Shown: piece after piece, positions 1-64,000 of the stretch | Layout of the letters: each line of letters starts with the position of its first letter | Numbering within the stretch: position 1 is the stretch's first letter | IMG/VR virus record: IMGVR_UViG_3300024999_000042 | DNA: 64,000 bases | Direction: 5' to 3' (one strand) | Origin: a virus | Program-made: the position numbers and the translations under genes | The notes under the pieces: generated by a model | Databases searched by the model: none | What the model saw: only the letters and a program-made list of their open reading frames with translations | Told to the model about the DNA's origin: nothing

Positions 1-76
1 GTCAAGTACCTTCGCCCAGACCTGTCTTTGTCCAATACTCATTATTATTCCCTTCTTTCTTCTTATAATTTATTTA

Positions 77-763
77 TTACTTAATGTTTTGGAGATACGA
101 CTCCGTTTTTATATTATCTGGATCTGCTCCAGCTAATAACATTTTGAGATTCCATCTGTATTGCTCTTTTAATTGTCCTCTTTGCAACTGTTCATAAAAT
201 TGATAAACGTTTAAATCCCAAATATTTATTATATTTAATCCATTTCCATCAAAATTAGCAACACATGAAATTAAATCAGCAAATGTTAATTGTTCTGCGT
301 TTTTATTTCCATCTTCTCTCATCTTTTTTTCAGCTTCCATTACTCTTCTATCAAATTCATCTAATGCTTCTGTATTTTCAACCTCAAGTTTATTAGCTAA
401 TTTAATGCTATTCACCAAAGAATCATAATTATTTCTGTCTAATATAATATCATCTTTCATAAATACTAAATCACTATCAATTAACTTTGCATCAAATTCT
501 ATCTTTGTAAAAAAGAATAGCGAATATAAAAAAGTACCGAAAGATTCTTTGTTTTGATTAATGGCGAACATTAATGCATCATAATTATTTGTAATTCCTA
601 AACCTTCTGCATCAATCAAAATATCTTTTACAATAGTTCCACATGTTAAAATAATCCCATATTTCTCAAATCCTATTTCTGCAATTTCTCTTAGAAGTGG
701 GGAGTAAACTGGTATCTTATCAACATATAAAGGTAAATTTGCTAATAGTCTTAATTTATTCAT
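77..763 (-). CDS. phage virion/tail assembly protein (hypothetical)
   Basis: 228 aa ORF in the structural operon, downstream of the head-tail genes. Confidence 0.5.
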   Translation of the reverse strand: MNKLRLLANLPLYVDKIPVYSPLLREIAEIGFEKYGIILTCGTIVKDILIDAEGLGITNNYDALMFAINQNKESFGTFLYSLFFFTKIEFDAKLIDSDLVFMKDDIILDRNNYDSLVNSIKLANKLEVENTEALDEFDRRVMEAEKKMREDGNKNAEQLTFADLISCVANFDGNGLNIINIWDLNVYQFYEQLQRGQLKEQYRWNLKMLLAGADPDNIKTESYLQNIK

Positions 764-779
764 ATTATCACATACCTAA

Positions 780-1256
780 TTATTGAAATTCTTGAAGTTT
801 ATAAGCTATATAAATTCCAGAATAATTTTCATTAACTAAAAATTCATCCATTTCATAAAACTCTAATTCATTAAATCCTAAATCCTCAGAAGAATTAAAT
901 ACTTCATCTATGTAATTTAAAAGCATATCATACCTTAAAGATCCATAATCTGTCTTCAGCAATGAATTATGCAGAATAATATAGAAATATACACTTCCGT
1001 ATTTAAATGTCCTTCCATTTGGTTTATAGTTAAACTTCATGGTGATAAAGGTATTTGGTTCTGTTTGTACTGTGGGAATATAACGCCAAGGATATATATT
1101 TTTATATATCAAAGATGGGGCATTAAAATCATTAGGTAATGGAACATCTAAGAAATTCTGCTCATTACTCACAAGACATTTTACAATTTCTGGTTTACTA
1201 AGCAATTTCATTAAAATTGTAAATTTGTTTGCACCAAGTTCACTAAACCTACTCAT
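780..1256 (-). CDS. putative tail-completion/terminator protein
   Basis: 158 aa; position after the head-closure gene; IYPW..P and RYD.L...IDE.FN patterns typical of neck proteins. Confidence 0.5.
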   Translation of the reverse strand: MSRFSELGANKFTILMKLLSKPEIVKCLVSNEQNFLDVPLPNDFNAPSLIYKNIYPWRYIPTVQTEPNTFITMKFNYKPNGRTFKYGSVYFYIILHNSLLKTDYGSLRYDMLLNYIDEVFNSSEDLGFNELEFYEMDEFLVNENYSGIYIAYKLQEFQ

Positions 1257-1300
1257 TTCTCACCTTCTTTAATTACAATTTAAATTTACCTAATCACTTC

Positions 1301-2479
1301 CTAAAACAAACTCTTAATCTGAATAACCATTCCATCTTGACTAACAATCTCTTCATCTACACTTTTACACCATAATTTTACACTTCCTAAATTATTGCCC
1401 TTAATTATACAAGTATTATTAACTGCATTTTGTGATGTAATAGTTGCTAATGTAGTTGGTAAATTATCAATTCCTGTTAACCAGAAAGACGATTCTTTAA
1501 CTATAGGCAAACCATTATTTTTGAATATCGCTAAATATTCTTTAGAATAAGTTTTAATTATTGATGTACTACCGCTAATTTCAACAGTTTTATTCTCAAT
1601 AGGCACTTCAACAATCTCAACATTAATTTCATCCATCACAGTTAAGTCATTTTCCATCTTACAACTAAATACAACATTTCCAACATCTAAAATTGTTACA
1701 ACTCCTGTAATTGAATTTATAATTGCTTTTGTAATATTATTACTGCTGAAAATTAAATTAGGAGTAGGAGAAACAATTACCCCATCAATTTTTACTTGTG
1801 CATTGATTGTTAATGGATCATTTTCATTTACTTGAATAGAATCTCCATTTAAGATAGTAAGAGAATATGATGGAAATACTTGCTCAACTTCGCTATACAC
1901 CATTTTTATCAATAATAAACCATTTACAGTAATATCATCAATATTTACAACACTATAATTCCTCATTCCAATTCTAAACACGTAATTCATCTCAATTTGT
2001 CTAGTAATATCAGTATCACTTATTTGTATTGCAATTTCTGAATCTAATGTTGATATTATTTTTTGTTCATCTAGACTGATTGAACCTTTTGAGATTATGC
2101 AGGGGATAGAGTGGAGGGTTGAGGTTGAGTCGTAGAATTGGAGGGTGTTGTTTGATTTAATCATACTTGCAGTTTTATATGCTTGTAAATTGTCAATATT
2201 ACTTACTATAATCCATTTGCTACCTTCCCATTCAACTATTGAACCAGTATTTACTACTGTTTCAATTGGCATATGAATTTTCTTATCATATTTACCTTCA
2301 TTTAATGGGTTTAAATGTGATTGAATGATGACTTGTGTTGCAATGGTATCAATTATTGCAGGAGAACCTTCTGCACTATAATATCTACGAATATCATAAT
2401 TTTCTTTCACATCAGATATTGTTTCTTCTTTAGAATAATAATTTAAACCATCATCTATCCATTTTTTTCTGACATCCAT
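1301..2479 (-). CDS. putative head-closure/neck protein with C-terminal Ig-like domains
   Basis: 392 aa; beta-rich C-terminus (FSSNN..KA.INS.TG.VTILDVG) resembles Big-2 Ig folds; structural operon position. Confidence 0.5.
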   Translation of the reverse strand: MDVRKKWIDDGLNYYSKEETISDVKENYDIRRYYSAEGSPAIIDTIATQVIIQSHLNPLNEGKYDKKIHMPIETVVNTGSIVEWEGSKWIIVSNIDNLQAYKTASMIKSNNTLQFYDSTSTLHSIPCIISKGSISLDEQKIISTLDSEIAIQISDTDITRQIEMNYVFRIGMRNYSVVNIDDITVNGLLLIKMVYSEVEQVFPSYSLTILNGDSIQVNENDPLTINAQVKIDGVIVSPTPNLIFSSNNITKAIINSITGVVTILDVGNVVFSCKMENDLTVMDEINVEIVEVPIENKTVEISGSTSIIKTYSKEYLAIFKNNGLPIVKESSFWLTGIDNLPTTLATITSQNAVNNTCIIKGNNLGSVKLWCKSVDEEIVSQDGMVIQIKSLF

Positions 2480-2554
2480 ATGATCACAACCTTATTAGGA
2501 ATAGAGAGTTAATTAATATAACTCTCTATTCAAATTACATCATACTGTTTTTAA

Positions 2555-2588
2555 TAAAATTAGAATTCTGCTAAAATTAGAATTCTGC
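2555..2588. repeat. 17-bp tandem duplication TAAAATTAGAATTCTGC x2
   Basis: Exact direct repeat at 2555-2571 and 2572-2588, covering the stop of the 91 aa ORF. Confidence 0.85.
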
Positions 2589-2852
2589 TTTTGCCAATCC
2601 TTCAATTCTTAAAGCAGATGTATCTGCAGCTGCTTTGTAGTACAATTTACCGAAAGGCACTGCAACATTTTCCCTTGCTTCTCCTGCTTTTAAAACCATT
2701 AAGTTTCCAGATGCACTTGCACTTGCAATATCAAATGAAAGTGTCACAACAGAAGCACTATCATTTACAATAAGATTAATAAATGCCATGTTTAATTCAA
2801 CATTTTGTTCTGCTTGATTTGCCGTTAAAGACCGTCCAATAAAATTAGTCAT
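2577..2852 (-). CDS. small virion-associated protein (hypothetical)
   Basis: 91 aa, GGAGG RBS, beta-rich, within the structural operon. Confidence 0.5.
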   Translation of the reverse strand: MTNFIGRSLTANQAEQNVELNMAFINLIVNDSASVVTLSFDIASASASGNLMVLKAGEARENVAVPFGKLYYKAAADTSALRIEGLAKAEF

Positions 2853-2898
2853 TTTTTAATTCCTCCTCTTATTTTATATTTATATATTTAAGATTACA

Positions 2899-3234
2899 TT
2901 ATACTCCAATTGCGACCCATGCTACATTTGCAAATACATCTGCAGCAGCGATAGGTGTTACGTCATTAACAGCAGTTGGCTTCCATGATTTAATTCTTAT
3001 TTTACCTGCGGTTGGAGCGTTAGTCTGATTCCCAACCGTACAAGTAGAACTCATATGTGTCATACTTGGATCTCCTACTAAAGATACTGTTGCCCCTAAA
3101 ACCGTAGTTAAACCAGTAACAACATCTTCACTCGCTGCTCCTATAGTAGCTGTACCAAATGCAACTTTATATCCTGCTACTAATGCTGTTAAAATTAAAT
3201 TCTCTTTTGTTGATTTAAAATTAAAGTCTTCCAT
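2899..3234 (-). CDS. small virion-associated protein, possible decoration/fibre domain
   Basis: 111 aa, AGGAGG RBS; ends in WVAIG, like H-type lectin/gp53-like beta domains. Confidence 0.45.
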   Translation of the reverse strand: MEDFNFKSTKENLILTALVAGYKVAFGTATIGAASEDVVTGLTTVLGATVSLVGDPSMTHMSSTCTVGNQTNAPTAGKIRIKSWKPTAVNDVTPIAAADVFANVAWVAIGV

Positions 3235-3264
3235 TGTATTGCCTCCTTTTCTAAATTACTGTGA

Positions 3265-3483
3265 TTACATAATTTCCTTCTCTAAATAAGGTATTCTCTT
3301 AATAAAATTTGAAATATCAAGAATATTTCCCCTTAATTTAGGATAATCATGTAACGAAATACTAAACTCTTTCTCAATCATATACATTAGATGATTTATT
3401 TTTAAGTATTCTTTATTACACAAATCCTCTAAACTCATTTCACATTGTGGAGTTTTTATAAGAATTTTACTATTTTTATTCAA
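3265..3483 (-). CDS. hypothetical protein
   Basis: 72 aa ORF in the operon. Confidence 0.5.
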   Translation of the reverse strand: MNKNSKILIKTPQCEMSLEDLCNKEYLKINHLMYMIEKEFSISLHDYPKLRGNILDISNFIKRIPYLEKEIM

Positions 3484-3495
3484 TTTCTCACCAAC

Positions 3496-4176
3496 TTAAT
3501 TTAAATAAGAATAAAATTCTTGTCTAAACACTTCAATTTGTTCATTTAAATCTTTTAACATTAATGAATATACTTTATATTCCTCAACTTTACTTGGTAG
3601 ACGATTGAAATCTTTAGTTCCAATTGAACTTAATAATCTAGTTGATGGTTTTAATAAATACTCGAAATATGCTTTCTTCATATTTAATGAAATTAATTCA
3701 ATTTCATCTACATCTAAATCATTGAGCATTATTCCATCAAATGTTTTACTTACAATTAGATTTAAATTCGTATTATCTGTATCAGTAAATGTTAACGTAA
3801 TTATATCTGTGTCAATTTTAGTAATTGTAAGCATAGGATTTTCAATATCATCTAGTTTCACTGTGTAATCAGGTTCTATTGCTGATTTTATTTTTGTAGC
3901 AATATTGGATTTTGTATCAGTGTTTAATAATGCAATTGTATATGTATCAGAATTAATATTAAAAGTAATATCTCCACTATTTTCAACTAATCCGTAGATT
4001 ATTAAAACTGCATTATCAGAATATAAAGTATAACTCAAATGATGTGGTGTAGTTTTGTAACTATACCCTATGGCAGTTTCAAAAAACTCAAAAACTAAAT
4101 CTTGTTTGTAAGTGAAATCCATATCAGATGTTTTAATGAAAAATTTATCATATATTTTTTGAAGTAAAGTTCCCAA
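3496..4176 (-). CDS. putative head-tail adaptor
   Basis: 226 aa; two genes downstream of the capsid gene; IYDKFF N-terminus and GTKDF motif. Confidence 0.5.
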   Translation of the reverse strand: MGTLLQKIYDKFFIKTSDMDFTYKQDLVFEFFETAIGYSYKTTPHHLSYTLYSDNAVLIIYGLVENSGDITFNINSDTYTIALLNTDTKSNIATKIKSAIEPDYTVKLDDIENPMLTITKIDTDIITLTFTDTDNTNLNLIVSKTFDGIMLNDLDVDEIELISLNMKKAYFEYLLKPSTRLLSSIGTKDFNRLPSKVEEYKVYSLMLKDLNEQIEVFRQEFYSYLN

Positions 4177-4203
4177 ACTATATCACCACTTTTCTTAATT
4201 TTG

Positions 4204-4692
4204 TTATTCTTTATCATCTGTTTTGTCAGTTTTAAATGAAAGACCTGTGTATTCTGTTAAATATTGAATCTTATCATAGTCATTTATCTTCATTTTTTTA
4301 GCATAACTAACGATTTTAGATTTTTCTTGATTTGTGATAATGTTTTCAGTTACATGCTTCTTAAAAGTATTAAATGTCTTATATTCAAATATTTCTTTAC
4401 ATTTTTCATCATTTAAAATTAGTTGAACTCGCTTTTCTTCTTTATTATCAAAACCAAGATGTTCTCTCATTTCTGCATTTTCAATATAAACACGGGCATG
4501 TGAACCAATAGCGTCTGTACCATTAATAAATAAATTATTATTTTGATTTTGTGTTTCAATTTCCATATTTGGAATATATACAGTTTGATTGGCTTTAATA
4601 AATTCATCACCTTCCATACTATATCTTTCCCAAGAAACATTCCACTCACATAGATTTTTTACTTTTGAACGACTATTCATATCAATTGCCAT
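4204..4692 (-). CDS. phage protein downstream of capsid (YonA-like position)
   Basis: 162 aa with GGAGGG RBS; synteny. Confidence 0.5.
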   Translation of the reverse strand: MAIDMNSRSKVKNLCEWNVSWERYSMEGDEFIKANQTVYIPNMEIETQNQNNNLFINGTDAIGSHARVYIENAEMREHLGFDNKEEKRVQLILNDEKCKEIFEYKTFNTFKKHVTENIITNQEKSKIVSYAKKMKINDYDKIQYLTEYTGLSFKTDKTDDKE

Positions 4693-4803
4693 AATTGTTT
4701 ATTCCCTCCATCTTACCCTTTATTAATTATTTTGCATTGGTTAATTTTAAAAGAAGGACGATTTATCAATACCGTCCTTCTCAAGTTTTAATTTTGTTTA
4801 AAA

Positions 4804-5919
4804 TTATTCTGCTAGTGCTGCATCGTAAATATATCCAACTGTTGGAACATATTCAGGAACTAAGTAATTTCCAAATTCCCAATCATATCTTGTGACTTCT
4901 GCCCTTAAATTTATATCTGTAGCAGTCATAGAAGTCAATCCGCCACGCAAACAAATTTGAAGAGGAGAAATTTGACCTTGTGGCAAGAACCACAAATCAG
5001 TTGTAGGTAGTTGAGGAGCATAAAAATCTCCAGCAGTATTAAGATCAATCATACTATAAGAATTAGGAATTTCAACTACAATACTTCCTTTATATATTTT
5101 AATAATACCAGTCTTCATTACTTCTTCCATTACATATTCAGGAAATCTAAATTCAGTACCTGCTGCGACCACACTGAAGTTAGCAAGGTCTCCAAGTTTA
5201 TTTACTGTACTATAATCACCCATCATTGTTACTGAAGAACCAAAACGTCTTGCTTTCTTTCTCACATCTTCTACATTTGTCTTTGTAATACCTTCGGCAT
5301 AATTTTTTAAAGTAGTAGCTGCAGTAATACCAGCCCTTAAAGCGTTAATATGAGATAGTACCATTTGATTAGTCATATCTGTAAGAACTTGTTCATTTGC
5401 CATTGCAAAACCGTCTGTAGCACCCGATTGTAGTTCTCTATAATCAACTATTATACCTCCGGTAGAAGTCTGAGTAGTCATACTACCAGTTCTTTTTTTG
5501 ACAGTAGGAAATACAAAAGCACCAGAGGAAGCTTGAATTCTTGACTTTTCTCCTTGCATTTGATAAACTTCGTAACGCATTTCTTCGTTATATCCTACTT
5601 TTGTAACAGTTCCCATAGCATTATTGATTGCCAATCTCTTTTCTAAAGGTTGCTTAATAGTGATTGTGCGAATAGCATTTAATTCTGCTTTTGCTTGAGT
5701 ATTGCCATCATTAGCCATTCCTGCTAACGTTTTAATTTTATCCATTGTCGTATCAACTTTTTTACCATACTTAGATACATCTTTTCCATAAACAATATTT
5801 GTAAAAATCTCTACATCTTCATTCGGATGAGTAGTTGCCATTTTATTCTTAACAATTTTATTAATCTCCACTTGTTCTGCATTCTCTTGTAATTTTGTAA
5901 AATCTATTCCAAAACTCAT
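4804..5919 (-). CDS. major capsid protein
   Basis: 371 aa; follows scaffold and decoration genes; size and composition fit an HK97-fold capsid; a hairpin follows at ~4750-4782. Confidence 0.75.
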   Translation of the reverse strand: MSFGIDFTKLQENAEQVEINKIVKNKMATTHPNEDVEIFTNIVYGKDVSKYGKKVDTTMDKIKTLAGMANDGNTQAKAELNAIRTITIKQPLEKRLAINNAMGTVTKVGYNEEMRYEVYQMQGEKSRIQASSGAFVFPTVKKRTGSMTTQTSTGGIIVDYRELQSGATDGFAMANEQVLTDMTNQMVLSHINALRAGITAATTLKNYAEGITKTNVEDVRKKARRFGSSVTMMGDYSTVNKLGDLANFSVVAAGTEFRFPEYVMEEVMKTGIIKIYKGSIVVEIPNSYSMIDLNTAGDFYAPQLPTTDLWFLPQGQISPLQICLRGGLTSMTATDINLRAEVTRYDWEFGNYLVPEYVPTVGYIYDAALAE

Positions 5920-5981
5920 TGTTAATACCTCTTTTCTTTCTTATTATTTATTAATTTAACTAAATCTAAACTTCCTATAAC

Positions 5982-6500
5982 TTAGAGATCGTTTGCCATT
6001 ACTTCTACAACATAACCACCAGCAACAGTTCCACCACCTGCGTCAATTGTAAACGCACCAAAAGTAGTTTTTTTGATTACCTTAAGATAAATCGCATATG
6101 TAGAAGGATCTGCTGTTTTAGTCCATTTTTGAGTATTTGTAGCATCTGCTACAGAACGACCAATGACATAATTACCAACTGCAACATCAGCAAAAGCATC
6201 AGTAAACAAATCAGCAGACATATCAAATTGTAATCCTACACAATCTTTTAATCTAAATGCACGAATATACTCATCTGCAACAACTTTATAATCTTCAGTA
6301 TTGAGAATCTCTGGTTTGTCAATGATATTAAACATTACATAAATGTCACCCAATTTTGCAGTAGCCAAATCTGGGACGATTACCTGCGTGTCAGATACAA
6401 CATTAAATTGATAACCATTGTATGTATCCGCAATTGCTTTTACATTAGGTTTGTTGGAAACGTTAAGAAAATTTGAATCATGAAACTTAAATAAACTCAT
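5982..6500 (-). CDS. putative capsid decoration/auxiliary protein (YonC-like position)
   Basis: 172 aa between scaffold and capsid genes. Confidence 0.55.
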   Translation of the reverse strand: MSLFKFHDSNFLNVSNKPNVKAIADTYNGYQFNVVSDTQVIVPDLATAKLGDIYVMFNIIDKPEILNTEDYKVVADEYIRAFRLKDCVGLQFDMSADLFTDAFADVAVGNYVIGRSVADATNTQKWTKTADPSTYAIYLKVIKKTTFGAFTIDAGGGTVAGGYVVEVMANDL

Positions 6501-6608
6501 TATTAATTACCTCATTTCTTTTTATTTTTGTTTTACTGTTTAATCATTGTTATTTAACTATTCTAGAACATTGACATTAACTATATATTTATCTTTACTT
6601 TCTAAAAC

Positions 6609-8270
6609 TTAGTTAAAGAAAGATGGGATACTACCAGGAACCTTTTTCATTTCTTTTTCTTTAATAGAAATAAACATTTCATTTGTAGAATTTACTTCGA
6701 CATCAGTTGTATCATTATTTGCAATCATTTCTTTAAATTTCTTTGCACATAATTCTGCTTCTGCTTTCTTTAATCCGTCCAAATCAATTGCTTCTACAAA
6801 AGTTTTAAGAGAATTAACTTCTGATTCTTCAAAACCATTTTTTGTAATTTCTGTCTCAAAATAAGAATTAACTTCTGCAATTTTTGCTTCTGATTCTGTT
6901 TTAATTTTTGCTTCTCTGAAAGAATTTACCTCAACATTAAGAGATTCTTTTTCTGCTTTTTCGGATTCAAGTAATTTATTAACCTCTACAATTGTGGTGT
7001 TTAGTTCAACTACTTTACTATCTAAATCTTGAGTTTTTTCTGTTAAAGTATTAATTTCTACTTGTTTTTCTTCTAGGGATTGGGTCAATGTATTGATTTC
7101 TGTTGCTTTTTCCTCCAAAGATTTATTCAATGAATTAATTTCATTAATTTTATCTTCGATTTTTTGATTAAGTTCTAATACGATTTTTTCATCCATTTTT
7201 TTACTTTCCTCCTTTGTTTGATTATTTAATATATTAATCAGCGTATTGTTAACTTCTACAGATTCTTCACCATCAACTGGTGTCCATCCCTCTGTTACTT
7301 TAACAATACTACCAATAATAACCTTTGAATTTTCTACAGTATAAGAACTTCCATAATACTCTCCTACACAATGATAGCTTTTCATCACAAATGTTGCACT
7401 GGTTGGATAAAATTTATGAATATAGTAATATTGATATCCATCATCTGAATCAGAATTTTCTTTATTAAATTTAGTATTAAATCCATTTTCAACTAAAGTT
7501 GCAAGATCAGTGATATTTAATTCATTTAGTTCGATTGATGTTTTTGTATTTTCATCTCCCAAAATATCATCCTCCTTTCCTGTTTTATCATCATTTGATT
7601 TATTTATATCAAGGTCATTTTGTTTGGAATTGACCTCAAAAACTATCGAATCGTCGTCTGCTTGATTTTCTAAATTTGATAATATTGCCAATCCAGAGAA
7701 ATCAAAAATAGTGGGAATTCTTCCATCTAACATGCTTCCGTCAGAATTTTTATTTCCATCAAGATATACAATATTCTTAGCTTTTCCTTTTCCATTTATC
7801 TCAATAGAACCATAAACTTTTCCATTTTCAATTTCTTCCTTTAACCATTTTACAAAAAGATTATATCGTTGTGAATTGATATATCCCTCAGTCATCATTA
7901 CTTTTTTTATTTGACCATCAATTTCTACATCACAAATGTAAGCATCTAATACGCTTCCAACAACTACTCCTTCAAATTTTACATTTCCATCTTCATCAAA
8001 ACTCATTTCTCCGTGTCCTGAAGGTATTTGATTTTCTTCATCTGCCCAAGATACTACATAATTCATTCCAATGGCAGATTTAATATTATCTTGAGTATAT
8101 TCCTCAAGCCATGTGATCCCATTTTTATTCCACTTACCTACTTCTGGATGGATAAAATGACTAGACATTTTAATTTTTACGCGTCCAGCAACATCTTCTT
8201 CGGACATTTCACAAATTTCTATGTATGTATTATCAGAGTTTATATTTGTCTTGTTCACAAAATATATCAC
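6609..8270 (-). CDS. prohead protease/scaffold protein (YonD-like)
   Basis: N-terminal globular domain (WNKNG, GSIEI, FSGLAIL) plus a long acidic coiled-coil C-terminus; lies between portal and capsid. Confidence 0.7.
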   Translation of the reverse strand: MIYFVNKTNINSDNTYIEICEMSEEDVAGRVKIKMSSHFIHPEVGKWNKNGITWLEEYTQDNIKSAIGMNYVVSWADEENQIPSGHGEMSFDEDGNVKFEGVVVGSVLDAYICDVEIDGQIKKVMMTEGYINSQRYNLFVKWLKEEIENGKVYGSIEINGKGKAKNIVYLDGNKNSDGSMLDGRIPTIFDFSGLAILSNLENQADDDSIVFEVNSKQNDLDINKSNDDKTGKEDDILGDENTKTSIELNELNITDLATLVENGFNTKFNKENSDSDDGYQYYYIHKFYPTSATFVMKSYHCVGEYYGSSYTVENSKVIIGSIVKVTEGWTPVDGEESVEVNNTLINILNNQTKEESKKMDEKIVLELNQKIEDKINEINSLNKSLEEKATEINTLTQSLEEKQVEINTLTEKTQDLDSKVVELNTTIVEVNKLLESEKAEKESLNVEVNSFREAKIKTESEAKIAEVNSYFETEITKNGFEESEVNSLKTFVEAIDLDGLKKAEAELCAKKFKEMIANNDTTDVEVNSTNEMFISIKEKEMKKVPGSIPSFFN

Positions 8271-8296
8271 CTCCTTTCAACTATTTATTATTTAAA

Positions 8297-9937
8297 CTAT
8301 TTTTTGTTCTCAACTCTTTGTTCGTTACTTTTTAAGTTTTTTGTTATTAAACCTGATTCTTTTAATTCTGAATTATCCTTTGTAGGTCTTCCTCCTAAAT
8401 TGCCATCTTCATTTGCTGTATCAGCACTATCAGTGGCTGTATAACTAGTAATATGAGGAGGATATCGCTCATCAAAACCAGCTTCAATTTCTTCGTCACA
8501 AATACTAAGGTAGTCCTCTGGATCAAATCCACTAGCAGCAATATAGAATTTTCTACTTCCTCCTGCTGTTAAATACAAATCTTTTGCCTTATCATAAACA
8601 TCTTTCTTGTTTAACCATGTAATTGGAAGAAATTTTATATCTATGTAACTGTTTGGCAAAATATTTAAATGTTCATTAATAACTCTAGTTTCTTCTCTTG
8701 CTATTTCATTAATATATTGAAATACTTGAGCAGATAGTAAATCTAAATTAATTTGTAAACTTCCCAGATTAGCACTATTGCTTTCGGCATTTAAAGCAGA
8801 ACTAGCAATACCTAAACCTGTTGCTATCTTTTTCATATTCTCATCACTTAAAGTATCTTTTATCAAAGAAGAATCTTTACTAAGTCTACTTATTTCTGTT
8901 CCAGGAGCGAGGCTGAGGGTTGAGATTTTTGCGACATTTCCACTTGTATTTACTTTTACTGCACCTTTGAACGCTTCAATAACTTCTTTTTGTTGAGTTG
9001 AATTAAGACTAGAAGATCCTTTCTTTTCGCCCTCTGGGAGAATGATGTAATAAATACTACTAGCTAATTCACTAATTAATTGATATTGACTATCATCATA
9101 ATCTTGACTTGATTTCATATCCGTAAACGCTGAAATGCCAAATGGAATCCCCCATGTATCAATTTCATTAGCTTTTGCTTTTAAAGCAATAGTTTTTCTA
9201 TAATCTAAAATAAACCATCTTTTACTAGCATCTTTCTTATAGTCCATATAAGCTTTTACAAAATTACGTGGATAATTCTTAATCTCATTTAATAATCCAC
9301 CATATTTGAATTGATCAAAATACATCATATCAAATGCAGTAATACTAACATTGTTCTGAAATCCAATTATTTTACAATAATCTAAATCAAGTGGTTGAAT
9401 CATAAAGTTATCATCCAATGATAAACCTTCTAATCTATCAAGAGTTTCTACTGTCATTGAACCTGTATCTAAGTTTTTATTGCTTGAAGTTGTGTCTCTC
9501 AAAATCCCAACATACGAACCGTCGATGAATAAATGTCTTAAAATATCCCTTGTCGTCCGATCTATATTTAATATTTTAAGTAAAGTGTTAAACTTAGTTT
9601 TATTATCTTTCATCTGTGGAGTTTTATTTCTTAATGTAGTAATATAAGATAATGTAGGAAGTGCTATCATCCGATCTATGCTCTGACCATATAATCCATT
9701 TAAACTATACGATTGCCTTGATATAGTTCTCAATATTTCATTATATATCATTGGATATTTTACATATTGTTTTAAATCACTCATGGGGATATTATCTGTA
9801 TCTAGTCTTCCTGTTGAAAATGAATATGAATTATAGGATAATGAGTTTAATTCTATTTCATTTGAGAATTGAGTTGAATATGGAGAATCGGATTGGGAGG
9901 AGATGTTTAATTCTGTTGGGGTTATTTTTTTTGTCAA
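8297..9937 (-). CDS. portal protein
   Basis: 546 aa directly after terminase; C-terminal GGRP motif common in portals. Confidence 0.75.
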   Translation of the reverse strand: MTKKITPTELNISSQSDSPYSTQFSNEIELNSLSYNSYSFSTGRLDTDNIPMSDLKQYVKYPMIYNEILRTISRQSYSLNGLYGQSIDRMIALPTLSYITTLRNKTPQMKDNKTKFNTLLKILNIDRTTRDILRHLFIDGSYVGILRDTTSSNKNLDTGSMTVETLDRLEGLSLDDNFMIQPLDLDYCKIIGFQNNVSITAFDMMYFDQFKYGGLLNEIKNYPRNFVKAYMDYKKDASKRWFILDYRKTIALKAKANEIDTWGIPFGISAFTDMKSSQDYDDSQYQLISELASSIYYIILPEGEKKGSSSLNSTQQKEVIEAFKGAVKVNTSGNVAKISTLSLAPGTEISRLSKDSSLIKDTLSDENMKKIATGLGIASSALNAESNSANLGSLQINLDLLSAQVFQYINEIAREETRVINEHLNILPNSYIDIKFLPITWLNKKDVYDKAKDLYLTAGGSRKFYIAASGFDPEDYLSICDEEIEAGFDERYPPHITSYTATDSADTANEDGNLGGRPTKDNSELKESGLITKNLKSNEQRVENKK

Positions 9938-9973
9938 ATTGGAGATGCCTCCTTTCTTTAAGTGGTTATGTTA

Positions 9974-12900
9974 TTAAGAGTATGAGAATACAAAATCGAA
10001 ATCCGAATCGTCTTCTTCATGCTCTAAAAACATAGCAATATAATACAGAGCGTAAACCGTGGCAGAATAACGGTCTTTATCTAGTCTTTTAATAACTGGT
10101 TCTACCGTTACAGCAGTTTGAGTTTTCTTTAATTTTAAATTTGCTACTTCATCAATTAATAATTGAACTTGAGTACATGCTAATTCATAGTTAAGCAAAT
10201 CAGCCTCTTTTAAATCTTTTGGCAAATCATCCTTAATATCATCATAAGTTTTAATTAATTTTAGTGTGTTTGATTCAACATAATTAATAAAAGTTCTAAT
10301 GATATCACCATTTATCCCTTGTGCCTTTAAAACATAAAGCATCTTTGGTGCATTAGAAGTTTTAGATTTATCTTCTGTATTTATAGTTGCCCATGCACCA
10401 TATTCTTTATTTGTTTCAAAGTCTGTAACATCTTCAAGCAATTTTTCAACTAAACCCTGTCCAATGGTGTTCCCGTCGATTATTACAGCTTTTACTCTTG
10501 ATTTTGTTAAATCTAAGTTGCCACCATATTTATAAAATATTCTTTTGACTATTACAGACTGTTCTTCATAATTCAATCCATTCGGTGGATTTATTATGTT
10601 GTGTAATTGAATTTGCCTAATAGAACCACTTTCATTTCTAATAATTTTTAAAACTACTATAGAAGTTTTATTATTACTTTCAGATGCACTTCTTGCAACG
10701 TCTACTCCAATTACATATTCGCATATATCTAAATTTCCTTTTTTATCTCTCGGACATTCCATTTCAGGAGGAGAAACAACTCTTGCTTTAATCAATTTAC
10801 TGATATTAATTAATGCCCCATCACTTACTCCTACCCAGTCACATAAATAATTCTGTTTAAATCGAATAATATTACTTTTTCTTGCTTTATCAATTACCGA
10901 TTTTTTTTGTCTACCAAAATGAACGGGGATAAACCAATCTGAACCGAATACAAAAGTTCCTTTTAAATCATTCATGTCTCTTGACATAGTTAATATTTTA
11001 GAAAACTCATCTGAATTTTTATATCCAGATGTAGAATATCTATTTATTGCACCATTTAACTCTTCGGGATCTATATCTCCAGTCATTGTTGTCCTTGCCA
11101 TATTAAAAATTGGCTCAATACAATCATCATAGGTATCTTTGTCAATTAATGCAGATTCTTCCAGACCGCCTCTCCTACGTCTCAAACCTTTGCTTTGTTG
11201 GCTATTTGCAAGATTGTCTACTACTGCACCGTTTACAAACTCTACTCTTCCACTATCTTTAGAAAAATTAGCCGATCTTATATTCGGTGCAAAATCAGGA
11301 TAGAATCTTAATAGTTCATCATGCTTATCTTTCCAAATCTTAACCGCAGATTCTTTGGTGGACGCAGTAATTGATAAGGTGATATTTGGGAAACAACAAG
11401 CCGTATGATATTGAGACATAATATGAATCTGAGTGTTATGACTAATCAAACCATTGCTTACAAAAGAATTTGTTTCTGGCATGTGAACATCATATACATA
11501 ATTCTCACTATTCTCTATATTTGTAACCTCAGAATAAAAATAATTTAACTGCAATAATTTTAATAGTTCATTCCATTCAGCACATTCTTTATTTGTAAAG
11601 CTTTCTTCTGCACTCAATAATAGATTTAATTTTTCATATGTAAGTTGGTTGTTGCCCTTTAATACATGATAAAATTTATCCCTAGTATATCCTCGTGGAT
11701 AAATTTTATTTATATTGTTGATTTGATGAGGGATTATGTCTTTATTAGGGTTCCTTTTAACTTCGCAACTTGAAATTAATTTACTTTGCTTTCTTCTACA
11801 ACTAAACCCTATTTCTCGAAGAAATATATCAGCATTTAATGATGATATAGTAATAATATAATGATATGTTTTAAATTTTTTATCATATTGTTTATCTCTT
11901 CTCGATATTATACCCAAATTTAGTAAAAGCATTTGAACTTGTTTTCCCATTTTTTCTGAAGCTGTGCAAAGTTGAACCTTACCTGCAACTACACATCCAT
12001 CAGTATCAAATAATCCTTGTAGCGTTTTTACAACTATATTTTTAGGTGCGGACATTATTAATTGTGGAATTTCTTTTGTAAAAGCATTAGATTGTTTTAA
12101 CCCCATATGATTAAATATTTCTCTAACTCCTTTTCCACAAATATAATAATTTATTTTATCTTTTTGTTTGACTTTCATATTCAATTCTTTTTCAAAGTAA
12201 TCCCTAAAATTATTTAAAATATCTTCATCTTCATTTGTAAACCAAATAGAATTATCTCTTGTTAAACTACCATCTCCTAATAAATATCCTATTATCAAAG
12301 CTAATTTTTCAGTTAATTCTGTTGGTATTATTGGCATATTTCTTTTAATTTGCCATGAAGAATATTTGTTAAGAGAATTAAAATAATTTTCAGTATTGAA
12401 ATTAATTTTTGTATTTTTGCCCCATACATCATTATTTCTTGAAATAGCCAAAAAATCGCCAATTTTAATGTCCTCTGAATTTTTATATTTCAAAGTTCCA
12501 TTTTCACACATCACTAATAATGGATGGTTTTCTGTACTCTCAATATAATATCCTTCTTGTGTATTTATTATTTTTGTTTTTCTTAATCCACTTGAAACAC
12601 CAGCAATAGAATTTTCCATATCTCCATATTTATTCTTCATTTTTATGTTGTGAATTTGTTCAAATTCCTCATTACTTTTATCATAATTAAAATATAATCC
12701 AATTTCTTCCAAACCATTTTCAGTAAATATAATCGTATCACCAGATACGCATTTGGAAATTCCTCTAGGTGCACAAAAGTAATTTTCAGGGAATCGGGAT
12801 AATAATCTAAGCATAACCCTCTGATGTAAATCAAAATTCATACCACCACTCTCAGGCTTGTATAAGTCCCAAAATATATCTGGCATCCAACGCAGATATG

Positions 12901-13054
12901 AACACAATTCTGAAAATTCTTGTATGTTTTTTGAAACTATGGTTGAATTGTATTCAGATTCTTTTATAGGTGATTCAAATGCTGATTCATATATATCATA
13001 TCTATCATGTTCATTTTTTTTATTTTTGTTTTCAAAGTTATTATATCCTGCCAT
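9974..13054 (-). CDS. terL: terminase large subunit containing an intein
   Basis: Walker A PRGISK/T split by an intein; GLRRRRGGLEES Walker B region; nuclease motifs IGVDVAR, IDGNTIG, KDRYSA. Confidence 0.92.
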   Translation of the reverse strand: MAGYNNFENKNKKNEHDRYDIYESAFESPIKESEYNSTIVSKNIQEFSELCSYLRWMPDIFWDLYKPESGGMNFDLHQRVMLRLLSRFPENYFCAPRGISKCVSGDTIIFTENGLEEIGLYFNYDKSNEEFEQIHNIKMKNKYGDMENSIAGVSSGLRKTKIINTQEGYYIESTENHPLLVMCENGTLKYKNSEDIKIGDFLAISRNNDVWGKNTKINFNTENYFNSLNKYSSWQIKRNMPIIPTELTEKLALIIGYLLGDGSLTRDNSIWFTNEDEDILNNFRDYFEKELNMKVKQKDKINYYICGKGVREIFNHMGLKQSNAFTKEIPQLIMSAPKNIVVKTLQGLFDTDGCVVAGKVQLCTASEKMGKQVQMLLLNLGIISRRDKQYDKKFKTYHYIITISSLNADIFLREIGFSCRRKQSKLISSCEVKRNPNKDIIPHQINNINKIYPRGYTRDKFYHVLKGNNQLTYEKLNLLLSAEESFTNKECAEWNELLKLLQLNYFYSEVTNIENSENYVYDVHMPETNSFVSNGLISHNTQIHIMSQYHTACCFPNITLSITASTKESAVKIWKDKHDELLRFYPDFAPNIRSANFSKDSGRVEFVNGAVVDNLANSQQSKGLRRRRGGLEESALIDKDTYDDCIEPIFNMARTTMTGDIDPEELNGAINRYSTSGYKNSDEFSKILTMSRDMNDLKGTFVFGSDWFIPVHFGRQKKSVIDKARKSNIIRFKQNYLCDWVGVSDGALINISKLIKARVVSPPEMECPRDKKGNLDICEYVIGVDVARSASESNNKTSIVVLKIIRNESGSIRQIQLHNIINPPNGLNYEEQSVIVKRIFYKYGGNLDLTKSRVKAVIIDGNTIGQGLVEKLLEDVTDFETNKEYGAWATINTEDKSKTSNAPKMLYVLKAQGINGDIIRTFINYVESNTLKLIKTYDDIKDDLPKDLKEADLLNYELACTQVQLLIDEVANLKLKKTQTAVTVEPVIKRLDKDRYSATVYALYYIAMFLEHEEDDSDFDFVFSYS
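11435..12751 (-). mobile_element. 439-aa intein with LAGLIDADG endonuclease in the TerL Walker A motif
   Basis: Begins CVSGDT, has block B STENHPL, LAGLIDADG helices IIGYLLGDG and LQGLFDTDG, ends VYDV..NGLISHN followed by Thr. Confidence 0.95.
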
Positions 13055-13055
13055 A

Positions 13056-14105
13056 TCATTCGCCTTCTTCGTAGATGGGTTCTTTATAAACCTTTCCTAA
13101 ATCTCTAAAAATACCATTTCTTTTATTTTTCTCATTCTTTATTTGGTCTTCTGTAAAACCTTGATTGTTAAAAAATTCATTAAGCATTTCATCATAAAAA
13201 GTCCATATCTCTCTATATTCAATCCTAGATTTATCTTCTAACCTTCTGTTATAATTTACAATACACCAAATAATTAAATCTGCATCATCCATTGGTTGTT
13301 CTTTTAATTTTGGTAAAATTGAAATTATACCGACTTTTGCCTCAACTGCTTCAAATAATTGTGGTAATAATTCTACTCCACCACTAATGTCAGATTTAGA
13401 TAATTGAGAAACATTGATTTTTGCTGCTGTGGCAGAGTCCTTTGCCAAAGAAGCCCATTCTTTTGCCTCTTTTACATCTCCTCTGGCAGTAGCAAGTTCT
13501 TCTTTAACTCTAAAACGAATATACGTTATTAATCCTTCTATATGAAAAGAAGTTTTTTCGCCATAATTATCTATAAGCTTATTCCACTTCTTTTCAAAAT
13601 AATTATATTCATCTGATTGGTATCCAAATCCCCATTTTTCAATTATTTCATCTGTAAGAATAAAGTTAGGTTGTTTTGACGAAATATTATTACTTATATT
13701 CTGCTGGTCTAATGAATTATCATAATTTAACTCACTATTTAATTGTGGCCTAAAAACAGAATCTTTCCATGTTAATTCCCTGTTTTGCTTTAAGCATAAG
13801 TTTTTCATGTACGCACCAAAAGTATCTGACTTATCTTCTAGTGATATTTTGTAAAGATCAAAAATAAATGGTCTATCAATCAATTGCAACGTTGACTGTA
13901 ATTTATCTAAAGTTACATTTCCGTTATCATCACTTATCATCTTTTTTAGACATGATTTACAATAGGGTATACGTCCAGAAGAATGGATTTTATTGTAACT
14001 AACATAATAATCTCTTTCATTTTTTAAGTTTGTACAAGCAGCACAAGTTAAACTTAACTCTTTTTTTGGAATATGCGGTTTTACTGTTTTTCCAACTCTA
14101 GGAAT
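13056..14105 (-). CDS. Zn-finger protein upstream of terL (YonG-like; possible small terminase)
   Basis: CAAC...PYCKSC; IIEKWGFGY. The likely start is ATT at 14105 after a GAGGTG RBS (track start 14114). Confidence 0.6.
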   Translation of the reverse strand: MPRVGKTVKPHIPKKELSLTCAACTNLKNERDYYVSYNKIHSSGRIPYCKSCLKKMISDDNGNVTLDKLQSTLQLIDRPFIFDLYKISLEDKSDTFGAYMKNLCLKQNRELTWKDSVFRPQLNSELNYDNSLDQQNISNNISSKQPNFILTDEIIEKWGFGYQSDEYNYFEKKWNKLIDNYGEKTSFHIEGLITYIRFRVKEELATARGDVKEAKEWASLAKDSATAAKINVSQLSKSDISGGVELLPQLFEAVEAKVGIISILPKLKEQPMDDADLIIWCIVNYNRRLEDKSRIEYREIWTFYDEMLNEFFNNQGFTEDQIKNEKNKRNGIFRDLGKVYKEPIYEEGE

Positions 14106-14143
14106 AGGTCTCACCTCTTTTTAATTAAATAAAGAAGAAGTAT

Positions 14144-15370
14144 TTAACCAACTTCTTCTAAATCTTTATATTTACCATTAATATAATCTTCCTTAAATTC
14201 ATTAAACTGTTCTACATTATTCTCACCATACCCGTAAACTTTGTGGAAAAGTGCATGAATATCACCAGTCAAACACACTCCAACGCCATGAATCTTATGT
14301 AATCTGGCACATTCATTTTTAATCAATATTAACTCAGAATCTTCATATTCATTAATAAATCTTCTTTTTTCAATATTTAAGTTATCAAATATCTCATTAA
14401 ATATTTTATCAAATCCATATAAATGATGAATTACATCAAATCGTTTATTAGTTACAACACATTTGTAATTTGATGCTATCATCGATTCTTTCTTCCATTC
14501 TGTAATAGAATCTCTTAAAATTGAATTTATTTCAGAGAAACCACCCTTCCAATTATAATTATTTTCTCCACTTAATCTATCATTACTACATAATGTACAA
14601 CCTAATGAGTTAGACATTCCACTATAAGTTGCAGTTTGAATTATCCCTTTATGTATCGGACACTCATATTTTAATTCAGAATGATTATTTATATAATCCT
14701 CTTCGTTTGACAATAAAATTGTATTCTTTATTTTAAATAAATTTTCGACTTCATTAAAATCTTTCCTTCTTGACTCACTTAATTTGTCCCAAGCACAATA
14801 TTTACAATCTTGATTCTTATATTTAAAATTAGCATATAATATTGATTGAACTCCTTTGTCTTGATGCTTGTTGCAAATAAAATCCATATATGATTTTGTA
14901 TTTTCATATGTTTTGCTTAATAATACTAAATTTCTTTCTTTAAACTCTTCGTCAATTTCATCAATATTATATTTAGAATTTGTTATTGAAATTTTATTTC
15001 CAACTCCGGCAATTTGTGGACTATATTTTACTCCATTTTTAATAAAACATATTTCCTCTTGTTTTTTATGTTTACATTTTCCACAAGCATCTTTTGCTAT
15101 TGGTTGTGTTCTTCTAGTTTTATTATACTCACTATATGGTTTTGAAATTATAGTTTCTATACCATCTTCGTGACAATAATCGCAAGACACGTTTACTTTT
15201 GCGTTACTATTCTCCTGTAAGTCGCATATCTTTACTGTAATTTTTGATCCTTGGATAATACGTAATCTACCTCTATTATCTAATTCTTTTGGAATTTTGT
15301 ATCCCAAATTCTCATAATATTTTACTGATTTACCATTTAACCCTACTTCTACTTCTGTACTAATTAACAT
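14144..15370 (-). CDS. putative HNH-type homing endonuclease
   Basis: Repeated Cys/His zinc modules (CDYC, CNKH, CPIH), NYNWKGG, and a C-terminal CVVT..VIHH...GVCL...HALFH HNH-like domain. Confidence 0.75.
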   Translation of the reverse strand: MLISTEVEVGLNGKSVKYYENLGYKIPKELDNRGRLRIIQGSKITVKICDLQENSNAKVNVSCDYCHEDGIETIISKPYSEYNKTRRTQPIAKDACGKCKHKKQEEICFIKNGVKYSPQIAGVGNKISITNSKYNIDEIDEEFKERNLVLLSKTYENTKSYMDFICNKHQDKGVQSILYANFKYKNQDCKYCAWDKLSESRRKDFNEVENLFKIKNTILLSNEEDYINNHSELKYECPIHKGIIQTATYSGMSNSLGCTLCSNDRLSGENNYNWKGGFSEINSILRDSITEWKKESMIASNYKCVVTNKRFDVIHHLYGFDKIFNEIFDNLNIEKRRFINEYEDSELILIKNECARLHKIHGVGVCLTGDIHALFHKVYGYGENNVEQFNEFKEDYINGKYKDLEEVG

Positions 15371-15660
15371 CTTTCTAACCCTTCTTTCTGCAAATTATAT
15401 TTCCCTCTGCACTAACCACTAAAAAGTAAATAGAAGATAGGGTGCAGAGTCAGGGTGATCAAGCCCTAAAAACCTATCTTCCAATCCACATATTCCTGTG
15501 AATAACAAATAATCCAAACATTTCTGCTTGGATTATCGACTTACCCACAAAACTTTATCTATATCTATCCAATTTATTCCCATCCACACACAAAACGCCT
15601 GATTGCTCAAGCGTTTTATAACTTAAAAAATATTATTTATATAAACATAAAACATTAAAT

Positions 15661-16447
15661 CTATTCCTCATCCACACCAACTAAAACATCATCAATCATT
15701 ATATATCCCTTTTTAATCAAGAAATTCCATAACCAATTTATCCCTTTTGGAGTTACTTTAGTAGTAGAAGATAATTTTGTTTTACCATACCCATTATCAA
15801 ATGTACTAGTTTTTAAAACCATACAACCATTATCTATATATTTTTGTTGAGGATTATTCTTTTCTGCTCCATATGTCATAAGAACATGTTCGTCGCGAAG
15901 AATCTCAAATAATCTATCACGACCAATTGATTTACCTTTTCTTATTTTTTCATTAAATAGTTTTGCAACTTCTCCAATATTCTTTTGTCCATCACAAATG
16001 AATAGTCTGTCTGCCATTTCTACTAATGGTTTCTGTTCTTCTATTTTAGCTTCGAGCAAATATGTATGAGATTTAAGATTCTCTATTGTTTTATTTGCCA
16101 TATTTAAAGCCCTAGCCATTACTGCTTCAGGAGAGTTCCATTTCTTTTCTAATTCTATAAAATATTGCCTAGCTAATTTGCCTTTTATCACTTCTTTGAA
16201 TCATAGAAATTTCTTTTGCCATTTCAACTGTCATTTGATGATTATTATAGGTAGTTTCATTGCCCTGGGCTGTTAGTCTTTTTTGACTAATAGCTATATA
16301 ATCAGTAATTTCAGTAAATCCATATTCACACATTCTATCAAACCACTTTGTATACTGAGTTCCAACCTCTAAAAATTCATGTAATTCTCTTCCTAAAACT
16401 GTTTGATTTTCTCCATTATAGTTTACTGTTATTAAATTATTTTCCAC
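15661..16447 (-). pseudogene. phage antirepressor (AntA/AntB N-domain + KilAC/ANT C-domain) split by a 1-nt frameshift
   Basis: ORF 16169-16447 (GRELHEFLEV, MAKEISMIQR) and ORF 15661-16191 (GKLARQYF, VTPKG) join if one A is removed from GATAAAAGGC at ~16183-16186. Confidence 0.8.
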
Positions 16448-16490
16448 TCTAAATTCCTTCTTTCATTTTTATTTTGTCAATCATAAATAA

Positions 16491-16748
16491 TCATCTATTT
16501 CTAACACACCACTGACTGTACACATCTGAGCTATCGTTAAACCCAAATTTAAACCAGACTCTTTTTGTTTTAGGATGAATCCCTGTGGATTTTGCCATAA
16601 CCCCATTTTCCATATAGAATGATGCTTGCTCTGGATTATAGATAAATACATATCTTTCTTCATCCTTATTTTCTTGTTTATTTTGTTCTGTCATTTTTAA
16701 ATCACTTCCTTTCAAACATAAATTTGCATAACTTATTTTGTTACACAA
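16491..16748 (-). CDS. small phage protein (DUF5659-like)
   Basis: YVFIYNPEQASFYMENG; probable start at the internal MTEQ. Confidence 0.45.
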   Translation of the reverse strand: MCNKISYANLCLKGSDLKMTEQNKQENKDEERYVFIYNPEQASFYMENGVMAKSTGIHPKTKRVWFKFGFNDSSDVYSQWCVRNR

Positions 16749-16898
16749 AAATACTCCTAACGAAAGCTAGGAGCACTATCTATAGCAAAATATTTAGTTT
16801 AAATTATTACAAAATAAAACTTAGATTTTATTTTATATTTATAACTCCACAAGTTATAAATCAATAATATAACCTATATAGTTATAGAGCTATATTAT

Positions 16899-17423
16899 CT
16901 AATCCTCTAAGAAATCTTTTATCTCTTGTTTCATTTCAAGTTTTCCAAGTTTTTTAAAAACAAGCAATGTATTAACCACACTTTTTATTGCACAATCAGT
17001 ACAACCATTAAGGATAACTTCAACACATTGATCAATTAAATCTTCTTCTCTTTCTTGATTGCATTCTTGACAAAAACATTCATCTTCATCAAATTCTCCA
17101 CGAGATTCACAGCAATCATCGCACTGACAAGGGAATTCTAAATATCCATCTGTATTACCATTTTCAACTTCACAATTATCATCACAACATGTACATTCAA
17201 AATCTGGACAATCTTCATTATCCTTACATTCACAACACATACAATAAGAAGTTTCCTCAATTTCATCCATATCTTCTACTTCATAATCATCTTCCAAACA
17301 TTGCTCTACTTCAAGTTCCCTGAAATATTCTTCTCCAGAACAAGATTCTCCATCAACTGAAAATACTTCATACCACTTACCTTCTTTAATATCCCACATA
17401 GATTGAGTTGAAAATACACGCAT
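16899..17423 (-). CDS. Cys/Asp/Glu-rich hypothetical protein
   Basis: 174 aa with many CxC/CC/CxxC motifs in an acidic background. Confidence 0.65.
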   Translation of the reverse strand: MRVFSTQSMWDIKEGKWYEVFSVDGESCSGEEYFRELEVEQCLEDDYEVEDMDEIEETSYCMCCECKDNEDCPDFECTCCDDNCEVENGNTDGYLEFPCQCDDCCESRGEFDEDECFCQECNQEREEDLIDQCVEVILNGCTDCAIKSVVNTLLVFKKLGKLEMKQEIKDFLED

Positions 17424-17478
17424 ATATTTTTATTCCTGCCTTTATTGTTTTATTTTTGTAATAAATCCTAAACCCTAA

Positions 17479-17964
17479 TTATTCTTCTTCAATTACATCA
17501 AATTGACTCATAAAATTATCCAATTGCACATCCAACTGAGCAGAAACTTTAATCATACTATTTCCAAGTTGACTATATATTTCAGTAGATGTTTCTAAAC
17601 CAGTCTTTGTTTTTATTGCGTCTATGTAATTAGTTAATAATTCCTTTGCTTCATAATCATCCATTTCTCTAATGGTATAAATTATATCTAACAATTCTTG
17701 ACATTGAGGGCAATCGCATTCTTCATTAGACTCATATTCGGAATCGTTAGAATTATATTTATTGATATTAGTGACATTACTAGGTTTGGGAGGATTACTA
17801 TTTTCAGGACTTCCATTCATTTTAGGTAATGGAGGTAGAATATACATGGTTTCATCATTCAATATTGCATTGTATATTTCTTCAGTTACAAATTTATTGT
17901 TAATTTTATAATCTAATTGACCATTATCAATAATCTTTTCGAACAGTATCTTCTCAAATGCCAT
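17479..17964 (-). CDS. hypothetical protein with CxCxxC motif
   Basis: 161 aa, ECDCPQC. Confidence 0.6.
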   Translation of the reverse strand: MAFEKILFEKIIDNGQLDYKINNKFVTEEIYNAILNDETMYILPPLPKMNGSPENSNPPKPSNVTNINKYNSNDSEYESNEECDCPQCQELLDIIYTIREMDDYEAKELLTNYIDAIKTKTGLETSTEIYSQLGNSMIKVSAQLDVQLDNFMSQFDVIEEE

Positions 17965-17994
17965 TTTGATTTACCATTTAACCTTTCGTTGTTA

Positions 17995-19209
17995 TTACTT
18001 TAAATTACAATCATATGCCAATATAAAACCCTTGTCACCAACAATCGTGATTGTCTGACTAGTTTCTCCTACATAGCGATGATTAGTACAATACTCATCG
18101 TGCGTTACCCATACACCACTAGTAATCACCTTGCATCTGTCTACAGTTAAAATCTCAAAGACATGCTTATGGCCTAAGAATATCATCTTAGGTTTCTTAT
18201 CTAATAATCCTAACATTTGACTAGGAGCATTCTTTGTATTTCCGTAATCTCCATGGTACAAACAACAATAATTATCTTTAATATAAAACTCTGCAATCGT
18301 ATTATCTAATATAGATTTCTCAAACTTAACATTCTTTAAATTTGCAGTTCTTAATTCCATGAATTCTAATACAAAGTTCTCATATCTATCCTTGTTCTCT
18401 GATTTATCTTTAAATTCATTATTCCTACTATGATTTCCAGTTACAAAATGCACAACAATATCTTCAAAATGATTACTCAATTTCTCAATAAACTTAGACA
18501 TATATTCTGAAAATCTTTTAGTTTGTTCTACTATTCCATATTGATTATTCCTTACAATTGTTTCATGAATGATTCCACTTAGGGCATCGCCTGAGAAACA
18601 TAAATGACATTTATTAGTCTTTTCCTTCTTCTGAATTTCTAAGATTTGTAAAGTATAATTTGCTAATCTTTCAAGAAAGACAGTTTCATTATATTTCTCA
18701 AATTCATTGTCTACAGTTAAGCCGAAATGTGGATCTGAAATCTGAATTACCATTTCATTATCTTCACTATGTAAATGTTCTGGCTTAATAAATACCAATG
18801 GTTTTAAATCTTTAACTGACTCTTTAATCAAGTCATTTAAAGATTCTTTTCTTGCTAAATTGCGTATATCTTTATTTATAGAAGTTCTTAAATCTTGAAG
18901 TTTGACTCTTTCCTTCTTTAATTCTATTTCCTTTAAGTCTAAATCAGAAATTTTCTTATCAACAATTGTATCTTTAACATTATCCACAATTGTATTCAAT
19001 TTCTTTAATGTCCCATCGCGATCCTGTCTCTTTTTGATAAACTGTCTAAAATGTTCACCTGTCTTAAAAGGATAATCATGATGTTTATTTAAATCATTCC
19101 ATGAAGGTGTTTTAGTATTAAAAATACTTTTATATTTATCTCTATTATTTTTGAAGTCTACGCCTATAATGTAAAGTTCATTTTTATCTTTAGACATTAA
19201 TAACCTCAA
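17995..19209 (-). CDS. calcineurin-like metallophosphoesterase (YonJ-like)
   Basis: Motifs SDPHFG, GD, GNH, HGD, GHKH. Confidence 0.88.
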   Translation of the reverse strand: MRLLMSKDKNELYIIGVDFKNNRDKYKSIFNTKTPSWNDLNKHHDYPFKTGEHFRQFIKKRQDRDGTLKKLNTIVDNVKDTIVDKKISDLDLKEIELKKERVKLQDLRTSINKDIRNLARKESLNDLIKESVKDLKPLVFIKPEHLHSEDNEMVIQISDPHFGLTVDNEFEKYNETVFLERLANYTLQILEIQKKEKTNKCHLCFSGDALSGIIHETIVRNNQYGIVEQTKRFSEYMSKFIEKLSNHFEDIVVHFVTGNHSRNNEFKDKSENKDRYENFVLEFMELRTANLKNVKFEKSILDNTIAEFYIKDNYCCLYHGDYGNTKNAPSQMLGLLDKKPKMIFLGHKHVFEILTVDRCKVITSGVWVTHDEYCTNHRYVGETSQTITIVGDKGFILAYDCNLK

Positions 19210-19256
19210 TCTATATTTATTTTCATTTTAAATTAATCATTATCGACCTTGTGATT

Positions 19257-19403
19257 TTATATTTCTTCCCAAAACGAACAATCTTGACAATATAATATCG
19301 TCTTACCACAATAAAATTTTAAATAAAACCTATTTTTACCACAAGTAAGACTTGGGCAAGTTGTATCTGCGTTTTCTATATCATAAGTTAATTCATAATT
19401 CAT
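19257..19403 (-). CDS. 48-aa zinc-ribbon protein (not in ORF track)
   Basis: AGGAGG RBS; MNYELTYDIENADTTCPSLTCGK...YCQDCSFWEEI. Confidence 0.6.
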   Translation of the reverse strand: MNYELTYDIENADTTCPSLTCGKNRFYLKFYCGKTILYCQDCSFWEEI

Positions 19404-19859
19404 ACATTTTTAATCCTCCTTATAAAATAAGAGAATATTAAATTATTAAGGGATACCTAATATGAATTTAGATATCCCAATCGGCCTTACGCCTGGTAAT
19501 TATATGAAGACAGTTTATGAAACTTCTTCCACATTAGATGGTAGGACTATAAAAATAGCACGCCATCAAACAGAAATTAATCTATTCGATTGCGTTATGA
19601 GCAAAACTTATCCTACATTAGTTTTTCTGAGCAATATGAAACAATATTAAAGCACAGTTTTTATATAAGTTATTACTGCTAAACTTATTTAGTTTATTAA
19701 TATTGGAGAGGCCACTCGTGCCTCCCACTTTTTGAATCAGTAATTTAAAATCTTCCCACTCGTGAAAGATATTTTTGAAATTATATCTAACCAAAAGCAT
19801 TACAAGACAAGACCATTTAAAATATTTATTAATTATATTATCCATACCAATTTATTATT

Positions 19860-20270
19860 AAAATCATTCTCTTATTTCTAAGAGAGCATTTCAAAAATAC
19901 TATATTATTTCTAATATTTGTTCTTGTTTTTAGAATTTAATTCTAAAGAATGGCGTGATTAGCGAAGTGATTTACGTATTTTTGTATTGGTGTACTAATG
20001 TCATATCGAATTTGTGAATAATGAATTTATGTTTTGTGAAATGATTAGCGACTTATCTTTACTGTTAAGTAAAATCTGCTTGTTTTCATGTTTCCAGTTT
20101 CAAATGTATAAGATTTATGTAAAGTTACATAATCTTGCATTATTTAATTTGAATTTACATCTGAAATTAATCCAGATGTGTTACAAATAAATAGTCTATA
20201 TCTTGCTTTGCTTTTGGCTAGTTGTTTAATAAGAGAATATGTGGTTAGGCATATTCTCTTATTAATTGTC
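19860..20270 (-). ncRNA. candidate structured ncRNA with periodic repeat array, downstream of the coiled-coil gene
   Basis: Chain of hairpins (20226-20265, 20157-20179, 20110-20136, 20058-20073, 19927-19948) flanking 7-8 nt C-initiated repeats at 19948-20052. Confidence 0.5.
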
Positions 20271-20286
20271 ATTGTTAATTGTTGGA

Positions 20287-20970
20287 TTAGAGACTAGATA
20301 GATACTTACCCACAATATCAGAAGTTGAGTCATGAATGCTATATGGGAATTCATATTCAACAATTTCCTCCATCATATTTTTTTCTATAGCAACACTAAG
20401 TTTATCTGCATTTTCAAGTAGTTGCTTATAATTATTACTCACGATATTTTTATCAAAATTAATTTCTTTAATAACAATTACATCATATCTGTATGTCGTC
20501 TCATTTCCCTCTAGATTAAATTTAAACCCGTTTTTTTGAGTCTTCTGTTCATCGGTCTTTATATTTAGCAGACTATTCAATACCCCTGCTAAATTCCTAG
20601 ATTGTTTTGCGTTTGATATAGCCGAATCTAAACTAAGATTGTTATTATACTTAGTCTCAATTACTATATTCCTTTTGGCTATTTCTACTGAAATTTCCAA
20701 TTTAGTCTTTTCTGCAATCAATGACTGCATAAGACTAATGATGTCAATTGTTGAAGCGTCTGCATATTCTCTAATTGTTGTGGTATCAATCTCTTCATCT
20801 TTAGCCTCTGGATTTGACTTCTCTTTAAAATGTTTTTCAAGAATGGAAATAGAATTATTTTTATTAGAAAGATATGAAGTAAGAGATGAAATAGTTTTAT
20901 CAATACAAGAAAGGACTCTGAATGATTCTTTTAGCGAAATTGATGGATTAGTGTTTTGTGAATTAGACAT
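20287..20970 (-). CDS. coiled-coil protein, DIP1984/DUF6847-like architecture
   Basis: ISLKESF start, LSLDSAISNAKQSRNLAGVLNSLL middle helix and LSVAIEKNMMEEIVE end parallel the DIP1984-family layout (judged by eye). Confidence 0.5.
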   Translation of the reverse strand: MSNSQNTNPSISLKESFRVLSCIDKTISSLTSYLSNKNNSISILEKHFKEKSNPEAKDEEIDTTTIREYADASTIDIISLMQSLIAEKTKLEISVEIAKRNIVIETKYNNNLSLDSAISNAKQSRNLAGVLNSLLNIKTDEQKTQKNGFKFNLEGNETTYRYDVIVIKEINFDKNIVSNNYKQLLENADKLSVAIEKNMMEEIVEYEFPYSIHDSTSDIVGKYLSSL

Positions 20971-21385
20971 ATTTATTGTTTCCTTCTTTCAATTTGTATT
21001 TATTAGTTTTCTTCTTTGTTAGAGTTATTAACTCAATTCAATTTGATGTGTCTGGACTTACATCTTTCAACTGCCCTATCCCATTATTTATTATTATGAA
21101 GAAATTGCACTTGAAACCGAATTAGTTATAATTCGAGGAAGATAAATCTTCTACAATTCCTTTATAAAAATTATTAATAATCTAATTATAAGCATATAAA
21201 AATCTTTAGCGTCTTGATAATATTAATTAAAATTAATATTAAAATTTCGCCTAGCAAAAACTATGCTTATTATGTTTTTTCTTATTAGGGCACATCAATG
21301 ACTATCCTCTACTAGATTCAAGAGATTTACCTCTTTCGTCTTCATAAAACATAATAATCAACTCCATTCATGTTCATTAAATAAA

Positions 21386-21619
21386 TTACTCACCATCTGA
21401 ATCTTCTATCTCATCCTCTTCAATTACATCCTCAACTTCCTCTTCTGTAAAAGAAAATTTAACATATTTTCCTGAGAAATTTTTAAGTAACTCAATCAAA
21501 TTTTTAACGCCTTCGTCTGGAATCGCTATTACTGCAATATTCCCATCAATTGTTAATTCACCCTCAGATGCAAGTTTATGTGTAATTTTCTTTGTTTCAG
21601 TGAGTTTTGATTTTGCCAT
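21386..21619 (-). CDS. YonK-like protein
   Basis: 77 aa, L.ELLKNFSGKYVKFSF with acidic tail; next to HU as in SPbeta. Confidence 0.6.
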   Translation of the reverse strand: MAKSKLTETKKITHKLASEGELTIDGNIAVIAIPDEGVKNLIELLKNFSGKYVKFSFTEEEVEDVIEEDEIEDSDGE

Positions 21620-21789
21620 TGTTGGTTAATTCCACCTTTTATATTTATTTTAATATTATGAGTATATCATTTGTATTAAAGAATTTGCCTTACGCTCAAA
21701 TATTGTAATGTATCGCTTTGCCTTATATTTAAAGATATCTTTTAAACATAAGGACTTACTGTGCGGCACAAAATTGTTATATTATAATA

Positions 21790-22074
21790 CTACGCTTTTA
21801 CAGCATCCTTAAATACCTTACCTGCACTGAAACTAATACGGAAAGAGTCCTCAGACACCCATTTCTGCCCCTTACGATCACCAAATTGAATTGTACCCTC
21901 TTTACCTTTGGTAGCTTGTTTCTCCCAGTTACCAAAACCTACGAGCTGTACTTTCGAGCCTTTTGCTACTTCTGTAATGACAGTGGATGTAAATGCTGTT
22001 AGAAATGCCTCGGTGTCTTTCTTGGATTGATTTGTTGCCAAAGAAATTGCGTTAATTAATTCTTGTTTGTTCAT
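21790..22074 (-). CDS. hup: HU family DNA-binding protein
   Basis: MNKQELINAI...VQLVGFGNW...FSAGKVFKDAVK. Confidence 0.93.
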   Translation of the reverse strand: MNKQELINAISLATNQSKKDTEAFLTAFTSTVITEVAKGSKVQLVGFGNWEKQATKGKEGTIQFGDRKGQKWVSEDSFRISFSAGKVFKDAVKA

Positions 22075-22348
22075 GTTTTTATATATCCCCTTTTATTTTA
22101 TTTTGTTGTTAATATTTTTAATCCAATACCTCGTGAGTATTAGATTATGTGTCTAATATTGGTGCATTGTACTTTTTTATTAAGCACAAAGACCTGTTTT
22201 CAATGAATTGATTGTTTTTCACTAACCAAACTTCATTAATATAATGACTTCCCTCCTTGAATTAATATTAAAGAGGTGATAGAAAAACACTCTATACCTT
22301 GACTCCGTACAGAAAAACAGTCTGAGGGAGTATGATTGATTATTGTCG

Positions 22349-23368
22349 CTATTGTTGTATTTGCTTATATAAATCTGTTTGTCTAAATTCTTGTACTTGT
22401 TTATAAATGTCTGTTTTCTTATACCATTTTTCGAATTTTAATTCTTCCAACTCGTCATCCATTAAACAAAATAGTTTAGCAGCAGGACTTATATTAAATT
22501 CTTTATCAAAATACAACATTGCTTGTCGATATTTATCAATTTTTCTTCCTAAGAATCTACTGGCATATTTATAAAGATAATTGTATAATTTAACTAGATT
22601 ATCTTGGCCAAAAACATAAAATGAAAATGCTTGAGATTTTTGTGGTTTAATATCTGCACATTTTATTCCATTTTCTATTAAAACATTTCTAACTCCTGTT
22701 AAAAAATTTACTGTACCCAACATAGATAAATGAAAAGTATCAGTTTTTTCATAAACCTTAAAAAATACACATCCATCTCCATCTATGTAACCCCTAATAA
22801 AGTGTGGGAGTAATTCTTTTGGTAAATGACTAGGGAATTCCAACGTTAGACTCTTTTTAGGAGTACACCCATGACTTATTAAGTCTTTTGCCATTTTAAT
22901 GCTATTGGCTGTAATTCTACAAGATGGATGTATTTTGTCTCCTATTTTCATATCTCTGTATATGACATCCATAGTTCCATTAATATCATTTCCGAAGTTG
23001 CCTAAATGATAATCATCTTCTGCTTTTAGAGCAATGTCTACTCTTCCACCTTTTGTCTTTCCTTCTTTATATTTTGGAATATACACATTTCCATCTGCAA
23101 ATATGAATCCTAACCAATATGCTTTCAATTCATTATCAATTATCTCAAAGAAGTCTTCATTGAAAGTATATTTTTTATTTGTTATATAATTATATTTATT
23201 TGTTTGTTCTCCACTTCCTCGAATAGATATACCGTTATTTACCAATATATCTCTTATTACATCACTACGAACATGAATCATTTTACCAACTGTATTTAAA
23301 GAATCGCCTTTTTTATAATTGGTAATAATATTAACTACGTCATCTTCTGAAATTATTTTTCTCGTCAT
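22349..23368 (-). CDS. free-standing double-motif LAGLIDADG homing endonuclease
   Basis: YWLGFIFADG and FIRGYIDGDG; N-terminal HTH-like segment. Confidence 0.88.
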   Translation of the reverse strand: MTRKIISEDDVVNIITNYKKGDSLNTVGKMIHVRSDVIRDILVNNGISIRGSGEQTNKYNYITNKKYTFNEDFFEIIDNELKAYWLGFIFADGNVYIPKYKEGKTKGGRVDIALKAEDDYHLGNFGNDINGTMDVIYRDMKIGDKIHPSCRITANSIKMAKDLISHGCTPKKSLTLEFPSHLPKELLPHFIRGYIDGDGCVFFKVYEKTDTFHLSMLGTVNFLTGVRNVLIENGIKCADIKPQKSQAFSFYVFGQDNLVKLYNYLYKYASRFLGRKIDKYRQAMLYFDKEFNISPAAKLFCLMDDELEELKFEKWYKKTDIYKQVQEFRQTDLYKQIQQ

Positions 23369-23463
23369 ACTATCCTCCTTTAATTTAATAAAAAGAAGGG
23401 ATAGAGATGTGTCTCACGACATGATATATCCCTAAAAATAACATAATATAATTTATTATTTAT

Positions 23464-24717
23464 TTACATCTTATCAGATATATCAGCCATCCTACTTCTC
23501 CAAACATTAGGAAGATGTACACAACCAAACATATCTTCATTTTTGAATACTTCTATTGCTTTTAATAGTCCATTATTTTTACCCACATATTCAACTTTGT
23601 CTACTTGCTGATATGGATCACCTTCAATTATTATCTTTGCATCCTTACTACATCTTGATAAAGCAAGTTTCATTAAATCTGGTGTAGTGTTCTGTGCTTC
23701 AGTTATATATAGAATTTGATTATCAGTTATTTCCATTCCACGACTATCTGCCATAGGTATTAATCTAATTTTATCTTGTGTAATTAAATTATCTACAATG
23801 CCTTTATCGCCAAATTTAGTGATAAGCATATTACCGATAAAATTTTGCATACCCTTCTGAACGGAATCACCACTATAAAATCCCATATCAACTGCTCCAC
23901 GCACTTTTGTTGGATTATACATTACTACACAAGTGTCATATTTTTGATATTGTAATGCCCACATAATATACATTAAACTACAAAGACTTTTTCCACTTCC
24001 TGGTTTTCCTGTAATAGCAGTAAATTGATTATTATGCAAACTATCAATACATAGTTCTTGGAATATATCTTTTGGTTTTAGATTTCCAAACATCATGCTT
24101 TTAAAGTCTTTTTTCACAATGCTTTTAAATCCTTGTTGTGTCCATCTTTGCTTATCAACAATTGAATTGTTAACTTTGAGTAATAGGTATTCATTGATAT
24201 TTAGATTCCATAGATTTGCTTTGGTTTCTGATTCATACCAATTAGCCAATTCATACTCTGACATATCTAAGATTGTGTAACCAGTATATTTTTTATCGTC
24301 ATAATCTGTAGGTTCATATTGTTTACAAGTAATATTAAGAGAATCACATTTTGCTCTAAATAACATGTCATTACTATAAGCGATTGTATTATTATCTTTT
24401 TCGTACAAAACCTTCAGGAGTGAAATGATTTTATTATCCATAATTTCTTTATCAAAACATGAAGGAAGATTATTATAATCTGTTTCATCAATGATATATG
24501 TAATTTTGTCTCGATTAGCGTTTATATATCTTGTCGCTCTACGTGCCTGAAATTTTACCTCTTCTGATTTTCCATTTTTCTTCAAATTGTCTAATTCACC
24601 AAGAACAAATCCTGATAATTGTATCCCTGAATCTGAAAAATCTTCAAAAACTTTTTTAGGATGATCCATTAATACATTTGAATCAATGTAAGGTGATTGA
24701 CATGGTTTATCGGGCAA
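23464..24717 (-). CDS. phoH: PIN-PhoH (PhoH2-like) protein
   Basis: PIN motif IDSNVLM...ELDNLK...DNKII; Walker A GKPGSGKS; RGMEI, EAQN, GDPYQ, RS.MA. Confidence 0.9.
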   Translation of the reverse strand: MPDKPCQSPYIDSNVLMDHPKKVFEDFSDSGIQLSGFVLGELDNLKKNGKSEEVKFQARRATRYINANRDKITYIIDETDYNNLPSCFDKEIMDNKIISLLKVLYEKDNNTIAYSNDMLFRAKCDSLNITCKQYEPTDYDDKKYTGYTILDMSEYELANWYESETKANLWNLNINEYLLLKVNNSIVDKQRWTQQGFKSIVKKDFKSMMFGNLKPKDIFQELCIDSLHNNQFTAITGKPGSGKSLCSLMYIMWALQYQKYDTCVVMYNPTKVRGAVDMGFYSGDSVQKGMQNFIGNMLITKFGDKGIVDNLITQDKIRLIPMADSRGMEITDNQILYITEAQNTTPDLMKLALSRCSKDAKIIIEGDPYQQVDKVEYVGKNNGLLKAIEVFKNEDMFGCVHLPNVWRSRMADISDKM

Positions 24718-24756
24718 TATAAACCAATCCTTTACTATTTATTTTACTACTTGGTA

Positions 24757-25023
24757 TCATGAGACACGTTCACTATTGCTACTGTTACTACTGAATAGAT
24801 ACTTCTGATTTTCTTTTACATCATTGATATTCTGTTTATCCTTATCAGTTTGCTTTAATCTAGTAAGGTAATTATATAATGGATCTGTAGTAAAACGAGT
24901 TTTACCCCTTGCGTTACCATATGTACCTGTGACTATCAGTCCATCCCCATAATTCCCCTTAGACCGTTTTAAGACTCCTCTGCTGATAAGATATTGCATA
25001 TCTTGTTTACTGATTATTTCCAA
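24757..25023 (-). CDS. hypothetical protein
   Basis: 88 aa with AGGAG RBS. Confidence 0.55.
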   Translation of the reverse strand: MEIISKQDMQYLISRGVLKRSKGNYGDGLIVTGTYGNARGKTRFTTDPLYNYLTRLKQTDKDKQNINDVKENQKYLFSSNSSNSERVS

Positions 25024-25164
25024 TGTTTTTATTTTGATGCTCCTTTTGATTTGGAGTTTGTTTTATTGTTTTTGATATTATATTTCATAAGCGTATCGAC
25101 CAAACGCTTATAAGATAGGGATTATATTACTATACCCTATCATTACAAGCATTGTTTTAATTTT

Positions 25165-26031
25165 TTATAAAACACTTATAGGAGTAGGGTTACAGGGTTT
25201 TTCTAAACCGTTACAATCTCTATGTTTTTTCACTCTTAATCTTATTTGATCTCTATTTATTTCTTCCCAACAACTTTTACAATACTTTTGACGATTATTT
25301 ACCTTCTTAATAACTTCTCCGCAACCTTCGTTCTCACATTTCACATATTTTTCATCACCATTATACCAATCAAAATAATATCCAACATTATCAAAATTAG
25401 TTATCTCAAAAACAATATTGTCAATTTTATTTCCTTTTTCATCTTTATTAACCACAATATCATCTATAAAAGATAAATTAATCTTACCCCTAGTCCTCAC
25501 ATCAACATAACCTAAATTTGACAAACCATTTACTAATTTGTTAATATCATATTCTCCAGACAATCTAGACATTTCAAATACTTCTTTGTATGACTCTGTT
25601 TTTCCACCAAATATATTATAATCAGAAACCTTGCCGTATATCTGCTTAGACATTTCTTTATTTAATTTATTTTTAACAATAAAAGTAAACAATATTTTTT
25701 TATGTATACTATCAAGTTTTAATCCATTAATATATTTAATCTCGTTTTTTGTAATTGGGACGCTTTCTATTAAAATTAATTTATTTATTCTCTTACTGCC
25801 ATACGCTAAAGCTGAATTAATTAATTTGAAGTATTTTACTCTATTGAATTTCACTATATTATTTTCGCAAAACTCATAAACTAATTTTTTTCTTTCACTT
25901 GCTTTCTCTTCTAACACTTCTTTATAGTATTTAACTAATATTTTTAATTCATATCTGTGATATTGAGTTAAAAACCCTTTTTTTAATATCTCCTCTGCGT
26001 ATTTCTTTTCATTATATCTAAACTGAATCAT
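25165..26031 (-). CDS. RNAP-adjacent protein with C-terminal zinc finger
   Basis: 288 aa; start overlaps the RNAP stop (ATGA); CENEGC...YCKSC. Confidence 0.65.
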   Translation of the reverse strand: MIQFRYNEKKYAEEILKKGFLTQYHRYELKILVKYYKEVLEEKASERKKLVYEFCENNIVKFNRVKYFKLINSALAYGSKRINKLILIESVPITKNEIKYINGLKLDSIHKKILFTFIVKNKLNKEMSKQIYGKVSDYNIFGGKTESYKEVFEMSRLSGEYDINKLVNGLSNLGYVDVRTRGKINLSFIDDIVVNKDEKGNKIDNIVFEITNFDNVGYYFDWYNGDEKYVKCENEGCGEVIKKVNNRQKYCKSCWEEINRDQIRLRVKKHRDCNGLEKPCNPTPISVL

Positions 26032-28835
26032 ATTTTCACCTCTTGTAATTTAAATTTCTTATTTAAATACTCAATTTCTCCATTTTTATCTGGCATAGGG
26101 AATAATACTTGTCTTTTGCTAATCTTATTATGTAATTTAACATTTGAAAACAAATATTTTCCATAAATATTCCATAAAAAATCTTTGTTGAATTTTGGAT
26201 ATTTAACATAAAATATTTCCACTAAGTAATTTACTAATTCATAAACATTGGGACATATTTCAACCATTTTCTTTTTAAACCCTTCATATATTCCTTTGGT
26301 TTGTGCTTCTAAACCGTCATCATGTTTATCATCATTAGATTTACTACTTATACCCATATTACCAAGGTCTTTAATCTCAGTTCTAAATTCATTATATCCA
26401 TTTAAAACTTTATCATATATATCTCTATTATCTATTTGTCCTTTTCTTAGATATTGTTTGTAAAAATCTAAATCATTTTCTACTTTTAATTTTTCTTTAA
26501 GATTAAAGTCAATCCCTTCGATATGTTTACACAATAAATTCATTACACAATCGCTATCAATCACTGGCATATATTGATAATAAGCATTAAGCAATTTTTC
26601 TTCTTCTGGTTTTTTTCTTTGTTTATTAATTAAATTATTCAAAGACATTCCAAATTTTTGCTTACTAGACAAATCGTAACCATTAATATGTTTCATATAT
26701 TTTCTTTTAGTATCTTTGTAAAGATATTTAAAGAAATATGGATGTCTATCTAGGAGCATATTATTAAGTATTTCTTTTTTTTCAATAATTTCAATAGAGT
26801 CTTTTTTAATATCTTCAGTATCTTCTCTATATATCACCTGTCTTTCTACCCATTTTCTAGGTATTCCCTTAACTTCCTTTCCTATTTTCGCCTTATCAAT
26901 CTGTGCAGATTGAAGTTTAGTACACATTTTAATTCTATTCATTGTTTGTTTGTATTCTTCTTTATCCATTTTAAATAAAGGCAATAAAGCATACGCACTT
27001 GTGCTTTTATTGGTAATTGAACCTATAATAGATCCAAAAGCAAATAAATCTGCTGTGAATAAAGCCTCTGGCGTTAATTCTATTGGTTTAGGTTTTGGTG
27101 CATCATAGACAACTGGCAATTCATCAGAATAAACGCCTTTGATAACTGTAATATCTGATGTGGTAGCCAAAATATCCATATCGAAGTCTGAACCTGCCCA
27201 GTGCATTGTTTCCATACCATGTATATTGACTATAATTCCTGTAGTGCAATATCTATACCAATCTTCCGTACAATATGTGTCTACTATATTAAGTTTTAAA
27301 TGCTCACTTCTAAAAGTTAACGGTGCTCTCATTGAATCAACAATTTCTACTCCTTTTCTGTTCCAATAATTTGAATAATATTCATTCTTCTGCAACAATC
27401 CTGTAATTTCTCTTCCACAAACATGTTGCATTTGTGCAAACGGACAACTTACAATCACTTGGTAATTTCCATCGAGTAAAATATCCCCCAGACATGCCCT
27501 TCTAATCTTCTTTTTAATTAGATTATATATTTTATTTTTAATGTATTTATCCTTTATTAAGTTATGATTAACTATCAAACTTTTTACCCAATAATTTTGT
27601 GGACTATTAATAAATTTAATTAATAATTCTTTTGTAATATTTTCCCCTATTAAGAACAATAGAGTATAATAGATATTATCAGCAGTTACTCCATTAATCC
27701 AATCTACTGTTTTTTTACAAACTGTCTCTATGTCTTTTTTATCCCAATTTAATGTTTGGTTAAATTGATAGTTCATTGAAAGAATATCTTTTGTTTCTTT
27801 AGGAGTATATATAGATATGCCCCACTGAAGATTATTTTTTATACAATTTTCTTTATATGCTTCTACACTATCAAACGAATCCCAAAGTTTAAATTGACTT
27901 TCAGAAATTATAACATCTATATTTCTTAGGTCTACCAATATGTTATTTCCGTTTTTATCTTTATATATAGTTTTGATGTTATAATTTTCATCATTCTCTT
28001 TTTTACAAAACTCTTGTATAGGAAATGTACATAGCATCCCTTTCAAAAAGTTTTGGCGTACACACCACTGAGCAGGAACATAGTCCAATCCTAATTCTTT
28101 ACTCCATTTTAGAGCCATTTCATAACTAATAAGTCCCTGTCCATCAAATAAATTAAATTCTTGATTAATAGTCTTTTCTTCAATTTTATCATCTTCTTCA
28201 TACGATGTTTCTGTTACAAAATTTACAGTTACTTCTCTAGTTTTCTTTGCGTCTGGAACTACACAAAATCTTGGTGTACTAACAACCTTAGTTGCTGATC
28301 CAGCGAGTCCTCGATATGCATTAAATTTTGAAGGGGCATGAAGTTTATCTTTACTTCTTCCATTGTCTAAAATATCTTCTAATTTATTGATTATTGATTC
28401 ATCACATAGGACAACAGTTGATACTCTAGATTGGGAGGCAGAGGAAGACAAACGAAAATATGTCTTCCCATTCAATTGCAATCCATTTTCAAATAAATAA
28501 TTATAATGTGCTTTATGTTCCATCACTACAGTTATGTATTCTGGAATAAACATCATATCATAAATTAATTTCTTCAACTCGATTATTCTATCTGAGTTTT
28601 CTTTAGATGATTTTGCCTTTTTTAATTTATCTCTCTCAGCATACCACTCTTCAAGTTTTAATAAGTCTACTTGTTTATTTTGAATATCTCTGATGCTTCT
28701 TAATATTTGGTTGTCTGCTAAAGCAATAATTTCACCATTTTCTTGTGCTTCTTCAAATGTTAAGTCAAAATTGTATTCATATTCCTTTAGGCGAGAACTT
28801 TTGAATTTCATAGTGTAGAATTGTCGATTAGGCAA
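26028..28835 (-). CDS. yonO: YonO-like single-subunit DNA-dependent RNA polymerase
   Basis: 935 aa; DGQG, R...KG, RAP and catalytic loop GSDFDMD; IGSITN; QIDKAK. Confidence 0.88.
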   Translation of the reverse strand: MPNRQFYTMKFKSSRLKEYEYNFDLTFEEAQENGEIIALADNQILRSIRDIQNKQVDLLKLEEWYAERDKLKKAKSSKENSDRIIELKKLIYDMMFIPEYITVVMEHKAHYNYLFENGLQLNGKTYFRLSSSASQSRVSTVVLCDESIINKLEDILDNGRSKDKLHAPSKFNAYRGLAGSATKVVSTPRFCVVPDAKKTREVTVNFVTETSYEEDDKIEEKTINQEFNLFDGQGLISYEMALKWSKELGLDYVPAQWCVRQNFLKGMLCTFPIQEFCKKENDENYNIKTIYKDKNGNNILVDLRNIDVIISESQFKLWDSFDSVEAYKENCIKNNLQWGISIYTPKETKDILSMNYQFNQTLNWDKKDIETVCKKTVDWINGVTADNIYYTLLFLIGENITKELLIKFINSPQNYWVKSLIVNHNLIKDKYIKNKIYNLIKKKIRRACLGDILLDGNYQVIVSCPFAQMQHVCGREITGLLQKNEYYSNYWNRKGVEIVDSMRAPLTFRSEHLKLNIVDTYCTEDWYRYCTTGIIVNIHGMETMHWAGSDFDMDILATTSDITVIKGVYSDELPVVYDAPKPKPIELTPEALFTADLFAFGSIIGSITNKSTSAYALLPLFKMDKEEYKQTMNRIKMCTKLQSAQIDKAKIGKEVKGIPRKWVERQVIYREDTEDIKKDSIEIIEKKEILNNMLLDRHPYFFKYLYKDTKRKYMKHINGYDLSSKQKFGMSLNNLINKQRKKPEEEKLLNAYYQYMPVIDSDCVMNLLCKHIEGIDFNLKEKLKVENDLDFYKQYLRKGQIDNRDIYDKVLNGYNEFRTEIKDLGNMGISSKSNDDKHDDGLEAQTKGIYEGFKKKMVEICPNVYELVNYLVEIFYVKYPKFNKDFLWNIYGKYLFSNVKLHNKISKRQVLFPMPDKNGEIEYLNKKFKLQEVKI

Positions 28836-28838
28836 TAT

Positions 28839-29522
28839 CTATTCCTCCTTATCATTATCATCTATTAAACTATATCCACCATCACTATTAATTTCGTATG
28901 AATCTGGGTTAAATGTTCTATGTATATAATATCCTTCTTGATATCCTTTAATATATTTTTCATAGAATTCTACATCTATGTTAAGTTTATCGTTTATATC
29001 TGCGTTGCTCATCTTAAAATTACAATAATAATATAAATTCATATTGTCAATATAAGATTTTAAAATATATGGTTTCCATGTTATTTCTGGAAGATTGAAT
29101 AAATTATTATTATCTGATTTAAAATCTATATTAAATTTAGTCTTATATTTACAAATATAATGAATCTCATATATATTCATATGGTAATCTGATTCCATTT
29201 CGCAATATTCTATTTTATGCACATTATTATATAAATCAAATTTCTCAGGATTTTTCCAAGTCAAATGATTATTTATATGAGCATATATTCTATTATTTAT
29301 ATTCGTTGTCTTCCCTACATATAATACTGTATTGTCTTTATCTAATAATTTATACAAATAAAAGTTATCGTGTTTTATATTATCCTTATTTTCATTCCTT
29401 TTTAAATTGCTACATTCTTTACATATTGAAATAACTCCGTCTTTTGTCTTTTTGTTAGTTTTAAATAAGGATATATCTTTTCTTTCACCGCATATTTTAC
29501 ATTTCTTTGTTTTCTTAGCCAA
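28839..29522 (-). CDS. GIY-YIG nuclease with N-terminal zinc finger
   Basis: CKIC...CKEC; YLYKLL...LYVGKT...RI..H; YEIHYI..Y...FN. Confidence 0.75.
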   Translation of the reverse strand: MAKKTKKCKICGERKDISLFKTNKKTKDGVISICKECSNLKRNENKDNIKHDNFYLYKLLDKDNTVLYVGKTTNINNRIYAHINNHLTWKNPEKFDLYNNVHKIEYCEMESDYHMNIYEIHYICKYKTKFNIDFKSDNNNLFNLPEITWKPYILKSYIDNMNLYYYCNFKMSNADINDKLNIDVEFYEKYIKGYQEGYYIHRTFNPDSYEINSDGGYSLIDDNDKEE

Positions 29523-29976
29523 TATTAATTATTCCTCCTACTTCTTCAAACTCTTCCAATCCCTCTGCCCACTCTAATACACTAATAGCATTATTAAATA
29601 TATCTTTACTCAGCTCACCTATACTTTTATTTTTGTTCTCATAAAAATCACACCTAATAGTATTTCTTTTACTCTGCTGTCCATTTGTATTCAAATATGC
29701 CCAAGGGTTTAAATCTTGATCATACATATAACCTTTAGGTAAACTTGGAAACATATAATCTTCTACAAAAAATATGTAACTACTTGAATATTCATCTGCG
29801 TAATGACCGCTACAGCAAAAGCGAGTCCTATATCCCTTTCTATTCAACTCGGCAATCACTGGTAAAAATAATTCATCAATTTCTACTATATCTCCATAGC
29901 ACTCTTTAACTTTACACGTATTATTCTTTATTGTTTTCTGATTATAAACTTTGTAACAATTCAAACATAAAAGCAT
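29515..29976 (-). CDS. hypothetical protein (LNxKGYxTxFCCSGH motif)
   Basis: 153 aa with a conserved-looking phage motif. Confidence 0.6.
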   Translation of the reverse strand: MLLCLNCYKVYNQKTIKNNTCKVKECYGDIVEIDELFLPVIAELNRKGYRTRFCCSGHYADEYSSSYIFFVEDYMFPSLPKGYMYDQDLNPWAYLNTNGQQSKRNTIRCDFYENKNKSIGELSKDIFNNAISVLEWAEGLEEFEEVGGIINIG

Positions 29977-30074
29977 TATAATTCCTCCTATTTATTATTT
30001 CCAACCAACGCATCATATCAGCATTTAGCAACGTTGGTTGGTTTTCTAAATTACGTTAAAACTCACCTTTGAAT

Positions 30075-30299
30075 CTAATTAGAAACAGCTAATATAAACA
30101 TAATAAATATAAGAATTATCACACTTACAATGATACTTTCACTCGCTGATAAAGGAGTATTATTTACTTTATTTATATTATTATATGTATTGTAAGCATT
30201 ATTTTTCTTCTTTTGCCTATAATAATCGTTTACAGAGTGACTTACTGCTTTAGCAATTACTCTATTCATAGAGCCGTAATTTCTTGGTCTCATTTGCAT
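30075..30299 (-). CDS. small membrane protein
   Basis: C-terminal hydrophobic helix. Confidence 0.55.
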   Translation of the reverse strand: MQMRPRNYGSMNRVIAKAVSHSVNDYYRQKKKNNAYNTYNNINKVNNTPLSASESIIVSVIILIFIMFILAVSN

Positions 30300-30301
30300 C
30301 T

Positions 30302-30568
30302 TTATAAACCCTCCTCTATTTTTCTTTCATTCTTCCCATGCCATAAATATCTTTTAACCTCACCCTGAAACCAAATTTGATTTATAAATGGTTCATCTGA
30401 ATATTTTGCACAAAAATGATAATAATGATTATCTCTTTTATCCAACCAATAGAAGTGAGGCCATTTGCATTGAAATATTTCTAACCATGCACCACGTTTA
30501 TGTATTTTTGTTTTAGTTGGATTTAATATGAATTGTTTCCATGCTCCTAATAGACAATTGCTATGCAT
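30302..30568 (-). CDS. hypothetical protein
   Basis: 88 aa, Trp/His rich. Confidence 0.55.
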   Translation of the reverse strand: MHSNCLLGAWKQFILNPTKTKIHKRGAWLEIFQCKWPHFYWLDKRDNHYYHFCAKYSDEPFINQIWFQGEVKRYLWHGKNERKIEEGL

Positions 30569-30590
30569 GATATCTTTTTACCCCTTTTTC

Positions 30591-30782
30591 TTAATCAATC
30601 TCTTTACATTTTACAGCATTCAACTTATTATATTTAGCACAATCTTCGCAATAATAATTTCCACTATCTAAATCTGTCCATATTTCTTCTATATTTATAA
30701 TTTCTTCCTTACAAATAGAACAACTTTCACTCACTAAATCATCCTCTACCTCCTTATGAGACAATACTTTTTGCATCTTCAT
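30591..30782 (-). CDS. small zinc-finger protein
   Basis: CSIC...CEDC. Confidence 0.55.
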   Translation of the reverse strand: MKMQKVLSHKEVEDDLVSESCSICKEEIINIEEIWTDLDSGNYYCEDCAKYNKLNAVKCKEID

Positions 30783-31149
30783 TGTGAATTAGTTCCTCCA
30801 AAATCTTAAAATCAGTATAATCTTCAAGATATATCTCGACAAATTCTCCAACTAAACCAAATAATTTACTCTCTAATTGCATACTCCCTACACAATATCC
30901 CTCTACTTTTTGTTCATTAGTTCTACACATGTGTAAACAGCCCATACCATTAAATTCAATATTATTTGCTCTTCCTAAAACTCTTACTAATTTATTGTTA
31001 ATGTTTTTACCATTAAAAATATTATCTAGAATGTTTGTTAATGATGTTCCAGAATTATCAGAAGAAGATGTGATAATATAATTAATTCTATTATTTATTG
31101 ATGGAATGTCTGAGATAGTAAGTTTACCTTGGAAATGATATTTTCTCAT
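30754..31149 (-). CDS. hypothetical protein
   Basis: 131 aa with GAGGT RBS. Confidence 0.55.
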   Translation of the reverse strand: MRKYHFQGKLTISDIPSINNRINYIITSSSDNSGTSLTNILDNIFNGKNINNKLVRVLGRANNIEFNGMGCLHMCRTNEQKVEGYCVGSMQLESKLFGLVGEFVEIYLEDYTDFKILEELIHNEDAKSIVS

Positions 31150-31184
31150 TTTATTTACCTCTTTCTATTTCATTATATTTTTTA

Positions 31185-32206
31185 TTAATCAGTTATTTCT
31201 ACTTTATATTTCATTAGAGAATTGTATACATTTTCTGGTATTAAATCATAATACTTTTTAGCTATTTCTTTTATCAAATTTTCTTTGTAATCTTTGTATT
31301 TATTAAATGCTAGTTTTGGAGTGGCATAGGTTCCTAGTTTTTTCTGAGTTCCAGTACCGTCACTGCATGAAGCTTGATATCTTCCGTTAGATTGTAAAAT
31401 ACACCTATTGGAAACTTTCCTCTATCATTTTGGTGTTTTACAAATAATACGTTTATATCACTAGGTACAAAACAACACATATTAGGACTGTATAATTTAT
31501 TACCTTTAATTAATATATCTTTATCAAGATGTATTTTTTGCCCATCAATTTTATAAAAGTTTTCTTTATACCACATAGCGAAATTTTGAAAGTTTAACCA
31601 TTCATCACAGACTGTGCATCCTATGTACGTTGGTCTATCCTCTTGTTTATTTTTATCATAACATCTTTGTATCATATTTCTCCATGTATAATATGCACTT
31701 TCGTAATTGACACAATTATATTCTCCAGTTCCCATATAAGAATTTCCTAATCCTAAATTTGTTGGATTTCTTACATCTCCACTTTTAAAACTACCATATG
31801 TACAATTTTTTATATGTCCATTATCAAAACGTACAATTGTGTTTTTGTAATTTATATAATCTATTATTGTCATCTTGCAACCAGATCTACTAATAATTGA
31901 TTCTCCTACTCTTTTATCTTTATTATTATTTATTTTTGTTTCATTTGCCTTTTTCTTACCATACAACATAGTGGCACATCTTTGACAATAATATTTTTCA
32001 TCATCTCTAACAGATTTTTTATAATCACACCATCTTATTTCTTTTAATATAAGATTTTTACAATCGATATTATCACATGTAACTTCTACTCCAACAATAG
32101 AACCATTTGGCAAATCTTCTACTTTAACTTCAAATTCATCTTTCCATTGGGTAAAGATATAACCTCTATCTTCGTACCACTTTTTGTTTTTAGGATTCCA
32201 TTTCAT
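31185..32206 (-). pseudogene. HNH-AP2-type homing endonuclease with a 1-nt frameshift before the C-terminal domain
   Basis: WRNMIQRCY, VCDEWLNFQNF, LDKDIL..GNKLYSP..CCFVP. The C-terminus (GRYQASC...LGTYATPKLAF...YKVEITD) continues in another frame from ~31390 to a stop at 31185. Confidence 0.78.
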
Positions 32207-32525
32207 AATTACAGTTTTAGTTAATAACGTTTTTAAAACCTCTTTCTATTATTAAATTTATATTTGTACCATATGTAGTTTTTATATTTTTAACTTGTAG
32301 TCAATATACTGATTTTAGGTGTTATTTGTAATAATTACAATAAAGTCTCTAAACCCTACTGTCATAAGGGATACAGGGATTATCTTACATCAATTATGTG
32401 CCATAATATCGACTCTATTTGCCTCGCTAAATTGACATAGGTAAGATTGTGTCAAATAGATTTTTTAAACGCTTAGAAGGATAATTTTATGATTTTTTGG
32501 ATTGTTATGTCTTAATATAATTATT

Positions 32526-32924
32526 TTATTTTTCACTTTCCATAATATCTTTTAATTTTTGTTTCTCTTTTTCTTTCTTCTGTCGAAGTTTCAATTCTTT
32601 AAGTTGTTCATTTTTTCCTTTAATCTGAAAGCGAAGGAGTTTGTGTACTTTATGTATATCAATTTCATTGAACCTTATAACTGCCTCAGTGCAAGTATCG
32701 CTACTGATATATTCCCATACTTTAATATTATCTTGTTCACATTTTGACATAAAAGATTTGGAACTTGATCCAGTTGGAAAATATATTGAGAGAGTAGATG
32801 AATCGTGGCGATAAATTTCTGTATTGTAGTGGCCTTTTAGGTAGTTATCATCTTTGTTTTTGCTTTTTGTATTGTCTGTGTTTAAGGTATGATAGACAAA
32901 ATATGTTCCAATATATTTAAGAAT
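32526..32924 (-). CDS. hypothetical protein, probable ATT start
   Basis: Open frame extends 58 codons upstream of the track ATG to an ATT behind GGAGGTG. Confidence 0.55.
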   Translation of the reverse strand: MLKYIGTYFVYHTLNTDNTKSKNKDDNYLKGHYNTEIYRHDSSTLSIYFPTGSSSKSFMSKCEQDNIKVWEYISSDTCTEAVIRFNEIDIHKVHKLLRFQIKGKNEQLKELKLRQKKEKEKQKLKDIMESEK

Positions 32925-32959
32925 TTATTTTTCACCTCCTTTGTATCAATATATAACTA

Positions 32960-33289
32960 TTATAAATTTTTATAAAACTCACTTTCATGCTCAATAAATC
33001 CATTATTACTATCCAAAATATTAACTCCCTGTCTATATCCATATTTTAATATAATATCTTTACCTATATTCCATGCTATATTTATACTCTCTTCTCCCAT
33101 TCCATCGTCATGAATAAGAAATCTTAATCGATTATCCTCTGGAATTAAATGAATTTCTGTAAAATATTTTTGCATTCTTAGACCATTACTACTACAATCC
33201 CATAATTCATATCCTTTACTTTTAAACACTTTTATTAGTTCTTTTACTTCTGGAAGAGTTTCTAAATTTTTGTAATCTCTATGAAACAT
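32960..33289 (-). CDS. hypothetical protein
   Basis: 109 aa with RBS. Confidence 0.55.
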   Translation of the reverse strand: MFHRDYKNLETLPEVKELIKVFKSKGYELWDCSSNGLRMQKYFTEIHLIPEDNRLRFLIHDDGMGEESINIAWNIGKDIILKYGYRQGVNILDSNNGFIEHESEFYKNL

Positions 33290-33321
33290 TTTTATTTCCT
33301 TCTTTCTATTATTTTAATAAC

Positions 33322-33516
33322 TTAATATGTATCATAACTATACATTAATTTCTTATTATCACATTCTTCACAAACTAAATGAACCCAATGTTCTGTGTAA
33401 CTATCATCATACCACATATTGAATTTCTCAGTATGTTCAATTGAAGTATTATTACTATGACAATTTTTGCACTCAATATGAAAACCTATATCAACTAATC
33501 TCACCTCCTTTTCCAC
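33322..33516 (-). CDS. small zinc-ribbon protein
   Basis: CKNC...CEEC. Confidence 0.55.
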   Translation of the reverse strand: MEKEVRLVDIGFHIECKNCHSNNTSIEHTEKFNMWYDDSYTEHWVHLVCEECDNKKLMYSYDTY

Positions 33517-33522
33517 TTAATT

Positions 33523-33551
33523 ATTATAACATTATTTTCACAATATGTCAA
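33523..33551 (-). promoter_or_regulatory. sigma-A type promoter
   Basis: TTGACA-17-TATAAT with extended TG. Confidence 0.75.
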
Positions 33552-33589
33552 ATATTTATTTATTACTTTATAGTTTATTGCTTATTACT

Positions 33590-33832
33590 TTACCTCCCTT
33601 CTCTAAGTAACTTATCCAAATACTCAATTGTATCAAATAAATCCTCTAATATATTTCCCTTCTCTGTATCAACCGAAATATATCCGTATTTATTACATAT
33701 ATCAGAGAATTCACAATAATTTGGATCGTTTTCTTTACATTCCATGCATTTATTAGGGTTTTCTTCATCTTCTAGGTCTTGAGAGAATAGTAATTGTTTG
33801 AGTTTTGTTAATTGATTTGTGGTTAATATCAT
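33590..33832 (-). CDS. hypothetical protein
   Basis: 80 aa with RBS. Confidence 0.5.
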   Translation of the reverse strand: MILTTNQLTKLKQLLFSQDLEDEENPNKCMECKENDPNYCEFSDICNKYGYISVDTEKGNILEDLFDTIEYLDKLLREGR

Positions 33833-33847
33833 TAATCATTTACTCCT

Positions 33848-34129
33848 TCACATCGTTGAATTATACAAATCTTTCATTTCATCTTTCAAAGACTCATAAC
33901 CATATTTATAATCCAATCTAGGAAATATAGTTACTGAGCGTTTCCATTTCATATGTTCTACTATTAAGATGATTTCATGCCCTATACTGTATCCTTCTTT
34001 ATCTAGTTTATCATATTGACTTACTATAAATTTAGGAGGAGAATCTGTGTCGTGACCATATTCTTGTTTACATATTTTATTTACTGCATATTGAATAGAA
34101 TCTATGATGTTTATGTGTTCTAATTTCAT
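33848..34129 (-). CDS. hypothetical protein
   Basis: 93 aa with GGAGGTG RBS. Confidence 0.5.
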   Translation of the reverse strand: MKLEHINIIDSIQYAVNKICKQEYGHDTDSPPKFIVSQYDKLDKEGYSIGHEIILIVEHMKWKRSVTIFPRLDYKYGYESLKDEMKDLYNSTM

Positions 34130-34737
34130 TTTGTTTTCACCTCCTTAAAATCACTCTCAACAATCCTAATCACCTTATAATCAAATATGCCCATAATAAA
34201 CTGTGCAAATATCTGTAATCCAATTAATATATCAATACTTACCTCTAATTTTATTACTACAATTGCCAATGTTGCTCCCATGATCTGAGCTATTGATACT
34301 AGATAACTTTCTTGTGTTTGATAATTTGTTAACTCCTCTCCTTGCCATATCTTATTAATATTACTTCTCATAATACACATCCATATAGCTGAACTTGTGG
34401 AATTCAAAATAGCAATTCCGAAAAATCTAATTTGAATATTATTCATTCCATATATTGATACAAATAAGAATCCTAAAACATCTAGAATAATGATTAATAA
34501 GAAGAATTTTTGTAATAATTCTCTATTCTTTTGCTTCTTTAATATGTAATTTATAAGAAATATTGTGATAATTCCTACCCAATTCACTATAGAATATATG
34601 TATGTGGATACTTTTTGCATGAAATATATGTTTATAGTAGGAGTTGTTAGTGCAAATAGTAGACAATTGGTGAATACGCCAGTGTAGAGGTATAATTTTA
34701 TGTTTTTTAGGTTGTGGGTATGGTTGATGTGAGTAAT
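34126..34737 (-). CDS. multi-pass membrane protein, probable ATT start
   Basis: 5-6 hydrophobic helices; frame open upstream of the track ATG to an ATT at 34737 after GGAGGTG. Confidence 0.6.
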   Translation of the reverse strand: MTHINHTHNLKNIKLYLYTGVFTNCLLFALTTPTINIYFMQKVSTYIYSIVNWVGIITIFLINYILKKQKNRELLQKFFLLIIILDVLGFLFVSIYGMNNIQIRFFGIAILNSTSSAIWMCIMRSNINKIWQGEELTNYQTQESYLVSIAQIMGATLAIVVIKLEVSIDILIGLQIFAQFIMGIFDYKVIRIVESDFKEVKTK

Positions 34738-34850
34738 ATTTTTATCACCTCCTTTGTTTATTTTATTGTTGGATTTTGAGGAAGGTGGGGTTATATTTTA
34801 GTGTTGTTTGCTGAATGTGTAAAATATGCCGCCCAGTCCCTCTTGTATAT

Positions 34851-34879
34851 AGTATAACATTTTAATATCTCCATGTCAA
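34851..34879 (-). promoter_or_regulatory. sigma-A type promoter
   Basis: TTGACA-17-TATACT with TG. Confidence 0.7.
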
Positions 34880-34916
34880 GAATATTTATATTATAATTCA
34901 ATAAAATAATTTAAAT

Positions 34917-36551
34917 TTATCTCTTCTTAATAATCCAACTAATTTTATTTGCTTTCACAACCGTATGAACATCAAACTTAGTTCTTAATACCTTACCATT
35001 AGCCCACCATTCCTTCTTTAACCAATCTAATTGTTTTTGAGTTGCAGGTTCATATTTCCACTTTGCTTTTCTATCTAAGAATGTACTATACTTTCTTGAT
35101 GCATATTTTTCTGCTTCCTCAATTAGATTAATTAAATTATCATCTTCAGATATGTAATCCTTTGTATTAATTCTATTTGTGGTATCAACCATGTACAATT
35201 CAAATATATTCTCCTGTAGATTCTTATAGATTGTATAATGTAAATCAGAAGTAATAGATAATGCAAATATTTCATTATCACACCGATACCAATTGAAATA
35301 CGCTTCGCTAAAATATTCACTCATATTAGTCTTAAATAATTTTAATTCTTCAGCAATTAATGCTAATCTCTCAATTTCTTTTTGCTTTGCTAATTCTTCT
35401 CTTTCTAACTTTTCTGCTTTATTCTTTTCCTCACGTTCAATTGCTTCAGTTAATGTTTCTTGATCTTTAATCTCTACACCAAATATATCTGTCATTGTCA
35501 TTAAATCATGCTTTCGCACTATATCAACAACATCAATTATTAAGCAATTAGATTTACTTTCTGATGTTCTGAGTCCCCTTCCTAAACACTGTACGTAGAG
35601 TATTTTACTCTTGGTCGGACGAGCAAATATAAGTGCTGTGACGTTTTCATTATCATAACCAATTGTAAGTATTCCACAATTTACAATGACTGGAAGCTCT
35701 CCATTATTAAATCTATCCATAACTTTTTCTCTTCTAGAATCTTCAATGGTAGAATCAATATAATCACAAAGAATTCCATTGTCATTAAATGTTTGAGAAA
35801 TATCTCTAGCATGAGCAATACCTGATGCAAATACAATAGTTGACTTTCTATCTGAAGCGTGTTTAATATAAGCCTCAACTATAATTTCATTTCTATTATC
35901 TGTATTTACCGCATCTTCCAACTGTCTCTGATTAAATTCTCCTGCTATTGTTTTTACATTTGATAAATCAGTTCCAGAATAAACATAAATTGCTTTAGGT
36001 TCACAAAGATAGTTATTTTTAATCATTTCTAATATTGGTTTTTGATAAATGATTCCATTGAATACTTTCTTCATTTCTAAATTCCACGGAGTAGCACTGA
36101 GACCAATTGCCTTTATATTAGGATTTAACTTATCTAGTATTTTTCTTATTTGTCCACAGGCAGCATGAGCTTCATCAAATATCACTAATTCAAAATCTCC
36201 ATGCTCAGACATTTGTTCAAGTCTAGTAGATTTAGAATGTGTTAACGATTGTCTGGACGCAACAACAATACGGTTGCCGATTTCATTCAATGACGCTTGA
36301 ACAGAACCAATATCTAAATCAGGATTAGTATTAAGTAATTTCTCGATAGTCTGCTCTCTTAAAATTGTTGATTGGATAACCAAAAGTACACGACCAACAG
36401 TATTATTTGCTATTGCAGACATTATGATGGTTTTTCCTGAAGCTGTTGGCAAGGATATGATTCCACTTTCTCCTTCTTTAAGATTGTTTACTGCTTCTAC
36501 ACTTTCTAATTGATATGGTCTTAATTCATATGCCATTTTAATAATCCTCAT
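34917..36551 (-). CDS. SF2 DEAD/DEAH-box helicase (ResIII/IRC3-like)
   Basis: LRPYQ, PTASGKT, DEAH, SAT, QCLGRGLR; C-terminal ATQKQL motif. Confidence 0.92.
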   Translation of the reverse strand: MRIIKMAYELRPYQLESVEAVNNLKEGESGIISLPTASGKTIIMSAIANNTVGRVLLVIQSTILREQTIEKLLNTNPDLDIGSVQASLNEIGNRIVVASRQSLTHSKSTRLEQMSEHGDFELVIFDEAHAACGQIRKILDKLNPNIKAIGLSATPWNLEMKKVFNGIIYQKPILEMIKNNYLCEPKAIYVYSGTDLSNVKTIAGEFNQRQLEDAVNTDNRNEIIVEAYIKHASDRKSTIVFASGIAHARDISQTFNDNGILCDYIDSTIEDSRREKVMDRFNNGELPVIVNCGILTIGYDNENVTALIFARPTKSKILYVQCLGRGLRTSESKSNCLIIDVVDIVRKHDLMTMTDIFGVEIKDQETLTEAIEREEKNKAEKLEREELAKQKEIERLALIAEELKLFKTNMSEYFSEAYFNWYRCDNEIFALSITSDLHYTIYKNLQENIFELYMVDTTNRINTKDYISEDDNLINLIEEAEKYASRKYSTFLDRKAKWKYEPATQKQLDWLKKEWWANGKVLRTKFDVHTVVKANKISWIIKKR

Positions 36552-36960
36552 TTTCTAAATTATTTATCATAATTATATTCATTGGTTTATCAATCTCATA
36601 TACATTACACTTAAACAATTCTTTAATGTTTTTATTAAACATATTTTTAAAATCTGCACCGCTTTTTTCACAATGCAATTCTGTAATCTCATCAGTAGTA
36701 AGAACGCTTTTATGTATCATAGTTAAACCTTTATTTGCATTATTCTTATCTCTTGCAACCATTGATACACTATAGCAATCGTCAAATCTCCAAGACTTAG
36801 GTTTAAGTATCATAGCGAATTCATTTTTATTTTCAACTACTAAAGTAATATCTTCATCAGAATTCATGATCTTTACAAATTTTGATGCCGTTTTTACTTC
36901 ATTAAATTTATTATAATACAACATATTATTCATCATCCTCTTCTCTTTTATTTCTTTCAT
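36538..36960 (-). CDS. hypothetical protein
   Basis: 140 aa coupled to neighbouring genes. Confidence 0.5.
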   Translation of the reverse strand: MKEIKEKRMMNNMLYYNKFNEVKTASKFVKIMNSDEDITLVVENKNEFAMILKPKSWRFDDCYSVSMVARDKNNANKGLTMIHKSVLTTDEITELHCEKSGADFKNMFNKNIKELFKCNVYEIDKPMNIIMINNLENEDY

Positions 36961-38062
36961 TCAATTCATCCTCAATCTGTTGCAAAACATCAATAGGTAT
37001 TTGTGAGCGATTTAATTCTTCTATTTCTTGAAGAGATTTTTGTTCTTCAGTTGTGAGTTCAATATTCCAGTAATTATCATTGTCATCCTCAAATGGGTCT
37101 TCAAATATATCAGGTTCGTCATCATCATTGTCATCAGATATTATTGGTAAAGGTAATGGTTTTTTGTTTTGTAGTCCTATTCCTTTGGGTATTGGTTCTA
37201 CAAATTCATTTTCTTTAACTAATTCTTTCTCTTTGTATTGCAATTCTTCATATTGTTTGAGTTTTTCCTCCAATTCTTTAATCTTAATATCTTTTTCACT
37301 TAAAATATTATTTATCTTTTGTTTAACACTTCTTTTTATATTAGATTTTATTTTATCAGTATATATCAACCCTTTCGCACTGACTTCTATTTGCAATTGA
37401 TAATTAAAATTCACCTCATCGTCCCAATTACCTATAAATGTGGTGCAATAATGTTTATCTGGTGTCAAGTAACTATTATTGTATCTAATCAGATGCAAAT
37501 CATCTTGCAATATCTTATTATATCTCTGAATGGTTCTAGAATCAGTGATTAATTTCTTTAATTTACCTTGAGTCAAATAGCCAAAATTACTTGTATTATG
37601 TGATACTCTTTTACAAGCAATAAAATATCTGATTATATTAAACTTGCTAATATTCTCACCTTGTAATTGATTAAATATATGTATTATGTCTTTATCATAA
37701 AGTTTAAAGAAATGATCTTCTGGTGGTCTGATTAATTCAATCTGGAATAATGAATCTTTACTTGATGTGGCTTCTTCAAAAGTTATCTCTTCATCACTTA
37801 AATCATAAAATTTAATTATATAATTCTTATCAGTTAAACCTTTCATAGATTCCTTTATTTTTAATACCATACCTCTATTGTTAGATGTATCAATTTTCAT
37901 CATGCTTGCTATTGCTTGAATTGAACATAGTCCAATTGATTTACTTAATTGATAATGTTTGTACATTAACACAAATACCGTAACTTCTTCATTAGAAATA
38001 CTTAGATCATCATAAATACTATTAGGTAACATAATATAGTTTCCCTTTGGATCATCGTTCAT
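36926..38062 (-). CDS. putative replication initiator / wHTH DNA-binding protein
   Basis: N-terminal YIMLPNSIY..LS..E..VF resembles phage Rep N-termini; acidic tail; upstream of the helicase. Confidence 0.4.
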   Translation of the reverse strand: MNDDPKGNYIMLPNSIYDDLSISNEEVTVFVLMYKHYQLSKSIGLCSIQAIASMMKIDTSNNRGMVLKIKESMKGLTDKNYIIKFYDLSDEEITFEEATSSKDSLFQIELIRPPEDHFFKLYDKDIIHIFNQLQGENISKFNIIRYFIACKRVSHNTSNFGYLTQGKLKKLITDSRTIQRYNKILQDDLHLIRYNNSYLTPDKHYCTTFIGNWDDEVNFNYQLQIEVSAKGLIYTDKIKSNIKRSVKQKINNILSEKDIKIKELEEKLKQYEELQYKEKELVKENEFVEPIPKGIGLQNKKPLPLPIISDDNDDDEPDIFEDPFEDDNDNYWNIELTTEEQKSLQEIEELNRSQIPIDVLQQIEDELNERNKREEDDE

Positions 38063-38096
38063 AATTTAATCAATCTCCTCAATCATATTTATTATT

Positions 38097-38285
38097 TTAT
38101 TTTAGACTATTATAGAACTCAGTTAATGCTAAGAATAATTCTTCTGTTTTTGTGAATTTATATGTTCTTATCTGTGCATCTCTTTTTATGAATATTGGTT
38201 TGATACCTTTAGTAGATAAAAAGTCTACCTCTACACTCCATTGCGTTGCATATTCTTTATCAAATTTCATTTCAAAATCGACCAC
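38097..38285 (-). CDS. small phage protein (DUF5659-like)
   Basis: KEYATQW..EV.FL..KGI...YKF.KT.EL..AL.EFY. Confidence 0.5.
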   Translation of the reverse strand: MVDFEMKFDKEYATQWSVEVDFLSTKGIKPIFIKRDAQIRTYKFTKTEELFLALTEFYNSLK

Positions 38286-38306
38286 CTTATTTAATATTTT
38301 CTATAT

Positions 38307-38456
38307 ACCTATGTAATGTGTACGTAAAATCGTACCTAGATTACATAGGTGACTGCCCATACAAAAACCAGTACACATTACATAGCACATTGTAATCTTA
38401 TACGTAAAACTGTAGTGCAATACATGTAATGTTTACGTAAAAGCGTGAGGCAGTCG
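38307..38456. repeat. iteron-like direct and inverted repeats (TGTAAT...TACGTAAAA)
   Basis: Direct copies at 38311, 38391 and 38424; inverted partial copies at 38340-38350 and 38371-38383. Confidence 0.8.
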
Positions 38457-38620
38457 CTGTAAAGTATATAATTAATTTGTACTAAGATCACAGTGAATGA
38501 AGATAGATATAAGTATAAAGAAATAAAGAAGTAATAAAGATAAAAATATAATAAAGAGATATATTCATTTGCTAAAGCAAAATGAGAAATGTTTTTGCTT
38601 ATTATTTATTATTTATTTTT

Positions 38621-39358
38621 TTAACTTTTATTATTTTTTAATTCTAATGTATCAGCAATAAATTGTCTTCCTTCAATTGTTGATAATATCACATAATTAA
38701 TACTACCATCTTTATACTTTTTCTTTGTACCATTCTCAAAATATCCTTGTTTTATGTATTCATCTTTAACATAATATGCACGATTACTTGATTTTGTAAA
38801 TATATCTTTTAAGAATAATTGTTCATATATTTTATCTTGTGTAAACTTCATTTTGTATCCATCTAGTTTAAGCTTAGAATATGTATCTAAACAATTTAGT
38901 GTTCTATTGTTTAATTTAGCTTTTAATTTTTCTTTTTTAGGATTAGTTGGAAAACTTGCTTCTAGACCATTATTTCTAATTAGATTGTGTAAATATTTTG
39001 CATCAATGTTCTTACTAATTATTATCTTCCTACCATTCAGAACTTCTTCAATTGTATTTTCTACATTATATCCATTAGCAATAGAATCATATTTGTCAAT
39101 ATATTTACCTTCTACATATATTAATTGCATTTTAGTTTTATAAGGACTATCTAAATTTTGCATTTCTTCTATTATCTTAAATGTAAAATTTTCTTCACCA
39201 TATGTATTCCACGCTTTTTGCAATTTGTAACTATGATGAGAATTATTGTTTAGTTCATCTATATGTTCATCCCAACGTCTTTCTATATCTAGACTTTCAC
39301 CAATATAATATGTGTTGTTTATTTTGTTTATGATTCCATATATTCCTATTGTCATCAA
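38621..39358 (-). CDS. GIY-YIG endonuclease
   Basis: IGIYGI.NKIN...YIGES.DIERRW.EH; GYN. Confidence 0.88.
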   Translation of the reverse strand: MMTIGIYGIINKINNTYYIGESLDIERRWDEHIDELNNNSHHSYKLQKAWNTYGEENFTFKIIEEMQNLDSPYKTKMQLIYVEGKYIDKYDSIANGYNVENTIEEVLNGRKIIISKNIDAKYLHNLIRNNGLEASFPTNPKKEKLKAKLNNRTLNCLDTYSKLKLDGYKMKFTQDKIYEQLFLKDIFTKSSNRAYYVKDEYIKQGYFENGTKKKYKDGSINYVILSTIEGRQFIADTLELKNNKS

Positions 39359-39515
39359 TCTTACTCCTCTATCAATTTATTTATTCTTGTAGTTGTTATA
39401 AACATTTATTTTTATACTTATGTAAAACCACTAGCAATAATATTAATTTGTATCATCAATACAATTATTCTCCTTTCTTAATTTAATTTATTTCATAGTT
39501 ATCCCTCACTTAATA

Positions 39516-39544
39516 AGTATACCATACTAAAATAAACATGTCAA
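39516..39544 (-). promoter_or_regulatory. sigma-A type promoter
   Basis: TTGACA-17-TATACT with TG. Confidence 0.7.
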
Positions 39545-39976
39545 CAAAATTATTTATATATTTGTAAAAGAATTTATTCAACAATATAAAAATCAATTCG
39601 AACCATTCCTAATCAAATACTCAATATACTTTTCCATCTCACTCTTTACTGCTAATCTTGCCTGATCAATTCCATGACCAGATTCTACATGATAAATTTC
39701 TAAGGATATGTTTTGTCTGAATGGGTTGGGAATTGTTGAACTGATTTCTCTCCATTTTGTTTTACCTTTTGAGAATGAATATGTACAGAATATGTTGTTT
39801 AGGATTTGATTGAAATCTTGAGCAATGGAATAGAGATTGGATATGGATTTGAGTTGTGATTTATAGTTTTGGAATTGATTTAGATTATTTTGTTAGGGGG
39901 TTACTCCTTTCTTTTATAGAAGAATTTCAACCTAATAACCTAATGAAAGTTATTAGATTGAAATATCAAAATATAT

Positions 39977-40201
39977 TTAAATTTCTCCATTAATATCATT
40001 TTCCATACACCAATCTAAAAATTCATCCTCTAATTTAGTTATACTGTCCTCTACCTCTTCTTCTGGCATTCCATTGATAATGGAATCTTCGTAAATATCT
40101 TCCTTGGTTTTATAACCATTAACTTTTAACCAAACACTAAAATCAGAATACTTTTCTCCATCAATTGTACGAACCATCACTCCATCAATTAATTCTTCCA
40201 T
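39977..40201 (-). CDS. small acidic protein
   Basis: 74 aa, GAGG RBS, strongly acidic. Confidence 0.55.
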   Translation of the reverse strand: MEELIDGVMVRTIDGEKYSDFSVWLKVNGYKTKEDIYEDSIINGMPEEEVEDSITKLEDEFLDWCMENDINGEI

Positions 40202-40291
40202 TTGAATACCTCTTTCTTTTAAGTCTTGATTGTATTATACACTTATTACTTTATTAATGCAATAAGTGTATAATTTTATTTATCGCTTTGA

Positions 40292-41578
40292 TTAGAATAA
40301 ACTACAGCCATCTGTCTTAAAATCTTTTATATATGTATTCCATTGTTCTACACTGAGTTTTAAGAATTTTCTTAAACATTTTTTGCATAAATATTGTTCT
40401 ACATCTCTTCCTAAAAATTTCATATTCATTGCGATAACATCATTCTTAGTAATTTTATTTCCACAAGTACAAACTTTATTGAAATATTTTGTAGCAATAT
40501 CTATTTCAATTCCTTTATGTTCCGCACATTCTTGTATAACCTCTTCATTTGGCTTTGGCCTAATAGCTCCACCATTCCAACAAAGAGGATATTCTTTTAC
40601 TGTACAATTCATAGCACACCATAATTGTCTTTCAATAAAATCTTCTTTTAGAAATTTTTGAAATCTTTCATACATCACTGGATAAAAATATTTATCTAAT
40701 ACCCATGTTGATTTTGTATAGTACGGACAAACTAAATGACAACCTACCCTAGAATATCCTTTTTTATATTTAGGATTGAATACTATATTGTTTTTTAGTG
40801 TATATAACCAAACATCTTCTTCTGTCCATTTTCTAATTGGAAGAATTCCCATCCATTCTCTCTCACCCCATCTATCATCAAATTTTTCATCTTGATAACC
40901 AGAACGAGTAGAACTTTCTTCATTTCTCATACCATAAAAGAATAAATATTTTTTATTATCATCTAAATATTCTTTTGTAGCTCCCTCTTTGTATAAAGAG
41001 CAACACCAACGATGATGGCGTGTTGGTATCCCTACTGTTTTAATTTTTTGATAAAATCCTTCTTTTGGACTTATAGTTATACAATCTGGAATAGTTTTAA
41101 TCATTTTATATGTATCGGAGCAATCCATAGAAGTATTATTAAACATAATTATAGATTTAATATCTAATTTAGAATTAGTTTGTAATGTTTTATTAACTAA
41201 ATATCTTGTCAATTCACTATCTTTGCCACTAGAAGTAAATATAATTGGCGTATATTCTTTATACTTTTCAATACTACTTTTAATCAAATTGATACTTTCA
41301 TTCTCTAATTCCTCCAATCTTCCTTTATTTCTCTCTATTGTTTCCTCCCAAGATTCAATCTCATAAGCTTCTTTCTTATAATCACTAGCAGTAATATTTA
41401 ATTCATCATCAATATGAATTCTTAAAACCTTATGAATTCTACCTTCAACATCATAACATTTAATAATTGATCTATCTAACCAATAATATCCCTCAACTAA
41501 ATTATACTTCTCAATATCTACACCTTTATCTTTTAGAAATCCCAAATAATCTTTAAATACTAAATTCAATACATACAC
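40292..41578 (-). CDS. PAPS reductase (CysH/DndC-like PP-loop) family protein with C-terminal Cys domain
   Basis: SSGKDS PP-loop, RWCC..YKE, GMR.EES..R, PIRKW...DVW, GYSRVGC..CPY; C-terminal CTC...CKKC...GCSLF. Confidence 0.88.
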   Translation of the reverse strand: MYVLNLVFKDYLGFLKDKGVDIEKYNLVEGYYWLDRSIIKCYDVEGRIHKVLRIHIDDELNITASDYKKEAYEIESWEETIERNKGRLEELENESINLIKSSIEKYKEYTPIIFTSSGKDSELTRYLVNKTLQTNSKLDIKSIIMFNNTSMDCSDTYKMIKTIPDCITISPKEGFYQKIKTVGIPTRHHRWCCSLYKEGATKEYLDDNKKYLFFYGMRNEESSTRSGYQDEKFDDRWGEREWMGILPIRKWTEEDVWLYTLKNNIVFNPKYKKGYSRVGCHLVCPYYTKSTWVLDKYFYPVMYERFQKFLKEDFIERQLWCAMNCTVKEYPLCWNGGAIRPKPNEEVIQECAEHKGIEIDIATKYFNKVCTCGNKITKNDVIAMNMKFLGRDVEQYLCKKCLRKFLKLSVEQWNTYIKDFKTDGCSLF

Positions 41579-41607
41579 CTTATTTATTTACATTAAGCAA
41601 ATAATAA

Positions 41608-41772
41608 GGAAAACATAACTAATTACCCAAACTGTGGCTTTTACATGTACTGCATACGCAAATACACCACAATGCAAATGGTATATGTTTTTATGTTTCT
41701 CACACGACTTTATACGGCATCCTTACGCATCGGATTTGTAAGATTATTGATTGCTCTGTTCTCAATGCCGAT
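41608..41772 (-). ncRNA. candidate structured cis-regulatory RNA upstream of the PAPS reductase gene
   Basis: Stems CGGCAT/ATGCCG, TTGA/TCAA, TCTTAC/GTAAGG, GAAACATAA/TTATGTTTT, ATATACCA/TGGTGTAT. Confidence 0.45.
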
Positions 41773-42078
41773 TCAACAACCAGTTATATCTGGATCGTAT
41801 GTAATGAATTTATTCTGTTCAATTTCTAATAATTTAAATATCCAATAATATTTATCATTACGATATTCTATTGAATTTATTTTATTAGGATTGTGTCTAT
41901 TATTTTTGATTTCTTGTGTGAATGCATCTGTGATGGTTATTCCTTGATTTAAATTATGAATGACATTTTTGCAATTGTTGTTATTAAATTTTGCTATATT
42001 TTGTTTTACTATTATGATTCTCACCTCCTTTCTTATTAATAATTTTGTACAGATTTGTACCTGTGAATATTGTATCAC
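41773..42078 (-). CDS. hypothetical protein (true start probably near 42015-42018)
   Basis: AAGGAGGTG RBS at ~42022-42030 followed by ATC/ATA; the promoter overlaps the track start. Confidence 0.4.
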   Translation of the reverse strand: MIQYSQVQICTKLLIRKEVRIIIVKQNIAKFNNNNCKNVIHNLNQGITITDAFTQEIKNNRHNPNKINSIEYRNDKYYWIFKLLEIEQNKFITYDPDITGC

Positions 42079-42097
42079 TTTGTATTAATATTGTCAA
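42069..42097 (-). promoter_or_regulatory. sigma-A type promoter heading the left arm
   Basis: TTGACA-17-TACAAT with TG. Confidence 0.65.
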
Positions 42098-42119
42098 ATA
42101 TTTTATTTTAGTATTTATA

Positions 42120-44290
42120 AAATTAATTATTCAAATGCTATTAAAATATTTTCATCAATTTTTAGATGGTCGTATATATGATATAATTGCATCGTCTTGA
42201 GTTGTAAAGTGTACGCCCCATATAGTAGAAGGGATTATTAGAGTGTGATATAATTGGTTAGTATCAAGGGTTTAGATGGTGTTTATAGGATTAGATATTT
42301 TGATTTTTTGGATGTATAATTATGAATTATTATTTGATGTTTTTGTTCGATAGGATTGAGATTAATTTATGATTTGAATTTTAAATTGGATGGAAATTTA
42401 TAGATCATAGGATGAATTAATAAAGGTTGAATATGTTAAAGAAACTGTATGAGAGTAGGATTTGTAGGTTATTTTGTATGATTGATTTATTGGATATTTA
42501 GTGAGATTATTATATTGATTTATGAGATTTTATTGTTTAATTTGTAAAATTGTTTGACTTTTGATAAGTTTTGTGAATTGGAAAATGAATTTATTTGGCT
42601 GAAAAATGTTGTGTTGATTATGTTTTTGCGATGTGAGAACGAAGGGGGAAATTGGGGAGTAGATTGTGGTGAGATGAGATTTATTTTGTGAGATTGAAAA
42701 TTATTTTAATTTTGTGTAATTTTAGTATTGACAATTTTGTTAAAGTGTGATTTATATTTATTTTATGAAATGGCTGTAATCGGCTCGTAGTTTGGGTTTT
42801 GTAACGAAGTAGATGTACTGTGTCGAATACTGTCGAATAAAAGGAGATAATGTTTGTAATCATAGCCGGGGTATATGCCAACTTTGGCATGGAAATTGAA
42901 AGTGAATACAGAAGCAGGTTTTTGCTATAGGCTAATACTATGACAAACTGAAAACAGTATGGGCCGATTATCTGCCGAACCCTACAAACCGCATTATACA
43001 AGGGTTCTTGCTCAAATCTGAATGTGACACAATGTACTTGTGTAACATTCGGTAAGAATAGATGGTACAATTGTATGGGTCGGATGAATTGAAGAGCTTA
43101 AAAGGGCTATTTTGTGGCAGAAACGAGAAGTGGATGAAGGAGCATAATTGTCCTGGACTTGATACCTGCTAATGATAGCAGAACACAAGATCATTGGGCA
43201 TTAATTGCATACGTATATGAGTATATACGTTTATACGTACAAAATATCGTTTTGCATAACATAGGCGAAGTTGTTGAAGTATTAATACTTTGAATATCAA
43301 ACTATATTATAATCAAACTAATATCACATAACCTCAAAATACAATCATACTACTATATAATACAGTCACTTGACTACATCACACGTTCATTATAATCATA
43401 AACACATTATCCTATGATAATAATCATATCACATGATCAATGTGATCACATCCAAATAAACATAACCATTAAGTTATAGTAAATATAATGCATTACTAAT
43501 ATTATCTAATATTACCTACTAATAACTATAATCTTATGCAACACCAACCATATTTACCTATGACGATATATAAACAAATCATTATATCACTAATCACTTA
43601 TACCATACATAATGAATACATTATAATGCTAATCCATACAATCCCTATCAACTTACTATACTATAAACACTTTACCGAACTAAAGGATTCGCAAATCATA
43701 CACAATTATAAATATCCATCATCCTGCATAAATACTCACATAGCATATACCTATGCCATCATACACTAATCCATATACCTATATCAATACCAACTAAACC
43801 AACCAAAATACTATACATTAACCAAATCTTAACTCCAATAAACCATAATAACTCTAATCAATTACCATGCCAAACAACCCAAAACTACCATACCCTGGTT
43901 GGGTACTAAATCAAAATTTCCACACAAACCCTAAAATAAAGTTTTATAGAGTAACCTATACCTCAAATCCTCAAAACGCTTACAATGCCCTTTACGTGCC
44001 TCTAATACCTATTACATTATTTATTGATTCAACCCCAAATCTCTATCATTTTTAACATTGGCATACAATTTGCTAGTATAATACAGTAACAAATAATTAA
44101 TACTATTATAATACAGATTGACATTATCAATCATGTCCAATCATAATCTATCATATCCAAAACAATATCACACTATCAGTATAAACAAATAATAAAATAT
44201 CATAAATCCTTAAATAAAATAAAGGTATATCACTAACCAATCACGAATATACTACATAGTAGTATAAAAACAATTTAAATCAAAAGGAGA
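42120..44290. other. divergent non-coding junction with mirror-image G+T / C+A skew and a central palindrome
   Basis: Plus strand is G/T-rich to ~43150 and C/A-rich from ~43290; ACGTATAT-gagt-ATATACGT at 43211-43230. Confidence 0.75.
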
Positions 44291-44300
44291 GTGCTAAAAC

Positions 44301-44645
44301 ATGTTGAATACTTTAAAATCCTACTCAGTATATGGTATCCGTGTTAACGCTGATGATGAGTCCTACAACATTGGAGATACATGTCGCTATAGTTATGAGT
44401 GGGATTATGAAAATGATTGTAGCACCTACAATACAGATACACCTATTAAACTGCCTGGAACATGCTCCTTACACTTAGTAATATATGAAGACACAACTAA
44501 CACTGAGTTAATAAATAAAATTAATGAAATCAAAAATAAATATGCAGGAGAACAAATAGTTATTATTGGTGGCTATGATTATGAATACGGATCTGATGAC
44601 AACGAAATAATCATAGAAGATGCTGAAGTATTACTTATAGCGTAA
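44301..44645 (+). CDS. hypothetical acidic phage protein
   Basis: 114 aa with AAGGAG RBS. Confidence 0.65.
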   Translation: MLNTLKSYSVYGIRVNADDESYNIGDTCRYSYEWDYENDCSTYNTDTPIKLPGTCSLHLVIYEDTTNTELINKINEIKNKYAGEQIVIIGGYDYEYGSDDNEIIIEDAEVLLIA

Positions 44646-44759
44646 ATAAATATACTATGTTAGGTGTACATTAACACTGTTTGCTATTGTATACCGATAG
44701 ATAGTATAATTAATGCTATCATATTAAAAAGCGGAGATCCCGCAAAAGGAGTTTTTAAA

Positions 44760-45476
44760 ATGACTAACACAGAAATGATCAAAAAATTTGAACTCAAGGT
44801 TATAACACAGAACGAAAAAGAAGGTCTTAAGGTTGGTTTTGGAAAACCTACTACTTCAGAAATCGAGTTTATTAAAGCTAACAAAACGGAGATTATTTTC
44901 GAAATCAAACTCCAAAATGAAAAAGAACTTCTGGAAAAACTCAACAAAGATATCCCATATACTCTAAATGATTCGACATCATACGGAATTTATAATGGTA
45001 TTTCCGAATTCGAAATTGGGGAAATAATAACAGATATCAAATCAAAACTTGGTTTTAAGAAATACTTAGAGCACTCCAAAATTGCAAAAACCTTAACCAA
45101 AGACCCTGAAATCGAACAAATAGCCATTAATAATTATCAACCGGATTCTGAAAGTAAAAATTGGAACGATGAATATCGTACTTGGTTTAGGTCGGCAGTT
45201 GAGAAAAAGACTGCTCCCGGTAAAGGATTTATTTCTAATCAAATTATTAGAGAAAAAATAACAAATATCGTTTTAGGTATTATGGACAAAGAACAGGGAA
45301 AAGAAAATGCAGAATTACAAATCTTTGCTAAAGCAAAACAAACAGGAGTAAAGCAAGTCTTAAAATCATACATGACAGAATGTAATGATCCTAATGAAGA
45401 ATGTAGTCAAGATCATGTAGTAATTTATGCTATGCCGAACGGCACAAAAAAGACTGAACGGATGCATACTTGGTAA
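44760..45476 (+). CDS. hypothetical protein
   Basis: AAGGAG RBS precedes the ATG at 44760 (MTNTEM), inside track ORF 44664-45476. Confidence 0.65.
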   Translation: MTNTEMIKKFELKVITQNEKEGLKVGFGKPTTSEIEFIKANKTEIIFEIKLQNEKELLEKLNKDIPYTLNDSTSYGIYNGISEFEIGEIITDIKSKLGFKKYLEHSKIAKTLTKDPEIEQIAINNYQPDSESKNWNDEYRTWFRSAVEKKTAPGKGFISNQIIREKITNIVLGIMDKEQGKENAELQIFAKAKQTGVKQVLKSYMTECNDPNEECSQDHVVIYAMPNGTKKTERMHTW

Positions 45477-45875
45477 ACTTATTAATATTCCATAATGGGA
45501 TAATAATTGGAAATCTCATCAGGTAGTTTAGGACTTGTTGATTATAAGTCCTTTTCTTTTTGTCATTTTTAGCATAACAGAATTAGTATAACAGATCATG
45601 GTATATGGTTGTAGAATCAAACTATATTCCATTTTTACTACTCTATTTTTATCCCTGTTACAATCTTACCATTAACACTATTAAACCTCTTATATCGCGT
45701 CCTATGTCCTCTCATAGCATTTTATTAACCTTCTATTCTCTGTACTATTTTTATCCTATATAATAGGAAACAATAATCCTAACAAACCTCTAAATACCTC
45801 TAAACCCACTAGACATAACCCTCTATAAATGTTAAAATAAATAAACAAATTGAATTAATAAAGGAGTGTTTACTA

Positions 45876-46529
45876 ATGATGATTCAAGAATTTATCTCCC
45901 TCACAAACCTTTCTGTATCCTATGATGAATACACTAACACCATTGAACCTAAATACATGACTAGCACATTAGATAAGCAAGATTTTTGCAAACGATACAT
46001 AAACATAAACACAACTAATATAAAGCCTCTTGCAAAAGAACTCAAAGAAATTAAAGAAGCTATCAAGGATTTCAAAGGCAATCGTAGTTTTGCCAAAAGA
46101 GAAGAAAAGAAAATCCTTGAAAACCACAAAGAAAAACTAAAAGAATATAACTCCCAAAATTGGGTAGACAGAAACTTTATCAAGACTCTAGAATATAACC
46201 TGAATGTAAGCATCTATAAACTCTACGAAATGTATGGTAATGACGCAACTATCCAAATTATCTACAATGATGGCACTGAATGCAACGTAACAGGAACAGA
46301 AATTGTTACAGGGGAAATAACTCCTAAATTACAGCAAATTGCATATGCAAGTTATCAAGACGGATACATCATATACGATACCTTATCAGGTAACTTAGAT
46401 ACTAAATGGGATATAGAAATAGAAGGAGAAAAAGAAACTGACTGGGACGCAAGGGAAGAATACTTTGATCAAGTAGAAATCAAGTTCGGCACTAAATGGG
46501 GAATCAAACATAATAATACGCCAATTTAA
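45876..46529 (+). CDS. hypothetical protein
   Basis: 217 aa with RBS, followed by a terminator. Confidence 0.65.
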   Translation: MMIQEFISLTNLSVSYDEYTNTIEPKYMTSTLDKQDFCKRYININTTNIKPLAKELKEIKEAIKDFKGNRSFAKREEKKILENHKEKLKEYNSQNWVDRNFIKTLEYNLNVSIYKLYEMYGNDATIQIIYNDGTECNVTGTEIVTGEITPKLQQIAYASYQDGYIIYDTLSGNLDTKWDIEIEGEKETDWDAREEYFDQVEIKFGTKWGIKHNNTPI

Positions 46530-46742
46530 AGCAGATTAAAACCTGCTTTTTCTTTTTGCCTACAATCTATCCATTCTTACTATTAAACCTCTTAAACCCC
46601 TATTCTAAAGCCTTACACAGAAGCAATAAATTTTACAAATCCATAACTATAAAAATAAATATTATCACAAATGGTTTTCTCTATTGTTTCTGTGATATAC
46701 TATAGGAAATCCACTAATTAAATTTAAAGGAGTGCGGAAAAA

Positions 46743-47024
46743 ATGAGTAAAAACCAATGGTATGTACATACTGAGGGTTCAATTGGTTATGTTCGCCACA
46801 ATCTAATCCAATATACACCAACTAAACAAGATGCTGAAAAACTACTAAAACAAGTAAAGAAAATTGATAAACTATGTTATGTTGACTTTGTTTGGAAATC
46901 AGATTTGCATCTTCCATTTTCTAAACTTCACGGAAAAACACCTATAAAAGTTGAAAGCATAATGGATGTATTAATTCCACTAATTGAAAATGATTTAAGA
47001 TCATGGAATAAAGCATTAGTTTAG
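46743..47024 (+). CDS. hypothetical protein
   Basis: 93 aa with RBS and terminator. Confidence 0.6.
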   Translation: MSKNQWYVHTEGSIGYVRHNLIQYTPTKQDAEKLLKQVKKIDKLCYVDFVWKSDLHLPFSKLHGKTPIKVESIMDVLIPLIENDLRSWNKALV

Positions 47025-47054
47025 AGTAGTAAAAAATACTACTCTTTTTTCTTT
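47023..47054 (+). terminator. intrinsic terminator
   Basis: AGAGTAGTA-aaaaa-TACTACTCT followed by a T-tract. Confidence 0.8.
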
Positions 47055-47276
47055 GCCTATGTTTTGTCTATACTCCTTCCATATCCCTCTATAATCCTTT
47101 CAGACCTTCCACAATGCCATATAAGCCCTCAGATATCAAATCTAATACAAATACACCACTAAAGCAGTAATAAGGCCACAAACAATGTAAAATAATTATT
47201 TATGTTTTTGCTATTGTAATTGCGCTATATTTTTAGTACAATACATATATAAAATAAATTATTGGAGGTTTTAAAT

Positions 47277-47525
47277 ATGTCGCTATCTTATAAAATTAAA
47301 TCTCTTCCAGAAGCTGAAAAAACCATTTTTATGTCTATGCTAAATAAATGCCTAAAAATTCGTTCCCTATGGTGCAAATCATTACTCGACAAAACGAAAA
47401 CTAATAGCCAGTGTGAGTTTGCACAAAGCAAATTTATCCAAGCAGAAAAAGCACTAAAGGAAAAATTTAATTATCTACACCTAGACAATTTTGATTTAGA
47501 AACCATAAAATATTGCAGTATCTAA
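47277..47525 (+). CDS. hypothetical protein
   Basis: GGAGG RBS before MSLSY. Confidence 0.6.
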   Translation: MSLSYKIKSLPEAEKTIFMSMLNKCLKIRSLWCKSLLDKTKTNSQCEFAQSKFIQAEKALKEKFNYLHLDNFDLETIKYCSI

Positions 47526-47586
47526 AAGGAGTAGAAATACTTCTTTCTTTTTTCTAAAATAAACAATAAAGGAGCACGGATCACAT

Positions 47587-47769
47587 ATGGCAAGTGAACA
47601 AACTTTAAAAGCAATCCAGTCCTTTTATGTTGACGGATATCTAGCAGTAGACTTTAAATTATTTGGTGTACCTCAGACCACAGAAGAAGCGGAAATCTGG
47701 ATGTCCAAATATCAAAGAATCAGAAATCAAATATTTGAGTACAATCAAACTGAGGAATCTAAAATATAG
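47587..47769 (+). CDS. hypothetical protein
   Basis: 60 aa with RBS and terminator. Confidence 0.55.
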   Translation: MASEQTLKAIQSFYVDGYLAVDFKLFGVPQTTEEAEIWMSKYQRIRNQIFEYNQTEESKI

Positions 47770-47872
47770 ATTCCTTTTTCTTTTTCCTAAATGTTAAAAT
47801 AATATTAGACATTGAGTCAGATAAATGATATTATAGGTTATCAGATTAATTACATAAGGAGTTGAGCCACAA

Positions 47873-48226
47873 ATGGAATTTATAAAGGTAAAAGACATTA
47901 CTAAATTAGTTCATGAAGTGCAGGAAATCGGTTACATACAAACTGAACGCAATAAAGAAGGAAAGGCAACAGGTTATAAAATTCGATTCTACGCTAAAAT
48001 TTGGGGTTATGATTACGGAGATTATACAAAGACGTATAAAAATGCTTTGAAAATTGCTGAAAGGAATTACACGCAAATGCTAGAGGGGATCGGCAAAAAT
48101 AAATTTTACAATCAAGAATTAGATATGTGGTTTCCGAATAAAGAAAAATGTGATAAATATAATGATGGAAATATAGTAGCAGAAGAGAGAAGAAAGGAAG
48201 TATTAAAAAGGACTGAAGGAGCTTGA
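47873..48226 (+). CDS. hypothetical protein
   Basis: 117 aa with RBS and terminator. Confidence 0.6.
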   Translation: MEFIKVKDITKLVHEVQEIGYIQTERNKEGKATGYKIRFYAKIWGYDYGDYTKTYKNALKIAERNYTQMLEGIGKNKFYNQELDMWFPNKEKCDKYNDGNIVAEERRKEVLKRTEGA

Positions 48227-48471
48227 AAGAGCTTCTTTTCTTTTTGCTATACATTATACCATTTACTAATCTAAAAGCCTTAAATAACCCTTTCTGGCCT
48301 TATCAATGCTATCCGGATAATCTTGCTATACTCACATTCTTAATTCAATATTTTACTTTCAAACTCTTGTTTTATCTTATTTGATTATATAAAGTGTAAA
48401 ATAATTTTATTTAATATGGTTTTTTGTATTGTTTTTATGGTATAATAAATTAGAAAATTAAATATAAGGAA

Positions 48472-48741
48472 GTGTTGAACATGCGAGAGAAAAATCAAGA
48501 CAAAGTTTACCATTGCGCAAAGATTAAAACTGCAATATCTCACGCCATTAAAGACGGAATTATAAATGTTGCTGAAGACTTTGGAAGTCAAGAAGAATTA
48601 AACGAATGCATACAAGTAGCAGAAGAGAAAGGGAACTACAGAGATTACTGGTGCGACAAAGAAAACAATACATACTTTAGGTTCCAAATCGAACAAAACG
48701 ATGATACAATCTATATAGATTTAGGGTATAGAATTAATTAG
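48472..48741 (+). CDS. hypothetical protein
   Basis: 89 aa with terminator. Confidence 0.55.
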   Translation: MLNMREKNQDKVYHCAKIKTAISHAIKDGIINVAEDFGSQEELNECIQVAEEKGNYRDYWCDKENNTYFRFQIEQNDDTIYIDLGYRIN

Positions 48742-49207
48742 AGAACTTTAAATAGTTCTCTTTTCTCAATTTATAAAAGGAGGTGAATAAAAAATGAATC
48801 CTGAACTATCCGAGGACACCAGAGCAACAACCATAATAATATCTAATAAATCCTATGATTTACACATAATAAATGACTTATATTACATTTGCACTCATGG
48901 GACACACCAGATCATAAAAATAATGACCGAAAAAGAATATAATGATATTAACATCTAGGACTGAATAAGTCCTTTTTGTTTGCTTTTCTCTGTCCACGTA
49001 GGAAATACATTTTTAATAAATGTCCTTATACGGTGTACCAACCCCCAAAACTTTGTACGCTTGTGAAAATATATAATCCTTTTCCACCAAATGCCCATTT
49101 TAATGGAATACTGGGACCAAGAAACGCAATAAAACAAGATATAATTATTGTGTTTATATCATTTCTGTGATATTATTAGTTAACATATTTAAGGAGGTTT
49201 TCACCCC

Positions 49208-49744
49208 ATGAAGGTTTTAAAACTTGAATCGCTCCAAACTGAATTTGCAGGGACAATCACAAAAAATGGAGCCAAGTATGACGTTACATATCCTAATAGT
49301 ACTAAAGTATTTTCCTTTAAATGCAATCTCAAAGCATTAGCGGAAAGATTACATATTCAAATTGCCGATGTCGATCTAGCAGATAAAAATGTCTATACCG
49401 AAAAGTATGATAAAGTGGAAATTGCAAGACAAAATAATGAAATGGCTTGGAATTTAGTAATCAGTAACAGGGATAAAATTCCACAATTGATTAAAGAGCT
49501 TGCAGTATTCGCGCAAACTCAAGACAAAGATACGGTTTTAAAAAATAGCTCATCTATATTGTTTGCGGATATAAACATAAAAAAGCAAACTATCGAATTT
49601 ATTACTTTTGTTTCTATCGGTCACGAAGAACTAAAGAAAAAAGCGAATCATTATTACTGGGAAGTTTGCACCTTGTCAAATGGTAGGGTTGCAGGGAATT
49701 TAGACAATTTAATAAATAGAGTATTAAGGGAATTTGGAGCCTGA
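49208..49744 (+). CDS. hypothetical protein
   Basis: 178 aa, AAGGAGG RBS, terminator. Confidence 0.65.
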   Translation: MKVLKLESLQTEFAGTITKNGAKYDVTYPNSTKVFSFKCNLKALAERLHIQIADVDLADKNVYTEKYDKVEIARQNNEMAWNLVISNRDKIPQLIKELAVFAQTQDKDTVLKNSSSILFADINIKKQTIEFITFVSIGHEELKKKANHYYWEVCTLSNGRVAGNLDNLINRVLREFGA

Positions 49745-49992
49745 AAAGGCTCTTTTATTTTTGTTCCAAATACTAGGAAACCTATATTGTATAGGGTATC
49801 ATATATCCCTTAGAACGTCATAATTGGCACTCTAAGGGTTTTATATTGTTTCTGCTATTAATCCTACTAATAGCAAAACATAACCCTTTAAACCTCAGTA
49901 AACATAAAAATAATTTTATCAGACATGACTATTTTTATTAATTATGTGCTATAATATTAATATCAGATACATATTAAGAGGAGGTTTTTGAA

Positions 49993-51195
49993 ATGGCTGA
50001 ATTTAAAATTTATTCCATTCCTGAAATGAACTTTCCCGAACTCGAAACCAAACTTGCTAAACTTAACAAAAAGGCTGTAAAACTAAATTGCGAACCGATT
50101 GTGTTAACTTTAGTTGGTACAGTGGATCTTAAAATTTCCGTTCCTTGGTCAAATTATCCAGTCTTAGTAAGACATAATCAAATCACTATTTCCGGTGTAG
50201 CTCCAATTATTGCAGGATGGGAGTTAATCGCAAGTTGCGAAGGATTTGAAAATGGAACATTAATTAAGTCAATCCCTGAAAAGGAATATCCTGAAAAGTA
50301 TCGTCAAATGTTAGTTTGCGAACATTGCAACAGTGACCGCAACAGAAAATATACCTTTATTGTGCGGAACGTAGAAACTAATGAATACAAAATGGTAGGA
50401 AAATCATGTTTAAAAGACTTTTTGGGCCATGCAGATCCAAATTTTTACGCTCGGATGTTGGAATATCTTGCAGAGTTTGAAGAAAGGGAATACAGTGAAA
50501 TCCCTTTTGGATACAAGTCAAGGATTGAAACAGAAAACTATTTAACCTTTGTAGCAGCCTGTATCCGTGAAAATGGATGGTTATCCAGAACTAAAGCAAA
50601 GGAAGAAGAGGAAGGAGGAATATCAACCGCAGACTATGCAGAAATATCAATGGAGAATTTTGGAAAGATAGTCACGGATTACAGAGGAAATATTATAGAA
50701 TACCCAATCCCAACTGAACACGACAAAGAATTAGCAAAAAAATCTCTGCAATGGGCCAAGGAATTAACAGACTTGAAAAACGATTACCTTTACAATATCA
50801 ACCTTCTTGCTCATGAATCCTCAATAACTCACAAGGAATTAGGTTTTGTTGCTTCAATCGTTTCAAGTTTCACCAGACAAATGGAAAGGGAAATCATAAA
50901 CGAGCAGAAGGAAACGGCACAAAAACAAGAATTAATATCTCAGTATATCGGCAGTATCGGCGAAAAAATCCAAACAGAGCTAACCTATATCAATTCATTC
51001 AGTTTTGAAACACAATGGGGAGCAGGACACATACACAAATTCTTAGATACAGAAGGAAATGTTTTTATCTGGAAATCATCGAAATATATTGAAGTGGATC
51101 AAGGTCAATTAGTTAAAATCAAAGGCACAATAAAAGATCACAGCGAATACGCCGGAGCAAAGCAAACAATACTCACAAGATGTAAAATTGCTTGA
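49993..51195 (+). CDS. phage protein with Zn motif and C-terminal OB-fold-like domain
   Basis: CEHC..RNR..VGKSCLKDFLG; C-terminal YIG.IG...F.D.EGN.F.W...IKGT.K.H.EY...KQT.L.R. Confidence 0.65.
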   Translation: MAEFKIYSIPEMNFPELETKLAKLNKKAVKLNCEPIVLTLVGTVDLKISVPWSNYPVLVRHNQITISGVAPIIAGWELIASCEGFENGTLIKSIPEKEYPEKYRQMLVCEHCNSDRNRKYTFIVRNVETNEYKMVGKSCLKDFLGHADPNFYARMLEYLAEFEEREYSEIPFGYKSRIETENYLTFVAACIRENGWLSRTKAKEEEEGGISTADYAEISMENFGKIVTDYRGNIIEYPIPTEHDKELAKKSLQWAKELTDLKNDYLYNINLLAHESSITHKELGFVASIVSSFTRQMEREIINEQKETAQKQELISQYIGSIGEKIQTELTYINSFSFETQWGAGHIHKFLDTEGNVFIWKSSKYIEVDQGQLVKIKGTIKDHSEYAGAKQTILTRCKIA

Positions 51196-51204
51196 AAGGA
51201 TACT

Positions 51205-51238
51205 AAAGACTAGGCCACAAACCTAGTCTTTTCTTTTG
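51205..51238 (+). terminator. intrinsic terminator
   Basis: AAAGACTAGG-ccacaaa-CCTAGTCTTT plus T-tract. Confidence 0.8.
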
Positions 51239-51532
51239 CCTATAAATATAATATAAGAAGCCACCAGACGCGATATAAGCGGTCAGAACATCATATCTGA
51301 TATAATCCTCTATCAACATTATTCTACCCTTTAAAAATCCATTTTTATTGGGTATTTTGATTTTAAGAAGTGGGTTAGGAGTAGGGTTTTAGGGTTTATG
51401 TTTTATCGATTTTATTGAATTGTAAAATAATTTTATAAAAATTGATTGACAAATTATATAAATTCATAGTAAAATGGATTGAACGGTAAATTTAATTAAT
51501 AATCATTATTTATATAATCGTAAAATAATATC

Positions 51533-51560
51533 TTGACATACTCCTAAATTTGATTATAAT
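51533..51560 (+). promoter_or_regulatory. sigma-A type promoter
   Basis: TTGACA-16-TATAAT, preceded by TAAAATAAT. Confidence 0.65.
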
Positions 51561-51592
51561 TATAAGTAAGCATTAAAGGAGGTTTTTACATA

Positions 51593-51949
51593 ATGAATAA
51601 AACTGAAAAGGCAATTATCCTTAAGCAATATCACGATATGTTCTACGCTCAGTCAGTCCTAGAAATTGATAAGTCAGATTCTATTAGAGAATTTTCATTC
51701 TTGCTAAAATCTTTAGGAATGACTAAAGAAAAATACGAAGTTGAAAATAAAATACTATCAGAAGAAAAAGGAATAACTGGCACAGCTAAAGAAATGTATT
51801 CTTTAATATTTGAATCATTCGCAAAATATAATTGTTATGTTAACTACGACTTAAAAGAAATTGATCTTTATTATGATTCGCTCGAATGGAAAATGACACA
51901 AGAAGAAAACAAATGCCACAAAGCAAGAATAAGTTATCTGACCAACTAA
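51593..51949 (+). CDS. hypothetical protein
   Basis: 118 aa with RBS and terminator. Confidence 0.6.
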   Translation: MNKTEKAIILKQYHDMFYAQSVLEIDKSDSIREFSFLLKSLGMTKEKYEVENKILSEEKGITGTAKEMYSLIFESFAKYNCYVNYDLKEIDLYYDSLEWKMTQEENKCHKARISYLTN

Positions 51950-52062
51950 AGGAGGGTAAACCTCCTATTTTCTTTATCTAATAGTGTTTTTACCTTTAAT
52001 TAGTTTGAAGTCCTTAGAAGTGTCATTCTGAGCGTGTAACGCTAATATAATGTATAAAGGAG

Positions 52063-52503
52063 ATGTTAAATATGAAAGGTTATAAACTTGCAAATGGAAA
52101 CTATATCACTGGCAAAGAAATTCAAGCAAGGAATTCTAAATTTAAAAAAGATCAAAAAATATCAAGGGAATTGTTCGCTAGAAATCAGGAACTAAATGAT
52201 AAAATTATCACAGCTTCAATTTGCAGCAACATGATAAAACAGATTAAAGACCGCGAAGCACTAATTAAAAACAACATCATTAGAGGGGAAATTATTCAAT
52301 CATTACGGAGCAATAATCCTTTTACTTATCGGAAATTCTTGATTATATGGGATCTTATCAACTCTGATTATAATCAGGTATTATATGATCTTAATCGAGG
52401 TAAAATTAATAAGGATGATATAGTTGGCGCAATTGATTATATTAATAAATTTTCAGAAAATTTAATAGACGAATACTGGAAAGATACATTAATTAAACCT
52501 TAA
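52063..52503 (+). CDS. hypothetical protein
   Basis: 146 aa with RBS and terminator. Confidence 0.6.
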   Translation: MLNMKGYKLANGNYITGKEIQARNSKFKKDQKISRELFARNQELNDKIITASICSNMIKQIKDREALIKNNIIRGEIIQSLRSNNPFTYRKFLIIWDLINSDYNQVLYDLNRGKINKDDIVGAIDYINKFSENLIDEYWKDTLIKP

Positions 52504-52880
52504 GACTAGAAAATAAAATTCTAGTCTTTTTCTATGCTCATTCAGCCCGTTAAACTCATTTTCCCTTTTCAATCCTTTACAAACTAAAAACACACGAACA
52601 GAAACGGCCTTTCCTGCCCTCAGATTGTATTACCCTATATAATCTTACCTTAATACATTTCAAACGTCTCAGAATCAAAATAGGGTTATATCTGGTATCG
52701 GATCAATAATTAACCCTTAAATTGTTTGTAAGAATAGTACAATAGAATAGGACTTTTACCTATATACAAATATAATATTTTAGTTTAAAATAAGGTACAT
52801 AGAGAAGCACACGAACAAAACCTGCTAGGAAGTAGTTAGTAGGCCAAGACATAAATCCAGAAATAATTTTCTTTAACCTA

Positions 52881-52909
52881 TTGACTTAGTAACCACAATC
52901 CATTAAAAT
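52881..52909 (+). promoter_or_regulatory. sigma-A type promoter upstream of a long untranslated region
   Basis: TTGACT-17-TAAAAT. Confidence 0.6.
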
Positions 52910-52919
52910 TAACTCAAGA

Positions 52920-53400
52920 ACAAATACATAGTGCCTACGCAAAATAGGACAAAAGGAGGTAATCAGACTCTTAACAAAGAATAAATCCCTTGAAGCCCAA
53001 GGCATCCCAAGGGAAAGCACCTCTAGTCAAGGAATGCTTAAAAAGGATAGCTCTTTGAAAATTTAATATTGGGATGATAGCGCGAATTATTTTCGGGTAA
53101 AATCTGGCGAAGCGTGTACTATAAGTGCATGTCAAGGATCTGGAAATAATCGTAGACAAATAAAGGCAATGTAGGCGCGAAGAGCGTATATAACCTGTTT
53201 GTTGCTTGACCATTTAAAATCTCTCTTTGAAACTATCTAATTCTCTATCCCTTCTAAATTCTAGCATATGGGATATTCCCTCTATGTCAAAATTTTCTTG
53301 AAAGCTTCCCTCAGTCGAATGATGATCTGAGACCGCCAAAAGAAAAATAAAGATACACGGAATACAAAATATGTTAGACTTTATAAAGGATAGAGGAAAG
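52920..53400 (+). ncRNA. candidate structured ncRNA / long leader
   Basis: Long-range pairs GTGCCTAC/GTAGGCGC, CATCCCAA/TTGGGATG, CTCTATCC/GGATAGAG; irregular G-U hairpin 53083-53152; no credible plus-strand ORF. Confidence 0.4.
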
Positions 53401-53622
53401 GATAAAAACATTCTACTAAATCCCTTTAGTTTATTCATTATTACAATTTAATCATAACAATTACATTAAACTTGCATAACGAAATCAAAATGCAGGTTGT
53501 TGTAATTTAATGTTAAATTGATTATACTTAAGGCTGAAGGGATTAATTCTTAGTTGGGCATTGGGTAGTAAATATTATACAATAACTATCTAATGTCGAA
53601 TTAAGAAAGGTGGTAATAATTA

Positions 53623-53778
53623 ATGATTGAAATTGGAAAATCCTCAAAACATTCTGGCTGTATTGCTTGTATGAATACAGATAATGACTTAAAAGATGTC
53701 AAATTAGGTCAATCCGTTGTAGTTACTCTCTGTAAAAAATGCAGAGAAGAATTAGGCGAACTTTTTAAAGGAGAGTAA
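53623..53778 (+). CDS. 51-aa zinc-finger protein (not in ORF track)
   Basis: AAGGTGG RBS; CIAC...LCKKC. Confidence 0.6.
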   Translation: MIEIGKSSKHSGCIACMNTDNDLKDVKLGQSVVVTLCKKCREELGELFKGE

Positions 53779-53906
53779 TTACTCCAATCAAAAAGACAAT
53801 TCATGGTAGTTGAAGTGTCTTTTTCTAAATTATATCATAATAATTATTAAAATATGGTATAATTTAGAAAGGACATTAAGTCCTTTAAATTGAGGAGGTT
53901 TTTAAA

Positions 53907-54260
53907 ATGACTAACAAAAAATGGTTTTGTACTCCTGATGCTGAAACAAAAAAGGGTATTTCCGGCTATAGGTTTTACCTAGCCACAAAGAAAATTTATG
54001 AGTCAGATGTCGAACTTTCTCCTTCTCCTTGGGTTCATGCTGAAGCAATGGAAACGGAAAAAGATTTTTTCTTCACTTCTAGAGATATTGCTTATCCAGA
54101 AATTACGAAACGATTAGGAGAAGTAGAAAGATTAATACTACATCCTTGTTATGTATGTAGTATTACTTTTGACGAAAAACTACTTTATCGTGTTGTAGAT
54201 GATAATGACGAAAAAACAGGAGAATATATTTGCCATGAATGTCTAAATAATGACGACTAA
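53907..54260 (+). CDS. hypothetical protein with C-terminal zinc finger
   Basis: CYVC...CHEC; GAGGAGG RBS. Confidence 0.6.
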   Translation: MTNKKWFCTPDAETKKGISGYRFYLATKKIYESDVELSPSPWVHAEAMETEKDFFFTSRDIAYPEITKRLGEVERLILHPCYVCSITFDEKLLYRVVDDNDEKTGEYICHECLNNDD

Positions 54261-54385
54261 GAAACATGAGATATTCTTTTTTAAAAGTAGCCTGAAACGG
54301 GAATACCAAATAACAATAACAACTAATTATTTGGTGTTCCTTGCTTGAGTCTATTTGAAACAAAAATAAAAAGGAGTGGTAAAAA

Positions 54386-55768
54386 ATGACTGAAGAGAAA
54401 AAGGAAATCACTTACACCACGGAAAAACGAGACATTGGAACCCTAGTCGAGCATATCGAAAAGCAATATTACACCGTAGGAAAACACCTTCAAGACTTCC
54501 TCACCGCAAAAAAGCAAGAAGAAGGGAAAGAAATTAAAACCCTTCGAGACTATATGGAATCACAAAGGGCTTATGTCTGGGAGACTTGGAGAGCATCAAA
54601 CCTAATCCAGACTGTTCTTCTTAAAAACCCTATTCCTGAAATAACAGTCTACCGTGCAGACGACAAAAGCCAGTTTAGAAAGACAGTCGATGGGCAGCAG
54701 AGATTAACCAGTATCTATCTATTCATTAACAATGGGTTTAAACTTGATGTATCAAAAACCATGTTCCCTAAATTCACAAAAGAAGGCGAACAATTCAACG
54801 CTATGGAAACACTTCACGGCAAAACATTCTCAGAACTTCCAGAGTTATGGCAGGACATTATCAAAGACTATCAATTGCGTATAACAACCATGAACAATTG
54901 TAGCGAGGAAGACGCTGAAAAGGCATTCGTTCAAATGAATTCAGGAGCCAAAGGTTTAAAACCTTCTGAAATTCGGAAGGCAGCAATGGGGAGCGACACA
55001 AGAAAATTCTTTAGATCGATTTTAGATAGTGACTGGATTTTACATGCACTAACCCCACTGGCAACAAAGGGCAACGCCGGAGATGAAATTCTGTCACAAG
55101 TCATCACGCTAATACATAACAATGGCCCAATTGAGTTGTCTAAGGATAATATTGACAAATCAATTTATGGATTTAGAGAACTAGGATTACCGGAAGAAAT
55201 TGAGGATGACATGATAAATGTCTCTAATTACCTCAGTCAAGCAACAGAAATTTGGATTGAGAACAAAAAGAAAGAAGATGCAAAGGAAGGAAGTAAAAGA
55301 GTTAAAAACTATGCAACCTATAGATATACATGGCTGAATAAGACTAATACTGTCATGCTGATGTATTCGGCCTACTCTGCATTAAGAAATAATGTTGAAG
55401 TTGAAGAGTTTTCTGCATGGGCTTATAAATTTTTTCAGGCTCCAACAAAGGAGTATAAGGAAGGGTTGCAAGATAAGGTTATTGACCTAAAACGTGTGGA
55501 AATGCGGTTAAATGCTATTAATACTGAGTTGGGAAAACTAAGTTCTTTTGAACAGGTTGAGGTTGTTGAGGAAGAAATTGAACAAGAAGAAGAACAACCT
55601 CAACAAAGTGAAAACCTTGAACCTGCTATAACAGTGACCGCAGAAGAGTTCGGCGAAGGAAATCAAGAAGAACAGTCAGAACAAATTATCAATGATGAGC
55701 AAGAACAGGATCAAGAATTCCAAGAAGAAACCCAAGCGATTCTAAACATTGTCAATAATGTTGCTTAA
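54386..55768 (+). CDS. DUF262 (ParB-like/GmrS) domain protein with acidic tail
   Basis: QRAYVW...LIQTVL...PIPEI...VDGQQRLT...F.QMNSG..L...EIRKA. Confidence 0.85.
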   Translation: MTEEKKEITYTTEKRDIGTLVEHIEKQYYTVGKHLQDFLTAKKQEEGKEIKTLRDYMESQRAYVWETWRASNLIQTVLLKNPIPEITVYRADDKSQFRKTVDGQQRLTSIYLFINNGFKLDVSKTMFPKFTKEGEQFNAMETLHGKTFSELPELWQDIIKDYQLRITTMNNCSEEDAEKAFVQMNSGAKGLKPSEIRKAAMGSDTRKFFRSILDSDWILHALTPLATKGNAGDEILSQVITLIHNNGPIELSKDNIDKSIYGFRELGLPEEIEDDMINVSNYLSQATEIWIENKKKEDAKEGSKRVKNYATYRYTWLNKTNTVMLMYSAYSALRNNVEVEEFSAWAYKFFQAPTKEYKEGLQDKVIDLKRVEMRLNAINTELGKLSSFEQVEVVEEEIEQEEEQPQQSENLEPAITVTAEEFGEGNQEEQSEQIINDEQEQDQEFQEETQAILNIVNNVA

Positions 55769-56338
55769 TGCTAAAATAATTGTATCTTGAGTCTAGACAA
55801 TAACAATAGTTAATTTGCTATTGTCTAGCATTCGAGGTAAAGTTATTAAAACTGAAGGAGTTAGATTAAATGAAAGTAAGTGAAGTTATCAAAAACAATA
55901 GTTATTATATGATTACTAAAAATGGTAAAATATTGGGAATAAACAGTGTTGATAACGAACTTTTAAATTCGGAAGTTAAAAAAATACAAGTAATCAAGGG
56001 TTTGCATAAAGACATTACATGTATTAGATTGTAGAATAAAATCATGTATTGATTGGATTATGGGAGAAGGTTAAAAATGTTTACTAAATATCTTATGAGT
56101 TATAAGTTCGAAAATGAAAAGCATTATGAAGAATCTGTAGCAAAATCAGTTAGAGATGTTTGTAAATATTTTAGGAAACTTTATCCAGAAGTAACAGATG
56201 TCAAAGTTGAAAAAGTTATAGGTCAAGTTAATATTTATACACAAACTATTTAGGTGTGTATGTTCTCAGAGCGTTTCAACTATAACAATCGAGGTTGAAA
56301 CGTTGTCGAGGGTATATAAACTAAAGGAGGTTAAATAA

Positions 56339-56650
56339 ATGCAATTCTTAACTCATTATGAGCGATATAACGTCAACAAATGGGAACAACGTCAAATAAT
56401 GCCACAATCTAATTTCATTGCCTTAAACAACTCATTTATGAACCATAATTCTTCGCTTATTGGTTTCCAAGTCGAACACGAAGACAAACGAGTTCATTAT
56501 TCAGTTAGTAATATGTTTCTCGAAAGATTGCAAGTTCAATTCCCTAACAATTGGTTTAACATTCTTAATGATGGTATGATAGCAGAGTTTAAACAGTGGG
56601 CAGGTAACATAATAGCAATAACAAATGTTATTTGCCTAGTTTCGAAGTAA
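56339..56650 (+). CDS. hypothetical protein
   Basis: 103 aa with AAGGAGG RBS. Confidence 0.55.
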   Translation: MQFLTHYERYNVNKWEQRQIMPQSNFIALNNSFMNHNSSLIGFQVEHEDKRVHYSVSNMFLERLQVQFPNNWFNILNDGMIAEFKQWAGNIIAITNVICLVSK

Positions 56651-56671
56651 GGAAAGGAAGTGTATTTTTAA

Positions 56672-56914
56672 ATGAAAAATTTTGTAATTAATAACGTGAA
56701 TATGACCAAAGAAGATTTTTCGCAAATGATTAACTATGTAGGGTCAAGAGCTATCGCATTAGCTGAAGTAGAAGAAGGTGTTGCAATTAATACTTCTAGT
56801 CCCTCAAGTGAAAAAGATGTTCATAGTAGTATTATATTCTTCTTTGAAAAATGGAATAATGCTTATAAATTAGATTACGGACGAAATGATATTGAAATTA
56901 CTTGGAGGGAATAA
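56672..56914 (+). CDS. hypothetical protein
   Basis: 80 aa with RBS. Confidence 0.55.
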   Translation: MKNFVINNVNMTKEDFSQMINYVGSRAIALAEVEEGVAINTSSPSSEKDVHSSIIFFFEKWNNAYKLDYGRNDIEITWRE

Positions 56915-57254
56915 CCCTAGCAAACACGAATTTTAATCTAATTATGAAAGGAGTTTTTAGAATGATTGAAGAGATTAAATTCTAATTTTCAAATGGTAAC
57001 AAGGAAGGAGTTTAAAAGATGGATAAACTAAGATTAATGTGTAATAATTGTTACAAAGTGGTAGTTGATTGCGAAGATGTTGTTATTGACTGTCCTTATT
57101 GTGGTTCTATTGAAACATGAATCTTAAAAATTCCAATGACATCCTAACATTCATTATATATTTTGATTGTATGGAAATAGGGCGAAGTGACATAACAATA
57201 ACAGGACTTCGCCTTGATTCGAGGCTATCAAAATTTAAAGGAGTGTGTATTTAA

Positions 57255-57743
57255 ATGAAAAAGTATGATGTAAGATTTTGTAGTTGTGGAAGAGTACATT
57301 TTATCGATGAGGCAAAGATAAATAATGCTATTGAAAATGAAAAACAGGTTTTAGTAATTTGTAATAATTGTGGCAATTCTTTTGTTGTTGGAGCAGATAA
57401 GCAAGAAGATGAAGACGGCGAAACATGTTACATGATGTATTCTTCTAGTATGAGGGATACAGAAATAAATGATATGTCAAGAATTGACAGTATCGTTTTT
57501 ACAGCAGGGGAGCAGGTTAGAATGATGACAGGTGGAGAGGCCACATTTCATGGTAGCGGAATATTCATTGATTGGGATACAAAAAAGCCTAGTGATATCT
57601 CCAATGAAGAATGGGAGAAAATGAGAATGACTGTTAATACACGACATACAATCAATTGGATCAAAGATGACAACAAACTTGAGCAAATGAGTCATTATCT
57701 AGTAGGCATCGATTGGAAAGGCACTAAGTACGAAAAGAGTTAA
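57255..57743 (+). CDS. hypothetical zinc-binding protein
   Basis: FCSCGRVH...CNNCG. Confidence 0.65.
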   Translation: MKKYDVRFCSCGRVHFIDEAKINNAIENEKQVLVICNNCGNSFVVGADKQEDEDGETCYMMYSSSMRDTEINDMSRIDSIVFTAGEQVRMMTGGEATFHGSGIFIDWDTKKPSDISNEEWEKMRMTVNTRHTINWIKDDNKLEQMSHYLVGIDWKGTKYEKS

Positions 57744-57787
57744 CACCCAAATGAATCAAACTTTTAAGGAATAGAAAGGAGTAAAAA

Positions 57788-57976
57788 ATGAAAGAACATA
57801 ATCAAAATGAATATTGGACTTACGGAAAACCTTATGGTCGTGTAACACCAGTTTATATTATTGATGGAGAAATTAGAGGCACAGAGCATGGTTCAGCACA
57901 ATATCTAATAGATACCTATCAGATGGATATCCTAGAGGCTTATAGGTATGTTTGTGATATTACTAATCATAGGTAA
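57788..57976 (+). CDS. small protein, paralog of 63082-63306
   Basis: Shared NEYWTY...TPVY.IDGEIRG.EHGS.QYLIDTY. Confidence 0.7.
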   Translation: MKEHNQNEYWTYGKPYGRVTPVYIIDGEIRGTEHGSAQYLIDTYQMDILEAYRYVCDITNHR

Positions 57977-58405
57977 TTAAACCAAAATAAATTCACTTTT
58001 AACCTATTATTTTAGCAATTTGTACTGAGATAATAACAATGCTCAGTGTGAAAACGTAAACTAAAATTAGTAATAAAAGGAGCGTGAAACAAATGGCAAA
58101 ACTCAAACGGTCAAATTTGAACTAGATGGAGAAATTCTAGAAGAAATTGTAGTTCTAATTGATGATGAGAACAGACCTAATTCCATGATTAAAATCAAGG
58201 ATATTGAAAACAGGATTATTTCAGAACACGGCAAAAGACCAAAATTAATCTTTGTAATGACTCAAAGGGATGACAGAAGCATATATAAATTTAATTAAAA
58301 TTCTTGCCTATGAAAGCTTTAATTATTCTCTAGGTCGTGATATAATGTAAATATAAATATTACGGCTTGGAGAGTATTTAAGACTCTTTAAAAATCTAAA
58401 GGAGC

Positions 58406-59653
58406 GTGTTACATATGACTAAAAATTATATTAAAAACCTTGAAACTGGTAAAATCGAACTGCATTTCTCAAAACCAGAATATCAAGCATTATCCGATGA
58501 ACTCAAAAAGGAAATCAAAAGCTCATATTTATTTTCTGGTATTGCTAAAGCTTGGGTATCTCGTTCTGTTAATAATCAATGGAGAGCGATCCAAACAGCT
58601 AAAAAACTAGGATTTACTGAGGAAGAAAAAACTGGTGAACGCTTAACCTTTGCTGAACAACTAGAGCGCAAGCAAGAAAAAGCTGAACACAGAGCAGAGC
58701 GTTACGACCAATATGCAGATAATGCAGAAAAACGTGCTGAAAATTTTCAAGCCGATTTTAATCAATATCGAAAAGATTGGTCTTGGTTAACACAACCAAT
58801 TATCCATGGTCATTCTGGAAGTCGTGCATTTGGCAATCATAAAGCAAAGGTAATAGCACGATATGAAAAAGGTTTTGAAGAATATCAAAAAAGCGATTAT
58901 TATAAAGAGCGTGCATGTACGGCAAGAGCCACCGCAAATAATTCAAAATTACAAAACAAGGTTTATCTTGTTGGGAAAATTAAAGAGAGTAATAAACAAG
59001 TTAAAACATATCAGGATATTGTAGTTAAATATGAAGAAGCACTTTATAAAATTCAACAAGGCGAAGAATTAAAAAATCGTTCAGGCGAAATTTTAACAGA
59101 AATTTATATCGAACAGAAAATAGATGACATGCTTGAAAAATATGAATGGGAATATGACAAACTTGAGTTTTTTGAAAAATGTCTAAAAGATATTGGTGGC
59201 GTTCAGTTTTCGAAGGATAATATAAAAGTAGGTTACATTGTCAATATTAAAAGGTGGGGAAAATGTGAAATTGTTTCAACAGGGCCAAAGAATATTCAGT
59301 TTAAAATACTAGAAGGTGGAGCAAGTGGAGGAATGTTAATAGATCCATATGCAGCAATCGTAGAGATATTAGAAACAAATGAAGTCGAGGAAGTAAAAGC
59401 AGAAAATCCTTTTAAAATTGGCGATATTGTTTGCAAACACAGACCAGCCGATAATAGTATTTATAGAGCTTTTCAAATTGTTAAAACTACTGACAAATCT
59501 GTAACAATTCAAAGAATCGAAGTGTTAGACCATAAACCAGTTAAAGATACTTTTATTAGTGATCAACAAGAAAGGAAACAAGTTAAAAAAGATAGACAAG
59601 GAAATTTCGTAATAAATCATGATGACTGGTATTTATACAGGTATACTGCATAA
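58406..59653 (+). CDS. DUF3560-like protein
   Basis: E..AE.RAERY...A...QPIIHGH.GSR...AR.EKG..E..K..YY..RA..A pattern. Confidence 0.65.
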   Translation: MLHMTKNYIKNLETGKIELHFSKPEYQALSDELKKEIKSSYLFSGIAKAWVSRSVNNQWRAIQTAKKLGFTEEEKTGERLTFAEQLERKQEKAEHRAERYDQYADNAEKRAENFQADFNQYRKDWSWLTQPIIHGHSGSRAFGNHKAKVIARYEKGFEEYQKSDYYKERACTARATANNSKLQNKVYLVGKIKESNKQVKTYQDIVVKYEEALYKIQQGEELKNRSGEILTEIYIEQKIDDMLEKYEWEYDKLEFFEKCLKDIGGVQFSKDNIKVGYIVNIKRWGKCEIVSTGPKNIQFKILEGGASGGMLIDPYAAIVEILETNEVEEVKAENPFKIGDIVCKHRPADNSIYRAFQIVKTTDKSVTIQRIEVLDHKPVKDTFISDQQERKQVKKDRQGNFVINHDDWYLYRYTA

Positions 59654-59771
59654 CAATTTATCAATAACAGTTTAACTATTCTCTGTAACGTGCTATAACG
59701 TATTAAACCAAATATAATATAGTGCGGTACGGAGAGCAATTAAGCTCAAAAAATCTAGGAGGTTACATATT

Positions 59772-60194
59772 ATGGCAATCAAAACATTTGTGAAGGAATA
59801 TAAAAATTATGGTTGGAATGAGATTAAAGTTATTGACTTTGAAACTGGGGAGTTTACTCAATACAATGTATGCAATACTATTGGGTTTCCTTTTGGTACT
59901 CCTTATCAAACTACAGTTTTTGAAATGGGTTATACTTCAGTAAAAGAATGTTTAAAAACTCTTAAAGAGCGTAATTTGCTAGATTATGAAGTCGATTGTA
60001 AGGAGCAAAAAGAGTCCGAAAGAATTGGTTATATTAATTTGGGAGTAGAAAGGATTAAACGAGTAGGAAGAGTTAACACAAAAGATTTTGAAGATGTTTG
60101 CAACAAATTAAGTGGTTATGGAATGGGATTTTGTGATTCTCAAAATTCTATTACTGCATGTTATTTGCATAGTTTAGAAGAAGGAGCGTGTTAA
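59772..60194 (+). CDS. hypothetical protein
   Basis: 140 aa with AGGAGG RBS. Confidence 0.6.
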   Translation: MAIKTFVKEYKNYGWNEIKVIDFETGEFTQYNVCNTIGFPFGTPYQTTVFEMGYTSVKECLKTLKERNLLDYEVDCKEQKESERIGYINLGVERIKRVGRVNTKDFEDVCNKLSGYGMGFCDSQNSITACYLHSLEEGAC

Positions 60195-60538
60195 CAATGA
60201 ATACTAAAACTAATGGCATTTGGGTATGGACTGCAAAAGCAGAAGAAAAGGCAAAAGAATTAAACCTTGAGGAAAGAAAAGAAAATATTCCTGCATGGTT
60301 AGGATATTCTCTTTTAGGCCAATTTGCTCCTCAAAAATGGGTTGAACTTGGATATGTAAAGGAATTAAAGTGCCAAGTATTAATCCATAACTCTAAAAAC
60401 AAAATACCTGAATGGGTTGATGGTTTTATAACAGGAACCATTGCCGGAGATGTAGGAGAAGATTTTGAGCGAATCAATGTTTTAGCAAATGGAAATAATT
60501 TAATTGGTTGTCATCCTGATTGTGTCAAGCAAATATAA
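60188..60538 (+). CDS. hypothetical protein
   Basis: 116 aa coupled to the upstream gene. Confidence 0.55.
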   Translation: MLTMNTKTNGIWVWTAKAEEKAKELNLEERKENIPAWLGYSLLGQFAPQKWVELGYVKELKCQVLIHNSKNKIPEWVDGFITGTIAGDVGEDFERINVLANGNNLIGCHPDCVKQI

Positions 60539-60656
60539 TTATTTTGATAGTGCCTAGACATCCTGCAATCTATATAACAGCGAACTATGTGTGGTTGCAG
60601 GGTTTTGGAGTTTATCAAAGTGAGTAATGTGATAAACTAGAAGGAGTGAAATTATT

Positions 60657-61013
60657 ATGACAGAATTATGTGTACATAATGAAGGTATTTGTTCAATGGT
60701 TGACCCATTTATAACAACTAATGAAAGATGTTTGACTTTTAAGTATGCAGGAAATGACAAAGTGGAAAATGCAATAAATCTTTCAAGTTTATTAGATCAA
60801 AACAAAATAGATCATGTTTGCTATCTTGAAACTGGGAATTATTACCCTTGTCAATTTATCCTCAGAAGAAGTGGTAGAAAATGGAATGATATAATGAAGT
60901 TGGTTAATAGTGTTCAGTCCCCAAAGTATGACTATGCTAAGATTGACTTCTACATAACTGACGAAGTAAAGAAAAATGTTTTAGGTAAAATTCAAGTAGT
61001 TCAATATTGTTAA
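60657..61013 (+). CDS. hypothetical protein
   Basis: 118 aa with RBS. Confidence 0.55.
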   Translation: MTELCVHNEGICSMVDPFITTNERCLTFKYAGNDKVENAINLSSLLDQNKIDHVCYLETGNYYPCQFILRRSGRKWNDIMKLVNSVQSPKYDYAKIDFYITDEVKKNVLGKIQVVQYC

Positions 61014-61124
61014 CCCTTCGAAACTTACAATTTATGGTATAACAGCCGGCCATATTTCGTTCATGGACCTTCCATAACGCTTGCGTGTATGCTATACTTA
61101 CATTATCATAAAGGAGGTGTCAGA

Positions 61125-61268
61125 ATGCAGGTTACACTCAACACTAGACTAGAGGTAGAGGTCAGGCGAAGACTAGACGCTTATGTTCTAAAAGTTAACC
61201 GTCCTATGGCTCAAATAGTCGCAGAGGCCATTCAAAAATATCTAGACGAAAAGGAGAAAAAAGAGTAA
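61125..61268 (+). CDS. 47-aa ribbon-helix-helix transcriptional regulator (not in ORF track)
   Basis: AAGGAGGTG RBS; MQVTLNTRLEVEVRRRLDAYVLKVNRPMAQIVAEAIQKYL fits the RHH pattern. Confidence 0.75.
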   Translation: MQVTLNTRLEVEVRRRLDAYVLKVNRPMAQIVAEAIQKYLDEKEKKE

Positions 61269-61275
61269 ATTTTTA

Positions 61276-61304
61276 TTGACAGGTGCTTGCAAGCGTGGTA
61301 TAGT
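61276..61304 (+). promoter_or_regulatory. sigma-A type promoter with a palindromic spacer
   Basis: TTGACA-17-TATAGT; spacer contains GCTTGCAAGC. Confidence 0.7.
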
Positions 61305-61355
61305 GTTATTAATCAAGTAAATATTATTTATTAATTTAAGAAAGAAGGAATTAAG

Positions 61356-61622
61356 ATGTTCAGAGACGATGAAGAAAAAGTTATGGGAGCTAAAATTCAA
61401 AAAGTCAAAAGCGCAATCAGTAAAGTTTTAGAGGAATGTGTAAATGAGTTACCTGAAGTTCAATTAGGATGGAGTGGATCTGTAATTGAGGTTTATCTAT
61501 CAGGCGGTAATTATCAAACTAGAAATGTCATTGAAAATCATTTTGTAAACAGTAGAAAATACAAAGGAGTTGAAATTCAAAATAACAATACCAAAAAACG
61601 TATTAGTTTTTATTTAGCGTAA
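61356..61622 (+). CDS. hypothetical protein
   Basis: 88 aa. Confidence 0.55.
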   Translation: MFRDDEEKVMGAKIQKVKSAISKVLEECVNELPEVQLGWSGSVIEVYLSGGNYQTRNVIENHFVNSRKYKGVEIQNNNTKKRISFYLA

Positions 61623-61648
61623 GTAAAACTTAAAAGGAGGATATAACA

Positions 61649-61864
61649 GTGAGTAAGAAAGCATCAATAAGTAAATATATTCAACGATTGGCAGATAGGT
61701 TTAACCTTGACGTTACTGCAACGATTGAAAAAGGTGAATATGATACCACGCACAAAGTATATCATTTTAGTGGTAATTTCCTTGCAAATTTTGAAGCATT
61801 AGAGAGGGAAGTGGAAGGATATACAAAATCAACAGAGTTTCCTGCGGCATTGATAAAAGATTAA
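61649..61864 (+). CDS. hypothetical protein
   Basis: 71 aa with AAGGAGG RBS. Confidence 0.55.
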   Translation: MSKKASISKYIQRLADRFNLDVTATIEKGEYDTTHKVYHFSGNFLANFEALEREVEGYTKSTEFPAALIKD

Positions 61865-62090
61865 TATAATACGTTGATTGAAGGTTGCATACCAATAATT
61901 CTATAACAAATTGTCGTGCGACATTGAATCAAAATATTGTGAATGAAAGAAGGAATATATCATACTAACAATCAAAAAACTTCAAGATGCTAAAAAGGAA
62001 TTAATCAAACGTGGTGGAGCAATTTATGTTGTTCAATCTGCCGGGAAAGTTGAAGTTTGGGTTAATGCTGGAGGTTACAGTGCTGTATCA

Positions 62091-62450
62091 ATGGGTACTC
62101 ATGTAATTCAAATTCTTGACGAAAGACAAATTAAGTATGATAATGTATTTTATCAAAGTAAAAATCAAGAAATGAACTTGCAGGAATTTTGCGATATGGT
62201 TAATGATGAGTATTGCACTGAAGATATTAAAATAGAAGATGCTACACTTATTAAATCCTATAATATCGGAAGCAAAACAACCGAATTGCGTTTCACGCCA
62301 AAAGCAAATACTCAAACATGGCCTGGATATGATGATTCATTACCATTGCGCTATGCAGGTTATTGGTACGGAACACATGATCATCATGAACATATCGGAA
62401 AAACTGAGAAGGAAGCAATGGAATATCTTGCAGGAAATTATGGGATTTGA
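62091..62450 (+). CDS. hypothetical protein
   Basis: 119 aa; the start may lie further upstream. Confidence 0.5.
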   Translation: MGTHVIQILDERQIKYDNVFYQSKNQEMNLQEFCDMVNDEYCTEDIKIEDATLIKSYNIGSKTTELRFTPKANTQTWPGYDDSLPLRYAGYWYGTHDHHEHIGKTEKEAMEYLAGNYGI

Positions 62451-62727
62451 TTAATTGTATTTGGAATAGGCAATAACAATAGCATCATAACAGAACGACA
62501 TAACAGGTTGTTGCCTTTCTTTAAAGGAAAAGTTAATTAAATATGAAGGAGTGGAGACAATGATTAAATATCGTGAAATATACCCATGTTGGAAAGAAAG
62601 AGAAGTTAAAAGTCAAGACTTAGTTAGTGAAATTCAATCTTTAGCAAAATGTAACATTAGAACCGCAAGAAAGATTATTGAAACAGTTAGAAAATCTAAA
62701 TCCTAGCAAACAATAATTTTCTGGGAA

Positions 62728-62958
62728 ATGAAAGGAAGTAAAATTATGAATAATAACTTAACAATGACCGCAGAGCAAGCGAAAATTTATGTAAGCAAGC
62801 GTATTATTCCTCAAGTCTATGGAAGTGATCAAGGAATCTTAAGAGAATTGATATTTTCAATGGCAAAAGATATTAATTGGAATGATGTAGGTAAAAGAAT
62901 TCTTAGAGAACATCCAGAATTAAAGCAGGAAGATATAGATCAATTAAAGACTACTTAG
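62728..62958 (+). CDS. hypothetical protein
   Basis: 76 aa. Confidence 0.5.
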   Translation: MKGSKIMNNNLTMTAEQAKIYVSKRIIPQVYGSDQGILRELIFSMAKDINWNDVGKRILREHPELKQEDIDQLKTT

Positions 62959-63081
62959 GGCATTTAAAGCCCTTCTAAGCATCCTGTAATGCTCATAACA
63001 GCATAACACCAATGCTTGCAGAGCAGGGAGTTTAGAATGGTTTTGAAGACTCTAAAAATAAATTAATGGAGGAATGTTTGA

Positions 63082-63306
63082 ATGAAAAATAACTTACAAT
63101 TTACCAAAAAAGAACACGGTGAAAATGAATATTGGACTTATCGCAACTGCAATTCCAGAGGTAATGCAACTCCAGTTTATAGTATTGATGGAGAAATTAG
63201 AGGTAGTGAACATGGTTCGTCACAATATCTGATAGATACTTACGACATGAATATTTTAGATGCTTATACCTATGTTCATGAAATTTCTACACACGGCAAT
63301 CGTTAA
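63082..63306 (+). CDS. small protein, paralog of 57788-57976
   Basis: GGAGG RBS; shared motif with 57788-57976. Confidence 0.7.
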   Translation: MKNNLQFTKKEHGENEYWTYRNCNSRGNATPVYSIDGEIRGSEHGSSQYLIDTYDMNILDAYTYVHEISTHGNR

Positions 63307-63568
63307 TACTCTAAAGAGCTTATGCTCTTTGCTCAGTCCTTGTATAACAAAACTCAGAATAACAGTGACTATACAGGGGTTGACCAAAGGATATAAACTT
63401 AACCAATATATCCTAAAATAAATTAAAGGAGGTAAAACAATGTCTTATAAAATCCTAAATCAATACATATCAATTTGCAAAAATCAAGATGTACCTGCAA
63501 ACTTTTCTGGACTAATTGCTTTCAATGCTATATTCAAAAAATAAAATTATGAAAGAAGGTTAATCAAA

Positions 63569-63859
63569 ATGCAAAAACCTAAAAACATCAAAAATTTAAC
63601 CCATTCTGCCTCAAAACTAAACTCCTTATATCTAGGCAAAGAAATTGTTTACACAGGCACATCCAATACCCTAAGACCTTACAGGGGAGAAATCATTAAC
63701 ATTGCTTACTATTCAGACTTAGATCCTGTTCCATATGCAGAAATTAAATTAAAATTATGGAATAATCGAACTGTAACTAAAATTCTTCCATTATCAGATA
63801 TTGTTTTGGCATCTTCTTTGAAGAAAACTAAAACTAAAAAATCCAAGTTAGCAGCATAA
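63569..63859 (+). CDS. hypothetical basic protein
   Basis: 96 aa with RBS. Confidence 0.55.
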   Translation: MQKPKNIKNLTHSASKLNSLYLGKEIVYTGTSNTLRPYRGEIINIAYYSDLDPVPYAEIKLKLWNNRTVTKILPLSDIVLASSLKKTKTKKSKLAA

Positions 63860-64000
63860 TTCAATATCTTTTATATGGACACTGTAAAGCGTAAAATAAT
63901 TATAACAATTGATTCCCATACGTTGTACAGTGTAATTCTTAAAAGGTATTAGTTAAACTCAATGCTAATATCTCAACTATTGTATAACAAAATCAAAAGG

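Follow-up and report, generated by a model that had tools for sequence, protein, structure and literature searches.

A structured RNA leader closed by a long-range helix over the start codon precedes phage PP-loop genes and is predicted to couple their translation to an upstream reading frame

The opening of a paired start site by an upstream reading frame is known already. In MS2, the 'Min Jou' long-range pairing couples translation of the replicase to translation of the coat gene, and rpmI-rplT of Escherichia coli is coupled likewise. In the leader-peptide translational attenuation of ermC and cat in the Firmicutes, the position of the ribosome on the leader ORF sets the pairing of the downstream SD and start. 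The RNA leader described here precedes phage genes for BrxP-like and SspD-like PP-loop enzymes and is predicted to control them. It is unusual in that the stop codon of the upstream frame can lie in a hairpin loop, that a multi-domain insert of ~230 nt is closed by a helix over the start and that the SD is hidden in a hairpin of its own. Literature searches gave no description of such a leader.

The window, which is the whole stretch of DNA that was analysed (64,000 nt; IMG/VR record IMGVR_UViG_3300024999_000042), is a large AT-rich phage-like contig from groundwater metagenomes. The sequencing runs with the window sequence are groundwater and soil metagenomes, with no RNA run among those listed, and blastn against a phage collection gave no match. 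The minus strand carries an operon in which a sigma-70-type promoter is followed by a small upstream ORF, a PP-loop gene, a second small ORF that is conserved only in the closest relatives and a terminator-like hairpin (Table 1). The spacer between the upstream ORF and the PP-loop gene is richer in GC than its surroundings (0.39 vs ~0.25). The non-coding spacers that flank the operon (42225-42750 and 39750-39975) are nearly G-free on the minus strand, with a plus-strand GC skew of up to 0.9.

Table 1 Features of the operon and its leader, listed in the direction of transcription.
Feature	Position in window	Strand	Details
Sigma-70-type promoter of the operon	42069..42097	(-)	11/12 consensus matches plus TG extension
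Upstream small ORF	41773..42024	(-)	~80-83 codons; SD GGAGG 42028..42024; stop TGA 41775..41773
Long-range helix (LR), 5' arm	41797..41811	(-)	In the last codons of the upstream ORF; conserved UUCAAU-like box
Hairpin P0	41780..41793	(-)	CCAG / CUGG in the window
Spacer, upstream ORF to PP-loop gene ORF			194 nt
Three-way junction	41715..41770	(-)	P1 41770..41765 with 41720..41715
P2 hairpin	within 41764..41747	(-)	Directly follows P1
P3	41743..41738 with 41726..41721	(-)	Adjoins the 3' strand of P1
Linker	41692..41714	(-)	Conserved GUGAGA motif, 41703..41698
Domain 2	41610..41691	(-)	Closing helix P4 41691..41684 with 41617..41610
Irregular long hairpin inside domain 2	41673..41666 with 41638..41631; 41665..41661 with 41651..41647	(-)
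SD-sequestering hairpin	41578..41609	(-)	Anti-SD CCUUAU pairs with AAGG of SD AAGGUG (41581..41576)
LR, 3' arm	41562..41576	(-)	Spacer, UUG start (41569..41567) and first two and a half codons
PAPS-reductase-family PP-loop gene	40292..41569	(-)	425 aa from TTG
ORF as listed for the PP-loop gene	40292..41578	(-)	428 aa
Downstream ORF, same operon	39977..40201	(-)	74 aa
Terminator-like hairpin closing the operon	39924..39964	(-)	18 bp

A scan for function of roughly half the larger ORFs at 26-51 kb gave homing endonucleases, a helicase and a Rep-like gene, besides ORFs without assigned function. The homing-endonuclease-like genes (38621-39358 and 31334-32206; GIY-YIG type, HNH type) lie among the replication genes, namely the helicase (34917-36551) and the Rep-like gene (36926-38062). 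No BREX, Dnd or Ssp partner was recognised among the scanned neighbours, and a tblastn search of the whole window gave no second PP-loop gene; to this extent the gene stands alone, as a first-pass annotation of the locus had claimed. The same annotation had placed the gene in the PAPS-reductase family, which was borne out by the match of residues 112-281 to Pfam PAPS_reduct (PF01507; E 3e-26).

Across an alignment of 21 homologs, invariant features include the SxGKDS motif of the PP-loop (S116, G118, K119, D120 and S121), a CC pair, a GCxxxCP motif and, at the C-terminus, GCxLF. The protein belongs to phrog_424 and most closely resembles the N-terminal half of PADLOC BrxP (E 8e-37), the match covering model positions 74-341 of 779 only. 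A full-length BrxP architecture within a BREX cluster was not found, as the model match is partial and the scanned neighbours include no BREX partner. The protein does not qualify as an equivalog-level PAPS reductase or CysH either, since the NCBIfam matches are all far under their cut-offs (TIGR00434, 39.8 bits vs 165; NF002537, 47 vs 154) and the C-terminus is GCxLF in place of ECGLH, the C-terminal catalytic motif of PAPS reductase and CysH. The nearest solved structures are CysD and CysH (E 1e-8 to 1e-4). Homologs of ~420 aa (n = 956) come mostly from Clostridia-type phage and metagenome contigs. The true start of the gene was taken to be the TTG in Table 1, judged by 120 homologs that begin MNLVFK, and most of the 21 aligned homologs begin at this position. 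For four database proteins (P0033, P0040, P0066 and P0071), the called ORFs run 5' through the SD hairpin and give false N-termini (..SFVIEINKVKELNL); their real start is the TTG that follows the SD.

Homologous leaders were found at 21 distinct loci (alignment A13) in phage contigs, prophages and metagenomes, and represent about a dozen lineages. All 21 lie directly upstream of a PP-loop gene, in the same orientation relative to it. The upstream region is conserved across a homolog subfamily, and not as a coding frame: a protein-coding reading of the leader was ruled out by 1- and 2-nt indels between lineages. The close relatives L001-L007 have leaders that are 94-100% identical and gene bodies that are ~65-70% identical, a mosaic pattern, so that the identity of these leaders proves little. 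Diverged copies were found in L100, L014, L145 and L088 using nhmmer and a first covariance model (R1). The leader is directly upstream of the gene for 10 of the 10 proteins looked up in the 'ALSMK' subfamily; the leader is missing from the P0085 subfamily, in which the spacer measures 70 nt. Among 88 further, more distant PAPS-homolog loci (mostly viral contigs, plus 13 genome loci), the leader was absent from 84, as judged with R1 or R2, and present in L014, L016, L088 and L100. Matches to R2 occur in at least 2 of 150 representative genomes from the family of L088's genome, a count that is a floor because few candidates per genome were scored, and matches to the window protein in 9 of 384 genomes. 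A pattern specific for the platform gave 8 viral and 9 metagenome stretches, few of them new. The matches listed for a looser first pattern scan of viral sequences were mostly due to chance; nhmmer sorted out L145, L158 and L190. No copy of the leader was found away from PP-loop genes in the loci searched.

This leader precedes either the BrxP-like protein of ~420 aa or an SspD-like PP-loop protein of 261-272 aa, the short protein being found after the leader in L145, L231/L232 and L242. The short protein of L145 matches phrog_424 (E 2e-27) and, in PADLOC, the SspD model (E 6e-8), while BLASTP gives no similarity between it and the window protein; the 261-aa protein of L242 was read by eye as a relative of the L145 protein. 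The presence of the same leader before two dissimilar types of PP-loop protein links the RNA to what the gene does and not to one gene lineage. Searches of Rfam 15 gave no match in the whole window. At E up to 10, the region 41400..42000 gave three noise matches only, to LhrC (23.6 bits vs a threshold of 110), a snoRNA and a CRISPR repeat. Based on its covariation, the leader is an RNA family that has not been catalogued.

The surroundings of the leader vary. Tandem PAPS_reduct paralogs are present at L237:53-2751 (339 and 416 aa) and in L246 and L247 (420 and 417 or 310 aa), and in L237 the leader is found only before the second copy. Directly after the tandem genes of L237, a 91-kb phage-like contig, a gene at L237:3198-4251 matches Pfam PF05183 (eukaryote-type RNA-dependent RNA polymerase). 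A tubulin-family (PF00091) gene is upstream of the leader-bearing locus in L249 (L249:1-217), and an IS605 OrfB/TnpB gene is directly downstream of the one in L238 (L238:2993-4159).

The leader is ~250-255 nt long, lies within one mRNA and spans 41562..41811 on the minus strand of the window. The first-pass annotation had described a structured leader of two domains, beginning with a P1-P2-P3 three-way junction and ending ~25 nt before the RBS. The region is indeed structured, but the element is larger than was claimed and is wired differently. The three-way junction was confirmed: its topology is common to the per-sequence folds, with P3 always abutting the 3' strand of P1, and P1 is formed by at least five pair types across the 21 sequences. 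P3 also stood, CTTAC/GTAAG being its form in the window. P2 is a hairpin as had been proposed, but the TTGA/TCAA register is not that of the family, in which GA../..UC is shifted by 3 nt. The junction strands (UUGAG, CAAUA/CAAUAGA and ACCGU) are nearly invariant while the helices covary. A helix of UUCAAU with AUUGAG at the P1/P2 junction, which would compete with this fold, is possible. A further hairpin, P0, was revealed when the alignment was extended 5'; three of its pairs each have compensatory changes in 10-12 sequences.

The linker that follows the junction has a GUGAR-like motif (GUGA, GGGA or GGAG), which sits 8-10 nt before the A-run that opens P4. Most of the 21 leaders share this motif, the exceptions, in which none is evident, being L016, L235, L242 and L249. 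In the window type, the GUGAGA of the linker could pair with the 5' strand of P3 or with the anti-SD. P4, the closing helix of domain 2, uses the second copy of AACAUA and covaries. The pairings drawn earlier within this domain (GAAACATAA/TTATGTTTT and ATATACCA/TGGTGTAT) had to be abandoned, as they have no pair changed on both sides, which was likewise the result in 500 of 500 shuffles. The interior of domain 2 differs between classes and is a single long hairpin in the window class and branched or variable in the L088 class. The structure also does not stop short of the RBS. The hairpin that follows domain 2 contains the SD and covaries, including changes of the SD and anti-SD themselves (UAGG/CCUA in L250), and the LR contains the start codon. 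Since P4, the SD hairpin and the LR are contiguous, with joints of 0-1 nt, the initiation region is paired throughout from the SD to codon 3. In the predicted ground state, both the SD and the start codon are double-stranded.

Covariation of the six helices was apparent in the aligned upstream regions. In a structure-blind MAFFT alignment of the 21 leaders, 82% of cells are paired over the 51 pairs of the six-helix model, vs 38-50% when the partners are slid. There are 144 double-change cells, vs 20-43 in the slid controls, which keep the relatedness of the sequences and stay low; none of 500 shuffles reaches the observed value, a statistic that is inflated by relatedness. RNAalifold independently recovers P0 and P1, and RNAalifold with CM-guided alignments gives P1, P4, two inner helices and the SD hairpin, all with compensatory changes. 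The single-sequence MFE of the spacer is unremarkable (z = -0.94), and the evidence for structure is thus comparative.

The LR consists of 12-15 bp, with arms ~220-230 nt apart, and closes the whole element. In the window, 14 of 15 positions are paired, with one U-U mismatch (-16.5 kcal/mol, z -4.5). A duplex of -10 to -17 kcal/mol is formed in 21 of the 21 sequences, with z of -2.7 to -6.6 vs shuffled arms. The LR alone is 81% paired, vs 31-57% when slid, and has a covariation score of 0.257 vs at most 0.114 (MAFFT alignment A14). The arms covary between classes (ACAUAC/GUAUGU vs UUCUUC/GAAGGA). The trend is exemplified by L242, which has a GUG start and a different gene, and in which the 5' arm of the LR has changed to match (UUCCAC/GUGGAA). 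As in systems with long-range coupling, coding sequence of the upstream cistron is thus predicted to pair with the downstream initiation region.

In all 21 leaders, an ORF runs into the 5' arm of the LR and has its stop in or next to P0. In 16 of the 21, the frame closes 2-7 nt into P0, usually with a UAA or UAG that forms the first loop bases. The four window-type sequences and L250 have their stop 13 nt further downstream, at 18 nt from where P0 begins and 2 nt short of P1; the positions for L228 and L250 were read directly from the sequences. Eleven lineages have an upstream ORF (uORF) of 13-23 codons, most with a GGAGG-like SD, and these putative short leader ORFs with their own SD resemble those of leader-peptide attenuation; the window has instead an ORF of ~80 codons. 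In L233, a promoter-like TTGACA-17-TAATAT box, read from the sequence, lies directly before the uORF. The upstream ORF of the window class is conserved as a protein, with homologs upstream of the leader in L001, L007, L228, L225/L226, L100, L014 and L145, and its product matches no Pfam, PHROG or NCBIfam family. In the window, its GGAGG SD has no canonical start at the proper spacing: a GTG at 42024 overlaps the SD, and an ATA at 42015 is in frame. Relatives have TTG or ATG where the window has this ATA. A 101-aa reading of the ORF from 42078 was rejected because the start would fall inside the promoter.

In L233 and L251, the UUCAAU box is retained although the reading frame across it differs, which indicates a constraint on the RNA and not on the peptide. 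The last two codons of the upstream ORF make up one side of the P0 stem, the 5' strand, and covary with the opposite side. On this comparative evidence, the C-terminal peptide pattern of the upstream ORF follows from the RNA pairing. Programmed bypassing of the T4 gene 60 type was considered and rejected, as the gene has a canonical SD and spacing and the take-off and landing codons mismatch across lineages.

These features suggest that the leader probably acts in cis as a ribosome-coupled translational control of the PP-loop gene. With the uORF ending at P0 and the LR lying over the start region, ribosome coupling leads over a plain metabolite riboswitch. A ribosome translating the end of the upstream ORF would unwind the LR, and in most lineages a terminating ribosome would still cover most of its 5' arm (about 10 nt). 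Melting of the LR would free the start codon and weaken the adjacent SD hairpin, so that synthesis of the enzyme would depend on, and keep pace with, translation of the upstream ORF. Initiation could occur by entry of a new 30S or by re-initiation of the terminating ribosome, which the fold would place beside the start codon, and the conserved junction may tune the coupling by holding both arms together. We infer the direction of control from the geometry alone. When the first 35 nt were masked, the unpaired probability of a start-proximal AAGGAA rose from 0.00-0.06 to 0.6-0.8 in the five second-class leaders for which this stretch was scored in place of the true SD. In the window, the hairpin of the true SD barely opens on 5' masking in the thermodynamic model (0.09 to 0.17), and the SD-opening step is accordingly uncertain. 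A further point against coupling is that the upstream ORF of the window has no canonical start suitably spaced from its SD. In the window type and L250, the terminating ribosome would cover P0 and P1 and not the 5' arm of the LR; stalling at termination therefore cannot be a universal trigger, given the stop 13 nt further downstream in these sequences.

The alternative that survives best, and that we regard as possible without favouring it, is a riboswitch or protein-sensing leader, in which the P1-P2-P3 junction, alone or together with domain 2, is the binding site for a small molecule or a protein. Candidate proteins would be the PP-loop enzyme itself or the small upstream protein, and binding would stabilise or release the LR and SD pairings, with the upstream ORF being secondary. 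The first-pass annotation had suggested a riboswitch-like element. A conserved, covarying, SD-burying cis-acting leader that is always upstream of a PP-loop gene agrees with that suggestion, which had missed the uORF and the LR. The near-invariant joining strands between covarying helices are as expected of aptamers, and an SD-occluding expression platform is present, both being generic features of riboswitches. The strict tie to one functional gene class, with two types of protein that lack BLASTP similarity, points the same way. In addition, ~190 nt of conserved junction and domain 2 are not needed for simple coupling, and since the invariant junction strands and the GUGAR linker are beyond the reach of coupling, there is room for a ligand- or protein-sensing function. 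Against this reading, Rfam gave no family match even with E relaxed to 10, no ligand suggests itself and domain 2 is highly variable between classes; sensing alone also leaves the placement of the ORF stop and the LR unexplained. Sensing is, however, compatible with ribosome coupling. One combination of the two, which we consider speculative and somewhat less probable still, is a phage-borne sensor whose junction binds a metabolite or a product or protein of the operon and gates the hand-over of the ribosome from the stop in the P0 loop to the UUG, 230 nt away but brought alongside by the fold. Such a hand-over, the counterpart in bacteria of shunting or re-initiation, would control a DNA-modification or anti-defence enzyme.

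It is improbable that the fold serves as constitutive damping, keeping a potentially harmful enzyme low or protecting the mRNA with no conditional switch. As damping would predict, the SD and start are fully paired in every sequence, and each of the 18 leaders that precede the ~420-aa gene retains the weak UUG start, as does L145; an ORF that ends in or next to P0 in 21 of 21 leaders, with most uORFs having their own SD, would have no explanation, and 250 nt with a conserved junction is more than mere damping accounts for. The annotation had also suggested a cognate RNA partner of the enzyme, for which no support was found. As a separate trans-acting RNA, the element would be a substrate, guide or cofactor of the PP-loop enzyme, a reading that fits the strict co-occurrence with PP-loop genes and the fact that many PP-loop enzymes act on RNA. 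We consider it very unlikely, since a scan of the window found no promoter or terminator within the leader, the element lies entirely inside the mRNA, where its 5' arm is part of a coding region and its 3' arm includes the gene's start codon, and the loci searched hold no copies away from these genes. Arms of 12-15 bp that flank about 220 bp might instead be DNA inverted repeats of an invertible switch and not an RNA helix, but this is barely credible given that five nested helices between the arms covary independently, G-U pairs in the helices outnumber A-C mismatches (60 vs 36), the arms change along with the start codon of the gene that follows and all 21 copies face the same way with respect to the gene.

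Ribosome-coupled control as tight as that predicted here suggests that the product of the gene does harm, or that it is required only at a particular time or in a particular amount. The leader provides a tractable system for the study of ribosome-dependent RNA switching in phages of the Firmicutes, and a marker for finding these PP-loop genes. In addition, it corrects the annotation of the N-terminus for many proteins in databases, where the reading frame has been wrongly extended through the SD hairpin.

The genes that follow the leader resemble two described groups of PP-loop enzymes. The window protein is like BrxP of type 4 BREX, with a match that is partial and a gene that is phage-borne, and the short protein of L145 is like SspD and DndC, the PP-loop enzymes of DNA phosphorothioation, through its match to SspD. 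The leader itself shares with translational riboswitches a covarying junction, invariant joining strands, an SD-burying helix and an association with one functional gene class. It differs from them in that it matches no Rfam family, has no known ligand and has a translated-looking upstream ORF as an integral part of the fold. Like the ermC and cat leaders, it has in many lineages a short upstream leader ORF, usually with its own SD. In ermC and cat, control passes through a relay of four adjacent segments, whereas here the leader ORF is predicted to pair directly with the start region across ~220 nt; the leader is also much larger, with a conserved junction and no known inducer, and the peptide appears to be largely dictated by the RNA pairing. 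A further parallel is with the MS2 Min Jou pairing and rpmI-rplT, in which sequence of the upstream cistron likewise pairs with the downstream initiation region and translation of the one opens the other, as is predicted here. There is no sequence relation to these systems, and the leader belongs to DNA phages or prophages of Clostridia. Unlike in MS2 and rpmI-rplT, the arms here enclose a conserved multi-domain RNA of ~220 nt, a separate hairpin buries the SD, and the upstream frame can be a uORF of 13 codons with its stop in a hairpin loop.

Follow-up and report, generated by a model that had tools for sequence, protein, structure and literature searches.

What connects the genes of a block in which the genes themselves are swapped? 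The window analysed here, a stretch of 64,000 nucleotides from an uncultured low-GC phage-plasmid, contains a block of small co-oriented, hypervariable accessory genes (53.4-64 kb) in which almost every gap between genes holds a long hairpin whose loop displays the same six letters, ATAACA. The original prediction described 14 such stem-loops with unrelated stems, nearly all carrying ATAAC(A/G) at the stem top or in the loop, and proposed a shared post-transcriptional control system acting in front of early genes, through either a phage RNA-binding regulator or RNase III-type processing hairpins, with hairpin promoters as a less likely option. The observation itself holds, and could be extended. 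The interpretation is only partly supported, since a single sense-strand family, defined by a loop motif on unrelated stems, is evident whereas neither a reader protein nor any cleavage has been shown, and the description of the genes as early is an assumption. No Rfam family matches the element and no paper describing it was found.

Hairpins and loop motif across the block

All 14 stem-loops fold as predicted. Thirteen carry ATAAC(A/G) and the one at 58327 does not, as originally stated, and the predicted G-U counts (four in the 58327 stem, three in the 63333 stem), the doubled motif copy (54310-54321) and the triple copy (62473-62505) are all correct. The stems first noted are, however, the upper parts of irregular composite helices of 25-35 bp, and a fifteenth element was identified. 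Folding z-scores range from -1.95 to -7.6, and for 12 of the 15 elements none of 200 shuffled sequences folds as well. ATAACA is the most enriched hexamer in the 25 intergenic gaps of 53.44-64 kb (22 observed, 1.85 expected, z=15), ranking above the Shine-Dalgarno (SD) word AAGGAG, and a motif-blind scan of hairpin loops also ranks it first, but only in this block. The extended motif is H-ATAACA-R. Ten of 17 intergenic motif clusters lie inside perfect stems of at least 8 bp, against 3.5+/-1.6 with shuffled flanks. Within the block, motif copies run 31 to 2 by strand.

All elements lie on the plus strand. The first and best conserved, E01 (53444-53520, z -5.5), is a three-tier 27-bp hairpin with ATAACA at 53454 and ATAACG at 53476 in the apical loop, and a sigma-A-like promoter, TTGTAA(53500)-17-TATACT(53528), overlaps its 3' arm. 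E02 (54285-54356, z -5.2) is a composite hairpin with loop AAATAACAATAACA in front of a stand-alone DUF262/GmrSD_N (ParB-like) gene (54386-55768), which is present in all 13 relatives compared, although this conservation is partly by design because the relatives were found with this gene. E03 (55775-55847, z -7.2) carries ATAACA at the loop edge of a composite hairpin, and E04 (56244-56332, z -4.9) is a composite hairpin with loop UAUAACAAUCGA. The fifteenth element (56597-56638, z -4.1) is a 14-bp hairpin with ATAACA in its loop, lying inside the 3' end of gene 56339-56650 and 49 nt before the next ATG (56672), such that one element is built into the end of a coding region in a way that keeps the usual distance. 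E05 (57157-57237, z -5.6) is composite with loop GACAUAACAAUAACAGG, whereas E06 (58018-58053) is short and the weakest of the set, with AAUAACAA in the loop (z -1.95; 8 of 200 shuffles fold as well).

E07 (58318-58385, z -7.6) is a 20-bp hairpin lacking the motif, whose 5' arm carries a conserved TTTAAT-17-TGaTATAAT extended -10 promoter. Its paralogue E08 (59669-59746, z -5.8) reads TATAAC(G) at the -10, which gives the ATAACG copy at 59695, where relatives have TATAAT or TATACT. The conserved TTTAAT-17-TGnTATAAT promoter in the 5' arm of these two elements was missed by the original prediction. E09 (60533-60630, z -4.35) is a composite helix of about 36 pairs, 10 of them G.U, with UAUAACAG in the loop. 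E10 (61865-61941) is composite with CUAUAACAAA in the loop (z -3.2; 4 of 200 shuffles fold as well), E11 (62463-62520, z -3.9) has three motif copies (62473, 62487, 62500), E12 (62955-63055, z -6.0) is a long composite helix of about 36 pairs with two copies, E13 (63316-63400, z -3.45) is a composite hairpin with two copies, and E14 (63874-63938, z -4.3) has UUAUAACAAU in its apical region and precedes a gene that runs off the window.

A few copies are not structured in this way. Two (ATAACA at 61039 and ATAACG at 61074, within 61039-61079) lie outside any strong hairpin, and none was confirmed there, in the promoter/leader region of an Arc-like ribbon-helix-helix repressor gene (61125-61268; phrog_3180, E 3e-5) that is itself flanked by sigma-A-like promoters. 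Outside the block, two unstructured direct copies (ATAACAGA, 14 nt apart; 45574-45593) follow a terminator, and the homologous place in a complete 178-kb relative has four copies just upstream of a TTGACA-17-TAATAT promoter.

Strand, conservation and gene exchange

About 45 related metagenomic loci carry the same arrangement, with motif copies, compared by strand in 43 related loci, at 2-4 per kb against about 0.2 per kb, and in the complete relative the motif is confined to one block of ~16 kb. Selection on the sense strand, which the original prediction inferred from the G-U mismatches, is supported by several analyses. With element boundaries, the plus strand folds better in 34 of 35 elements, with 145 G.U pairs on plus against 59 on minus. 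With fixed 100-nt windows, mean dG is -21.2 on plus against -16.4 on minus, with plus better in 229 of 297 (p=3e-25), and in strand-neutral stems G.T outnumbers A.C 397 to 192. However, genes here are probably co-oriented with replication from a putative origin-like region at 38-44 kb, and if so the sense strand is also the lagging-strand template, in which case the asymmetry cannot separate RNA from single-stranded plus-strand DNA.

The motif evolves more slowly than the remainder of the loops (0.089 differences per site against 0.220 for other unpaired hairpin columns, p=8e-5), while stems are replaced and loops kept. A relative has a loop-alike of E02 with near-identical flanks but unrelated upper-stem arms, although its position downstream of the DUF262 gene of that relative makes orthology uncertain. 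Changes among orthologues are mostly one-sided and preserve the pair as G-U, A-U or G-C. Ten orthologues of E04 show only such changes, one of them having gained a second motif copy. In the E07/E08 class, 13 sequences give 18 pairs, 8 of them compensatory, which 0 of 500 shuffles reach. Plain processing or stabiliser hairpins, in which host RNase III or blocking of 5'/3' exonucleases alone would suffice and ATAACA would be retained for a structural reason or by descent from one ancestral cassette, are compatible with the length of the helices, their position between cistrons and their lack of U-tracts, and have precedents in T7 and in the repeated SPO1 intergenic sites. This reading is nevertheless considered quite unlikely, because stems share no sequence while the loop hexamer is invariant and slowly evolving, the opposite of what descent without selection would give, and because a passive hairpin does not explain multiple copies per loop or avoidance of the word genome-wide.

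The placement of the elements points to expression. No plus-strand intrinsic terminator occurs in 53.4-64 kb, against 10 in 44-53 kb, and the hairpins are not terminators. Nor are they sigma-A promoters, as no -35 or TG signal lies near the motif. The last motif copy lies 49-82 nt before the start codon in the window, and across relatives this distance peaks at 40-60 nt. Loops hold 1-3 copies at variable spacing, which suits a binding or cleavage tag better than a start site. Sequestration of the SD sequence is not general (pairing probability 0.56 with an element against 0.45 without).

Unanticipated by the original prediction, the same hairpin linker (93-100% identical) sits between unrelated genes in different relatives. 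E01 has 20 distinct orthologues at least 87% identical and precedes about 10 different ORF families, 8 orthologues of E03 precede at least 4 different ORFs, and 12 orthologues of E05 at 93-100% identity precede 8 unrelated ORFs and follow at least 10. Twelve of 24 block genes have no homologue in 13 relatives. Such turnover in a co-oriented array of small, mostly ORFan genes between conserved hairpins raises the possibility of single-stranded DNA recombination sites, folded on the lagging-strand template and recognised at ATAAC in the loop by a structure-specific recombinase or nuclease that would exchange cassettes, in an integron-like system carried by a phage-plasmid. Recognition by structure plus a very short word would resemble attC, and avoidance of the motif on both strands elsewhere would be compatible. 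However, this appears very unlikely. There are no conserved core sites at the hairpin base, the element stays while both neighbours change and so does not travel with its ORF, and a crossover inside a loop would pair non-matching arms. The only clear tyrosine recombinase in the complete relative (a weak sub-threshold hit also lies far from the block) is about 14 kb from the block, and no Y1 transposase was found there. The fixed distance to start codons and the conserved SD point instead to expression, and homologous recombination in conserved gaps explains the swapping, as it does for the PeSL cassettes of T4-type phages.

A proposed intercistronic adaptor and DNA-level alternatives

The reading favoured here, held with no more than even confidence, is that the elements are sense-strand RNA hairpins acting as portable intercistronic adaptors that display AUAACA to one as yet hypothetical reader. 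In this view each element fills one intergenic gap, ends about 25 nt before the next start codon and has two parts, with the motif about 50-80 nt upstream of that codon. The first part is a long irregular helix of arbitrary sequence, which would insulate and probably stabilise or process the neighbouring cistrons, and which at 25-35 bp is long enough to be an RNase III substrate, as in the T7 and SPO1 early regions. The second is a single-stranded, G-poor loop holding 1-3 copies of H-AUAACA-R, a tag that would be read by a shared trans-acting factor, either a sequence-specific RNA-binding protein or a single-strand endoribonuclease, controlling the whole block together. Because the complete gap (hairpin, tag and SD sequence) is conserved while the ORFs differ, the elements would also work as homologous linkers, any gene placed between two of them inheriting the same expression signals. 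The structure, the enrichment and conservation of the motif, the strand asymmetry, the position relative to start codons and the swapping of neighbouring genes have been demonstrated by the analysis, whereas the RNA level of action, the existence of a reader and its function are inferred. No reader was identified, and no RNase III gene was detected by Pfam in two relatives. A 96-aa protein encoded at 63569-63859 (+), found only in this lineage and in 8 of 13 relatives, is predicted to be a small SH3-like barrel with a basic tail (pLDDT 75; best PDB E-value 0.04), but is only a speculative candidate for the reader.

The second unanticipated result is less easily accommodated. Outside the block the complement TGTTAT is avoided in coding strands as much as ATAACA (38 against 62.5 expected, and 23 against 51, in the relative; 7 against 17.8, and 10 against 25.5, in the window), each being rank 1 of 30 same-composition words, the most avoided. 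A reader acting on RNA only predicts avoidance on the sense strand only. This keeps alive a reading at the DNA level, in which ATAACA would be the site of a sequence-specific DNA-binding regulator, such as the Arc-like repressor or a master repressor comparable to MrpR/SPBRE of SPbeta, or alternatively a minimal -10-like element for a phage-specific transcription factor, presented on the non-template strand. The inverted repeats would then be a separate feature (an RNA insulator, a terminator for upstream transcripts or an extruded structure), making the elements composite terminator-promoter cassettes like the PeSLs, which provide a precedent for promoter plus stem-loop cassettes (PMC2839356). 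The unstructured tandem copies beside sigma-A-like promoters in two genomes and the presence of the Arc-like gene in the block favour this reading, as do the overlap of E01 with a promoter and the TGnTATAAT box that in the E07/E08 class sits where other elements carry ATAACA. The motif-to-ATG distance (49-82 nt) also resembles the -10-to-ATG distance of the sigma-A promoters of the block (27-70 nt).

However, a DNA-level reading is judged unlikely, although it is the strongest of the alternatives. Orientation is almost absolute and the motif sits in loops, which a duplex-binding protein does not need, and 1-3 copies at variable positions are odd for a start-site element lacking any -35 or TG signal. 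About 15% of stem pairs are G.T, which would be A.C on the other strand, making cruciform extrusion unlikely. No sigma domain was detected in the relatives, and the only phage RNA polymerase seen (YonO-like) has diverged to 22% identity between the window and the complete relative while the hexamer is unchanged. The SPbeta regions examined lack the motif.

Comparison with known systems

A close parallel is found in the PeSL cassettes (promoter-early stem-loops) of T4-type phages (PMC2839356, PMC4122927), small conserved intergenic cassettes with a stem-loop that are concentrated in hyperplastic regions full of ORFans, flank unrelated genes in related phages and serve as the point of exchange. 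However, PeSLs are defined by a strong sigma-70 promoter next to a G/C-rich terminator stem-loop that was tested as a terminator, whereas here the conserved part is a hexamer inside the loop, no -35/-10 signal is present except in the E07/E08 subclass, the stems are of arbitrary sequence without a U-tract, and the word is avoided elsewhere in the genome. The RNase III processing hairpins of phage early mRNAs (T7 R sites; SP82/SPO1 sites, Panganiban & Whiteley 1983, as cited in PMC4838370) are likewise long irregular helices between early or accessory cistrons, without a terminator tail and repeated many times within one transcription region. The SPO1 sites, however, share conserved flanks (GTTGCTAG...ATGGAGCC) around a variable hairpin and have no ATAACA, and bacterial RNase III is not known to read loops, cleavage of the present elements being only a conjecture from helix length.

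In loop-specific RNA operators read by phage proteins (lambda N-boxB, the MS2/PP7 coat operators and the T4 gp43 operator with loop AAUAACUC, which the present loops may resemble), a hairpin presents a short single-stranded sequence to one protein on a stem of largely free sequence. Those systems have one or two sites per genome with small fixed stems and loops, compared with 15-50 sites per genome, loops of 9-33 nt and 1-3 copies per loop here. Integron attC sites are structured, with almost no sequence conservation apart from a short word containing AAC, and lie between co-oriented small cassette genes, but attC has paired core sites at the hairpin base, travels with its ORF and needs an adjacent IntI, none of which applies here. 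Finally, in the control of T4 early mRNAs by RegB/RegA (PMC3014915), one phage factor reads a short RNA word near the ribosome-binding sites of many early genes and shuts them down together. RegB cuts GGAG within the SD and RegA binds at the AUG, whereas here the word is in a hairpin loop 50-80 nt upstream of the start codon.

Genomic setting and fold of the elements

The window has a G+C content of 29.3% and no nucleotide match among 50,697 phage records. It encodes a portal protein, helicases, a PhoH-like protein, an exonuclease and a 1026-aa ORF (9974-13054, minus strand) interrupted by an intein with a LAGLIDADG homing-endonuclease domain (Pfam Intein_splicing and LAGLIDADG_3). PHROG matches of this ORF outside the intein include weak large-terminase and helicase similarity, but the strongest are to families of unknown function, and hence the host protein is not firmly identified. 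A 935-aa protein (26028-28835, minus strand) is a homologue of the single-subunit, two-barrel RNA polymerase YonO, being 56% identical to that of Bacillus phage BUCT082, with weaker matches to phage c-st, Enterocloster phages and SPbeta. The late and replication genes lie on the minus strand of 1-43 kb. From 44 to 53 kb the genes are on the plus strand, and here a scan found 10 canonical plus-strand terminators (hairpin plus T-tract; 44100-52900) among genes separated by long G-poor spacers, showing that the phage does use ordinary terminators elsewhere. From 53.4 kb to the end of the window there are about 24 small plus-strand genes and no plus-strand intrinsic terminator, and it is in this last block that the hairpins lie.

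The original prediction described about 14 hairpins in this block, nearly all carrying ATAAC(A/G), and that observation is confirmed: all 14 stem-loops fold where they had been placed, with the motif copies and G-U counts that had been given. With their flanks included, the elements have folding z-scores from -1.95 to -7.6, and for 12 of 15 none of 200 dinucleotide shuffles folds as well. ATAACA is the most enriched hexamer in the intergenic gaps of the block (22 observed, 1.85 expected, z=15), ahead of the Shine-Dalgarno (SD) word. A scan of hairpin loops that was blind to the motif also ranked it first, but only for the sense strand of this block, and neither for the rest of the window nor for BUCT082. 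Alignment of 49 copies gives H-ATAACA-R, where G is almost never found before the motif and a purine follows it in about 90% of copies. The stems first noted proved to be the upper parts of composite, G.U-rich helices of 25-40 pairs. A 15th element (56597-56638) was found built into the 3' end of a gene, 49 nt before the next start codon. The last motif copy lies 49-82 nt before the start codon in the window, and this distance peaks at 40-60 nt across relatives.

The gene after the short hairpin E06 (58093-58297, plus strand) starts ATGGCAAAACTC and reaches a stop after 10 codons, whereas a 60-70-aa ORF continues in another frame from the A-run, which could reflect a sequencing error, a pseudogene or slippage at AAAA. 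The ORF after the composite hairpin E10 (61950-62450, plus strand) is open well upstream of its first ATG (62091) and has an SD-like GAAAGAAGGAA near 61945 but no canonical start codon nearby, so it may use a non-canonical start; its frame assignment remained uncertain.

Relatives, conservation and strand

Searches with the DUF262 protein of the block recovered two IMG/VR contigs of 178 and 150 kb and 43 metagenome loci. Every locus that reaches into the block has 1.3-4.5 ATAACA per kb on the gene strand and usually 0-0.4 on the other, while loci holding mainly upstream flank have fewer. In the 178-kb contig, IMG/VR UViG_3300024999_000035, which is rated complete, the motif is confined to one ~16-kb block (54 copies on one strand) plus a small cluster nearby. 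In another relative (sequence L182) the same block begins after a DNA polymerase III beta (sliding clamp) gene (1-1042) and ends with a trio of GmrSD_N, ParB_N and DUF6551 genes (12593-15516), with about 25 small genes without family in between. Beyond these loci, a non-exhaustive IMG/VR scan for triple occurrences of the motif returned only coding-sequence and tandem-repeat hits, and a profile search of genome contigs with DUF262 found no relatives and thus gave no indication of the host. BUCT082, the nearest cultured relative by the YonO-like polymerase, has no loop motif.

Since the stems are not homologous, any family-wide structural alignment would be fitted to the predicted pairs and its covariation would be circular, and selection was therefore assessed in orthologue groups instead of with a covariance model of the whole family. 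In orthologue alignments the motif columns change at 0.089 differences per site, against 0.220 for other unpaired hairpin positions (p=8e-5), 0.105 for stems and 0.43 for flanks outside the hairpin. A loop-alike of E02, the hairpin in front of the DUF262 gene, has near-identical flanks and the loop AAATAACAATAAC in a relative but quite different upper-stem arms, although it sits downstream of that relative's DUF262 gene and its orthology is uncertain. Orthologues of the composite hairpin E04 show only one-sided changes that keep the pair as G-U, A-U or G-C. A conserved 3' flank (TCGAGG/TTGGAG) suspected by eye proved to be a feature of paralogue subfamilies only, with no positional conservation over 389 elements. 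Passive hairpins with no dedicated reader do not explain the conserved loops, nor the avoidance of the word described below, and this explanation is considered unlikely.

With element boundaries taken from the fold, the plus strand is more stable than its complement in 34 of 35 cases. Fixed 100-nt windows, which remove that selection bias, give a mean energy of -21.2 kcal/mol on plus against -16.4 on minus, with plus better in 229 of 297 windows (p=3e-25), and in stems defined without regard to strand G.T outnumbers A.C 397 to 192. The selected fold is therefore on the sense strand. However, if the genes here are co-oriented with replication from the origin-like region at 38-44 kb, the sense strand would also be the lagging-strand template, in which case the strand asymmetry alone cannot separate RNA from single-stranded DNA.

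Several known types of signal were compared with the elements. None is followed by a T-run, and they lack the U-tract of intrinsic terminators. They are not sigma-A promoters, as only 17 of 257 motif-bearing elements are preceded by TGn and 3-5% have a -35-like hexamer at 16-18 nt. An exception is the subclass of E07 and E08 (58318-58385 and 59669-59746), E07 being without the motif, where a conserved TTTAAT-17-TGnTATAAT extended -10 promoter lies in the 5' arm; the E08 copy of the window has TATAAC instead of TATAAT, which creates its ATAACG. This motif-less class has 18 pairs, 8 of them with compensatory changes, which 0 of 500 shuffles reach. The block is therefore not a single operon, and some linkers combine a promoter with a hairpin. 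General masking of the SD by the base of the hairpin is not supported (pairing probability 0.56 with an element against 0.45 without). No Rfam family was hit in the whole window at gathering score, and in E-value mode the block gave only a chance miRNA-hairpin hit (26 bits against a gathering score of 108).

Linkers, avoidance of the word and candidate readers

With corrected reading frames for all but two small or uncertain genes (57019-57120 and the 61957 ORF), 12 of the 24 block genes have no homologue in 13 relatives, including the complete one, and only the DUF262 gene (13 of 13, partly by design) and a 96-aa gene (8 of 13) are common. By contrast, the intergenic elements are shared. The composite hairpin E05 (57157-57237) is 93-100% identical in 12 genomes, where it precedes 8 unrelated ORFs and follows at least 10 unrelated ORFs, and E01, the first element of the block, precedes about 10 ORF families. 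In E05 the conserved segment runs from the upstream stop codon to within 15-18 nt of the downstream start codon, with the SD in between. The order of the elements along the block is also kept between the window and the complete relative. An integron-like single-strand recombination system would explain the swapping and the avoidance of the word, but it lacks the features of attC sites. No position in the 30 nt on either side of the upper stems is conserved, as would be required of paired core sites (RYYYAAC/GTTRRRY) at the hairpin base, the conserved word being in the apical loop instead. Moreover, the only clear tyrosine recombinase in the complete relative lies about 14 kb from the block, and the element stays while both neighbours change rather than travelling with its cassette. 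This reading is the least likely of those weighed.

Shuffling of synonymous codons within each ORF showed that ATAACA is depleted in coding strands outside the block, and so is its complement TGTTAT. In the complete relative outside the block, ATAACA was seen 23 times against 51 expected and TGTTAT 38 times against 62.5, and in the window at 1-43 kb the values were 10 against 25.5 and 7 against 17.8, respectively. Each word ranks first of its 30 same-composition permutations in both genomes, and neither is depleted in BUCT082. Among 1752 hexamers they are the 9th and 11th most depleted, behind homopolymer-type words and the palindromes AGATCT (1 against 42 expected) and AGTACT (0 against 31), as counted in ORFs. 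These two palindromes each occur once in the 64 kb and AGCT-containing words are also depleted, which looks like classical restriction-site avoidance and could help to identify the host. Avoidance of ATAACA on the sense strand fits an RNA tag, but equal avoidance of the complement does not, and points to some recognition at the DNA level. Alternatively, the complement may be harmful because it would pair with the loops. A search for an anti-loop RNA carrying UGUUAU found no cluster of the complement.

A few unstructured tandem copies lie just after a terminator and before a sigma-A-like promoter, two in the window (45574 and 45588) and four at the homologous place in the relative. On the minus strand at 21774-21790, TATAAT is followed directly by ATAACA (tattataatATAACAatt) in a 1.4-kb stretch without a long ORF, upstream of the 227-aa gene and the non-coding tract that precede the late genes. 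Both-strand avoidance, the unstructured copies near promoters and the promoter-bearing subclass keep a DNA-level reading possible, though unlikely, whether as a regulator site or as a minimal promoter element with the hairpin as a separate feature.

Candidates for a factor reading the motif were sought among the encoded proteins. Most block proteins have no family. One is an Arc-like ribbon-helix-helix repressor (61125-61268, plus strand), bracketed within 61014-61355 by two similar sigma-A-like promoters (about 61080-61100, and TTGACA-17-TATAGT at 61276-61304), which looks like a small autoregulated cassette inside the block. The 96-aa protein occurs only in this lineage and is predicted to be a small, generic SH3-like barrel with a basic tail, with no significant structural match. 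In two relatives no sigma domain, Y1 transposase or RNase III (the last by Pfam) was found, so that any RNase III cleavage would need a host enzyme. Promoters of the YonO-like polymerase were also considered, but no hairpin-motif pattern appears on the late-gene (minus) strand. Moreover, the syntenic 924-aa ORF of the complete relative (874-3648, plus strand, of sequence L175) keeps the DxDxD motif but is only 22% identical to the polymerase of the window, so this polymerase evolves very fast within the lineage while the hexamer has not changed comparably, which argues against the hexamer being its promoter.

Strict strand and loop placement, G.U-rich helices, several copies per loop, the distance to start codons and the absence of promoter signals fit hairpins in the sense RNA that insulate or process cistrons and display a tag to one shared reader. 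This reading is held with moderate confidence, and the interpretation in the original prediction, a shared post-transcriptional control system, is partly supported. The folds, the enrichment and conservation of the motif, the strand asymmetry, the placement relative to start codons and the exchange of neighbouring genes are results of the analysis, whereas action at the RNA level, cleavage by RNase III, the existence of a reader and its function are inferred.

A more speculative and unlikely proposal is that the block would be a phage-borne gene-cassette array with its own site code, where the hairpins would fold on single-stranded DNA (the lagging-strand template) as well as in RNA, and a dedicated nuclease or recombinase would recognise ATAAC in the exposed loop. 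This would explain together the swapped cargo between conserved linkers, the strict orientation and the avoidance of the word on both strands everywhere else. In a sister version the loops would be recognition or decoy sites for the MazF/PemK-type endoribonucleases carried by related phage-plasmids. Each relative has two such genes and the window has none. In the complete relative they lie at contig positions 74424-74744 and 71194-71514, about 74.4 and 71.2 kb (L179:1459-1854 and L181:1351-2142, both minus strand, in sequences of that relative), one is fused to an N-terminal extension of about 120 aa, and they are next to multi-pass membrane proteins rather than an obvious MazE-type antitoxin. 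E. coli MazF cuts 16S rRNA at the ACA at 1500-1502 (PMC5416887). The loop word UAACA(A/G) would then copy the rRNA stretch around that position.

Comparison with known phage systems

The N4-type hairpin promoters have a 5-7 bp stem and a 3-nt loop and are used by a T7-like virion RNA polymerase. In the window, by contrast, stems are 6-20 bp and loops mostly 9-33 nt, and no PF00940 hit was found in two relatives, although this absence is weak because the control genomes could not have given a signal. In SPbeta, a 15-bp repeated element (SPBRE) in early promoter regions is bound by MrpR (PMC10516654). A search for ATAACA alone, made without the SPBRE sequence, found no copy on either strand in the SPbeta yonP-yonR and yonK-yonN gaps.

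The composite helices have the length of RNase III processing sites of the T7 and SP82/SPO1 type, which are irregular intercistronic helices of about 20 bp or more. However, they are not of the SPO1/SP82 type. In the SPO1 terminal repeat (sequence L177), at least five intergenic sites (7114-7211 and part of 5723-5888 on the plus strand; 11777-11851, 12194-12272, 12381-12526 and 12698-12793 on the minus strand) share GTTGCTAG-[variable hairpin]-ATGGAGCC...GGCTAC. These are presumably the RNase III processing sites known from the literature and carry no ATAACA loops, whereas the flanks of the present elements show no positional conservation.

If one factor reads AUAACA on some 15-50 hairpins, it would be a post-transcriptional, or strand-specific, control code for a whole block of accessory and probably anti-defence genes, comparable in scope to T4 RegB/RegA but working through a different design. 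A functional word that is packed into one block and avoided on both strands elsewhere can also be used as a signature to find such hidden codes in other uncultured phages.

The exchange of genes around conserved linkers is the pattern described for PeSL cassettes in the hyperplastic regions of T4-type phages, where conserved promoter plus stem-loop units flank ORFans and act as points of homologous exchange (PMC2839356, PMC4122927). The strong sigma-70-type promoter of those cassettes is absent here outside the E07/E08 subclass, and their stem-loop works as a transcription terminator, while the present hairpins are stable but without a T-run. In this view the conserved gap (helix, tag and SD) would turn any inserted ORF into an expressed and co-regulated gene, extending the PeSL idea from T4-type phages of Gram-negative hosts to an unrelated lineage of low-GC phage-plasmids with a different signal, and would offer natural insulator parts for synthetic operons in Firmicutes. 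No description of this motif or design was found in Rfam or in the papers searched. Conserved intergenic regulatory hairpins in a hypervariable phage region are known from PeSLs and from the T7 and SPO1 early regions, but what appears new is the conserved loop word on free stems, presumably read by a factor yet to be identified, its restriction to a single block and its avoidance on both strands elsewhere.
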